Shown here: positions 1 through 64,000 of the stretch, piece by piece
Layout: each line of letters begins with the position of its first letter
Position numbering within the stretch: position 1 is the first letter of the stretch
Origin: Pecten maximus
Taxonomy: Eukaryota
Direction: 5' to 3'
DNA: 64,000 bases
NCBI RefSeq assembly: GCF_902652985.1
Contig: NC_047022.1
Coordinates: 30,008,001-30,072,000 of the forward strand
Notes under the pieces: generated by a model
What the model was told of the DNA's origin: nothing
Databases searched by the model: none
Seen by the model: only the letters and a program-made list of their open reading frames with translations
Position numbers and translations under genes: made by a program

Positions 1-310
1 ACTCTGGAAGACAAAAATCCCTCAGGTGTGTCCTCATTTCCTAATTAAACTTAAATGGGTCCATTCATATTTAGATATATATGTTTTTAGGTTAATTTTG
101 AATGTACGAATCTGTTTAATCAACATTTGGGGTATATGAATTTACTGCAGGGTATTTGAAATTTGAATGTTTCAAATTTAAATCTTACCATATACCATAA
201 TGTATCAATACTTATTAAACTTGATTTTTTTTTCAGAATGCCAAAGAAGAAAAGATCTACCATTGGTACATGACCTAAGTACTATCAAAGTTTTCAATAC
301 TAAATAATAA
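1..310 (+). CDS. Possible last two exons of an unidentified gene (exon ..25, intron 26-236, terminal exon from 237)
   Basis: CAG|GTGTGT donor at 25/26, T-rich tract + CAG acceptor ending at 236, stop codons soon after in all three frames (e.g. NAKEEKIYHWYMT* or RMPKKKRSTIGT*), AATAAA at ~305. Frame and identity cannot be determined. Confidence 0.4.
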
Positions 311-689
311 AATATTATCAATCATCAAACATGACAGTGTTGTTGTTTTTTTTTTTTCATTTTACTTAAGACTTTTGCTATAGCATTTGTCTAATAAACA
401 AGAAATATCTCTAAAAAAAAGATAAAAGGCATAGTTTTAATGCTGGTTTTTATACTGTAAAACTGCTGGTGAAATAAATCAACGAATCACTGGTCTAGTG
501 GTGGGTGCAGATGAGCTCTAAGGCCTATAGGTATACAAGATATATAACATTAAACAACTACAGATGTGTACAGGAGAGTGTTACATAAACTGTACATGTA
601 CATGAAAACTGTTCAATATAAAATTATCTACACTAATAAATTTTGTCTTTTGCAAGCCAAGTATAGATAATAACCTAAATTTGACAACT

Positions 690-1945
690 CTCTAACATTA
701 ATTAAATATTATTAAAAGATAATAGTTGGATTAATTTAAAAACAGAATGTCTTTTGTAGTAATATTGTTTCATACATTTTACCCTCAGACCTGTATATAA
801 TGGACATATCAAAATAAAATGAAACTCATCCTCAATGTCGCCCAAATCACAATTGTTACAGGTTCTATTTCTTTGGGTAATATTATTATGTCTATCTATT
901 TCTATATTTAATTTGTGTGAGGATGCTCCACATACATTTATATTTAGTTTCTATAGGTTTAAAACTGTACACAGTGGCTATCTATCAGATATCGATATAT
1001 AATATACCTTTCGACGAACTAGATATCTGTTAACATGTTTTGTTTTGAAACATCAGTCAATATCTGCTCAATGCTTTTAAAAGCATAGTCTACTGGTGAA
1101 TAAGAATAAAACATGTACTCAATACCTAAAGCAGCAAATTCATTCTTAATGTCACATATCCACACATCATTCTCATTTACCATTTCATCAAGAGATGTTT
1201 TCAATACCAGATTATCCGACTGTTTCACCAATATTTGAACACTCTTAATTTTCTCATAATAGTTAATGGTAATCTACCCAATTCACAGTAAACGAAGTCA
1301 TTGCAAGTTGATTTAGGCACCTTATTAAGTTAAGTATTTTTTTTACAGAATTTCTATTGTACGCTTTCGACATCCGGTGCTTTATGAAATCCCCATATTT
1401 CCGATGCATAACGTAAAATACTATTTACATACGAATCAAAATTAGAACAATAAGTTTCTACATTCAAGCTATGATTTCTAAGAGAAGTCAGAGAAAATAA
1501 AGCTTTTCTGCCTTGTTCTGCAAAATGTTTTTGTGTTTTGTAAAACTTCCCATTGTAGTTGAACAGCATACCCAATAATTCAAAACTGTCAACAATTTCT
1601 ATATTGTCATTATTATTCATTATTATATTTCCATGGCTCATTATTCCTTATTTGTCCACAATTTCTAAACACCATGATTTTAGTTATATCAACATTGACC
1701 TCCAGATTCCATTTTATGGTATATGCATATAAAGAATCCAACATAATTTGTAAATCTTCTGGGCAGTTAACAAATAAAGCCATGTCGTCGGTATATATAC
1801 ATTAGCAAGAAAAGATCAAGCATCTGTAATTCAATACTTGGACAGTTGTCATTAATAAAGTGTATTTAGATACAAAGAAAATAACAGGTGATTATATTTC
1901 CCCTTGTGAGAGTCCGGTATAATTAGGGAAGCACTGACTGAAGTC
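690..1945 (-). mobile_element. Decayed non-LTR retrotransposon (LINE; RTE-X/CR1-group-like ORF2 3' part)
   Basis: Minus-strand remnants: GLSQGEI*SPVIF (RT QG motif, ~1880-1920), a frameshifted YxDD motif (~1785-1800), YVNSILRYASEIWG (ORF 1354-1641), and the C-terminal Cys/His motif SSHKLNIEIDRH...RTCNNCDLGDIEDEFHFILICPLY (~800-925). Many stops and frameshifts. Confidence 0.85.
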
Positions 1946-2945
1946 AGTATCACTATCGAAAATATAAGAATCGTCGTCAGTATATTTCTCTATACATCTA
2001 AATTTAGATCATCGGCTAATGGCAGAAAATCGAACGACATTTATATGAATCTTTAACGGAAAATGGTGCTTTTTTCGGCGGACACTACGTTAAATATCGT
2101 TGTTCACATCTGCCGATATACATTACAGTGAATAGGTATAACTATCGCCAGTGTGAAGTTATCTCAGACAGACAGTCGTCCGTCGCCATCTCTTGGCACG
2201 GCACATGTCACTAATATAAACAACTCCGATATCCACCTATTGCGCAGCCGCAGCGCTTGGTCTCGCTAGATCTCGTGCTAAATATACTTCCGGTCATGAG
2301 AACAAAAGGTGAGGTCGTGACTCTGCGAGAAAAGCGGTTGTTGCGAGTCCCTAGTATATAGGTCTCTGCCTTTGATAACCGTGGCATAATTGTAAAAGGA
2401 ATTATTGTTTGCAAAAGTATTGGCGATGATGTGGCTCAATGTTAGTGATGAATTGATACTAGTTTGAATGAAAAAAGAACGCATATGTTTGTACAGGCAC
2501 GGTTTTTGATGTTTTTACCGCGCCGGAAGTGCATAGGTCTCTAGTCACACTTGGGTGATTTTGAAGATTGGTATGGGTGTTAGGCAGGGTGCATGTTTAT
2601 TTCCGCGATTTTTATACAGATATGTATATTTAATACAAAATTAATCACAATTTTCCATGTTGCGTTTCTTTTTCGTTTCAGTATATTTTGAAATTCTTTT
2701 GGTATAACTAATCAGTGTGTACATTATATTAACCATTTCCCATTAACCATTAATTGACAACTTGCTGACTTTTTAAGATTAAGACAGGAAACATATACCA
2801 CTGAATTAACTGAAATGGAAGCAGAGTTGGCACTTCAATGTACACTTATGGAAATCTGAGGTCAAACACAACCTGTTATAAAATATTTGGTTATTGTCCC
2901 TGTTATATCATGTATATATGTGTATATTGCTTGTGAGAAACTTAC

Positions 2946-4490
2946 CCATGACATCAGGAACTGAGGCAATGTCTGACCAATTGTTCATATGCTTTTCGTC
3001 ACATTTGTATATCGGAACTTCCTGAATATATTCTTTTGGTAATCTCTGCAATGCATCAAATTCTTTAAAATATATAGATTTTGGTGTTCCGCCAGCTTGC
3101 AAAGCATCCTTGATCAATCTGCTCCCTTCGAGTAGAATAGTTCTGTCAATTTCTCTATGCTTCTTTGACCTAGCTGCCCTCATCAGGACACTGAAATTGT
3201 TAACAAAACAAATCAGTATCAAAATGCAATATAGCTCAGCCATTTTTTGAATACTTTGTCAGAAAATTATCTTTGAAGCATAGAGTATGAAGATCAGGAT
3301 AATTAATTTACTCAATCTCAACACTATACCAATGACATATACAATTTCTGGATATATCTATATATCTATAACATGTACAGGATAAAATAATTCCAGAATA
3401 CTTAAAAAAGTCTAAAATATTTCCATTTTTGTCTTATCCAACAAGATCATCCATGTTCTTCACACACATCTTTTGTCTATTGACCACTGGCATAGTATGG
3501 AAAGGGTCTTAATGGGTATTGGGGAGGACACTGTTTTATGTACAAGACGGGACACTATAATCGCACATCACCAAACTTAAACATTTTACATCACATCACA
3601 TATCTGTGGTTCAACTATACATCTGTTCATCTAATATAAAATGTGTAGTATTGGTATCAATTAAAGGAATCTTGGGATAGACATCATCTCCCAAACTAAG
3701 CATCAAAAGTAAATATATAAGCCCTAGTTTTTTCTTGCCCTCCTGACACCATATGTCTGGCGTAGGAACAGAGCACACTACTATATTGAAAACGTGGAAC
3801 TTTCCGAAAACCGTTTGTTGGCGCTAAGATTTTGGTGCAGATAAATACACAGGATAACTTATATTACTTGAACATTTCTCTTCTGAATGAACATGATACA
3901 TCATGCACATACGAGATATGTTCTTACCCAACTTTTTTGTCTTTTGACCCAAGAACTGTATATTTCACACCAGAAAAGTTCCGTATGATTTCTTCGACTG
4001 GACGTCTCTCATTCAGTGAGCCTTTCCCATAAGGTTGCTGGCTTTGTGTAATCTGCTTCTTCTGTGTTTTCTTCGTGTCACCTCCAGACTTGACATTATC
4101 TTTAATATTGCGCATGGGATTATGTTTCCAGTCTGCATTCTTTGTATATCTCCCTGGTCTTGAATTTCCCTTCAAGTCGTATGACATGGCATTATCAACC
4201 GCTGCCTTATGTATTCTTGGAAGGGACTTCAATTGATCTAAGTCGTTCGATTGGGTAAGATTATTCAGTACTGGATCCCGTCTATCAACATCCTGAATTC
4301 TATCTCGAAATGCCACTTTATTGTCAATAAATTTCTGTTTTTCCTCATCAGCAGTTAGCACACGGACTGGAGTCCTTCTATAACCTCTTGCATATTCCCT
4401 ATATTGTTTGTTGATGATGCTGACATACGATATTTTAGTTCTTGATAGTAATTTCAATTCCAATCCGCATGTTCTCGTGAAGGCAGCCAT
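2946..4490 (-). CDS. MRM3: Mitochondrial rRNA methyltransferase 3 (SpoU/TrmH family), exons 1-2 only: 4490-3928 and 3190-2946
   Basis: ATG at 4490 in AAGATGGCTGCC context, with a basic mitochondrial-presequence-like N-terminus (MAAFTRTCGLELKLLSRTK). The phase-2 GG|GTAAG..TTTCAG|T junction is consistent. Exon 2 encodes RSKKHREIDRTILLEGSRLIKDALQAGGTPKSIYF...WSDIASVPDVMG, matching the MRM3/RNMTL1 SpoU substrate-binding region. Adjacent to GLOD4, as in human. No intact catalytic-domain exon seen downstream in the window. Confidence 0.85.
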
Positions 4491-4660
4491 CTTGAAATAT
4501 GTAAACAACGTTATCGAAGTGCTTAAGTTCGGTTAATTTCGTTCGTTCTTACCAAACGTTTACCAGATACCGACAACAGCTGTCAACTTGCACTTTCCGT
4601 TTGCAAATATTGACAGTCCTAATTTTTCACTCGAACGTCTTCTGTACAGAATTCCAAAAG
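4491..4660. promoter_or_regulatory. Bidirectional promoter shared by MRM3 and GLOD4
   Basis: Only 170 bp separate the two divergent ATGs (4490 and 4661). Locally CpG-richer. A YY1-like AAGATGGC overlaps the MRM3 start. Confidence 0.75.
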
Positions 4661-7600
4661 ATGTCTACAAGAAGGGCACTGCATTTTGTGTTCAAAGTTG
4701 GAAACAGGACGGAAACTGCTAAATTTTACAGAGATGTTCTTGGCATGAAAGTAATAAGCTATAAGAGAGGTCAAGTTATAGATCTAGTTACATGATCACT
4801 ACACATGTCAGCTACACGTAACGCATGAAGAACACCTAGTTCAGTAGATGGATGTTATATATATATATATGATATTTTAACATAACTTCTTTGCTTATAG
4901 TCGTAAAGAATAACTATACAGAGCAAAATGCTACTTTAATCTGAAAAAAAAATACATTATGTGAAAAAAAATTCTATCTTGTATATGATTTGGTGTCATC
5001 AGAGACCTATATGTGAAATAATTTATATTCCTCAAGTTTCCATTAGGATGTGTCTGGTTTGCATGCCGGATAAACAAAAAGTTTACATAATAATGTAGAC
5101 ATGACAGGTTTTAATTTTAAGTAGTGAAGAAGGCAACCATATCACAATGTACTGTAGTACATTGTGATAGGGTTGCCTTCTAGCTTTGTGCTCAGGAGAA
5201 TTTCCCTTTACTTAATAGGTATAGAGTGGCAATTAGTTCATAGGTGCTGCACACACATACAAAATTAATGTACACTGTATGTTTTTGTGTGTAAAGCACT
5301 GTTGATATGTATATCTTGTGAAGTGTTTCTGATTATTGATATATGTTTTTTTCAGTTTCTGAGACATGAAGAATTTGAAAAAGGATGTGAAGCGGCATGT
5401 AATGGGTAATTCATTATCTATTGTAGAGATCAGATGCATTGGTTAACTGAGAGAATGTGTGCAATGTTGAAAGTGTGTATTAAGTACAATGTACACCAGG
5501 TGAATGTGTTCTATTGTAAGCGGATACATGCATTATATACAGGCATAATGAAGTATATACAGGCATAATGAAGTATATATCTGCCCTATTTATCCCTCTG
5601 TGACACTTGATTTAATATTAAATATGATATTAAATATAAATTAAGTTCACAATTTTTTTATTAAGCTCCAGTTTATAATTTCAGTATTGTACAGTCATGA
5701 AAGCATATACATCATAATAATGTAAGTACGAATTGTGCAAAAGTTCCGTCACTGTTCTAAGTACCTTATAAATTCTCTGTAAATAGGTGTTGGAATTGCG
5801 TTTCATTCTGCTATAAAACGGATATCAGATTTTTGCATCATATCAGTCTTAAGAAAGGTCTCCAGCAAATGTCATGACTTGTAATCAATTGATGATGTCA
5901 TCTCCCAAATAGCCAACAGCTCAATGGGAACAATATGTGTGTTGTAGACCTTATGATGGCAAGTGGAGTAAGTCGATGGTGGGGTATGGTCCAGAGGACA
6001 AGCATTTTGTTGTAGAGCTGACTTATAACTACGGCATCGGTACATACAGACTGGGAACAGACTTCAGAGTGAGCAGTGTTGTTATTTTAGGCGCATCCAT
6101 AAAAAAACATTTAAATCTTTAATTGACGGAAATGTTACATTTTTTTTTTCTTTCGAATAAAATATGATTGGTAAAGTTTAATTGTCTTGCACAAAATGCT
6201 TAGAATTCTCCGGGATTGGAATGATCAGGTTTTGAAAAACATTTTTCAGGGAATCAATATTTCTTCTAAAGAAATGTTCAAGAAAGTGAGTAATTGTGGC
6301 GATGCTGTAGCAGTAGCTGGTGGAAAACAAGAGGTGAAGTCTCCTGATGGGTACAGCTTTATAGTAGAAGACAGGGATTGTCCAGGAGGTGAGAGTTTAT
6401 TATGGTGAGAAACAAATAACAAAATATTGAAGAATAGGTTGTTTATAGTGGAGGGCAGAAAATGTCAAGAGTGTTGTTTATAAGTGGAAGAGAGAGAGAG
6501 AGAGAGAGAGAGAATATCAGGGAGGTAGGTATTTGATATATAGTGAAGGACAGAAAATATCAGAGAAGTATATGTAGGTGTTATTTATATTTGAGGATAG
6601 GCAATGTCAGGGAGGTAGGTGTTGTAAATATTGAGGACAAAAATATCAGAGAGGTAGGTGTCACAAATGTTTATAATGAAGGATACAGAATGAGAGGGAA
6701 GTATGTTGTTACATTGGAGGACAGACAATGTCAGGGAGGTAGGTGTTGTTATTACTTAGTCTAGAAAAAAGTTTATTTGACTAAGGTGATGTTTAAAGTG
6801 AGAAAACAATATGGCAGTAAGTGAAGACAGAGTCTGTGCCTTAAAGTGTTGGAGTTGATATGAGCTGTTTCTGTTACAGACCCAGTACAAAGTGTGTGTC
6901 TAGGGTGTTCTGATCTGTCAAAGTCTGTTGGTAAGTTATCATAACTTATTATCCCAATTGTGGAAAGTTTCCAATTACCAACAATAATAATATAGTATAT
7001 GACAGTATCTCAGGAGAAGGTATTATGTTTCAGAACATTAACTTTTATCAAAGAAGGTAATGTTTCACAATGGTCGATTTATTTTGATGTATAACAGAAA
7101 TAAGAATAAACCAAAAATGTAATAACGATATTCAGCAAACTTTTAAAAGTGTGATATCTAAATCTTATTTATATGAAAAGACCAAATAAAGCACTTAATC
7201 TATTGAATGAAACTGCCAAAAAGTTGCACAGAAACCAATTGATTTAAGAAAATATTTTTTGTCATTCTCTGTTTGGAGATATTTGTTTTCATTTCCTTTT
7301 TTAAAAACAGAAGAAAAAATTACAAGTTGATTTTGTAAAGGGTTTGTGACTTTGATTGACCAGCTTAATTGGTTTAACATAACCGTACTCAACAATGACA
7401 GGAATTTTCTGGCTCTACTCAGATAATCATATATTTATACATGTATTGAACATGTTGGTAAGAGTATCAACACCAGGTATTCCGTGAGCTAGTGGACTTA
7501 AGTGCCCGATTCCAAGCCTAAAAAAGAGCTAGAATGAACTCATCTCCAGCCCACTTATCAGGAGAGACCAGTACACCAGGCACGACATACACCAATCCCG

Positions 7601-10600
7601 TCATTCGAGTGTCTGAGAAAAATGTCACATATTACCAGGCTTGGAGGAAACTTACCATCAAGTTTACTAGGACACATCATCATCTTGATTACCTTTCACA
7701 ATGCTATCTCAAAGAAACAGCACTGAAAACCTTTAGAGTCCACATCCAACCACAATTACTGGACATTAAACTAGCATTCCTTCTAAAGTGGGAGAATGCA
7801 CATCTGAAAGATTACTTGATTAGTTGAAGCCATTAACAATTTGGTTTATTTGGTTTATTTTGTTTAGCATCTGAATAACAGCCAGGTCATTTAAGGACAT
7901 GCATGGTTTTGGAGGTGGAGGAAAGCAGGAGTACCCGGAGAAAAAACACTGGCCTATGGTCAATACCTGGCAAATGCCCAATGTGAGTTTCGTACTCGCA
8001 ACCCAGAGGTTGAGGGCTAGTGATAAAGTGTCGGGACACCTTGGCTACTGCTTGATCCCTGAATTGACAAACTTCTCAAGGAAAACAGTGAACAGACTGA
8101 AATGGTACACCTCTTGTGGTGGCTGTATATTGATGATATGTCTTTTCTTGTGGTGGCTGTACATTGATGATATGTCTTTTTTTGGATCGACCCATAACAG
8201 CAAGTCATTTGACACCTTGGGAAACCTAAACGAGTTCCACCCTACCATCAAGTTTACCCATCAGGCCAGTGAAACCCAGATTAACTTCCTAGATACACTG
8301 TTACCAACTGGAAGATGAAACTCTTCAAATATCACTGTAAACCAAACCTACTGATACACATTTTTATTGACTCTACAGTTCTACCTAGATGAAAAAACCA
8401 GCACATCAGAGAAGCACGATAGTCTATGCATGTCTATAGGGTATATGGAATAAATGACTCTGTATAAATAACTGATCATTTATAAATTTACATATATTTC
8501 ATTCATCAGTTTTATGTACTAGCATGTCTAGTTTTATTTCCTGTCAAAATTCCAACTGTTTTATTTCTTGTGATTACATAACAATCCTTGGCCATCACAC
8601 AATCAATGTAAAATTGTTGTAATGTAAACTTTATTTATTTTACAATAATTGCGAAACAAGTTATATCAACTTCTTTTAATCACGCTTGTTGGCCCGGATG
8701 GAAACGCGGGAGGAGTCTTGCGATGGGAGGAAACTGGAGTACCCGGGGTCTGGTAGGTGACCCAATACCTTTTCACGTCTGATCAGGGAATCGAACCACG
8801 GCCACATAGGTGAAAGGCAAGTGTGTTAGCACTTTGTCACCCGACCATCCATTGATCTGATGACAGGTGGCCTAGTCATCCAAAACATCAACAAATAAAG
8901 TCTACTAGCTGACATAATTCCTGGTGTTGATGCTCCATCTCTTACCTACTTGTCCTATCGTCTATGGACCTCTGTTAGAATACTCCAGCATCCTCTTCGA
9001 TTCCTTCACAGAAACATCTACCAACTTGCACCTACAGGACTATATAATGTTTATATTTAATGACATAATTAAGATATTCTTAAGCAATACAATGACGTCA
9101 AAAGCAATACAAACTCCAAAAATTAAACATACTAACTCCTTAAGCAATATATCGAAAGGAAAGCAATTAATCAACTCCAAAAGTAATAGTCTGGCTCCAA
9201 ATGTAAATTACTCGGTACTCGTCTCTCCAACAGTAATACACTGATTCAAACAGAAACACTCCAGCTCTAAAGTAATAAATTGTTAAAGCAATCCTCCAAT
9301 GAAAAATGAAAAAAAATTATCAAAAAATGGTTTTGGCATTTCAGATTTCTGGTCTCGACTGTGTGGTATGAAGATTTACAGACAAGAAAACAAGTCAGCA
9401 CTGTTAGGATTTGATGACAACCAGGTAAAGATGTTGATGAACACCTGTTTAGTAAATTATGCCTTCGGCCAAAGTTAAAAAAATATATTCCTGTGATAAA
9501 AATGTTATCACACTACATCATAAACATTTAAAATAATAAGTATGGATGCATTATATTTTCTCATCAAAGGATCTTGCATGTGGACTTATTTTCAGTGTAA
9601 ACTTGAACTCCAAGATATCGGTACAGATGTTGACCATGCCACTGCCTTTGGACGGATTGCTTTTTCCTGTCCTCGTACAGAGGTGAGTTTTCAAACATGA
9701 ACTTTTAAAACCCGTTGAATAGTAGTATCCGAACGTGAGTTTAATGCTTCAAAATAAGTAATAAGCAAGATTTAGAAATATAAATAATTTTGACTGTGTT
9801 ATCTAGAGATGTTATTTTAACTTTCTATATACTGAATACAGTTGCCAGATATAGAGAAGAAGATGAAGGAAGCTGAGCAGACTATTCTCACACCTCTGAT
9901 TAGTCTGGACACACCAGGAAAGGCTACTGTGGAAGTTGTCATCCTGGCTGACCCAGTAAGTGTCTAACCTAAGGAATATACAATGTTTTTGGCATGAGCA
10001 TTTAATTTTGATTGACATTTCACTGATTTTATAATTACATGAATGTAATATGGTATTGATGACATAGCAATATCATATGAAAGATCAGGTCATCTGGCAT
10101 TTTCTAGATCTACTTTTGGTCATTAAGTAACCTTGGATGAAGAGGTTGACTTTCAGCCAATGATTTAATTATCAATGAAACAAATATCATCACTAGACTG
10201 CATATGAACAAACGTATGGTTTAATTATAAGTTTCTTACTTTTGCCAATAACCTTACTCAAAAAGTAAAAAGTCAAACATCTAAAGGCACATGGTGAAAT
10301 GAAAATTTGTATTTTAATGAACTGTCTCTTCTTTACTTCAGGACGGCCATGAGATATGTTTTGTTGGCGATGAAGCATTCCGTGAGCTGTCTCAGGTAGA
10401 TGATAAAGCTGACAAGTTACTTGATCAGGTAAGTCTCACTGTCACACTATCACTAAAAAGGCTGATATTTTACTGATGATTTTACCAAGGATAAGGAAAA
10501 GTGGGCAAGATTAAAGGTGAAATCAGATTCATTGTATTAAAATTATGAAACTATTAAAATATTGATATAGAAAGAGTTGCTTCTGATGTCTTTAAAATGC

Positions 10601-11000
10601 TTTAGAATGTAGGATATACTTGCTTATCTAGTCTAAGAACTTATTCTAATTTGTTCTCGAAAAGGCCATTTTATCAGATATAGTGATATGAGAATCTCAG
10701 ACCAAAGTGAGGATGACTTTAAATTGTAACCTTTACAATTAGCTAAGTATGCTCAATAAATTTCAATGAGAGTGAAAAAATTAAACAGTAAAAATATATA
10801 GTTTGGAACTATGGGATGTAACATTTGGTGTGTACATATTATTTTGTAGCAATACATGCATATATAAACACCAATTTGTGCAAAATCTTATTAAAGTAAA
10901 AAAACACAAACCTTTTGATGAATTTTGATTTCAGGGAGTAGCAGCAGACAAAAGTGATGAGTGGTTCAAAAAGAAAGGACTAACTAAGGGCACAGCATGA
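4661..11000 (+). CDS. GLOD4: Glyoxalase domain-containing protein 4, 10 exons, 294 aa
   Basis: Exons 4661-4750, 5356-5405, 5948-6068, 6250-6388, 6880-6930, 9345-9424, 9596-9682, 9842-9955, 10342-10428, 10935-11000. All GT-AG, phases consistent, 885 nt in total. Protein [16 protein letters not shown]...[44 protein letters not shown]...FGRIAFSCP...[30 protein letters not shown]...DKSDEWF is typical GLOD4. Confidence 0.97.
5128..5181. repeat. 54-bp near-perfect palindrome in GLOD4 intron 1
   Basis: agaaggcaaccatatcacaatgtact-gt-agtacattgtgatagggttgccttct: 26-bp arms, one mismatch. Confidence 0.9.
6361..6750 (+). repeat. Degenerate ~40-bp tandem repeat derived from the GLOD4 exon 4 end/donor, including a (GA)n tract
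   Basis: Units such as gaggacagacaatgtcagggaggtaggtgtt resemble the exon end gaagacagggattgtccaggag|gtgag. Translation LEDRQCQGG vs exon VEDRDCPGG. Confidence 0.7.
7450..8430 (+). mobile_element. Internally deleted Penelope-like retroelement relic in GLOD4 intron 5
   Basis: N-terminal [10 protein letters not shown] motif (ORF 7534-7827); RT motifs [23 protein letters not shown] and KPTDTH (8150-8360), characteristic of PLE reverse transcriptase. Confidence 0.75.
7840..8045 (-). mobile_element. tRNA-derived SINE (V-SINE-like core) nested in the PLE relic
   Basis: ggaggaaagcaggagtacccggagaaaa is the reverse complement of the V-domain-like core TTTTCTCCGGGTACTCC..TTTCCTCC; short-repeat tail (tttggtttatt)n. 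Confidence 0.65.
8640..8850 (-). mobile_element. tRNA-derived SINE (V-SINE-like)
   Basis: The minus strand begins GGATGGTCGGGTGACAAAGTGCTAAC...GGTTCGATTCCC (A/B-box-like), followed by the CCGGGTACTCCAGTTTCCTCCC core. Confidence 0.7.
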
Positions 11001-11055
11001 TGATTCTCCACGTATCATGATGATTCCCCACGTATCATGATGATTCCCCACATAT
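10996..11055 (+). repeat. 20-bp tandem repeat x3 starting at the GLOD4 stop codon
   Basis: catgatgatt(c/t)cccacgtat-type unit repeated three times; the first copy overlaps the TGA. Confidence 0.85.
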
Positions 11056-12139
11056 TGACATTGTCTGTTCGAATACTTGATAGTATTATCATGTGATTAC
11101 ATTGTACTAGTTGTTTAAACGTTACATGTAAACACTAAATATATCATTGGTTGTGCCATTTGAACTTCTGTTGTAAAATATACTTTTGGTGCTATAACCA
11201 GTTAACTTAGAGTAGCAGTGGACGAGGGACTAGGTAGTAATATATTCCGACTTCAAATACTTAATACTGTATACAATGTATGTACTTCAATGCATAGGAT
11301 CTACAATATTTACTCACAAAAAACATCATTTGTTCTCATTGATATACCTATTTAATTTGCAATGAAAAAACATAGGAAACTTTCTTTACCTAGTTTATTT
11401 TACGAGAAATGCAAATTTGTATGTTAGAAATCGGTTGGTAATCATCATTGGTTTGGTAATAATGAATTGGGATAAAACAATTGTTGGTATTATTTCCTGA
11501 ATTACAGTTATGACAGTGACAGTGAAAATAAAACAATGTCATGTTTTTTACTTCTTTTTGTTTTTGTTTTTGTTTTTTTTAATTCGTGTATTTTTCTTGA
11601 GAGTCGCTTCAATGAAAACTGGACATATATAATACAAATAATGAATATTTTCTTTGTAAATAATGTAGATTCTATGACTTTAATACTTGTTATAATGGTT
11701 GATTCAAAGTCATTGATATTCATATAATTTGAAAACTAAGATAATTAACTGAAGTATATTAATTAACTATAAAAGTATCCATACGTAAATATGCAAATGT
11801 ACAGTGATTTTCATCGTGGATACAGAGCTGTAGCTCTTTGTTCAAGTTTTCTAATTAAACAAATCAATGTTTGAAAATATAATATTGAAAAGCTTTATGT
11901 TCTCGACCAATTCTGATCATGCTCTAGTCATAATCTCATTTGTAATAGTATAGCCATGTTCAAATTCTAATTAAATTGTAATCTTTGATTAGGCATTTTA
12001 AAACAACATGTAACAATATGCTAGCAGCTTTTCCTATCGGATTGTACTCAATGAAAATAAAAAAACCTCTGCAGGTAGTGTTCTGATTAATGAAGCAAAA
12101 AGTACTGTGTTGTTTCTATGTAGGATCAAGTTGATCCAA

Positions 12140-13740
12140 TTTATTAGCTTGCCTGCCCGAAGGACAAGGGAGCTTATGCCGTATTGCGGCTTCCGTCATC
12201 CGGCTGTCTGTCTGTCGGTCGGCATCAACTTTTTCATTTAAACAACTTCTCCTCAATAACCAAGAGGCTCAGGGACTTGATATTAGGCTTGTAGCATCCT
12301 GGGGCGGAGGGCTACCGAATTTGTTCAAATGAATGACCTTGACCTTCATTCAAGGTCACATGGGTCAAACAGGCTAAAATCTTCATACAACTTCTTCTAA
12401 ATAACCAAGAGGCCCAGGGACTTCATATTGGGCCTTTAGCATGCGCTGGTGAAGGGCTAATAAGTTTGTTCAAATGAATGACATTGACCTTCATTCAAGG
12501 TCTTATTGGTCAAATAGACTACATACGACTTTCTCTCAATAAGCAAGAGGCTCAAGGACTTGATATTTGGTCTGTAGCATATCTAGGGTGAAGGGCTACC
12601 ATGTTTGTTCAAATAATTGACCTTGACCCTCATCTAAGGTCACATGGGTCAAATAGACTTAAATCTTCAAACGACCTCATCTCAATAACCAAGAGGCCCA
12701 GTGAATTGAGTGAATTGAGATAGCATGCTAGGGTGAAGGGTTATCAAGTTTGTTCAAATGAATTACCTTGACCTATATTAAAGGTCACATGGGTCAAATA
12801 GGCTAACATCTTCAAACGGCTTCTTCAACAAACAAGAGGCCCAGGGACTTGATATTAGGCCTGTAACATGCTAGGGTGAAGTGCTTCCAAGTTTGTTCAA
12901 ATGAATGATCTTGACCTTCACTCAGGGTCAAATATGTTAAAATCTTCAAACGACTTCTTTTCAATAACCAAGAGGCCCAGTGACTTTATATTAGGCCTGT
13001 AACATGCTAGGGTGAAGTGCTTCCATGTTTGTTCAAATAATTGACCTTGACCTTCATCTAAGGTGACATGGGTCAAATAGACTAAACTCTTCAAACGACT
13101 TCTTCTCAATTACCAAGAGGCCCAGTGAATCGAGATAGCATGCTGAGGTGAAGGGTTATCAAATTTGTTCAAATGAATGACCTTGACCTATATTAAAGGT
13201 CACATGGGTCAAATAGGCTAACATCTTCAAACGGCTTCTTTTCAACAACCAAGAGGCGAAGGGACTTGATGTTAGGCCTGTAACATGCTAGGGTGAAGTG
13301 CTTCCAAGTTTGTTCAAATGAATTATCTTGACCTTCATTCAGGGTTACACAGGTAAAATAGGTTAAAATCTTCAAACGACTTCTTTTCAACAACTAAGAG
13401 GCCCAGGGACGTGATATCAGGCCTATAACATGCTAGGGTGAAGTGCTTCAAAGTTTGTTCAAATGAATGACCTTGACCTACATTCAAGGTCACAAGGGTG
13501 AAATAGGCTTAAATCTGTAAACAATGATTTGCGATAGCAAAGAGTCTCCGAGACCTGATATTAGGCCAATGGTATGCTTGAATGAATGACTTAAAAACTT
13601 ATTGACATGAATAAACCTCGCCTACTCTGATATTTGAATAAAGTGGTAATCAGAATAGTATCTCCAGAAATTACCTCAATCAACTTCTAAGTTGCTGTAG
13701 TGCCAAGTGAGCAATATAGACCCATTTGGCCTCTTGCTTT
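12140..13740 (+). mobile_element. Non-autonomous Helentron/HINE-type element carrying an internal ~120-bp satellite array
   Basis: 5' end tttattagcttgcctgcccgaagg followed by a (CTGT)n microsatellite; about ten tandem units with gaccttgacc...caaggtca and aataaccaagaggcccagggacttgata; 3' end ...ggcctcttg. This architecture is typical of bivalve Helentron-associated elements. Confidence 0.8.
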
Positions 13741-13959
13741 ACTTAATATCAGACTTTTAGCCCACTATCATTAAACTTCCCTTCCGCCTTGGTCCATACA
13801 TAAACAATACATGGCATTGCTATTTTGAAATAAGTCACATTTTGAATACATTAGAACAGGAGATAAAAATGTGAATTATGAGCTAAAAACAACCAGCACA
13901 AAGTACATGTAGATTGCCCCAAAATATATAATAAAAGGGGGTTTGTGTAAAGTCACTAC

Positions 13960-15700
13960 GTTTATTCTAACGAGTGCTTCGACGTCACCAATGAAATGAT
14001 TCGAGGCAAGTTGTGTTTTGAAAAAAAAAACAGCCACTTATGGAATCGTCCGTGATATGACTCCACTACCCATACGGATTTAGTTCTCGATCTATCATGG
14101 TTAACTTGTAGGTCCTCGTGTTGAGCTGCCAAGGTTTTAGATAAGACGGCATCTTTGTCAAACCACGTGATTCCAAATCTGGCAAAATATCCATCGACTC
14201 TAGATCAACAACCTTGTCATCTTTCTCCGGCCAGGAGAGACTATCAATGATGGCTTTTGTAACCTTCGCATCATGATCACCTCCAGGAAACGGTCCTACT
14301 TTATCGAGATTGTAGCCATCATCAACTTCAAATAGTTCCACTTCTTATGGCAACATTAAAATAAAGACATATGTACCGCTTGCCAAAACTGCTTCGGAGA
14401 ACACTGTTATCATCCTGAATATTTGTTCTTATAAGATGTTCACGTCCAACGGACCACTGGAGCAATAGTTATGTCTAATGCTTTTACTATTGAATGGTAT
14501 GTTTTCGATATACATAAATGTACACGTAGTTGAAACGGACATGTTATAAAGAATGGAACACTGCTTCCACGATATGTCCGTCTTCACTTTGACCCCGAAC
14601 AGCCGAGTGCATCTTCGTGGCTTGGAGTGTAAATATCAGTGTTAGTAGAGGACGAACAATGTAAAAGAGTTCCTAGGAACCATATCCTTGTCTAACCTGT
14701 CCAGGATTTACAACCTACATTATACAGAAAGAAGAAACGCAGAGTAAAGAAAGACTCCTGCTTTGATAGCATACTTGATTTCTACAAAAGATCATTGATG
14801 ATTTCCTTTGATTTTGAAGGTGGCGGCTGATATGTCTATATTTCTTTTTCATAGTACGAATTTCAACGTTAGGGCCAAGATAATTCCCTATGAGGTGATG
14901 TGAACGAATGCTCAATGACCAAGGGTACCACAGTTTATGATGAAAGATTTCCGCGCTTTGGCAAAATGGTCATACATAGTGTGCATTTGGCGTGAGAAGA
15001 CTGGCCGGGGCTGTGATAAAATAGATCCTTTATGATAATAATTGGATGTTCCGTCACGTATCCTCATCAACGCCAACGTTTTGATCTTCAGGTGGCGGCT
15101 TCGTTTCTGATAATTCTTTAAATACTTCGCACACATGCCAATTTCTTTATCATCAGTAAAGTTATTGCCATCTACTTTTAAAACATCTATCAACCAATTG
15201 TGCTGGGGAAGTCTAATGTTTCTAGCAGATTTCTCGGTTTTAATGTCTTTCCTAAAGACAACTTTACATTTAGGTGTTTAAAGTAATGTCAAAAGAACAA
15301 TGAGATTGGGATACATAGGGTGTATTGTCGAAAGATTTGTTTAATGACTATGCAATACGTCATGTTATGCATCGTATTTAACGTCCTAATAATGATTAAC
15401 AGCGATGGTCATTGATGGACGTGGTCTACACACGTTGGCATTGCTTGTATGCATGATACGGGTTGTAAGAAAACACCTGTGTACTTTAAGGTTTGGAGTG
15501 TAATAGAATGGTCTGTTATGCCCGCTTTCATTCAACAAGTTGTTCGGGAGAAACACATCAAAAGCAAAAATCCACACTTTGCACAAAAGGTAAAGTTTTG
15601 ATCTTTGGTCAGGGTTAAGGTAATTTAAGTGATGAAGCTCTCTATACGCTATATAACTTTGACTGGACAGAATTTGGGAGACATTCAACATATCATTTGA
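13960..15700 (-). pseudogene. Decayed intronless coding remnant of unknown origin (TE- or virus-derived?)
   Basis: Four collinear minus-strand ORF pieces (15386-15691, 14912-15193, 14715-14915, 14066-14341) separated by stops/frameshifts rather than splice sites; coding-like composition; minus-strand AATAAA at ~13960. No motif recognised. Confidence 0.45.
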
Positions 15701-16099
15701 TCACAATAATTTGACTTCTTCTTGGTTTGGTAATTTTTTTTACGTGATAAGTTGATATGGCAAGTGTATCATTGATTAATTTAGGTTAAATGTATAGTCA
15801 AGGGAACCTACTTTGATGGCACAAGGCAATGTATCGGTGAGTGATCTCTAATGATGAAATACTCTATAGGCCGACCCATATGGAAAATCAACATTGCTTG
15901 AAACCCCACTTTTGGGATGAAATATTTCTATTTCAAAATAAGAGCAAATGTTCTTATTTAAATATCAGTCTCAGTGGAAACATGCATCTCAATATTGGAG
16001 GAGTCTGTTCAGTTCAGCCTCGCTGATATCGTTGGAGAGGCAGCTGTGGAAATATAAATGCATACAACTATTAACGGCGATTAACGTCTTTAGATAGTC

Positions 16100-16215
16100 A
16101 TTATCTATTTTTTCTGATAGGTAAATCAGGTAAAAGGTAAATTTTCTGATCGGTAAATCGGGTAAAAGGTCAATTTTCTGATGGGTAAATCAAGTAAAAA
16201 GTAAATTTTCTGGTA
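16100..16215 (+). repeat. ~30-bp tandem repeat x3-4
   Basis: ttttctgat(a/c/g)ggtaaatc..gtaaaaggt units. Confidence 0.8.
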
Positions 16216-18579
16216 GGATGTATCATTCAATATCTGTGGAGTGAGGTTCCTTGCGCGTCCTATGACACCATGCAGATCTATACATTTTCCCTTTTAGTTA
16301 TGATATATATGAGAGTGTTATTGTTTGTTATTAATGTTTGTGTGGGTTTTATTAGCTGTCACTGATGTTGATGTCTATTATTATTTATTTTGTTTTTGTG
16401 CTGGATCTGTTTACAATGATGTTATTTCCGAATTTGTTGCCTGAGAATATTTGATATATCGATTCTTTTACCTTTAGGTTTATCTTACTTACTTGTTCCT
16501 TTTATTTTTAGTTTCCATCTTACGGTCTTTCAATAATTCAAAGTCATGCAATGGTTTTCAAGGTCACCCCGTCCTTCTTGATTTTGATGGAGTATTGTCC
16601 CTTGAAATATCTGCGGTTCTTGTACGTTTTCAGCTTTTCTGTCCAGTTAGTTCTCCATTCGGAGTTTACAAGTTCCATGTATTTATTCCCAGCTTTGTTC
16701 ACCTGAAATAAAGCAGTAAACATGTGTAGCCATGTGAGGAGGATTAAACTAGATGCTTGTTTATAACACCATCGCAATGCTCAGCTGCAACCTCTTGTTT
16801 TATTAGAGTTTAACTTCCTCGCAGCAGCCAGGGTCATATGAGAACGGATAATTTCTCTGGTTTTATTTCTTTATTCTTTATTTCTGGTTTCCTACATCCT
16901 CGTGTTCAATTAATTAATTTTATATAAACATACCGCTTGCGGCATATTAATCGGCGTGACTATGGCGTGAGAATGAGGTTTATAGGACGAGTAAAGCTAA
17001 GATAGTCGTTGTGGTACTGCATATATAGGCTCTGAAATGAACGTTTCGAATTATAACCTTTTTGTCCTTCATGATACTAGTCGTGTGGGGAGATGCACAT
17101 CCTTTCTGTTTGATATGTTCACCTGCGGCTCTAATGGACATAGGTCAAGCCAGTTAAACTAAAGAGTAAGGCACTGAGATCGTGATTTCAAGGAAAGCAG
17201 TCAAAGTAAGGATATGATCTCGAAGGAAATTGAGAAGAAAAAGCAATGTGAAGAAAATTGTAAATCGGAAAGAATTTGAAGGGCTGAAAAATATCCCATC
17301 TTCGCTAGCCACGTGTGATTGATATCTAGTTATCTGATGGTGTTACAGCCTTTCAATCGGACAACAATGTTACACAAATTATGAAAAATCATTTGATGTA
17401 TGCATGCTTTAATCAACATAAACTCTATTTATGGATTAATTTACCAGGGCTTATAATTGTAGATTCTTATTTTCGCGAACCCTGACGTTTCTCTGGGTCA
17501 TTGGGCCTTTGATTCTAACAATGAAACTGTAGCAAACCACAATTGTTTTTTCTATTGTACCCTTCAATATCACATTTTTCTGTTACACTTACAACAACCG
17601 TCGGTGTCGCGGCATTAGCTTGCCACTTGAGGGACGCTCCCCAGAAACCCCATAGAATGACGCCCGCCACCTTTTTGTGACTGAAGTACATTGTCAAGAC
17701 GTCTTCCAGGGCCTGAGCCTTTGCCGTGAAGTTACTGCCCTTAATAGATAATTCTGTCACCCAGATCGGAGGACCTGCCTCGGCTACCTTGTCCAGGCGA
17801 TACTGTTACAGCAATCAAACAAAACATATATCAAGACCATTAGCTGTATCCTGATAGTATGTGTCACTATTGTGTTTTATGCTCTTAAAAAAGTACATTC
17901 AGGGTATCAAATATCCATATGTAATTGAGAATTCACGCCTACCGAGGGTTAATCCCCACGTTTAATTAATGTAAAATCAGCTAGATATGTTATTTTTGTG
18001 TAATCATCAATAAGTGTCACTACCAGATATGACATATTAAACTAATTAATGTATTAATATAACTTACAATAGAATTATGAATTGATATATATATATATAT
18101 ATATATAGTCATATACTGCTTGATATCTCCTCATAACTCCTAACATACCTTGAGTTGAGTCATATCTATATCTGTGGACCCGAAATGACTTTGAACTCCA
18201 ATACCATGAATTGATACTTGAGAATCTACAAAACTCTTGGCCTGGTTCTTCAGGGTCTGTCGATGATAAATGTGACCAATCTTAACAGAAATCATTTGTA
18301 AGGGCTGTATTAATGAAAGTGTTATCCGTCGTATAAGATGAGATGCCATATAGAGATAGAGTCTATCAAAGCGAGGATTTGCTGGGTTCTGACCCCAAAA
18401 CGGTTTACTTGAGTGAAGAATTTTCATAAGCCCCATAACTATTCGATGATAGTAACTTATACAATGTAATGCAATACTGCTATGAATCGTAAAGGAACAG
18501 AGTCTGACATTACAACTCTAATTTTAATAAGATTGAGTAAGTACTTAACTAAACATAGTGACACTAACAATATGCATGC

Positions 18580-18850
18580 AGTGTATTGGTTCAGTAGACA
18601 TTGACATCGTAGTGTAATAGTTCAGTGGACATGAACAACGAAGTGTAATAGTTCAGTGGACATGAACAACGAAGTGTAATAGTTCAGTGGACATGAACAA
18701 CGGAGTGTAATAGTTTAGTGGACATGAACAACGAAGTGTAATAGTTCAGTGGCTGTGAACAACGAAATGTAATAGTTCAGTGGACATTGACAGCGTAATG
18801 TAATAGTTTAGTGGACATTATCAGTGTAGTGTAACAGTCTAGTGGCCATT
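18580..18850 (+). repeat. 31-bp minisatellite (~8 copies) at the destroyed exon 9 of xylanase A
   Basis: gtgtaatagttcagtggacatgaacaacgaa repeated, directly abutting the HWD...DPSIK remnant of exon 9. Confidence 0.9.
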
Positions 18851-19987
18851 GGTATCATTGTTTGATACTCGGAGGATCCGTGCCATCCCAATGACAGTCT
18901 TGTACATGCGTATTGACATATCAGAATGTAAGTATTGTGTCTAATAAAGATAGTTACCTCCCTTTGGTTAGAGCGACAGCTTCGTTTATCCTTTCACTAA
19001 TCTTAGTCAACATCTCGGACTGATCCGTAATGCTCCGTACTCAATCAGGAACCCATTCTTCTACACTCCAAAACACGTTGTGTCCACGTATTGACATCAT
19101 GCGGAAGAAACACATTTTTGTTCTGTAGTGTCTGATTTTTAACGTAGTTGAACATGTAGCCGTGTCAGATGAAAGGTAAAGTGATTATGTTAACATCAGT
19201 AGAATCGTTACTCCACAAATCTCATGCTTACATAGAGAAATAAATTCACACTTATGTCCAATATGTATTCTTCCTTATTTAAATTTTGTTAATTTCAAAG
19301 AAATTCTCAGTTGATATCATTACTAATTAAGTTAGCATGTAACGAGAGATAAATGGAAAACACGAACATTTTAATTGCTAACATCATACATGTCAGTAAT
19401 AAATACGTGTATCTTACCCGTGGTCTAGAAGGTCATTGATGGTCGCGTTAGCATCTTCAAATCTCAGATTATTCTGTTAATATAAAACAAGTATTTATTA
19501 CACCGATTATGTTTCCATACACGCGTGTTCAAAACATGTTTCCCTTTTTTCTATTTAGGTCGTGTTGAGATTTTGGTTTTAAGTATTATAAAAAATAACA
19601 CTTTGATAGGGAACTGTGTTGGAATTACCTCGGTCCATCTCATTCCCTTCCACTTGAGGGCGTTTATAAGTACGCCCCACTCTGGTTTGAGAGTATTGTG
19701 TACGAAGTCCTTGAAGACAGAATAACTTGAATTTGTCCATAACTTGGCCTGAACTGCTGTACCGTGTCCAAACTCACTTCGTTTTTGTTCAACCTGGACA
19801 AAAACAAAAACAAAAAAATAAAAAAAACTCTTGACTTGGTGATTTGAAAAAAGCAAACCATTCAAAATTATTTTATAGTATGTAAAGCAATACACATTTT
19901 AAAGCAGATAATATGTTGATCAAACGACATTATTTGTTATTTGTTAAATAGCATGAAGTAGATTCGTTAAGCTTTGCATAAGGTCCC

Positions 19988-20460
19988 TGTCAGGAGAAGT
20001 TACTCCTGTCTTACATTGTATTAGGTTTTTGTCAGGAGAAGTGTCCTATTCTTTTCTTACATTGCAGTATTTCTCTGTCAGGAGAAGTGTCCTATTCTTT
20101 ACTTACATTGCAGTATTTCTCTGTCAGGAGAAGTGTCCTATTCTTTTCTTACATTGCAGTATTTCTCTGTCAGGAGAAGTGTCCCTATTCTTTTCTTACA
20201 TTGCAGTATTTCTCTGTCAGGAGAAGTGTCCGATTCTTTTCTTACATTGCAGTATTTCTCTGTCAGGAGAAGTGTCTTATTCTTTTCTTACATTGCAGTA
20301 TTTTTCTGTCAGGAGAAGTGTCCTATTCTTTTCTTACATTGCAGTATTTCTCTGTCAGGAGAAATGTCCTATTCTTTTCTTACATTGCAGTATTTCTCTG
20401 TCAGGAGAAGTGTCCTACTCTTGTCTGACATTGTATTATGTCTCTGGAGAAGAGTCCTAA
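19988..20460 (+). repeat. 46-bp minisatellite (~10 copies) in xylanase A intron 5
   Basis: gtcaggagaagtgtcctattcttttcttacattgcagtatttctct repeated; this explains the spurious repetitive ORFs at 20029-20525. Confidence 0.95.
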
Positions 20461-21039
20461 TCTTGACCGCCATAGTAGATGGTATCGAATATTATGGCAA
20501 TATAATAGGTCTAAACATGCATTAGAATGCCCGTTGAGCCATAGAATCTGAATAGACGGTTCATCAGTGACTTGCGTCACTGGTTGTATCTCTTGTTTGA
20601 TACATTTAATAGGATGGGCATTTCTTAATGTCTTACCTCAATTGTAAATCCTTTCAATTTAATCCCCTTGACCTTCCGAACACTTGAAACATGACAAAAG
20701 TAAACATAAATAAATAAATAAAATCATAAAAGTTCATCATCAAGAACAATATTGACATGAATGCCATCAGATGAACCTAAAATGGTGTTACGAATGCTTT
20801 GTTACTTAACGTACGTATTTACATTAATCTACAATAATCTGGTTCAAATCAACCACAGCTAAAAACCTTTATAAGAACTTAAACGAAATCTATATCTAAA
20901 ATATTGTAGGAAGCCAAAACTTGAAAACGATTGTACAATGGCCTAGATATATAATTGACAAAAACAGCAACGCATAGTCTTCCCCTGCAGAACATCCGGT
21001 AATGGATAAATGAAACGTTTGGTCAGGTAGTACAGCTTT

Positions 21040-21880
21040 GATCGTCACATTTCTTGACAAGCTAATACCTTCAAATCAACCAAGCGTAACGAAGTGTTCT
21101 AATCGTCGATCTAATGTGAAAAGTTATGGGGTCACCTGCTCGACCACCTGGGTTTCTGCTTCCTCCCACAGATAGAACCTTTTGGCGATTCCATGTGGGG
21201 TAATCACAGTTGCTTGTCGTCTCAGGAGCTGTCTTCCGCATACAACGACAGTTCGAGAAGATAAGACAATTTGATTGTTGCATTTGTCCGACAGATTGCT
21301 GCAGAGACTACATCCCGTACTTAAGGCACTCATGGTACCCCAATCAGTGTTCAATCTGTCATGGATCGCTTGCGTGCCGACATAATATCGCACGCCGACC
21401 TTATGTCATTGGCCCATATCTGACACCAAGTAGGCGGGATGCGCAGACATTTGAGATGCGTCTGTGAGGTATGTGAGGTTTGCCAACAAGTCCGGATTAT
21501 CTCTGTATCGATTAGACTGGAGTATAATAGTATACCAAAGAAAATGGTGAGAGCTTCGCCTACGCATGCGTGGATGAACGCGATCAACTCACCAACAACA
21601 TGTCCTTGCACTTACAGCGATTAAAGACCATGTTCGACCATATGTTGCCAGAGTTTGCCGTGCTTTTCTTAAGTCTAGTCTCTAGAATGATCTCAATATA
21701 GCCCGACTTGTCTCCCTTTGAACACCTTTGGGATGTCAAAACCAGCATTGCTTAGTTGACAACATTGACAGACGAATGTAACAACATACCGTTCGTTGAG
21801 GTGAATTAGCGTCCTTATGAATTCGTCTAAGAGGTACACATAGCGGGTACCTTCTGAAGTGTCATTTTGCAGAGTGTATC
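21040..21880 (+). mobile_element. Decayed Tc1-type (DD34E) transposase relic in xylanase A intron 4
   Basis: Frameshifted remnants: TTVREDKTI*LLHLSDR, NIARRPYVIGPYLTPSRR, a GERFA..CVDERD-like segment, and SPDLSPFEHLWD (~21698-21735). Confidence 0.8.
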
Positions 21881-22589
21881 CAACTCGAAGAGACATACTG
21901 ACAACATCAGTGACGTCACAGAGATTCCGTTTATAGTATTCTTAAGTGCAAACGTTTCAATTCATATTGGTATCAAATTTTGCACTACCATTCAAAGCGT
22001 CACTATATGTTATCAACCGCATAATTCAAAGATACATTTTTTTTCTCTCGAATATAAATCATTTCTTTACTAATAAATCTGTGAATAATACAGGTAATTG
22101 AATTGATATAGAAATATTAAACTATTGATCAGTAAAGGTATACGAGACCTTGACGGAGTGTACATCACTAACACCAACAATAACTCTGGGTGGTGTTGAG
22201 ATGAAGTAAGATGTTATCTTACATGATATTCATTTTCACTTTTCGGTTCTGGTCAATGTCAGATTGAGCATTAGTCTTCCAGTTTGGATCCGGTAAGAGT
22301 TCGAAAAGACTTGCGTCATCAAAGTGATAGTTGACTCCTGCTTCATCGATTTGGATATATATTTTTACTTCCTTGAAATCTAAAACACAATAATTGTGCA
22401 TTTTAAGACAAGTTCGTTATATATTTGATTTTGCCACTACAAACAAAACAATAGCTTGATGATAGGTTTGAAGTTAATTAATCGACAATAACTCACCTAC
22501 ACTATAGGGAATTCTGGACACTTGTTATCTTCTAACAGACAATCGGCAATTTATTTTTGACCATATGAAATCCCTGCTTGATTCTTAAT

Positions 22590-22795
22590 CTTCCTTGGAG
22601 ATTGACAACGCACACCACTAACCCTACAATAGACGCCCAGGTTTTTACTTTCTGGACATTTGATGTCACAGCCCACCACTAACCCTATATTAACGACCAT
22701 GTACTTTCTGGGAGTTAAAACACCCTGCACACCACCAGCCCTATGATAAACGACCATGCACTTACTTTCTGGGAGTTTGAAGTCCCCGCCCACCT
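22590..22795 (-). repeat. Degenerate ~60-bp tandem copies of the exon 3 end + donor in xylanase A
   Basis: Repeated CCAGAAA|GTA donor-like sites at 22766, 22705 and 22649. Confidence 0.75.
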
Positions 22796-25339
22796 CATGC
22801 CAGGACCCTGGTCGGAGACGAGGGTGTATACTGAGGTTGGAGTAACTTTTTTTGCCTGTTGATAATGTAAATAATTGAACATTACATGTATGATGAATTG
22901 ATAGCTTTAACATTCAAGTATGCTTCAAAAATACACGCAGTAAGCTTAAACATATGTGATTCCCTGATTAAATATAAATCTTTACGCAGAAGGTATTTTG
23001 ACTTTAATATGTTACAATATGAAAGCGAAGTGTGTGTCATAAACGTGCCTTGATTAAGTGTTTTATGTTGATTGTACGGCGTAACTATAGACTCATGTAA
23101 CGGCTACATTATCAAATGAATGAAATAAGATTAAACCTTCTCATAACAAAGATGTCTTACTTGACTATATAAGTGTGATTATCTAATGTAATTTTTTTTT
23201 TACTTTATTGGTTTTATTTGATAGTACCTACCGTCTAGTTTTTCAATTCTTAACTTCACTATCACTTCATGATACAGGAAACCAGTAACAGGGTTCTCTA
23301 GCTTGAAATGGCCAACAAAAGCGTACAATTTGCCTGAAGTGACGTCAGGAGGCTGGATAAAATAGCCAAGTCCTGCCCATTTATTTGACCTAGCAACGAG
23401 AAAATAATGGATGTGAATAAAACAATTGAAATGTTTTATTCATCACAAATAATGAAATGATGCTACAGTTTGAATCACCAAGTCAAACATATACAACGTT
23501 GTCAATCGACAAGATTGAGACACTGATACAACACAATAATAAGATGGTCAACAAAGTATGTGTAAATACTAATGAGGGTAATATAGACTTAAATATGTAC
23601 CGCTTCTAGGCCACCATTCCCCAGGAGGTTAGTTCCTACAACTCCAAGTACACCAGTACCCAATAGGAGGAAGTAAGTAAGAGAAGACATGTTCTTATCT
23701 AACTCTGATTTGAATGTATGTGTATCGGTATATATAAATGCCTATTTCTGTTTGTCAAACAAGATCACTTATTCTCAGGTTCAACGTTTGATTGGTTGAC
23801 AGCAAGCTGTACATTGTCGGCATTTGAGGTCTGAGGTCAGGAGTGAATGTAATGTTATAGCTTATTGAATTCTTTTAGACAACTTATCTCGAGGGTATGT
23901 GTAAATTGACATATCTGGTAATACCATTACGATACCATGTGTCATAATTCACTTCGCATAACACGTACCTCTAACCTGATCAACTTAGTGCGAAAATGGT
24001 CAATGCGAAAGCAGATTTAGACTATAGTTTCTTTTCTCTTTCATTTACTGTGTCTCTTGTACAATCAACGATTCGTGTGTGATTAACTGCATTGAAGGAT
24101 GTGATTTTAGTCCTCGAGATGTTTGTCTAACCCTGGTTACTACGTCTAGATTCATATGTTACGGGTTTTGAGGTTGTTTGAGAATTACCCAATATCATTA
24201 TTTTGCTTCATTGAAATTTTGGGAAGGTCTATCGTTGGCATTATGATCTCATTATGAATTATATTCTATTTTATTGTGCTGTATGATGTCATGCGTGTTA
24301 GGTGTTTATTGATGTTCAGTCGTTCCGTTGTCATCACCCTTTTCTCATTTGAGAATGTGGCTATCGGACCGCCGTCTCATTCTCATTGCACTTTGTCAAT
24401 GGTCTCAATGCAAATGATATGGGAAAAATTATATTTTCAAATTTAACTTAAGAATCACCTTTGGACCTTAGCATCACTGACTACCCAGAAGGAGGAAACA
24501 GCTGCATAGTGTATTTTTATCGGTTACAGAATTGATATTTAAAGATGCCACCTTTTGTGTGTGTTTGTGTGTGTTTGTTCGTTGTCTTTTGTTCGCCTTC
24601 TGTCTCCATAAAACAATGACAACAATAAGTTAATTGAAACCATTCATAGCAAACTGTTTTATAAAAATTGTAAGTGAAAATAATAAATCAGGGATTCGTA
24701 TTTTGCATCTTTTCAAATTCCCCTGTAAATATCTTTGAATTGGATGACTATATCAGTGTGTTTACTAAAGCGTTATCTATTAAGTTTTCATTATCAACCC
24801 ACCCACATCGTCAGCCGATAGTCAGTAAATCCTTCTGTCCTGAGTTAAATGTTAAATGTCGTCTGTGCAGCTGTAAGTAGTCATATAATGTTTATTGCCT
24901 CGAACCATCCCTTATCTAATTGCATTTGTTTAATGCCGATTCTTACATTACATACATACCACCATGTAATGTATGAGCACAAGCGGTACATTCACCTCAA
25001 CAAGAAATGAATGGGGTTAGGAATTTCTTTCAAACTGATAATCGTAGAGTTATGTATAGGTTCAGAGAACCTTTGCATCAATAAGCATTTCCAGTACAAA
25101 CACGCATTAGCTTAACTATATAATTGGAATTCTATCTTCAGCATGTCTAAGGGTCGCAATTAAAGTATCTAAACATCCATTAAATGGCGGTACAAAAACC
25201 TGTTTTACCTTTAACAACTCGCTATAAGTAGATTAGTAAGTATTCAATGCCGAATCATGCATACAACTACACCATGAAGCTAGTTTGATGAAAAAAGATT
25301 TTTTAAAAGGTCAATTTTATTTGTTTTACAACAATTGCG

Positions 25340-25475
25340 AAATACTGTGGGGAAAAACAGAAGTATCCGAGAGAACCCATGTGCTCGGGCAGGGGACCCA
25401 TACTTTTTAACGTCAGATCGAGGTTTCGAGTCCCGACTGCCTGGGTGAAAGGCAATTGTGTTACACGCTGTTTTG
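25340..25475 (-). mobile_element. Degenerate SINE, same family as 8640-8850
   Basis: Shares the ggtgaaaggcaa.tgtgtta and gacccatactttt segments with the 8.7-kb SINE. Confidence 0.55.
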
Positions 25476-26681
25476 GTCTCCGTACTAGAACTAAACAATG
25501 GGACTAAAACGACCGAAATGTTGAGTAACCAGGAATGAAATGTATGAGGAAAATCAAACTCAATTAATAGTTTGACATAATACCAGGTAATAATTGCATG
25601 TTTTAATGCCATAAATATCTGATAGGAAACACATCGGCTTGTTCAAATTTGAAAAGTTTTACATATGCAAACCGATCTTTTTAACATTATTTAGTGTCAC
25701 AGCTTTGGATAAAGTAGGTATTAAACGTTAGTCCTTTGCAAGGAGCCACCTTCCATGAATCCACCCAGGCAACTCATTAATTAGCATCTTACCATCTTAA
25801 CCAAGTAAGACTTGGTATATTAACGCGATATGTTATGAATCATGAACATACTGTATAGCCGGTTATTTTCAAGGTGATGATATTTTCACTATTTCGCGGG
25901 TAAGGTAGTGGTTGTGAAAATATGATCATTGCAATTATAAGACACATATACCTGTAAATATTAACCGCTAACTTAATTACGATTAAGTTTGTCGTAATAT
26001 GATATTGCACTGTGATTAGGCTACTCGGTATGTTGTACATGTTGACCAAAGCAGTGTGTGGTCAGTTGATAGGTGGATAAATGTATACAAACAAAAAAAA
26101 AACGTGAAAACTTATTTTGGTTAGAATTTAATTGTTTCGTTTTATATTATGAAAATCGCAAAAAAAAAAAAAGATAACCGCTGTACGGTATATTACTTTC
26201 TCTCGATTGGATATAAATGTTAGCTACAATTTATCTCGGTTTTATTTTACTGTAATACAGGAGTTAAATGCTTTAACTTTTGTTAGGAAAGGCGCGTGGA
26301 CATTTGAAGTGTACAACCGTATTAATATAGAAGTAGTGATGAACCAGACACATTAAGCTATCAATGAAAGTCAAATACAAACAAATGTAATAGACTGCAT
26401 AGGAAAATGTACTTGTTCAATTGATTAATGGTGATCAAAACACTTTTACATTATTAATTACGGAAATATACAATTTCTAATAATTTATGCGAGCAAGTCA
26501 TATTTCTTCATTGATAAACGACAAACACGAGTATCCTTGGATAATTTACGTTTTATTGATGAGTAAATGATTCCAGGTAGAACGAAATTTTTTTCACAGT
26601 TTTCTGTCTTCTTCATTTTCATTGGTATCTGCAGGTGTCATAAGGTAAATGTATAGACTCTACGAATCTAGTAACTTATGC

Positions 26682-29600
26682 TCATTTACTGAGTCTTACG
26701 GTTACCTTTGGAGAGTCGGCTGTAACAAGAAAAGATGAAATTTTAGACTGAGATTGAGATAGTTCCGTTGTTCATTCACTCTATAATAGAAAAGAAGAGA
26801 AAAGAAATGCCGATACTTACTGTCGATCAGCTATTAGTCGGATATATCCATAAAGGTGTAATTTATATGTAATCTTTGTTCTTAAATTTATGTTTTTCCA
26901 TGTAATATATATATATCTGTTGGAATATATTTTTTGTATGTATCTTATCTCGTATATTTTGAATGTGATGTTTATACTTTGTTTGTGATGTTAATGTGTA
27001 TCCTATATAGAATATTTTGTGATGGTAATGTGTATCCTATATAGGATATTGTGTATGTGATGTTTATGTGTTTTTGTATGTTTATGTGTATTAATATCAA
27101 TACTTTTCTCGTGCTTGCGATAGTGCATGCTTTTGCATATATGTGCTGCTAGTTTACATCCACTATCGTATGCTATCTTAATCTTACTCACTTGTTCCCT
27201 TGATTTTCAGTTTCAGCTTCCGGTCCTTTAATAAGGAGAAGTTAATGGTTTTCAGCGTGACTCCACTCTTCTTGACTTTGATGCAGTAGTCGCCCTTGAA
27301 GAACCTCTGGTTTTTGTAGGTTTTCAATTTCCCACTCCAGTTAGTTCTCCATTTGTCGTTTACAAGTTCCACGTATTTCTCGCCGGCTTCGTTCAGCTAA
27401 AAACATATGACAATAAAACAAATTGCATGCACCTTTATAATGACTATTTACTCTCATAAATCTTTTGAATCAAAGACGAGTACTAGTGTTTGGTCCAAAG
27501 ATAGCATGTTACCTTGAAGCGGTTATTTCAAATGGAGACATGATTATAACATTATTACTTACAACAATTGGAATTGTATCCGTTGTCAAAGTATCATCTG
27601 GCCACTGGATAGAAGGCCCCCAGAATCCCCATATAATGATGCCCGCCACCTTCTCATGACTAAAGTACATTGTCATGGCCTCGTCCATTGCCACGGCTTT
27701 CTCTGTATTGTTAGTGCCACGAATGGAAAACTCCGTTACCCAGATAGGCGGACCAGCCTCGGCCACCTTGTCCAGACGGTACTGCAACGATAGTAAGATG
27801 TGTCAAATATCCGCCATATAACATCAAGAACAAAAATCGTATCCCTAGGTTATAGGTCCCTAACGCCTTAACCCAAGTCTTGCCGAGGCTGGGTTTAAGA
27901 TTTGACATCTACACACAGAGAATGTATATCAGTTAAACAGATGAATGTGTGTATGAAGAATATGATTCGCGATTCAGAGGCCCTACGTATAGCTATACAT
28001 TTTATTTGTGTAATGTTGTATTATTATCCTCATAAAAAAGTTTAGAAAAAAGGAAAGAATAAAACAAAAATCCTTTCCACTTCGAAGATATTTACGAAGA
28101 AAGATAAATTATTAACACCATGCAGCAGCTATTTTAAGTCTGATATTTTCATACCATGCAATATTCTTTTCTCTATAATGCTTTTTGTATAATTATCCAG
28201 AGTATGATTATCTTTTGTATATCTGATACAAAACTCTTTAAATTCAGAAAAATCGTCATATTTAAATTAGTTCACACTAAGCAGAACTAGTGGCATAGTA
28301 CGTAACATTTTCATCTGAAGATCTATAATGAACAAGTGTTAGGCACTTCATACGGAAGAGCACAGTTGAAGAAATTCTACAAAGATTTATTTTCTCACAT
28401 CAGCTATCATGTAATTAAAAAGCGTTAAGTTAAATTTGAATATCTGCCTAATAGTCAAGGACAGTTATGTCTGACAGTGTTAAAAATGAGTACCTTAAGT
28501 TGAGTCATATCTATTTCTGTGGACGCAAAATGACTTTGAACTCCAACACCATGAATTGGTACTTGTGAATCTACAAAACTCTTGGCTTGGTTCATCATGG
28601 CCTGTTTACGACAGATATTATGACAATAAGCACAAATGATATGTTAAGAATATACCAGGGACATACATACGTCCCTGGATATACGTACTGCCCTCGTTTC
28701 TTTATTACATATGTAAGGTTAAGTTTTCACATATATTTTATTATCTTATATATATATATACACACACATTATCTTTCCACCAGTACCTGTGTATTCTAAG
28801 TAGAGTGTATACAGAAATCAAGAAAGTAAAACTAAATATTCAAACAATTTCCATTCTTGCGGTACTAAGTATTTTTAATGCCATTTTTGTACTATTTGCA
28901 TTTTAAAATACATATTGACAACATTGTAAAGATTGACACAGCCGGGTATTACAAACACATACCGTAGTGTATACGCCTTTGTTGAAAATAGCAAAGTCGT
29001 TAAGAAATAGTTTAACACTTGGGTCTTTCAAGTTCATATCCCGGAATATATCCATGGTGATATCTACGTTTCCGGTCTTCCTCTCGTAAAAGTCGTCATG
29101 TAGAGCCTCGTTGTTGACATCCCAATGGGCTAGCCTAAAGGAAATAAGATATTTGAAGAATGGAATAGAATTATATTCCTCGAATAGCCTCACATCTTAT
29201 AAATAATTATTTCATGATAGTCCTGTGTTCTTTGACAAGGTATACATATTGAAAAATCACTGATCCAATATAATAAAAAAAATAAAAGTAATCACAACCG
29301 TGTAAAGGCAAATACTGTTTCACAGTGACATGAAAATGATAAAAATGCTGAAGTCTTGATGTCGTGAGTATTACACCATTTATGCTATATTTATTCATGA
29401 GAGTAAACATGTTTCGTCTTTTATTTACATCAAAACATTATCATTATACGAGGGATGATTGATCAGTTGTGAGACTCCTATTGAAGGATTTGAATTTTGT
29501 CGAACATTATGTATTATTTTTCAACATAGTCCCCTTCAGTATCTATACACTTTTCCAGTGGTGTTTAAGGGCCTCAATGCCACTTTTATAGTACTTCTTT

Positions 29601-32600
29601 TTTGGCTGTTCAGAAAGTCATCCATTGCATGCTAGGGCTAGGGTTAGGATTAGGGTGCCTGAAACAGCTGTTTTCAGTTTTGGAAATAGATGAAAGTCTG
29701 ATGAAGCGAGATCAGGTAATAAGGCGGCTGCTCAATCAATTAAAAGCCAATCGTTAATGGCAGCCATGGCAATGATAGACTCTTTCACCCTAACCCTAAC
29801 CGATTTTGTCCATTTTGCAAAAGCCGCTTGTCTTGTTTACTTTAGAGTGCTACCTCGTCGATAAAAATAACCAAATAAGACAAGTCCATGGTACACAGCC
29901 CTATATAGTCAGAGAATAGTAGGACTTGAAAAGGAACATCCTTGAACACCTAATTCAAGGCTCACAACTTAAAATCAGCCCTTGTAGTTAACTTATGCCT
30001 AACTCACCAAGCTAATCAATCTGATTGACAAGTAGTCTGCAGATCAGTATTGTGAATTTGTAATTCCCGTCATTTCAAGAATGACTTGTGTTTTATCTCT
30101 GTTTATTGTTTTAAAGGTATCACATTAGCCGTGATAGCTCAGTTAGTTAGAACCCCGGCCACCTAATATCAAATGGAGATCCGAGGTCGGACGCTCCTTA
30201 CCGTTGTCGGCTTGTGTTTTTCGGGATGCTGCCGCGGTTGGGTCCTTTGGCCAGACCCTTGACCATAATCGCCCCGGATGGCATGCGACGGGACCCCCGT
30301 ATGTTGTTCAGTGAAGTAGTCACCAACTACTACAAGGAATCTTCTCCTTAAAATTTTCCCTAGTTGTTCACTGGTCGATAAACCTAGAAAACAAACAAAC
30401 ACATAAAAATGCATTACCTCCCTTTTGTGAGTGTGACGGCTTCATTAATCCTCTCTTTGATCTTGGTCAACATCTCCGCCGGATCCGGTAATACTCTTTA
30501 CCCAATCAGGAACCCATTCTTCTACACCCCAGAAGACGTTGTGTCCACGTAATGACAATCTGAGATCCAATTAAACAACATGATTAATATATGTGAGGAT
30601 CGGAATGAACCTAAATTGGCACCACTATTCAAGGGTTGCTTACTTCACACTCACGTTTATTTGGGTGAGGATTTCCCCGTTCAGATATCCCAAGTAACAC
30701 ACCTATAGTCCGTTTTAACCGAAACAATAGTTGTAGGTAACGTTCCTTATGTTTGCTAGGTAAAATTACAAAATATAAAGCAAATTTGATTTCATGTCTT
30801 GTTTTATGTTAATATAATTCAGATGAATACTCGTATTCGATTTGGTTTAAAATAACATTGTTAAGCTCTTGAGACCATAAGAATTTATATACATACCCGT
30901 TATCCAATAGGTCATTGATCGTTGCGTTAGCATCGTCAAACCTTAATTTACCCTGTTGGTATAATCATAAAAAAAACTCATGATATCAAAGGTGCTGATA
31001 ATACTTTGTTAATGATCATTATGTAATAAGGATTATTGACTGTATTATTGCATTATGACGGAAAAGGGGCTATGTATCGACCATATATTTATCTATAGCA
31101 ATGGAGATATAAGTTCCAAAAAATATTAATTATTTTTGGACATATTGATATTTGTGATGATGAATAATCATGATTGATGATGAAAGAGAAAAACACATTA
31201 CATGTAAGTGTTAGATAATGTATGGTGAAAGTGGGTGTCATGTCATTATTATGTATTATGTTAAAATTCTTGCAAAAATCAAATAAATATAAAAAAAAAA
31301 CAAAAAAACAATAGTTCCAAAATCAAATAAACCACACATGCTGTTACTGCTGGAAATGTACAAGGAGAAATAACGTTTTTATTATAAAGCTACCTCGGTC
31401 CATCTCATGCCTTTCCACTTGAGGGCGTTTGCCAGTACGGCCCATTCTGGTTTAAGAGTATTGTATACAAAGTCGTTGTAGAAAGAATAACTTGAATTGG
31501 TCCAAAGTTTGGCCTTTACTGCAGTACCGTGTGCGAACTCGCTACGCTTCTGCTCAACCTGAACACAAAACGACAATTCATTTTATTATTGCATCCTTTA
31601 AGACTTGCATGTAAAATGTTTGTTGTTTGCCATTAAACTATAGTTCTGGCAGGCTTAGAAAGCTTGTCTGACAATGTTAAGGGACTCGGGTCAAGCTAAC
31701 GTTTATATTCAGCCTTTTCCTCATTGCAACGTTTTCCATAAAATAGCGCTCGTTTTATTTTCAGTGCCAGAGTAGCCTCCCTCGTGTTTAATTATTGTAA
31801 GTTTTAGTAACGTATTCATTCTTACCTCTATTGTAAAAGTCTTCAATTTAATTCCTTTGACTTTTCGTACTCTTGAAACAGTAAACGAAAACATTGTCAA
31901 CAACAAAGAAACAAACAGAAGCTCCTCTCAGCAAATGTCTGTTAGAACGATCACAAAACGAATTATTAATGATAAAATTAACTACTAAACAGCGGCCTAA
32001 GTGCATCTACGGTAGTTTTAATGATACAGACATTTTCTAGTAATAACGCTTCAATCCATATAATATATCCGTGCCCAATTGCATTCATACTACTCAGACG
32101 CAATAAGCCACAATTCGAACACAGCATGATGAACATTGAAAGTCTAGTCGTTTGTGAAAACGTTGAGGTCAAGTAAATTTTAATATCTAGCAATGAATGA
32201 AAAATACATATCAAATGAATAATGACGACATGAATATTTAGTCCTAGCCTATAATCATATACATGAATGATGGATTAATTACGTCACCGAAGACAACGTG
32301 AAATTAATGACGCCATTATAGATGAGGTAAAGTCGTTTATCAATATAAAGGGTAACATTAAAACAAGATAAGATATTCAAATTCAATTCTCGATGAAATT
32401 ATTTTATTGTATCGTATTTCAACGTTGATCTGATCTTACATGATATTTAATTTGGCCTTGCGATAGAGATCAATATTGGATTCAGCCTTTGATCGCCAAT
32501 TTGGGTCCGGAACGAGTTCTACAAGGCTTCCGTCATCGAAAAAATAGTTTACATCCTTTTCCTCAATCTGAATATAAATTTTGATCTCTTTGATATCTGA

Positions 32601-35600
32601 AAATGCACAAATCAGAAAGAGCAATGCATACATATTCTGTATATTTCAAGTCGAAGTGAAAGTTTGGAATATAGAGGAAAGTTTAATACGTTTACTATTA
32701 GCCAACCCCAAAAAGAGCCAAGAAAGCAAAACATTTTAATTTAAAGAAATTGCATTCATGTTAATATAGTTGCTCCACAAGAGATTTTTATGTATCGACT
32801 TTTTGGGAGTTTGAAGTCCCCACTCACATTTTTCCCTTTATGAAATGATAGCCTACTTACTTTCCGGGAGTTTGAAGTACCCGCCCACATTATACCCTTT
32901 ATGAAATGATAGCCTACTTACTTTCCGGGAGTTTGAAGTCTCCGCCTACCTCCTGCCATGATCCCGGTCGAAGACGAGGATGAATAGCAATGTTGGAGTA
33001 TTTCTTAGTCCCTGCGAGAAGTGTTAATTAAAGTAGCTTAAATATAGTCTATGAATTCTTTAAAATATATACGTAAGTATCTTAATGTACAGATTTCTGT
33101 GTGTAGATTTTGCTTTCTACAGTACTATTACCAGAACATGTATGTGATTTGTTCACCTACCATCACGTGATGTAATCGTTAGGTCACCTATAAAAAAATT
33201 ATGAAATTGATACACTTGTCATCACTAACGTTAGTTATATAGTGTTGTATGTTTATGATTGGTTCATCTATCGTCACGTGCTATGATACGGATTTGTAAA
33301 ATTTCAGAACATGAACATTAGAATCAATAAATAAATGAATAAATAAATAATTATGATAGTAAAGAATATTCAAAAAAAAACAATCAAACAAACATTCTTA
33401 TAAATACATCGTATACGAAGTGCTGATGTATCATAACAAATGATCGGAACCTACCGTCGAGTGTTTCTGTCCTAAGCTTCACAATCACGTCATGATACAA
33501 GTGGCCAGCCGCTAAGTTTTGTAACTTGATGTAACCAACAAAAGCGTACATTTTACCGGAAGTGACATCGGGTGAACCAATCAAATAACCAAGTCCTGCC
33601 CAATTAGCTGATCTGAAGGCAAAAGAAAGACAAAATAAGAAGCAGCTAAGTTCGATAGAACAAACATTCATTTCAGCATAATTATACAACAAATTACCTT
33701 AAAGATTTTGATGTATGAGAATTGAGATCGAGTGTACACTTTCGTATAAAAATCAGACATTTTCCATGGTGACTGTATGAGCTTCCAAAACCTGTGTTTT
33801 CATTCGTTTTTACTTGATTACTGCGTCAGCTTCCATCAATATTACTTAACTTAAGAAGGATCCTTATCTTACAGTTTTCCATAGCAATGCATTACAGAAC
33901 CTAACAAAGATCCTTAAGCAAGAATGTTTCCTTTAAACCAATGATGATTCTGTATAGAACGAGCAACGGTAAAGAAACATGGCCCTGGCATGTTTTATTA
34001 GCAGCTCTATAGATAAATTTATTCAGTATCTTATATTCATAGCACAAAAATAATACAAAGAAATTACTGGAAATTAAGTTACTAATATATGCACGATCGT
34101 ATCATTGCAACCTATCTAAACTTCATATACACAATACATTTTATAACACAAAATGTAGTAATATAGGATTTTACCCGTAATAATACAATATTTGCTATTT
34201 ACATGAAGGTTTTCTTGGCATTTGCTTCGTTTAAAAGCAGGTAAGAACTTAAAGGTGCTACACCTCCAACAGATAGTATTTATTATCAATTAAAAACACG
34301 AATAGTCTCGTATGTATTTTTTATTCAGCAATGAAAGTTACACACATTATTACCACCCTCGGAAAGTTTCTTCTTCTTATTTATCTTTAAAATTCAAAAA
34401 ATATAAATAATTAATTGCGTCCCGAAGAAATTCCACTTCGCTCCGCCTCCATATTGAATGAAATACTGATTGCACATGCGCCGAAAACAAACACAAACGA
34501 GCAGGAACCAAATGGCGAAGCGAGGAAGGCAACATGTGCTAGCCTAACATCTCCTATAAAGAAGGAAGCATAAATTAAAGCAAGTGAAGGATTTCAATCG
34601 CAGACTGCACAGACAGGTGGGATTATAAACGAGAATGGAATCGGAACACATGCGGAAATGACACAGTTGAGTTTTTGTCGGAGAGGCAAGTGTGTAACGT
34701 ACACACGTACGTAGTTGAACGTTCGGTCTGTTGTCATCTTTACTAAAAACCGTAAGCATATGATGCGATTGAATCAATGGCTAAGATTCTTTTGTAATAT
34801 GTAGTGATTGCAGATTCACTATTATAATACTTACCAGGTTAAACCTGTTGATACATCACACGTGTATCAAACCAACGAAATGGGGCCGAAGGGGGTAACG
34901 CTAAGAAAGCGTTTCGGTTCGTGGGCGGCAACATGCTGCAGAGGATCGTGATTTTTCGCAACGGATATTATTGAAATGTTTATTTAATTTTTATTTTCTG
35001 TTTGCATCCAAACCTCAGCATTTAAAATTTGTAGTTATGATAGGCGACATGCAATGTATAGTTGCCCCAGCCCAGTGAATCTAAAACAATAAGTCCATCA
35101 CATTTGTTTTCTTCTGTATGTAAATCTCTCCCAGAATGCACTGAGATCAAGATCAAGTGTATGCAAAGTAGATTATAATGTTTAAAAGTTCGTAACTTCT
35201 TGGCTTCATTACGACAATATTTGACGTTATAAAATAGTTTTTTTATTTGTAGGTCTCTAAAAGGTATACATATCTGGACTAAATATCATTTATTGTTAAA
35301 ATAATAACAATCTATTACATTCTGTCGGAGGTGTAGCATCTTTAAATGTTAGGAAACGTATACATATAGAAACGTGATCTGTTCATTCGTAGACATCCAC
35401 CTGTACTATTGTCCAATTACTATTGCTCGCTATGGTACCAAATACACATACGCAAGAATGGTGTGTACATGTATATCAATTAACATGAGTTACCATTCAT
35501 TTGTTCAGTAGTAATGTTCTGGACCGATACATTTAACGTGCCAACGGAGGAGGTGTTAAATCAGAATCTATGATCTCATTCTGTATTTGTTGCCTGTCTG

Positions 35601-35876
35601 GTTTTTATATCGATACTTTTCTATTCCATTAAGATGTGTTCGTGTATTCAATTATAACATATTGATATTACGTAGTACATTGTACCTCCCTGTGATGTGG
35701 ACACTCTGCGCCCCGCCATGTTTCTCCGTGGTACTGATGGTCCAGGAACATCCCGATTTACTCCAGTAGGTCCCTAGGGTAACATCCTCTAGGTCTCCAT
35801 TCCCTAGTATGTTAGTCCCAGCCGCGCCCAGGACGAAGGTCCCCAACAGGAGGAGGAAGGCAGGTAAAGACGCCAT
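26682..35876 (-). CDS. Secreted GH10 endo-1,4-beta-xylanase-like protein, paralog B (13 exons; one +1 indel in exon 8 as sequenced)
   Basis: Exons 35876-35686, 33612-33455, 33011-32922, 32596-32440, 31871-31826, 31558-31394, 30952-30897, 30559-30418, 29134-28963, 28601-28494, 27781-27563, 27396-27192, 26719-26682. Signal peptide MASLPAFLLLLGTFVLGAAG; CBM4_9-like NILGNGDLE...YFFDDGSL; GH10 motifs NALKW, RGHNVFW, WDVNNE (acid/base), LFLNDF, GVGVQSH, IWVTE (nucleophile), WGFW. AATAAA at ~26555. Exon 8 is 142 nt vs 141 nt in both paralogs. Confidence 0.9.
29449..29984 (-). mobile_element. Internally deleted mariner (DD34D) element with TIRs and TA TSD in xylanase B intron 8
   Basis: TA|cgagggatgattgatcagttgtgag ... 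ctcacaacttaaaatcagcccttg|TA. Minus-strand remnants MDKIG, IAMAA, PDLASSDFHLFPKLK and KSGIEALKHHW...TEGDYVEK*. Confidence 0.88.
30126..30335 (+). mobile_element. tRNA-headed SINE-like element
   Basis: Begins gccgtgatagctcagttagttaga (tRNA D-arm/A-box-like), has a GC-rich body and a short (cta)n tail. Not a complete tRNA. Confidence 0.5.
32795..32945 (-). repeat. 61-bp tandem triplication of the exon 3 end + splice donor in xylanase B
   Basis: ACTTCAAACTCCC(G/A)(G/A)AAA|GT recurs at 32922, 32861 and 32800; the first two copies share GTAAGTAGGCTATCATTTCATAAAGGG. Confidence 0.9.
34253..35341. mobile_element. Non-autonomous Kolobok-like DNA transposon in xylanase B intron 1
   Basis: TTAA on both sides; TIRs aggtgctacacctccaacaga / tctgtcggaggtgtagcatct; no ORF. 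Confidence 0.8.
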
Positions 35877-35904
35877 AGATCTAACCTGCCACCGGACAGT
35901 GATG

Positions 35905-35981
35905 TGATTATATATCACTAGGACTCGTCCTTTTATTTGACCCTAACATTCTTTCTCATCGTGTTTAAATTTTGATTGGTT
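35905..35981 (-). promoter_or_regulatory. Core promoter of xylanase B (CCAAT + TATA-like)
   Basis: Sense AACCAATC at 35981-35974 and ATATATAA at 35915-35908. The same arrangement occurs upstream of A (23797-23790; 23738-23729) and C. Confidence 0.55.
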
Positions 35982-38900
35982 CACTGATAATTGTAAACTC
36001 TGTTATAGGTCATTCTTACAATAATGGATACACACATAATAAATACATTTGACCTCGGGGGCAAAGTAAAATAAATTGGCATATATCTTAGTACCATTAA
36101 GATAATGTACGTCATAAGAATCATGCGTGTCGCCCAGCACAATACAGCATTGCAACAAATCCGTAGTTTGTGTAAGCAATTCCTGAAAATATTTTCATTT
36201 TATACTCTATAACCAACATAAAAACTAGAATTAAAAGACGGACAGTACTCAAACGGACCAACTAAAAGCACGTCTAAATATAAAATGCTGAATAAATTAT
36301 CAATAAAACTGTAACAAGGTTGGTTAATCATACTGGACTATAATCAAACCATATTATCAAGTGAATTCGGCATATTTTGAGAGTTGAATAATAAGATCTC
36401 ACAAGAACTTAGAAGGGCAGTATAGTATTTCCACCATTAAAAAATTTCACCGAGAATAATCCTATCTTAAGGGCAGCTTGGCCGCGTGGTTAAATATAGG
36501 CTTACTTTAAAGTTACACGTATACTGACTAACATGAGTGTTTCTAAGGTAGACGGAGCAATGCGAACGATGTACCATTCTGATGTAATTTATTTTGGATT
36601 TGAACTGCCTATACTAATTTTAATATACATAGTGTCTGTACAATTGTCCGGATAATCGAAATGACATATTACTGAAGATTTGTCTGATTTTGTATTAAAA
36701 AAGCATTTCAGAAGGCAGCACCGGAATGCTTTCCAGATTTTTTCAGAGCTATATATGTATTTCGACATATTTAATACATCATATAGAAGTTCATCAGTTA
36801 CTGTGTCTCTACATTACACACATTGTGTGGTATCATCACCCTTTCCATCTCTATGAATACCTTTCCCTCTTTTGATCTGATAGTCATGTATTGTGTATGT
36901 TTCTTTTTTATCCTCACTATAATTAGTGCAAAGCAATTTTTATGCGATAGAAACTCACGCCAACCAGACTTAATCACACAGAGAACACACACTTATTGTG
37001 AACAGTAATTTGCGATTGTTAATAAAGACAAAGTGGCGATCTTACCACAGCAGTCGTACATGTGAAAGCGCTGACCGGGTATTGTTTAATGCAAACAAAA
37101 TCTAAAGCTCTTTTTAAACACATTTCGTCCATTTGGAGTTGTATTGAAACTATTCATCTTTCGTGAATTATTATTTTAACTTGTTACAAAAACGATAAAC
37201 ACTTTTCAGATACCCGTATCAATCATTAAACACATTTCATGAATCATAACGATAAAGGTAAATCAGACAAATCACTACACTATGGTATTTTCTAATTGCC
37301 CCTGTATGTTGTCACAAAATCACTATGCTAATGTTATTATATTTGCGAGCAACTATTCTGCCCTTTTTTCCCATTATGCAGGCCACCAGGTATAGAAACT
37401 GAGATTAAAACCATAATCGGTCTTATCAGACTTAATCAAAAGTATGGGTACCATTCAATCTCGATACATTTATGAATGATACCGAAGAACAAAGTCAGAA
37501 CTCGTATAATTTAGATTTATAACATTAACTTTTGTTGTATTACCGATGTTACTTATATGTTATCTGTCCGAATACAAGAATATCTCAGGTTCCATCAAAT
37601 TTATTTAATAACGCTACATGTAGACATGTGTTCGGTACAATAATGGCGATATTCTGGGTGTGCAGACAAAATCTCATTACAGTGTGGAATTAGTTTTAAA
37701 AGGGTAAGGCGGCCTAGCATACATATCGCGTTATATATGTATATATAAGTAATTCAGTGTAAGAACCAGCTGAGCAAATAAATCGCATACTACACTATCC
37801 CACAGAAAAGAAAATTGTTCGGGAGACCCATAATTCACAAATAAATAAATGAATAAATTTGATATTCTTAATAGATTTAATAATGTTCAATACTGGATTT
37901 AAAAAGAACATGATGGATATATGCATATTATGAATCGTGATAGTATTCGAACTTTATCATACATTTGGATTGTCAGTATCATCTAAGATGAATAAGAAAT
38001 TTGAAGACATGAGCAGTAATAATGCATACACACCGACTTCAGATTTGTATTGTTTGTCGATTTTAGTACAATATAACCACCTTTGCTGCTTTGCAGTATT
38101 TAAAGTGAATATCATTTGAAGTTATTGATAATTATTATGTCAATGCAGGTAAAAGTAAAATTCTTACATCTTTAATAAATTACTATTTCAGCAACAATTC
38201 TATGCTAGGTTGTTGTTTGTTTTACATATAATGTATTGAATGACATCGGCAAACAAGTGACAGGCCACGCCAGGCTTACTTATATATGACACACGAGACA
38301 TAAATATCAGTGATCACACCAGTAAGTAGTGCAATTATACATCTACAACAAAATGTCTCTGTCTGCAGATTATATACAAAATGTCGACGTTGAAAGCAGC
38401 CATGTATATAAGTTACATTAAGTATAACATAAATTCGTTGATGAGTATGTAGATGTTCTGTTTGTTCTCGCAATTGTAGTCGATTGTTAACATTTGCGTT
38501 AGTTTTTAGCCCATCATCTGATGATTGTTGGCTTTTCAAGCAAAAATCAGCCAAAAAGAATCCCTCTTGCATCTGATGTTATTTCCCTAAACTTCCTTTT
38601 GAAGTTCCAATATTTTCGTCCCTAGATAAATAATCTCTAGTCCTCAAAAAACGAAAAACACATTAAAAAGAAGGTTTATATTCATTATTCAAAATATAGC
38701 TAATGTATTACTAAATTTACAAAAGCTCCTACTCACTTGTGTTTTACTGTTATGTATTTAAAAAAACGCATTACTCTAAAACATAACGTACTGATTATAT
38801 CAAATGTATTAGTTTTTATGTCACTATGTACTTGTCACCATGAAGTGATAATGTCCCAATACTAACATTCGATGACTTAATGAATTGATGTAGTGATATT

Positions 38901-39180
38901 GACGTAAGAACATTTTGTTATCTCCTTTTTATATTAGCAATGCAAAACAAATGAATCCATAGTCAGCGTAAGTCTGTTTTAAAAACATTTCGTCCATTTT
39001 GAGTAGTATTGAAACTATTCATCTTTCGTGAATTATTATTTTAACTTGTTACAAAAGATATAAACACTTTTCAGATACCCGTATCAATCATTAAACACAT
39101 TTCATGAATCATAACGATCACTAAACTATGGTATGTTCTAATTGCCTCTGTATGTTGTCACACAATGACTATGATAATGT

Positions 39181-42100
39181 GGGAGCCTGAAGTTGGTTCC
39201 GAGTTCCGAGTTCCGAGATGATGCTGACAATTCAAAGGTATGATAAAGTTCGAATACCAGCACGATTGAGAAAATGCATATATCCTTCATGTTCCTTTTT
39301 AAATCTAGTATAGGACATTATTAAATCTATCAAAAATATCAAATTTATTCATTTATTTATTTGTGAATTATGGGTCTCCCGGACAATTTTCTTTTGATAT
39401 ATTTTGAGTTTTGATTTTGATCGATTCCTATCAACACTTTATTCCCTGTCATTGTCGAGTCATTGATGGAGGAAACAGTGGTATAGTGCAGTATGTGATT
39501 TATTTAACACTGAATTACTTATATATACATATATAACGCGATATGTATGATAGGCCGCCTTACCCTTTTAAAACTAATTCCATACTGAAATGAGATTTTG
39601 TCTGCATACCCAGAATATCGCCATTATTGTACCGAACACAGGTCTACATGTAGCGTTATTAAAAATAAATTTGATGGAACCTGAGATATTCTTGTATTCG
39701 GACAGATAATATATAAGTAAAATCGGTAATACAACAAAAGTTAATGTTAAAAATCTAAATTTTACAAATTCCGAGTATGTTCGTCGGTATCATTCATGAA
39801 ATCGTAATTGAACGATACCAATGGCATTGATTAGGTCTGATAACACCGATTATGTTTTTAAATTTCAGTTTCTATATCTGGTGGTCTGCATAATGGGGAA
39901 AATGGGCAGAATGGGTGCTCGCAAATGTATTAATATTATCAGGGAGCTCGAGTTCCTAGTTCCGAGTTCCGAGTTCCGAGTTCCGTTTAAGTAAAACGAA
40001 ACTACAATGTAATAGCTTTACGGGTTTTGGTCCCAGTTCCGAGTTCCGTTTGAGAAAAACTGAAATACTATGTATCAGCTTTATTAGTTTTGATCCCAGT
40101 TCCGAGTTCCGTTGAAGAAAAACGAACTACTATGTATAAACTTTGCGGGACTTGGTCCAAGTTCCAAGTTCCGTTTAAGAAAAACAGAATTACTTTGTAT
40201 AAGCTTTACGTGTTTTGGTCCCAGTTCCATTTAAGTTAAACGGTACTAGGAACCAGTTTTACGGGACTTGGTCCTAGTTTTCAGTTCCGTGTAAGAAAAC
40301 CGAAACTAGGAACCAGTTCCGAGTTCCGTTTAAGAGTTCCGTTGAAGAAAATATTCTATGTACTTTCTTTCAATATGAGATAAGAATCTGAAGAAGAAAA
40401 ACTGTATGTGTCAATGGGTTCAAAGTCAGTTATCAGTCACGTATACATTTTACAGGACTTGGTCCTAGTTTTCAGTTCAGTGTAAGAAAACCGAAACTAG
40501 GAACCAGTTCCGAGTTTCGTTTAAGATAAACACGAGTGGTGTTGTAAAGTTACGATAAATTAGTGTGTTGTAACCTCTAAGAAAGAATATTTCAACGCAG
40601 TTTTCTTTCATGGTACATTTCTTTATGTTTCCACTTTCGTAAATGAAAGTAGCTTGTAAACACAGCTTTCTAGATATCGCGAAATGTGAGTCCATGGAGG
40701 GAGATATGAGGTTTTATTTGTAGTTGATGTATCAATATATGTGAAATTAAAGTACACAAAAAAAGCAATAACTGCAAAGTATATTTCATACACCATTTTG
40801 TTTTTTAATATGGCTTCTACTGTTGAGGTGAAATGTCTATATGACGACTGGGAAAACATCTTTAACTGGTATTACTGAAGTTTTATTCAACACAAATATA
40901 AAAATTACAATTTCATTGAATAATATTGAACAGTTGTTTCATTGGCATTTGGAAACATAGAAATACGCGGGGTAGCAGGAAACTTCTAAGGAGCTGTTGC
41001 CAAAGGCTTTACTTGTTATTCGCTGTCAATGATCAGACTAAATGATTAGATTATATCTACAATTTGTGATATCACTAATTCGAATTGATGGTATCATTAA
41101 ATGATATAACGATATCATTTAATGAATAAATTATATCAACAATTCGTATTGATATCACTTTATTCCTTGAATTAATGATATTGCTTTGTTTCCCGCGAGG
41201 CGGGGGAATCTTTTGATTGTATTTGAGTTTTGTAAGTCAGAGCTCACATGATCTGCTACTGAAAATATTAAATTTATTCATACGTTTGTTTCCGTGCGAT
41301 AACTTATATTCTTGTTAACAAATCGTCTCCATATTTGGTACAGAGGTTCCCTGAGAGGAGGGGATGTGCAGGCTTGTTTTTGAGGTCCACAGGTCAAAGG
41401 TTACATGATCTGTTACTAATTTCTTTTTCATTTTCTTTCTTACAGACCAATTTTTAGACATCCTTAGTCTTACAGATACTATATGAGGAGTGAGGACGCA
41501 TAGACTTGCATTTTAATTCCGTAGGTCAAAGGTCTTGTTTTATGTTACTTTTATTATTATTTTCATTTTTTCCGCCTGAATCCTGTCCGATACATTTCAT
41601 GAAATCCGTCAGTGGGAATCCCGATGAAACTTTGTAGGAATATTATTTGGCAAGTGTAGATGTGCCTTTTGGCATTCGTCTTTTTCGATCCCCCTACCAA
41701 TATGGCCGCCTTGGCATCTGAGTGGTCGAAAAATTGGTATGTAAGAATTTTGAGGGAACAAAAACGAAAACCTTTTACTGCGCGTCCTCCAACCCGACAT
41801 GGCCGTCGTACGATCTGACTGGCCAACATTTTAACACGGTCTAATTTAGATGGCATTTCGTGTGAGTTGTATTAAAAGACTGACTTTAACCGCAACATTT
41901 CTGTCTGGCGTTTTGTGAACTTTCCGTAACAACTCCCGTTCCAAATAGACCTTGTTCAATTATTTATATCATGAATTCGAACTAATGATCGACATTAACT
42001 CGATTCATTCATAACGCTTATTCAATTAATCAGATAATATCCTTAATGCGAATACTTCGAGATAATAACAATTTGAACATGTGAATTTCTAGATCATCCC

Positions 42101-44260
42101 GGTATTATCCCGCGACCATCAGATCAGTCATAGGGACTTTGATAATAACATTAATTAACGCGAGGATCAACATCATGTTACAGAGGAATTAATGATATCA
42201 CACATTAAAATTAGTAATATCACTAAATGCCCAAAATTCTTGATATCATGAATTCAAATTAAATTTATCACTTATAGTATTGCGATATAATGATATCAAT
42301 ATATTGATGAATGAGTCAATATTGTGTTTGTGATCGAAGCACCCAACTGCTGATAGTTTGATCAGCATTATTTCATAACTGTTGCAAGGCCTCGACTAAT
42401 TACAAGACATTATCTTTGTTTTTAGAATAGAACAGTAAAATGTTGTTACCATGTTTTACAACTTTATCATTTTGCATTTGAAATGAGCATTAAACTGGTC
42501 TATTAAGTCCAATTAAGATTCCGACCCAGTGGTAGACTTAACAGCGCTTTGTACAGTTTCACAATTGATCTTAAGATTTCCTCAATCTTCAGGAGGGCAA
42601 ATGGACACAGCAGACATGTGAATAGAATGTTAAAGAATTGAATTTGAATTGATACCTAAGTTTTGAAGCATTGCTGTTAATTGAATCGGTTTTAAGGAGA
42701 ATTGCTAAACGTTGCCTTCTTTAAGTTAGACACATTTGATCAGATTCGTTGTGTAGCCGGGCTCTGTTTCAAAGTCAGTCAAATATATTTGTCTTGAAGC
42801 ATATTCTTATGCATGTAATTAGGAAGTTGTCAATTAATATGTCTGATGTAGGTAATTGTCTCTGGTACTCCGGTCCCTTCCACGACTCAAACTGGTTCCT
42901 TGTTCTGTATAACTTAAACGGAAATGGAATTGGATGCTATTTTAATACAGCTAAAACGGAACTCAGAACTACAAACAATATTTTCCTAAACGAACTTATT
43001 CTAATCCAGACTAGGGGTTCATATTTAGGTGACGTACATGCAACATTTACTTAAACATAACTGGGAACTTTATCCTAATCCCTTAAAGCTTTAAACGGAA
43101 CAGGGAACTATATCCAGTTCGTAAATGGACCTCGGAACTGGTTCATAGATAGAATATTTTAAATGGAACTCAGAACTGGTTCCTAATTCCGTTTATCTTA
43201 AACGGAACTCGGAACTGGGACCAAAACCCATAAATCTCCCTCATAGTAGTTCCATTTTTCTTAAACGGAACTCGGAACTGGTTCCTAGTTCCGGTTATCT
43301 GAAACGGTACAAGGATCAAAACCTGCAAAGCTTATACATAGTTGTTCCGTTTTTCTTTAACGGAACTCGGAACTGGGAGCAAAACCCGTAAATCTGCTAC
43401 ATAGTAGTTCCGTTTTCTTAAACGGAACTGGTTCCAGTTCCGTTTTAGATTAAAAGGAACTCGGAACTGGTTTCTAGTTTCATTTATTTTAAACGGAAGT
43501 GGGAACAAGTGCCAAGTCCCGTAAAGTTTATACCTGACTGATAAGTGTCCTTACTCTCATTGACATATCATTTTCTTTGTCAGATTCGGGTCTTATATTG
43601 AGATAAAGTACGTAGAACATTTCTCTTTATGAAATTTGGAAACTAATTCCTAGTTCTGTTTTTCTTAAACGGAACTCGGAACAGGTTCCTAGTTCCGTTT
43701 ATGATAAACGGATTTCGGAACTGGTTCCTATTTCCGTTTATGATAAACAGAACTCGGAACCAGTTATCTTCAACGGAACTCGGAACTGGGACCAAAATCC
43801 GCAAAGCTAATACATTGTAGTTCCGTTTTACTTAAAACGGAACTCGGAACTGACTCCTAGTTATCTTAAACGGAACTCGGAACTGGTTCATAGTTCCGTT
43901 TTACTTAAACGGAATTCGGAACTGGTTTCTAGTTTCATTTATTTTAAACGGAACTGGGATCAAGGACACAAGTCTCGTACAGTTTATACCTGACTGATAA
44001 ATGTCCTTATACTCATTGACATATCGTTTCTTTTTCAGATTCGGGTCTTATATTGAGATAAAGTACGTAGATTATTTTCTTTATGGAATTTGGAAACTAA
44101 TTCCTAGTTCCGTTTTTTCTAAATTGGAACTCGGAACTGGTTCCTACTTCTGTTTATATTTAACGGAACTCGGAACTGGGACCAAGCCCCGTCAAGTTTA
44201 TACATAATAGTTCGTTTTTCTTAAACGGAACTCGGAACTCGGAACCAACATCAAGCTCCC
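39181..44260. mobile_element. Foldback-type (Mutator-like) non-autonomous DNA transposon with long modular TIRs and a 9-bp TSD
   Basis: Ends gggagcctgaagttggttccgagttccgagttccg / cggaactcggaactcggaaccaacatcaagctccc. TSD tgataatgt (39172-39180) / tgataatgc (44261-44269); the empty site tgataatgc is present in unit 3. Arms are built from GAGTTCC/GGAACTC modules (39940-40530 and 42880-44260). Confidence 0.88.
41030..42330. mobile_element. Nested degenerate repeats in the foldback core (GATATC/AATTCGAATT-rich element interrupted by Helentron-type fragments at ~41185-41900)
   Basis: GATATC-rich tracts at 41050-41180 and 41960-42310 flank segments with aggtcaaagg, gaaactttgtagg and aatatggccgcc motifs typical of HINE-like elements. 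Confidence 0.5.
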
Positions 44261-47200
44261 TGATAATGCTATTACATTTGCGAGCACCCTTTCTGCCCAT
44301 GTTCCCTATTATGCAGACCACCATGGCCAGATATAGAAACTGAAATTTAAAACATAATCGGTAAATCAGACCTAATCAATGTCCATTGGTATCGTTCAAT
44401 TACGATTTCATGAATGATACTGACGAACATACTCGGAATTTGTAAATTTACATTTATAACATTAACGTTTTTTGTATTACTGATTTTACTTATATATTAT
44501 CTGTCCGAATACAAGAATATCTCAGGTTCCATCAAATTTACTTAATAACGCTACATGTAGACCTGTGTTCGGTACAATAATGGCGATATTCTGGGTATGC
44601 AGACAAAATCTCATTTCAGTATGGAATTAGTTTTAAAAGGGTAAGGCGGCCTAGCATACATATCGCGTTATATATGTATATATAAGTAATTCAGTGTTAG
44701 ATACAGCTGAGCCAGTAAATCACATACTGCACTATACCACTGTTTCCTCCTTCAATGACTCGACAATGACAGGGAATAAAGTGTTGACAGGAATCGACCA
44801 AAATCAAAACTCAAAATACATCAAAAGAAATTTGTTCGGGAGACCCATAATTCACAAATAAATAAGTAAATAAACTTTATATTTTCAATAGATTTATTAA
44901 TGTCCTATACAAGATTTAAAAAGAACATGAAGGATATATGCATATTCTGAATCGTGCTATTATACGAACTTTATCATACAAGAAATTTGAAGACATGAAC
45001 AGTAATAATGCATACACACCGACTTAAGATTTGTATTGTTTATTGATTTTATTACAATTAACACCACCTTTACTTGCTTTGCATTGTTTAAGGTGGATAT
45101 CATTTGAAGTTATTGATAATTATTATGTCAATGCAGGTAAAGGTAAAATTCTTACATCTTTAATAAATTACTATTTCAGCAACAATTCTATGCTAGGTTG
45201 CTATTTGTTTTACATATAATGTATTGAATGACATCGGCAAACAAGTTGCAGACTACGCCATACTTACTTATATATGACAGATCACACCAGTAAGTAGTGT
45301 AATTTTACATCTACAACAAAATATCTCTGACTGCAGATTATATACAAAATGTCTACGTTGAAAGCAACCATGTATATAAGTTACAATATGTATAACATAA
45401 ATTCGTTGATAAATATGTAGATGCTCTGTTCTTTCTAGCAACAGTAGTAGAATGTTGGCTTTTCAAGCAAAAATCAGCCAAAAAGAATCCCTCCTGGACC
45501 TGATGTTATTTCCCTCAACTACCTTTTGAAGTTCCAATATTTTTGTCCCTAGATAAATAATCTCTAGTCCTCAAAAAACAAAAAAACACATTAAAACAGC
45601 AGGTTTACATTCATTATTCAAAATATAGCTAATGTATTACTAAATTTACAATGAGAGCCCCTCCCCACTTGCGTTTTAAACAAAACCCATTACTCTAAAA
45701 CATAACTTACTGATTATATCAAATGTATTAGTTTTTATGTCACTATGTACTTGTCACCATGAAGTGATAATGTCCTAATACTAACACTCGATGACTTAAT
45801 GAATTGATGTAGTGATATTGACGTGAGAACATTGTGTTATCTCCTTTTTATATTAGCAATGCAAACCAAATCAATCCATAGTCAGCGTAAGTCTGTTTAA
45901 AACACATTTCGTCCATTTGGAGTAGTATTTAACCTATTTTCATGAATTATTATTTTAACAGTTACAAAAGTGATAAACACTTTTCAGATACCCGTATCAG
46001 TCATCAAACACATTTCATGAATCATAATGATAAGGGTAAATCAGACAAATCACTACACTATGGTATTTTCTAATTGTCTCTGTATGTTGTCACACAATGA
46101 CTATGATAATGCTATTACATTTGCGAGCACCCATTTTGCCCATTTTCCCCCTTATGCAGACCACCAGATATAGAAACTGAAATTTAAAACATAATCGGTG
46201 TTATCAGACCTAATCAAAGGCATGGGTACCATTCAATCTCGATTCATTTATGAATGATACCGAAGAACAAAGTCAGAATTTGTAAAATTTAGATTTTTAA
46301 CGTTAACTTTCGTTGTATTACCGATGTTACTTATATGTTATCTGTCCGAATACAAGAATATCTCAGGTTCCATCAAATTTATTTAATAATACTATCATGT
46401 AGACCTGTGTGCGGTACAATAATGGCGATATTCTGGGTATGCAGACAAAATCTCATTCCAGTATGGAAATAGTTTTAAAAGGATAGGGCGGCCTAGCATA
46501 CATATCGCGTTATATATGTATATATAAGTAATTCAGTGTTAGATACAGCTGAGCCAATAAATCACATACTGCACTATACCACTGTTTCCTCCTTCAATGA
46601 CTCGACAATGACAGGGAATAAAGTGTTGATAGGAGTCAACCAAAATCAAAACTCAAAATACATCAAAAGAAAATTGTTCGGGAGACCCATAATTCATAAA
46701 TAAATAAATGAATACATTTGATATTCTTAATATATTTAATAATGTCCAATACTGGATTTAAAAAGAACATAAATTGTTATATGCATATTCTGAATCGTGC
46801 TAGTATTCGAACTTTATCCTACATTTGAATTGTCAGTATCATCTAATATGAATAAGAAATTTGAAGACATGAGCAATAATAATGCATGCACACCGACATA
46901 AGATTTGTATTGTTTATTGATTTTTTTTACAATTAACACCACCTTTGCTTGCTTTGCATTGTTTAAGGTGGATATCATTTGAAGTTATTGATAATTATTA
47001 TGTCAATGCAGGTAAAGGTAAAATTCTTACATCTTTAATAAATTACTATTTCAGCAACAAATCTATGCTAGGTTGTTGTTTGTTTTACATATAATGTATT
47101 GAATGACATCGGCAAACAAGTTGCAGACTACGCCATACTTACTTATATATGACAGATCACACCAGTAAGTAGTGTAATTTTACATCTACAACAAAATATC

Positions 47201-48987
47201 TGACTGCAGATTATATACAAAATGTCTACGTTGAAAGCAGCCATGTACATGTATATAGGTTACACTATGAATAACATAAATTCGTTTATATGTATGTAGA
47301 TGCTCTGTTCTTTCTAGCGACAGTAGTAGAATGTTGGCTTTTCAAGCAAAAATCAGCCAAAAAGAATCCCTCCTGGACCTGATGTTATTTCCCTCAACTA
47401 CCTTTTGAAGTTCCAATATTTTCGTCCCTAGATAAATAATCTCTAGTCCTCAAAAAACGAAAAACACATTAAAACAGCAGGTTTACATTCATTATGCAAA
47501 ATATAGCTAATGTATTACTAATGGAAGCTCCTCCCCACTTGTGTTTTACTGTTATGTATTTAAAAAAAAACCTCATTACTCTAAAACATAACTTACTGAT
47601 TATATCAAATGTATAAGTTTTATGTCACTATGTACTTTTCACCATGAAGTGATAATTGATATGTCCTGATATTGACACTCGATGACTTAATGTTGATGTA
47701 CTGATATTGACGTAAGAAAAGTTTGCTGTCTCATTTTTTATATTAGCAATGCAAACCAAATCAATCCATAGTCAGCGTAAGGTAAACACTGTGTCCCAGG
47801 AAAACTCCTAAAAGAGAGGCAAATAATTCATGAATGAAAAGACTGCACTGTATCCCCGAATACATATAATCCAAAATGTAGGGAAGATACCACATTGGAT
47901 GTTTCTGATATACACAACGTAGCGTCATTGTCACTCTTAAAAAATGATCGACAGTGTCTAGAATGTAACTGTGAAGGAATATAATACTCATATATATGAT
48001 ATTAAGTTCGAAATACACAAATAATACATGATGAGCTGAATGAGCAAGAACAAAACACACTAGTTGTACAACAAAGTCATGGAGATAGGAAAATTGGTAA
48101 AGGGACTAACATTATCCTGACAAAAATCTTGAAACAAATAGTTTCCTTGAAGACGAATTCGTCCAATAGTGTTTCCTATAATATTTCAACGTATTTCTTG
48201 TCCGGACGAGATGTCTTCACTAGCATGCAGTGCTTTCAGAACTTTGATCTATATGAAGATTTATGGGGGGTTGACTAATAGAAGTTGCGAAAACGAGACA
48301 AAATTCGATAGTAATCGGGGTTTGAATTAGACAAAATGCCGTTTAAACGTGCATTCAACTTTATGAGAAATATCATTTTTTATGTTTGATGTCAAATTTC
48401 ACAGAAACTAACGAAAAGATTCATACAATCGATATCCGATTACGTTGACCGATATATAAATGTAATTTTAGTACAATTTTCCTTACAAACAAATAGCATT
48501 TTGACCTTATAAATACTTGATAAAGTGTGCTTGTGAGTATTTACGACTTTGGTACAAAATGGCCTCGTTCTGGCATGTCCGGAACGGAACAAGTTTTTCA
48601 TATGTACTATCAGGTACCCCATGGATATGTCTATCCGGGCATTAGGTAAAGGATCGATTTCCTTCATGGGCGGTTTTAGAGCATTCCTGCAACAGCACCT
48701 TTGCATCTGATTTAATACAATATCATCTATATCTAGAGTATACTTGTAATTCTCTTAGTTTCGAGCGAAGCATGGTGACGATACACGAGATCAGCGATAT
48801 CCCCTGTAGCAGCTAATTACTTTATTATGGGATTATAGTCTAGAAATTAACATGAAAAATGTATTCTTTTATAAAGTTTCTTTGAAGTCAAAAAATGTTG
48901 CTTGTTTAGCCTCAAGGCTAAATTACCAGTTACTTCAGCATTCACAATATAAGATTATCACCTGAGATTTTCTTTACATCAATATTT

Positions 48988-49063
48988 AACCAATCGCATA
49001 CACCAATATTTAACCAATCGCATTTCAGAAAGTACTGTTTAGAATGTTGAGGCTGATATAAAA
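48988..49063 (+). promoter_or_regulatory. Core promoter of xylanase C (duplicated CCAAT + TATA)
   Basis: AACCAATC at 48988 and 49012 (24-bp duplication); TATAAAA at 49057-49063; ATG at 49127. Confidence 0.6.
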
Positions 49064-49126
49064 CAAGCGTGGTTACTTGTATACATTCATATGCTGTAAC
49101 TTATATTTTCCAAAGATATATTAACT

Positions 49127-52100
49127 ATGACGCCATTACTTTTTCGTCTCCTCCTGTTGGGGACTTTATTGCTGAGGGTAGCTGGGACTAACTTGCTAGG
49201 GAATGGTGACCTAGAGGCGGCTAGCCTAGGGCCCTACTTGAGTACATCTGAATGCTCTGTGGCAATTAGTACCACGGAGAAACATGGTGGAGCGCAGAGT
49301 GTCCACATCACCGGAAGGTAAAATTAGTTTCATCATCGTTTTTCGTTTTCTTCGCCTTCTTTTCTTTGCTATGGTACTTAGAATATTCATATTTATAGCG
49401 AGTACTACTTCATGTTTAAATTAGTGTCATACGTGTTATTTTTTATTAGCATTGTGTATTGTAATGTTGTGAGAGGCCTTTGGTGAAATAAAAGTCAATC
49501 AAATGTGTTTGAATATATAGCAAAATAATATGTGTTATATAAGTTTTCTTGCGTCAATTAACACCTATTGTTTTCTACCGGTCCGGCCTCCCAAAGTTAA
49601 TGTTGCCGCCTTTCCAGTAAATAATCCCTTTGATTTACTTCGGCTGTAATAAGTCGTGAGGTGTCGCTAGTCTTTTCTCAGTATCTGTATTTCCTTGTAT
49701 TTCACGATAAATTGTTGACTTGTAGTATTTAAGGTGTTCACGCAGTTGTACTAATATTCCTTGTCATCCTCAATTTTCAAATTTCTTCTTTGTTGTTTTG
49801 TTTCATTTCCGTTACTTGATTTTGTTAAGAAAAAATATGTTACTATTCACAAATGAAATATTAAAATATTTACAAGAAAATCTTATCACGCCTAGTGCCA
49901 TAATTTGTTCGCCAGGTAAGTTTAACACCTGGCATGGTGTTTACGTCACCATAATCATGTTTGCGGATGTCACCGAAACGCCTTGTGGCATTAATCGTAC
50001 TGCTGGGTTTTGAACAGGAAACAGATTGATAGAGATGAGAGTGATTTAATCTGGTGTTTATATAACAGCGATCAGTCACTAGTCTGGATATTGTTATGAT
50101 ATATAAGCCTGCCAAGTGCTACTGTTGTTAACAAAAGTGAATTGCTAACTATTGGGCTTAATTTGAATTGAACAAATTATTTTTTATACGAGGCTGATGT
50201 GAATTGCGTCGGGTATTTCACTTTTTGCTGAGGGTCCGCTTTTGATGGAATTTCTAAAAGTGGTTTCTAACGAATACAGTATATGGTTGGTAACCTTTAT
50301 CATTCATATCTTTAAGGTTACAGTCTAATATACTAAAACATCCTATAATGTTTAAGAAGTTGTCAGTATATATAAAGAATCATGCTAGATCTCTGCCAGA
50401 TACTTAAATGCTTTTTTCCACTGCAAACGTCGATTGATACAAGAATTATGATAGCTTCCTGACGTACCTAGTACACTTGTACTATTGATCATTTTGGCAA
50501 CACGGATACAATCACAGGTAGAACAAATGAAATGAAATATGTATAAACAATACGCTCCAAAAAGGGAAACTTATACTTTATTTGCAACGCAACAATACAA
50601 ACATGCACTAGCACTTAACGAATGCTGGTCCTAGGTTTGTATAAATAACATATAAAAACATATGTATTGTAATAAAAGATGAAGAAATAAATATAATGAT
50701 AAATAAAACGGGGAAAAAAACCCAAGAATGTTATTTGGTGAGATCCTAAAGCGATATGCTGAGATTATAAAAACCAAATATTTAGGTATGAGTATGTATT
50801 TCAAAAGGTAAGCCTTGTATTTGTACCAAATTTAAACTAATATTCACATATACTAATATTAATAGTTGCTATCTTAACCAGGCCTAAGCAAGAAAAAGAA
50901 AAGAAAATTAGAATGAATTGTTTATTTATTGTACAATATAAATCACACACACTGACAATTACGCCGATAACAGTGTCTAATAACGATCGGGTATCAGAAA
51001 GTAACATACTAAAGACAGAGACATAATTCGACACAGTTTCTTGTCACACCTTTTGTTAACACCAAGCTGTGGTTTGATTGGACATATATTTCCATTGTTT
51101 TGATCGTAACGTATAATGTTCTTGGCGCAATGTGATGCCGTTACCAACGAAAAAAACTGTATTTCAAATGTTAGTACTATAAAATGATATTCTTTTACTG
51201 TATGGAACACATTATAAGCAAAATCTTACTTTCGCTTTCATTTTATATGGACTTTATTAAACTCAATGAGAAGTTTTCATTTCTCCTCAGCCAGTTTCTT
51301 GAGCAAATGAAATGTTACTCCTAGACTCTGTTCATCAAGTCATCATTGAGTAATTATATTATATTCCATTCTGACAGGACTGCGAAATGGGCCGGCCTTG
51401 GATATAAACTTGGCCTCAGTAATGGCATAGCTTCAGGAAAAATATATGCATTTTCGGGATACCTGAAATTGGAGAATCTGGCTCAAGGATTCTCTTACCA
51501 TAATGTAACAACGACCGTCAAACAAACATTCAATGATAGTAAGTATGCATCCGAAATGGACAGTTCGTAAATTTGGAATCTATATTCAATTTCTACCTAG
51601 TAATTATATCATTACCTCACTACACACCATCACTCTATCACAGCATTTGGTAATGCGTATCTTTACTTACAGACAGCCAGAAGTTCGAAATGCTGAGTTT
51701 GCAGCCTCTTGTCCGAACGGGATCCTGGATAGAGATAGGAGGCGACTTCAAACTTCTAGTGGTAAGATTACAGTCAATTAATCATATATTTATTGATTAA
51801 GATATCTATGAATAAGTAGTGTTAATACATATTAACTTTCTGCTTATATTCACAAGTAAAACATTTATAATGATTAAAATCCTCGATTTTCTAACAAACG
51901 GGTGGCGGCATCAATGATATAAGAAATGTTATACACAGAAAAAGATAAGTCGAAAACACCAAAGAAACATTAAAAATGGGCCAAAAACGATAAAAGCAAT
52001 GTCAAAAAGAATGATCAGTATCTTTAAACTTTTTTATCTGATAATGTTTAATTAACATCAAAGAAAATCATTGTAGAAGGTTTTTATAAGTTTGATATAA

Positions 52101-55100
52101 TAAAGAAATTATGTGGAGATGATTCGCAAGTTTGTTAAAAGTTTTCCAATATTGAAATTATGCTATTTTTTTCATTTTATTTTTTTATTATTATTTTCAT
52201 TTTTTTTTCAGATATCAAGGAGATCAGGATTTACATACAGATACAGCAACCGGAAGTCAACTACTTCTTTGATGACGGAAGCCTTGTAGAACTCCTTCCT
52301 GATCCTAACTGGCGGGCTACCGCGGAGGAAAACATTGACGCCAATCGGAAGGCTTCACTAGAAATTATGTGAGTTTGAAGATTGATGTCTATTTTAACTC
52401 AAAATCGATCGCAAAAATAACGGATAGTAGAAACGGAACCTAATCGTTAATTTTGCCAAACCTGTTATAAACATTCCTGCTTCAAAGTTCTTTTCAATTG
52501 CATCCATAGACAATTACCTCAAACCTGCCTGGAATGATCCTGAGATCGTCTTGAATATGTATTGTTATTTTGCGGGTCGGGCTCAAATTCAAGATGGTCG
52601 TCATCTTGAAAAATACATTTTAAATTCCCCCAATTTCACTAGTGCCATTGAGCTAAAACCTAGTGAGGATGCTTAGGAAAGAAAGCGTGCAAAGTTTTTT
52701 GTTGTTGTTGTTGCTGCTATTTTACGTCAAAATTTCACAATTGCGGCAACGCCGGTTATTTTGTAATGTAATGCAGAATCACTTTTCCCTGAATAATACC
52801 TGTTTTGAGCTTCTCAATCGCTACTATTAGGATATAGCCCTAACTCATCTAAAGTGATCCTTGGATGGTCTTGACCAAATATTTTTATATTGGGATCGGT
52901 TTGGAATCTAATATAGTCACTATGGTCATCATCTTTAAAAACAACACAATTTAAGCTTCTTCTCCCGTTACACCAGTGGGATTTAGTTAAAACTTACAGA
53001 AATGATCCTAGGTAGTACTCACAAACTATTACTAAACTGTGCTGTTACATAATCGTTTGTTTAAGAATTTGAATATGTGTTGGTATGCAATACTGGGATC
53101 ATTTATGTTAATTGCGCAAGTCCAATTAGTTACATTAAGCTGACTGACTTATAGATATGTCACTGTCTGAAGGCAAAGTGTTGAATTATATGATAATTAG
53201 GTAAACTGTGTGCATGATGTGGACATTCAATTTTGATAACAGAGGTGTTAATATATAACCTGTGGGTGTCAAATAAGTTAACGAAAAAACTTATGAGTAT
53301 GAATGGGACACTCCATTATGATAGATGCACCTTACCTATAGGTGTCCAGTATGTTAACACCTGCACACCGAGCAGTCCAATATTAAGAGGGCTATGTCAA
53401 AGTATGTTATAAGCCTCTTCACGTCCAATATGTCAGCCTAACGGCCTCCAAACGTTCTTTCTACCAACATATTGAACTTCTATCAGTTAATCTATAGTTA
53501 ATTTTCAAACTGGTCCAAAATCCGACATGGATACTTCTGTCGCCATTTTGTTATACAATACGCAATTTCCGAGTTAGTCTCCCCTTGCGAGCTCATTGTG
53601 AAAAAGAGATAAAATAGGCTTTCAATTTGCTGCTAAGTAGGACCAATATATATACACACCGTTAATACATTATGCAAGGATCAGTGGAAGTAAAATATTA
53701 GCTTGATGCGTTTCAGACTTGCGTAGCATATCTCAAATTTACTTGAAATATAAGTACAGACATCTTGTATACAGAGAACTAAACAATATGAAATTATCGA
53801 TGATTAACAGTTTATCTTGAAAACCCGTTACACACAACAATATTAAAAAATAAATAATGGGTAAATATTGTGATTTTTTAATACAGTGTACATATAGGGT
53901 CACTCCAGCTAATGTATAGGAACAACGTTGGGACGGGACTCGTACAAAATGACGAGAGCAATTTGACAAATCTTGCTCGAAGCCAGTCACGACTTCGTCT
54001 GATCAGCGATCTACGAATATTGATATTTTTCCTGCTTGACAACTGGAGAATTTTATACTTCCATCCATAGATATTTGGCGAATTCATTATTTTTCCCCGT
54101 GCGCATTGCAGCCGGGCACACAACTGAAATGCGCCAACAGCATAACCGCAAAGAAACAACAACTAGCCTACCGATTCTAGTCGTACCACCCATGTTGGAG
54201 CACTGCCTCCACCAATAAAAGATGGCTACATGTCCGGGATGATACCTCCCGCGGAAAGTGGAAATTAGAACTCGGAAATGGCGTATTGAACAATCATAGT
54301 CTTCGCAAAATATGCACATTATAAACTACTTTTTGATTCTATCAATTAGATACAATAACTACTAGGTATGAACCCAAGGTAGTAAAATCACCATTCCTTG
54401 TTATTTGTTTGGCAAAACATACACCACAATTATTCTCAATACCTTACTGCTGGTGATGATGTATATTCCGTACACTCGCATTAGGGCCTTATAGTCTGAT
54501 GGACGTATGCTATATATGTAACTTCTCAGCGAGCGGAGCGCTTTTGAACGTGCAATGTTTCTGTAGAATGCATAATGTGACCGATCATTTGATCTTACTA
54601 TCATGTTAAAAGAACAGCACCTTTAATTATGACATCACCTCATTTGGTTCTAATTTTCCAAATGTTAGACAATATAGCATGAAAACGGGAAAAGAGCATT
54701 AATAAATAGAAAACATTGGTTTATAATTTTTTTGGAAAAATTCATAAACATGCTCTTCATCTACAAATATAATGCTATATATTTCAGATCTCTTACGGAA
54801 CCTGGCATTTCTCTCAGTGGAATCGACATAGAGGTATGCTTAACAAAACCTTTCTGTTTATGTGTCTGAGGGGTACTTATCATATAGCTGTTGACCTATT
54901 ATAAAAAAAAACATCAATTGGTATATTATATATGCAGGTGTTATATATAAAGTATACAATAACATACAATTTAATAATAAATGAATAGATATATTAAGTA
55001 TACTGTAAACACGTTCCTACGACAATACACTGTTATTCAACTATCGGACCATTGTGTAGACATGCTGACAGTTGAATAAATATATCGATATACAACTAAT

Positions 55101-58100
55101 TCTATGTTACATTCAGGTATTTTGATTGGTTGAAATTTTGAACTACTTTTTCTCTCGCGTGTCTCGTGTCAGCTCATCTTTTTTGACGTCATCTGCCATC
55201 GCTTCGACGTAATGCAATCTTGTCCAGGTTGTTACTGATATACAAACTGCTATTGAATCTTGATCTGTCGTGGTATCGGAACCTGGTACGTTCACCTCAC
55301 TCATTGTAAAATATTCATGATCCATATAATAACTTGTCGGAAAGGTAATTTTAAAAAATCTTCATATTTATGGTTTATTGTATCAGTGTTAAACACAAAA
55401 ACCGTCGGTGATGTGAAGAAAGTCGAGATTGATTTCAAAATGCTATCGGAACAAGTTACCGAACCTCCAAGATCAACTTTAACTCTGCCACTAACGGCGA
55501 TTAATCGACAATATTTGGCGGGAAGCAGATGGCAGCGCGCCACATACATACTTGCGTATAGTCCGCGATTATTTATAGTCTCTGTACTACAGAATTACAG
55601 ACATTACCCTCGGTTTGTTATAGAGTTAGTCTTTTGTGTTAGGCAGAGCAAAATAATTGTGAGTTTGGACATGGGACCGCTGTCAAGGCTAGTCTATGGA
55701 CGGATGCATCCTACGGTTTCTACCGAGACTTCGTTACCAAAACATTGAAATCGGAGTGGGCCGTTATAGAGAATGACCTCAAGTGGAGGGGTATGGAGTG
55801 GACCCAGGTAACTTAGATCTTATCATTTTCTGTTTCGTTGTGCATGTACCTCACATAATGACAAGGGCCAGATTGTATATATAAAGTCTACAATGACTAT
55901 CAGTTAACATTTCCCACAACCAAAAGACAATTATGGATAATTATATTGGAGACACTCGTCGTTTAATGATACCATTTAGTGACCTTATTATGGAACGTTC
56001 TTGACCCATTTAAAAAGAAACTAAAAAGAAAACCTGATGTCGAGTGGCAAATGTCTGCCGATGCTATAGAAAGCCTACATTAACTGCCAGCACGGACCAG
56101 ATGAATGTGCTATATCCGATGGCAACTGCGTTCATGCTACAATATACGCAGTGAAATTGACGTTCTCTTTTTTTGATATAAAATCAACAATATTTGAAAT
56201 ATAAAATGATACAGAAATGCATTCAAACTACTCATACTAATATTTCATTTTACAAATGTTTTATTATTTCTAGGGAACCATTAAATTTACTGACGCTAAT
56301 GCAACCATAGATGATCTTTTGAGTAAAGGGTAAGTGACTGTTTGATATATACTTATCTAAGGCTTTTTTATATACCAAAACAGTTGATATGTTTAATTAA
56401 ATTGATGTTTCCTCACAAAAATATCTGTTTTAATTGATATTTCATCACAAAAACTTTATCTGTTTTAATTGATGCATCCTCATAAAAACATCATCTGTTT
56501 TAATTGATATCTTGTCTCAAAACATCATCAATTTGTATTGATGTTTCCACACAAAAACACCATGTTTTAATTGATGTAACTAATCAGTATATACTGAACC
56601 TTGAATATTATGCGATTTCTGTACTCTGACGATCGATAATTATCATCGGTACGATGATACGATGATAATGAGTTATCAGAAAATCGTCAATCTCTCCTTA
56701 TTACCAAACCAAGATCAGGTATTGTTTAAAATTCATTTATTCAACTTGAGAGTCGTTTCTCTCAAACGGGACATGATTTTTGTTTCACGAGAATATCGAA
56801 TATCATATGACATTTAGACTCGATGGTATATGTTTATATTTTAATGTTGCTTCCAAAAAGCATTCTTTGGTATATTTGACCGATTATAGCATATGGCATT
56901 GCCATTGGCTCTCATTTCCAAACATGTGTATGAGAGATGTGTACATCCTTAATCTTTGAATATATTCAATACCAAGGTTGAATAACAATTTTGTTTGTAA
57001 TCATAGAATATCTGTTCGTGGTCACAACATGTTTTGGAGTGTAGAGAAAAGGATTCCAAAATGGGTACAGAGCATTACAGACAAGGACACAATGAAGACG
57101 TTGATACAAGAAAGGATCTCAGATGCGATCAGCTTGACCAAAGGGAGGTAAATAGTTAACTCAAATGAGACAGCAGTAACCACTCACTATAAACAACTTA
57201 GGTTTGAGTTCAAGAATTGCACTTTATTTGTTCATGTTTGTTATTGGAAACAGTTCACAGAATAACGTTTGTGTAATGATATCGTAAGTGAATGGTATGG
57301 GAACCGCCTGTCAAACTTCTAAAAATATCTTTTATTTTACTACCATGCATTATCAGTATCACATGATTTTCGATCCATAAAAATGCAAACTATCTATCAG
57401 ACTGGCGCATTGGGATGTCTGTAACGAGGCTCTTCACGGTGACTTCTACGAAAGGAAGACCGGAAACGTAGATATCACCATGGATATGTTCCGGGAAATG
57501 CATAAAAAGGAGCCAAGCACACAACTGTTTCTCAATGACTTCGCTGTAGTGAACTCGGGGACGGTACACGACGGTATGTCAGTTATATCAATGGCTAGTA
57601 TAAACGACACAGAAGTTGATTATGATAGATATTAGGTTCTTAAAGAGGGTCGAACATATCGCACTTGATATCGCACAAGAAAGTAAAATATTGTCAAACG
57701 AGAATATAATGACTTCACATGTATATATATATTTTTTAATTTGAAGTCCTCGTTTATAAAAAGTATGGAATGTAACATAATAAATTATTAAAGGGAAATA
57801 ATTAAAGTTGGGTGCGTTGTGAGCTGATTTTGGAACGAATACAAAATACAAATAAGTAACTTTTTTTTTAAATACTATTATTATTAATCTTATCCGAAAG
57901 TTTGTTTGCCGATTATTTTTAGGCCTTAAGTAATCAAGCTAAGAGTTTCCTGGACGCCCAAGTTCCACTCCATGGAGTCGGACTACAGAGCCATCTACCT
58001 CCCAGTGATATCGACATCACCCAGCTGAAGGTAAACTGCCTCACCTTTGGTTACTTGTATTCCAACAACTTTGACAATTCACATTTTCATTTCAATTCTG

Positions 58101-60271
58101 TATAAATGTTATTCAGTATGAATAACATACATTGTTTATATACATACATGTATATGTTTATTACCCTAAAATGAAGATACCTCACGAAATATATGTGATT
58201 GTAAGAATTTGAAACATACACATCGAATCCGGTAGAAGTTATATAACTCAGCCTATATGATATTTAAGAGTGTGACATGGCGATGATTACATTGCAACCT
58301 TCTTCAGACTAATGACCACTGTAAAGCGTACTAGCACTGACAAATGTAGTGTCTGAGATGGTCAATAGACCCGATTGAGTGTTTAGGATGTTTCGTCTCT
58401 ATCATGATCATATCGACACCAAATTCGAAAATAGTATAAGTCTACAGAATGATATGATGTACTGTAGTTGTATCTCGGATACGCTTTGTTTAACACTTGG
58501 TCATAGATGTGCGAGAGTGTATAGCCCCCTCTCGTCCCTGTTTAGTACTGGACCGCTGAGAGGTATCCATACGGCCTCCCTGGCCAGCTGTCAGGACAGG
58601 TTGTATTCCTTGTCGACAATTTTTGAATTATTCCAGTCAATTGCGTGATTTTGCTGTATACAATGGTCTGTCAGTGCCGATTGATTGAGCTGGGGCTGAG
58701 ATTACTTTCTCTATAATCTGGGTTTTTTTTCGTCTTTGGATTCCATGTGTTTCTGATGTTCCAAATATAGACACTGAATCATTCTGTTTATATTGCATGC
58801 TCCTTCAGTATCGCTTAGACAAGATTGCAGAGGCTGGCCTTCCTATGTGGATCACGGAGATGTCTGTTACCAACACTAACGACACCGCTAAGGCCCAGAC
58901 GATCGAGGACGCTCTCACTCTGTACTTCAGTCACAAGATGGTGAAGGGCGTGATACTGTGGGGATTCTGGTCAGGGGCCATCTACGACACAGAAAACGCC
59001 CTGGCAACAGGCACAGATTCTATAACAGTAAGAGATTGATTATTACGGTGAAAATCTTTAACAATCAAGACAACTTCAGGACAGTGTACCATAATATGAT
59101 TGCACTAACGCTGGGAATTCTTATTGAAAACCTTTAATGGCATGATAATGTCATTAATGCAAATTAATGTAAGGCGTTAATCACTACGTGCATTTTCTGT
59201 TTGAAACGATCACTTCTAAACTAAATATTTTCGGTTAAAACGTTTTAAAAAGAGTAAAATATCACTAGAGTTTATACCTGTTTTTGTTGAAACGCCAGTA
59301 TAAATAGTGTTTGCGAGTCGTTATCACACCGACATTGATAGATAATAGTCAATCAAATATTGAGCCGAAAATTTACGATTTCATTAAATACAATGAATAC
59401 GCCTTCAACTGCTTCACATTGTTTAAGTTGAACGAAGCCGGGCAGAGATACGTGGATCTTGTGAATACAAAATGGAGGACAAACTGGATAGATCCTGTCA
59501 GGGCCAACGCCTCATGGGAAAGGAAGTGTTTCAAGGGAGACTACACCATCAGTGTCAAAAAGAATGGAGAAACACTGAAGACATTTGACTTAAGTCTGAC
59601 AACAGACAGAAAACTCATACTTTGGCTTCAAGGAACAAGTACGTGAGAAAAACAAAATAGAATGAAATGCATACATGCTTTTGTATTATCATAATAATGA
59701 GAATACATATTTTTGATATATACACACATACAACGAATTAACACAAATATCACAAAACAAGATGCAGGCAAACAGCATACTATACGCTAGCAAAATGGCC
59801 CAGCACCTATTTATTACTGTGAACGTTATTATTATGGCATTCTTCAATTTTATGCATAACAGGATTTAAACAGATAAGCGCGATAATGATTTTGAGTACA
59901 TACATTACTTATCATAGAAAACATTTTACAGAAACTATCATTTGTACAATAATTTAGCGGGATGCCTAATGCGAGGAATATATTAGTATATATTATATTA
60001 TATATATTTATTTTTGTAAAACAAAGATTAGCCACTCGACGCGGACGTGTAATTTTGGGTCCATTATACAAAACGTATGAAATATTCAATAATGACAGAA
60101 AATAAGAATCATATCAAAGTTTAAAATATCAATTATCGTACTTTAACAATTGCTGTAATAAAAAAATTGTAATCGGTGCGAAGCTTTACTAGTTGATTAT
60201 ATGTATTTACTTAGATTTTAATTTCTCTGTTCACAGCTGGAAAACCCTTGATAAAGGAGTGGATCGTCTGA
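49127..60271 (+). CDS. Secreted GH10 endo-1,4-beta-xylanase-like protein, paralog C (13 exons; -1 indel in exon 3 and +1 indel in exon 9 as sequenced)
   Basis: Exons 49127-49317, 51378-51538, 51673-51761, 52212-52368, 54788-54833, 55643-55807, 56274-56329, 57007-57147, 57401-57573, 57923-58030, 58809-59027, 59428-59638, 60237-60271. Signal peptide; CBM4_9-like module; ENDLKW, RGHNMFW, WDVCNE, LFLNDF, GVGLQSH, MWITE, WGFW. Same intron positions as A and B. Confidence 0.9.
52480..53030. mobile_element. Degenerate Helentron-type tandem-repeat fragment in xylanase C intron 4
   Basis: Repeated aaac(c/t)t...gaatgatcct, caagatggtcg and catcttgaaa motifs. Confidence 0.45.
56385..56580 (+). repeat. 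Degenerate ~33-bp tandem repeat
   Basis: About six tgttttaattgat....cacaaaaac units. Confidence 0.75.
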
Positions 60272-60420
60272 GGGTTCATCGCAACCAGAACGGAATCCTA
60301 CCAAAATTACAATTAAAAACGTAATAAACAGCTGGAAAACCCTCGATAAAGAAGTGGATCGTCTGAGGGTTCATCGCTTCCAGAACGGATTCCTACCAAA
60401 TATTACAATAAAAAACGAAG
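60233..60420 (+). repeat. 95-bp tandem duplication of the xylanase C terminal exon
   Basis: acagctggaaaaccct.gataaag.agtggatcgtctgagggttcatcgc at 60233 and 60328. Confidence 0.9.
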
Positions 60421-61139
60421 CAAACAAGTTCTAGTGTATTTCTTTCATTGATACTCAGTACCATAACGTTCAAAGTCATTTTCCTAAACACTGTGTCTCT
60501 TTTACTCTCGACACTGCTGGATAACCCTTTACCTACCGTAGTCAAACTGATAAAAGCATGTTTTATAGAGGTTATCAATATGGTTTAAACAGGTTTTGAA
60601 ATCTTTATCTCTAGAGATGTATAAGATAAGCGTAATATCTTATGTATACACGATTTTTTTTCTTCTTCTAAAAGTGCAATGTACGCCACAATACTATATG
60701 CAATGTATACCAATACAATAATAACTGTTGATTTATTCATTAATTCAACGTTTGTCATACTCCGTCGCGCTTACAATTATTATTCGTTGTAAATTGTCTA
60801 TCAATGTAGGAACAAGACTCTAAATTGTAAAACTGTTCAACACCTTCAGTTGTACGCCTATAAACATTCTTCCTTAGATATTTGTTCCGGGCTTGGTCGG
60901 ATGAGCTCAACTTTTAAACATTTCTTTTCGCTCCTGTAGTCTTTTCGTTAACATGCTTGTATTCACTATGGCAATATTTGGTCAAAGCAAATCCAAAATT
61001 CTACTCTACCACATGAACTAAACCTACTGTTAAACTTCAGAGCAGTAAACACCTGAATCAGAATAAATACCTTGTTGATCCATAATGATAGTTTAAATAT
61101 TACCATCTACAACTCATCTACTGGGGTTTCTGCTTTGTG

Positions 61140-62895
61140 TGTACTTAAACTCTCTATCTATGACGAAATTGTTAAACATTTAGATAAAGGTAAAGAAGCA
61201 AGAATGGTATTTTGCGATATTAGTAAAGCTTTCGATAGGGTTTGGCATGATGATCTAATTAATAAATTAAAAAGATATGGTATAAGTAACAATATTTTAA
61301 AATGGTTTTCATCTTATTTAACTGATAGAAGACAGAGAGTGGTCATTGATGGATTTAAATCTACATGGAAAACTCTACAGGCAGGGTACCTCAAGGTTCA
61401 GTTTTAGGTCCTTATCTGTTTCTACTATATATTAATGATGTATGCGATAATTTAGTGTCTAAAGTAAAACTTGTTGCTGATGACACTTCCCTATATGTTT
61501 TAATTGGGAGGGACAGACAAGAGGCTTCCACCATTCTTAATCAAGATTTGGAAACAATATCAGTCTGGTCGAGGAAATGGGGTATTATATTCAATCCTGA
61601 TAAAACTGAATCTGTCTTATTCTCGAGAAGGTTAGACTCTGAGACTTCACACCCTGATTTATACTTCAATAACTCATTGATAAAAAATGTTCGTACTCAT
61701 AATCATCTTGGTTTAGTATTTAACAATCATGCAAAATGGTCTGACCATGTTAACCTTATTGATGAAAAAGCTTATAAAAGAATAAATATTCTCCGAATGC
61801 TTAAATATGAAATTGACAGACACTCATTGCTTTTAATTTATACAACATTCATTCGCCCTATATTAGAATATGACGACGTAGTTTGGGCAAATTGTACTGA
61901 AAGAGAGTGTGAGCTCCTAGAGTCGATCCAACTCGAGGCTATACGCATCATTACTGGTTTGAGACGGGGATCAAGTCATGCTATTTTGTATAGAGAATCT
62001 GGTCTTATTCCACTTTCTAAGCGTCGACATCTTCATCAACATATTCTGTTTTATAAGATTTTTAATAGATTATGCCCTGCTCATTTTAGTGAATCTATTT
62101 TACCTGATGAACACTAATAATATTGCTTACCCATTACGTCATAATAGACTTTTTGATGTACCTCAGGCTAGAACAAACCTTTATAATACAAGCTTTTTTC
62201 CTAAAATCATGTCTGAATGGAACAATCGAACTTGTCTGTTTCCCTCAATGTCCTCTTTAAATACCTTAAAGCGTGAATTCTTACAACATCTTGACTTAGA
62301 TCGTGATACACAATGTACTACTATTCTAAAAACGGTGGAGATCGAAACATTAATATAATTTTATGTCAGTTAAGAAATTCTGTGAGTAATCTAAATGCAG
62401 ATTTATTTAATTCTCAAGTGATCACATACTGCAGAATACACAATTATTTTTATTTGGTTCTTTTGATGTGGATATTATTTTAAACAAATCCGTTCTTGAC
62501 TTGGTTCAGAGATTCATTGTCGATACCAGACGATTTTCTTGACTCAATACTGGAAATTGTAAATTTATCATAACTGTTTTTTCTTCACTTTTATAAATAT
62601 AGCACAGGCTATTGATTGTGAATGGACTGTTTTTTTTGTCTGTTGCTATTTTTTTTAAGTGATTACAAAGTATGATCAGTCAATATCATAATGCAATTTC
62701 CCGCTTGAATTTAGTAATATACATGTATTGGAATCTCTTTGCAGTTATTAGTTATAGCATTCATATTTATTTTTGGTATGTACATTATGTGGTATATATA
62801 TATCATAAGGAGAGGACTTTTATAGGCTTGTCCTCTTGCCCAATTCCCTTTGTCTGTACATTCTTGACAATAAAATATTCTGAAATCAAATCAAA
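61140..62895 (+). mobile_element. 5'-truncated CR1/L2-group LINE (RT domain to 3' end)
   Basis: RMVFCDISKAFDRVWH, VPQGSVLGPYLFLLYIND, VADDT, IRPILEY and LESIQLEAIRIITG across frameshifted ORFs 61072-62358; 3' AATAAA followed by an (aaatc)n tail at ~62870-62895. Confidence 0.92.
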
Positions 62896-62899
62896 CTCT

Positions 62900-63268
62900 T
62901 GCTGTACTGGGATTTACGTTGCGTAGATATCTGATTTTCTGCTTTGTGTCTACGAGGGTTTCAGTTGTGTGGATAACTTGGTTATCATCATTCAGGTATC
63001 TGATTTTCTGCTGTGTGTATACGAGGGTTTCAGTTGTATGGGTACATTGGTTGGTATTATTTAGGTACCTGATTTTCTGCTGTGTGTATACGAGGGTTTC
63101 AGTTGTATGGGTAAATTGGTTGGTTTGATTTTCTGCTGTGTGTATAATAGGGTTTCAGTTGTGTGGGTACATTGGTTGGTATTATTTAGGTATCTGATTT
63201 TCTGCTTTATGTATACGAGGGTTTCGGTTGTATGGGTACTGGTTTGTATTATTTAGGTACCTGATTTT
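62900..63268 (+). repeat. ~69-bp minisatellite (~5 copies)
   Basis: ctgattttctgctgtgtgtatacgagggtttcagttgtatgggtacattggttggtattatttaggta units. Confidence 0.9.
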
Positions 63269-64000
63269 TAGCTCACCTGCCCGAAGGACAAGACGGAATG
63301 AAGGGCTGCCAAGTTTGTTCAAATACATGAAATTAATCTACATTTAAGGTCACATTGGTCAAATAGGCTCAAATCTTTTAATGGCTTCTTCTCAATAACC
63401 AAGGGGCCCAGGGACTTGGTATTTGGTCTGTTGCATGCTTGAGTAAAAGACTGTTCAAATGAATGACCCTGACCTGCAATCAAGGTTACAGGGGTCAAAT
63501 AGGCTAAAATCTTTAAATAACTGTTTATCAATAACCAGGATTTCCAGGGACTTGCTATTTTGCCTGTGGCATGTTTGGGTGAAGGATCTTGTCCTACATT
63601 TAAGGACACAGTGGTAAAATATGCTTAAAATTAACATAATCTTAATAACCAAGATGCGAATGGAGTTGATATTAGGTCCATGTCATGCTGGGATGAAAGA
63701 CTATCACGTTTGGTCCAATGAATGACCTTGACTACATTCAAAGTCACAGTGATCAAATAGGCTTAAATCTTTTATTGACGTGTACTAAATAAGCAAGAAA
63801 CTCAGGAATTTGATATTTGGTCTGTAGCTGGCTTGCGTGAATGGCTACAACATTGTTTGTCAAATGAATGACCCTACATTCAATGTCAAAGGGTTAAATA
63901 AGCTAACAACTTTTACATCTTCTGAATAACCAAGACGCCAAGGGAGTTGATATTAGGTCCGTAGCATGCTGATTTGAAGAACTACCAAATGTGTTCCAAT
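63267..64000 (+). mobile_element. Helentron/HINE-type satellite-carrying element, same family as 12140-13740 (runs off the window)
   Basis: ttttagctcacctgcccgaaggacaag start, followed by the same aataaccaag...gggacttg / aaatgaatgacc units. Confidence 0.8.

Follow-up and report, generated by a model that had tools for sequence, protein, structure and literature searches.

The window, the whole 64,000-nucleotide stretch of Pecten maximus DNA analysed here, contains a non-autonomous foldback-type DNA transposon of 5,080 bp (39181-44260), inserted into unit 2 of a host repeat arrayed here in tandem with a period of 1.87 kb; a genome search finds the host repeat unit at this locus only. The element opens with GGGAGC from 39181 and closes with GCTCCC up to 44260, the ends that an earlier note on this DNA had named. 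The 9-bp target duplication reported there is also present, with one mismatch between TGATAATGT (39172-39180) and TGATAATGC (44261-44269), and an 8-bp duplication does not fit the site. Host unit 3 has an empty insertion site at 46104. The features are the following:

37112-38976, plus strand: host unit 1, about 1.87 kb, non-coding, at this locus only (self-BLAST)
38977-39171, plus strand: portion of host unit 2 left of the insertion site (self-BLAST)
39172-39180, plus strand: left target-site duplication, TGATAATGT (letters of the ends compared)
39181-39217, plus strand: outer left tip, the 20-bp family tip and 2.4 GAGTTCC heptamers
39218-39941, minus strand: inverted 724-bp copy of the right flank (self-BLAST, alignment, informative sites)
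39942-39948, plus strand: seven right-tip bases, GGGAGCT (tip comparison; rare T at position 7)
39949-40530, plus strand: rest of the left arm, 5 heptamers, then 62-bp and 39-bp subterminal repeats
40530-43100, no strand: non-coding interior, also in other family copies
43100-44260, minus strand: right arm and right tip, with 14 subterminal motifs in the arm
44261-44269, plus strand: right target-site duplication, TGATAATGC (letters of the ends compared)
44261-44979, plus strand: right flank, the template (alignment, informative sites)
44980-47781, plus strand: remainder of host unit 2 (to 45895) and unit 3 (45896-47781)

Both arms contain 7-, 39- and 62-bp repeats, and the motif GAGTTCCGTTTAAG occurs eight times in the left arm at 39949-40530. 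Past the heptamers, left and right arm are not copies of each other. The outer left tip (39181-39217) is identical to the commonest tip of the family, and the right tip has two changes relative to it. The interior (40530-43100) matches other family copies at 84-93% identity across long stretches and contains no open reading frame longer than 104 amino acids; none of 12 short reading frames of the element and insert has a Pfam match above the cut-off, and no coding relic was found in this copy. Set against its relatives, the element is complete.

An insert of 731 bp (39218-39948) begins 37 bp in from the left end. Read in reverse complement, it consists of the element's own right tip (7 bp), the target duplication and then about 715 bp more of the right flank: the inverted copy of the right junction and some 720 bp of flank that had been noticed earlier is thus confirmed. 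At 39933-39941 the copied flank closes with the target duplication, present here for the third time, the copied host repeat beginning exactly at the right target duplication; then come the GGGAGCT of the right tip (39942-39948) and the heptamer repeats of the left arm. The inner GGGAGCT and the right tip share a T at position 7 that is seen in 4 of 306 other tips, and the duplication adjoins the inner tip at the very base where it adjoins the outer ends. The possibility that this inner tip is a true second type of end was rejected: both ends of the family have the same tip, and the inner form occurs only here among the loci examined. There are 2.4 heptamers outside the insert and 5 inside, for a range of 0 to 4, and once 6, at single tips (n = 306). 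At the outer junction, the last two bases of 39181-39217 (AG) form a 2-bp microhomology with the template, a length within chance; at the inner junction we infer homology between heptamers.

Essentially no element sequence was lost at the insert, so to speak a 731-bp filler, not derived from a transposable element, around which both tips and the target duplication are retained. Neither junction has a new target duplication. The template lies 4.3-5.8 kb away, and insert and flank form a 0.73-kb palindrome that straddles the element boundary. A 31-bp deletion at 44979/44980 in the right flank spans the distal limit of the copied tract, and the copying event may have left it as a scar; the earlier note rightly saw that the insert keeps sequence missing from the flank, but this amounts to about 21 bp of the 31-bp stretch and not to some 30.

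Which flank was copied can be decided by comparing the repeat units. Self-BLAST aligns 39238-40067 with 44979-44145 at 89%, and the parent is the segment 44254-44979, with 94.8% of aligned bases identical, or 91% counting gaps (36 substitutions and 9 indel events between insert and flank). Over 724 bp, substitutions amount to 5.2% against the adjoining flank, 7.2% against the next unit and 9.4% against the preceding one. At informative sites, the insert agrees with the adjoining flank 18 times, with the next unit once and with the preceding unit once (P = 2e-7 against one third), and the ratio is 6:1:1 without a dense diagnostic block. By raw BLAST identity unit 3 (90%) scores no lower than unit 2 (89-91%), the reason being the many private changes and indels of unit 2: the flank has 21 private substitutions and the insert 8 (P = 0.024), a skew that a simple clock does not account for. 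The right flank of this same element is the source of the insert, which groups with unit 2 and has its diagnostic variants, both as anticipated.

Palindromes are prone to mis-assembly, and an artefact such as a fold-back read has to be considered, together with the reading that the insert is native element sequence. We give practically no credence to either. Logan contigs of public runs, from two studies, contain both junctions: a contig of run X1 bridges the outer one (39187-39303, 1 difference), and contigs of runs X2 and X3 bridge the inner one (39864-39978, 0 differences). Public short contigs break within the repeated tip and show no allele of the element that lacks the insert, and runs X2-X4, which leave 39251-39328 without cover, are uninformative there. 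Joints that skip the insert were discarded, their sides being just 20-29 letters long and derived from other family copies. With a match to its own flank that is 5.2% off and junctions present in public contigs, the insert is therefore not an artefact; it is not native sequence either, since the host unit occurs at a single locus and no other examined family copy has the insert.

The family to which the element belongs has 291 exact tips in the genome. Its independent insertion sites have duplications of 9 bp in 55 cases and 8 bp in 14 cases out of 69, with at most one mismatch. Many copies diverge from the family majority by 0.4-2%, and this copy by 7.2%; the family probably kept transposing after the capture. 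The genome search finds the enlarged element once and the captured sequence at no other locus. The earlier suggestion that such an element would mobilise host DNA is thus not borne out, though many family copies are younger, and the search for further copies that it called for, while it yielded the 291 tips, found the same inverted form in 0 of 122 other family copies.

Some of these copies have rearrangements of their own. One of them, L187, contains an 841-bp direct copy (96.8%) of its flank 320 bp past the right tip, and the first 427 bp of the copied flank occur in those two places only; local filler capture therefore happens in the family. In another, L220, the right end is found three times, at a spacing of 1,683 bp and with one and the same duplication. 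The 8.8-kb length of L185 comes from expanded arms and a nested repeat. L141 was dismissed as a second inverted flank copy, having only 78% identity and no second tip, and its inverted sequence is probably an older host inverted repeat; the inverted flanks of L083 and L143 lie outside the elements.

The duplications of 8 or 9 bp and the long terminal inverted repeats (TIRs) with tandem subterminal repeats are MULE-like, and the family is consistent with Mutator membership. The Merlin/IS1016 superfamily also makes 8-9-bp duplications. The surroundings of 19 of 82 PF10551 matches, read for a MULE partner, show none enclosed by family tips; an unrelated 1.1-kb copy lies about 4 kb from one such match. 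Around all nine PF12762 matches, up to 5 kb on each side, no family tip marks a Merlin partner. No autonomous partner appears in these regions or in the longest verified copies, and a weak tblastn match in L134 is a scrap of LINE reverse transcriptase. The assignment to Mutator made in the earlier note thus agrees with the duplications and the repeat-rich arms, but the autonomous transposase with the same termini, which would complete it, is absent from the 19 regions read.

How did the flank enter the left arm? We think it probable that the inverted 731-bp copy arose once the element was in place, from a single double template switch while DNA was being replicated or repaired, a form of gap filling. 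Synthesis would stall or break among the GAGTTCC heptamers of the left arm; the strand would re-prime on their counterparts in the right arm, the arms being inverted repeats and possibly paired; copying would run out through the right tip into about 724 bp of flank, and the strand would return to the left arm at the 2-bp microhomology. No transposase would be required. In four-point notation the scheme is 3-2-1-4 / 1-4-3-2, with a small heptamer overlap conceivable. Since the left arm past the heptamers is no copy of the right one, the switch was local to the heptamer and tip zone. A switch in register should have copied the full 20-bp tip: only 7 bp are found, and one has to suppose either that 12 bp were lost later or that the switch was less precise. 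The chance-level microhomology, the 21:8 skew and the failure to see an element without the insert in the short contigs also count against a double switch, and so does the closeness of the breakpoint to the tip: such breakpoints are tied by Tan et al. to excision-triggered repair and not to internal breaks (PMC8277862). The intramolecular switch put forward in the earlier note stands as a switch between element ends, but its fold-back form is indistinguishable from an inter-strand one, the two being mirror cases (PMC5453318).

That breakpoint, 37 bp from the tip, speaks for an origin triggered by transposase (transposition-dependent gap filling), in which the element is excised from one chromatid and gap repair templated by the sister copies 37 bp of the left tip, jumps inverted to the right flank, returns by way of the right tip and completes the element. 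The family was active, as its young copies show, both ends would be kept side by side in a synaptic complex, and a model of this kind is described for P elements (PMC8277862). Yet in that account large parts of the element should go missing when gap repair is aborted, and this one is complete; we hold this origin to be unlikely, though worth keeping in mind. Sequence alone cannot tell whether a break or an excision triggered the copying. One may also imagine several steps: unequal crossing-over duplicates unit 2 together with the element, an inversion runs from the tip plus 37 to the flank plus 724, and the arms recombine into one element. The copy number of a tandem array is prone to change, and L220 has an end and flank in tandem duplication, but three events are needed, and part of the left arm should then derive from the right arm, which is not the case beyond the heptamers; we regard this as rather improbable. 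Alternative transposition, involving sister chromatids or hybrid ends with re-replication, yields inverted duplications beside transposon ends in maize, and could give a composite insertion. No target site other than the original one is seen here, the outer junction lies away from any tip, and the shared target site largely refutes such an origin, which we consider very improbable. A template switch between the element ends is thus, in our judgement, the likely and most economical explanation, and its product is probably an old single-copy Pack-TIR, not seen to move.

Growth of the TIRs had been proposed as a consequence. The partner arm of the new palindrome is outside the element, beyond the right tip, and no tip-like sequence occurs at its far end (44900-45200); the TIRs are therefore no longer than before. 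Moreover, the outer left tip is cut off from all subterminal motifs, with 0 outside the insert and 8 inside. In the Muta1 element of Aedes, fewer subterminal repeats go with lower excision (PMC5499845), a parallel which suggests that the insert handicaps this copy. There is a slim chance that the paired arms of foldback transposons let repair proceed from one arm past the opposite terminus into the host, and that the locus is the first half of a two-step route to new TIRs, in which the 0.73-kb mirror arms would allow a second copying to set the left tip at the outer limit of the right flank. If so, the outcome would be a new element whose TIRs, built of host DNA, have gained about 0.75 kb, and Pack-TE pipelines that discard parents beside a transposable element would systematically miss captures that straddle an end.

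Muta1, a type-2 foldback MULE, as presented in PMC5499845 also shares with our family the 8/9-bp duplications, the GGG start, the terminal motif and the tandem subterminal repeats. In contrast to Muta1, no transposase is linked to the family here, and the arms are modular and longer than those of Muta1, at 0.6-1.1 kb. In Galileo (Marzo et al. 2013, PMC3573991), as here, repair of one arm off the other past the TIR produces an inverted repeat; Galileo is described as recruiting internal sequence and lengthening its TIRs, whereas the present copy reaches outward into the host and leaves its TIRs unchanged, the second arm being outside the right tip. The template-switch events of Loytynoja and Goldman (2017, PMC5453318) also create a new inverted repeat in one event, given the order of switch points, but those described are short and local: here 731 bp come from 4.3-5.8 kb away, and the arms are the likely guide.

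The closest comparison is with the single-copy Pack-TIRs made by gap filling of Tan et al. (2021, PMC8277862), of which the capture is an unusual form. The locus has a non-TE filler in the range of 100-5,000 bp, both termini, and an unambiguous nearby parent in cis at about 90% or more; like those described, it has a filler longer than 100 bp from a nearby cis origin (<5 kb), a short microhomology, here of a length within chance, little element loss, a single copy, and a capture after insertion. Their reported figures for single-copy Pack-TIRs are a median microhomology of 2 bp and, for most, a parent less than 15 kb away. With the captured sequence at this locus only, it differs from multicopy Pack-TIRs and Pack-MULEs. 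Unlike the Pack-TIRs described there, its filler is inverted and extends across the target duplication and tip at the element's other end, and the palindrome straddles the element boundary. The stated pipeline drops parents with a transposable element within 100 bp; this parent adjoins and includes the element's own right tip, so the capture, although it works like a Pack-TIR, would fall outside the counted set, and copying from an element's own end is excluded by design in that published animal survey. No new function, captured gene, mobilisation or TIR growth is shown by the locus, and the form is rare (0/122): its value is therefore that of a mechanistic case, and a prompt to repeat Pack-TE searches with the flanking-TE filter removed. 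It shows a DNA transposon picking up neighbouring host DNA without moving, at a place where the two switch points can still be read, as can the template allele and the succession of events.

The element at 39181-44260 is bounded by the tips GGGAGC...GCTCCC and by a 9-bp target duplication with one mismatch, and it lies in the second unit of a tandem repeat:

37112-38976: host unit 1, tandem repeat of about 1.87 kb
38977-45895: host unit 2 of the same repeat, including the element
45896-47781: host unit 3 of the same repeat

The three units diverge from each other by 6.5-8.5%, and a search of the genome (918 Mb) confines long matches to 720 bp of the host unit to this locus. Element and repeat lie in non-coding DNA, with divergently oriented paralogous genes on either side: three multi-exon paralogs are clustered at 16479-35855 (minus strand) and 49148-59488 (plus strand), and their exons match glycoside hydrolase family 10 (xylanase-like) weakly, single exons falling below the curated cut-off. 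The window also holds an MRM3-like rRNA methyltransferase exon at 2911-3258 (minus strand; PF22435, E 1e-8), a decayed LINE-type reverse transcriptase fragment at 61057-62355 (PF00078, E 5e-10), and two related 145-bp repeat arrays, at 12237-13625 and 63299-64000, probably carried by a dispersed element.

The insert, at 39218-39948, is private to this element among the family copies. Read on the minus strand, it starts with 7 bp of the right tip, then repeats the target duplication for a third time and continues into the right flank, for a total of 724 bp of host DNA. The earlier note took it for a capture of the element's own right flank, and this is borne out: the insert diverges by 5.2% from the adjoining flank, 7.2% from unit 3 and 9.4% from unit 1, and informative sites favour the three in the ratio 18:1:1, or 6:1:1 without a dense diagnostic block. 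At tip position 7, the inner junction has the same T as the right tip; this base occurs otherwise in 4 of 306 tips (4 of 73 when restricted to other tips not chosen by exact match). Base 9 of the target duplication is T at left and in the insert, and C at right, in line with a copying that would have preceded the change on the right side. The insert also retains part of a stretch now missing from the flank, as the note had it, but about 21 bp of 31 rather than some 30. This 31-bp deletion straddles the far breakpoint of the copied tract; given that private deletions of unit 2 total 71 of about 1,900 bp, such an overlap has a chance of roughly 4%, and the deletion may be a scar of the capture event. 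Private substitutions, 21 in the flank versus 8 in the insert (P = 0.024), count against the simple picture.

Part of the stretch is present in five public runs from three studies, and we compared the contigs of four, X1 to X4. An X1 contig bridges the outer junction with 1 difference (39187-39303, of which 31 bases lie on the tip side); for the inner junction, contigs of X2 and X3, which are one sample, do so with 0 differences (39864-39978). Neither junction is among the listed pieces of X4, and the whole stretch is spanned by no contig of the four runs. With the two junctions present in contigs of different studies, we reject an assembly artefact, although the assembly may derive from one of these samples; these contigs and the sequence comparison confirm the inverted flank copy. 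X1 also has a 272-base contig that aligns to 39680-39948 with 6 differences, its 3 letters past the seventh tip base finding no match: it may represent an allele in which more of the tip was copied, or one of the right junction.

The 23-bp family tip has 291 exact occurrences in the genome, and its control none. Our family set comprises 181 other loci with 306 tips (233 exact; a few possibly counted twice), and excludes 12 smaller loci already represented by larger loci, as well as most of the 42 short loci that came first. Members bear the same tip at both ends, and target duplications at 69 independent sites, with at most one mismatch, are of 9 bp in 55 and 8 bp in 14. The element's interior holds no recognisable coding sequence and is common to other copies, at 84-93% identity across long stretches. 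Its anatomy is like that of Muta1, a type-2 foldback MULE of Aedes (PMC5499845). However, no transposase with the family ends was found in the regions examined (19 of 82 with a MULE domain, 9 of 9 with a Merlin domain), so that the superfamily, for which the note pointed to Mutator/foldback elements, is not established.

Miniature tip-to-tip copies of 74-190 bp (e.g. L115, L194, L221, L251, L252, L253) have perfect or near-perfect target duplications: either tips and a few repeats sufficed for movement, or arms collapse after insertion. One or two family copies also sit inside a larger repeated unit that contains 60-bp tandem repeats; they occupy the same sites in it on many chromosomes, with the same target duplications, so these nested copies are being spread by another mobile element.

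Loci of the larger unit with nested family copies: L043, L197, L199, L207, L209, L233, L240, L249 (and L050, L055, L114, L235)

At L220:4784-8520 (G000:C16 near 6.89 Mb), the right end of a short copy and its flank are tandemly triplicated with a period of 1,683 bp, the same target duplication standing at each of the three right ends.

The survey covered 122 other elements running from tip to tip, of which 83 have a verified duplication. Private interior segments of at least 80 bp occur in 12 of them, one of which matches its own flank: L187 (L187:1547-6459; G000:C8:33671746-33676658) holds in its left arm 841 bp in direct orientation, 96.8% identical to the right flank 320 bp past the right tip, with a 3-bp microhomology (by eye), then a MITE-like segment of about 1 kb. 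The first 427 bp occur in those two places only, and L187 is a classic single-copy Pack-TIR, a TIR element holding captured non-TE DNA. The inverted, tip-straddling form appears in none of the 122, within flanks that mostly reached 1-1.5 kb on one or both sides and were shorter at L075 and L185; more distant parents of private segments would be missed. At L141:258-2524 (G000:C6 near 41.706 Mb), an inverted repeat of about 0.7 kb, 78% identical, surrounds a truncated family end; it is probably an older foldback or a local inverted duplication.

How was the insert made? Along the plus strand the junction points are ordered 1-4-3-2, the mirror of 3-2-1-4, a class in which two template switches yield an inverted repeat and whose two mirror forms are indistinguishable, according to PMC5453318; its authors favour inter-strand over fold-back switches for their short events. 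The template switch proposed earlier fits this order, though its fold-back, intramolecular form is not told from an inter-strand switch. Past the heptamers (GAGTTCC) the left arm is no copy of the right arm, which limits an arm-to-arm switch to the heptamer and tip zone. There are 2.4 heptamers on the outer side of the insert and 5 on its inner side, compared with 0-4 (once 6) at the other 306 tips; in our reconstruction, three would come from the left arm and two from the right, with a short overlap, and 12 tip bases would have been lost at the inner junction. Microhomology at the outer junction is 2 bp, which is within chance. The absence of a new target site is evidence against a transposition step. 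We consider a transposase-independent double switch the probable origin. The same copying steps might have been triggered by excision, which we hold to be unlikely. A duplication followed by inversion and collapse seems to us more doubtful still.

The observation is confirmed and its interpretation partly supported; in the note, the template switch was joined to two consequences. Mobilisation of host DNA is not borne out: the genome search finds the captured sequence at the element's locus only. Nor have the TIRs grown, since the mirror arm of the insert lies outside the element and no tip was found at its far end. Over an aligned 500-bp interior stretch, 25 of 46 other copies differ from the family majority by no more than 2% and the element is 7.2% off; taken with the 5.2% that separates insert from flank, this probably places the capture before the family's last burst, a coarse estimate given allelic variation. 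With the insert in place, no subterminal motif remains at the outer left tip: 8 motifs lie on the inner side of the insert and 14 in the right arm. As fewer subterminal repeats mean less excision in Muta1 (PMC5499845), the insert likely handicaps the element's movement.

In Galileo, arm-to-arm copying goes inward and lengthens the TIRs (PMC3573991), whereas here they are not lengthened. We found no description of filler straddling an element's own terminus, in literature largely without subscription journals; the supplementary case table of PMC8277862 may hold inverted or near-terminal cases. The element resembles the single-copy animal Pack-TIRs of that source in its local parent, short (perhaps chance) microhomology, little element loss and lack of amplification, but its filler contains its own opposite end, and such cases are removed by the filter used there. 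The element works like a single-copy Pack-TIR, with filler across its own terminus.
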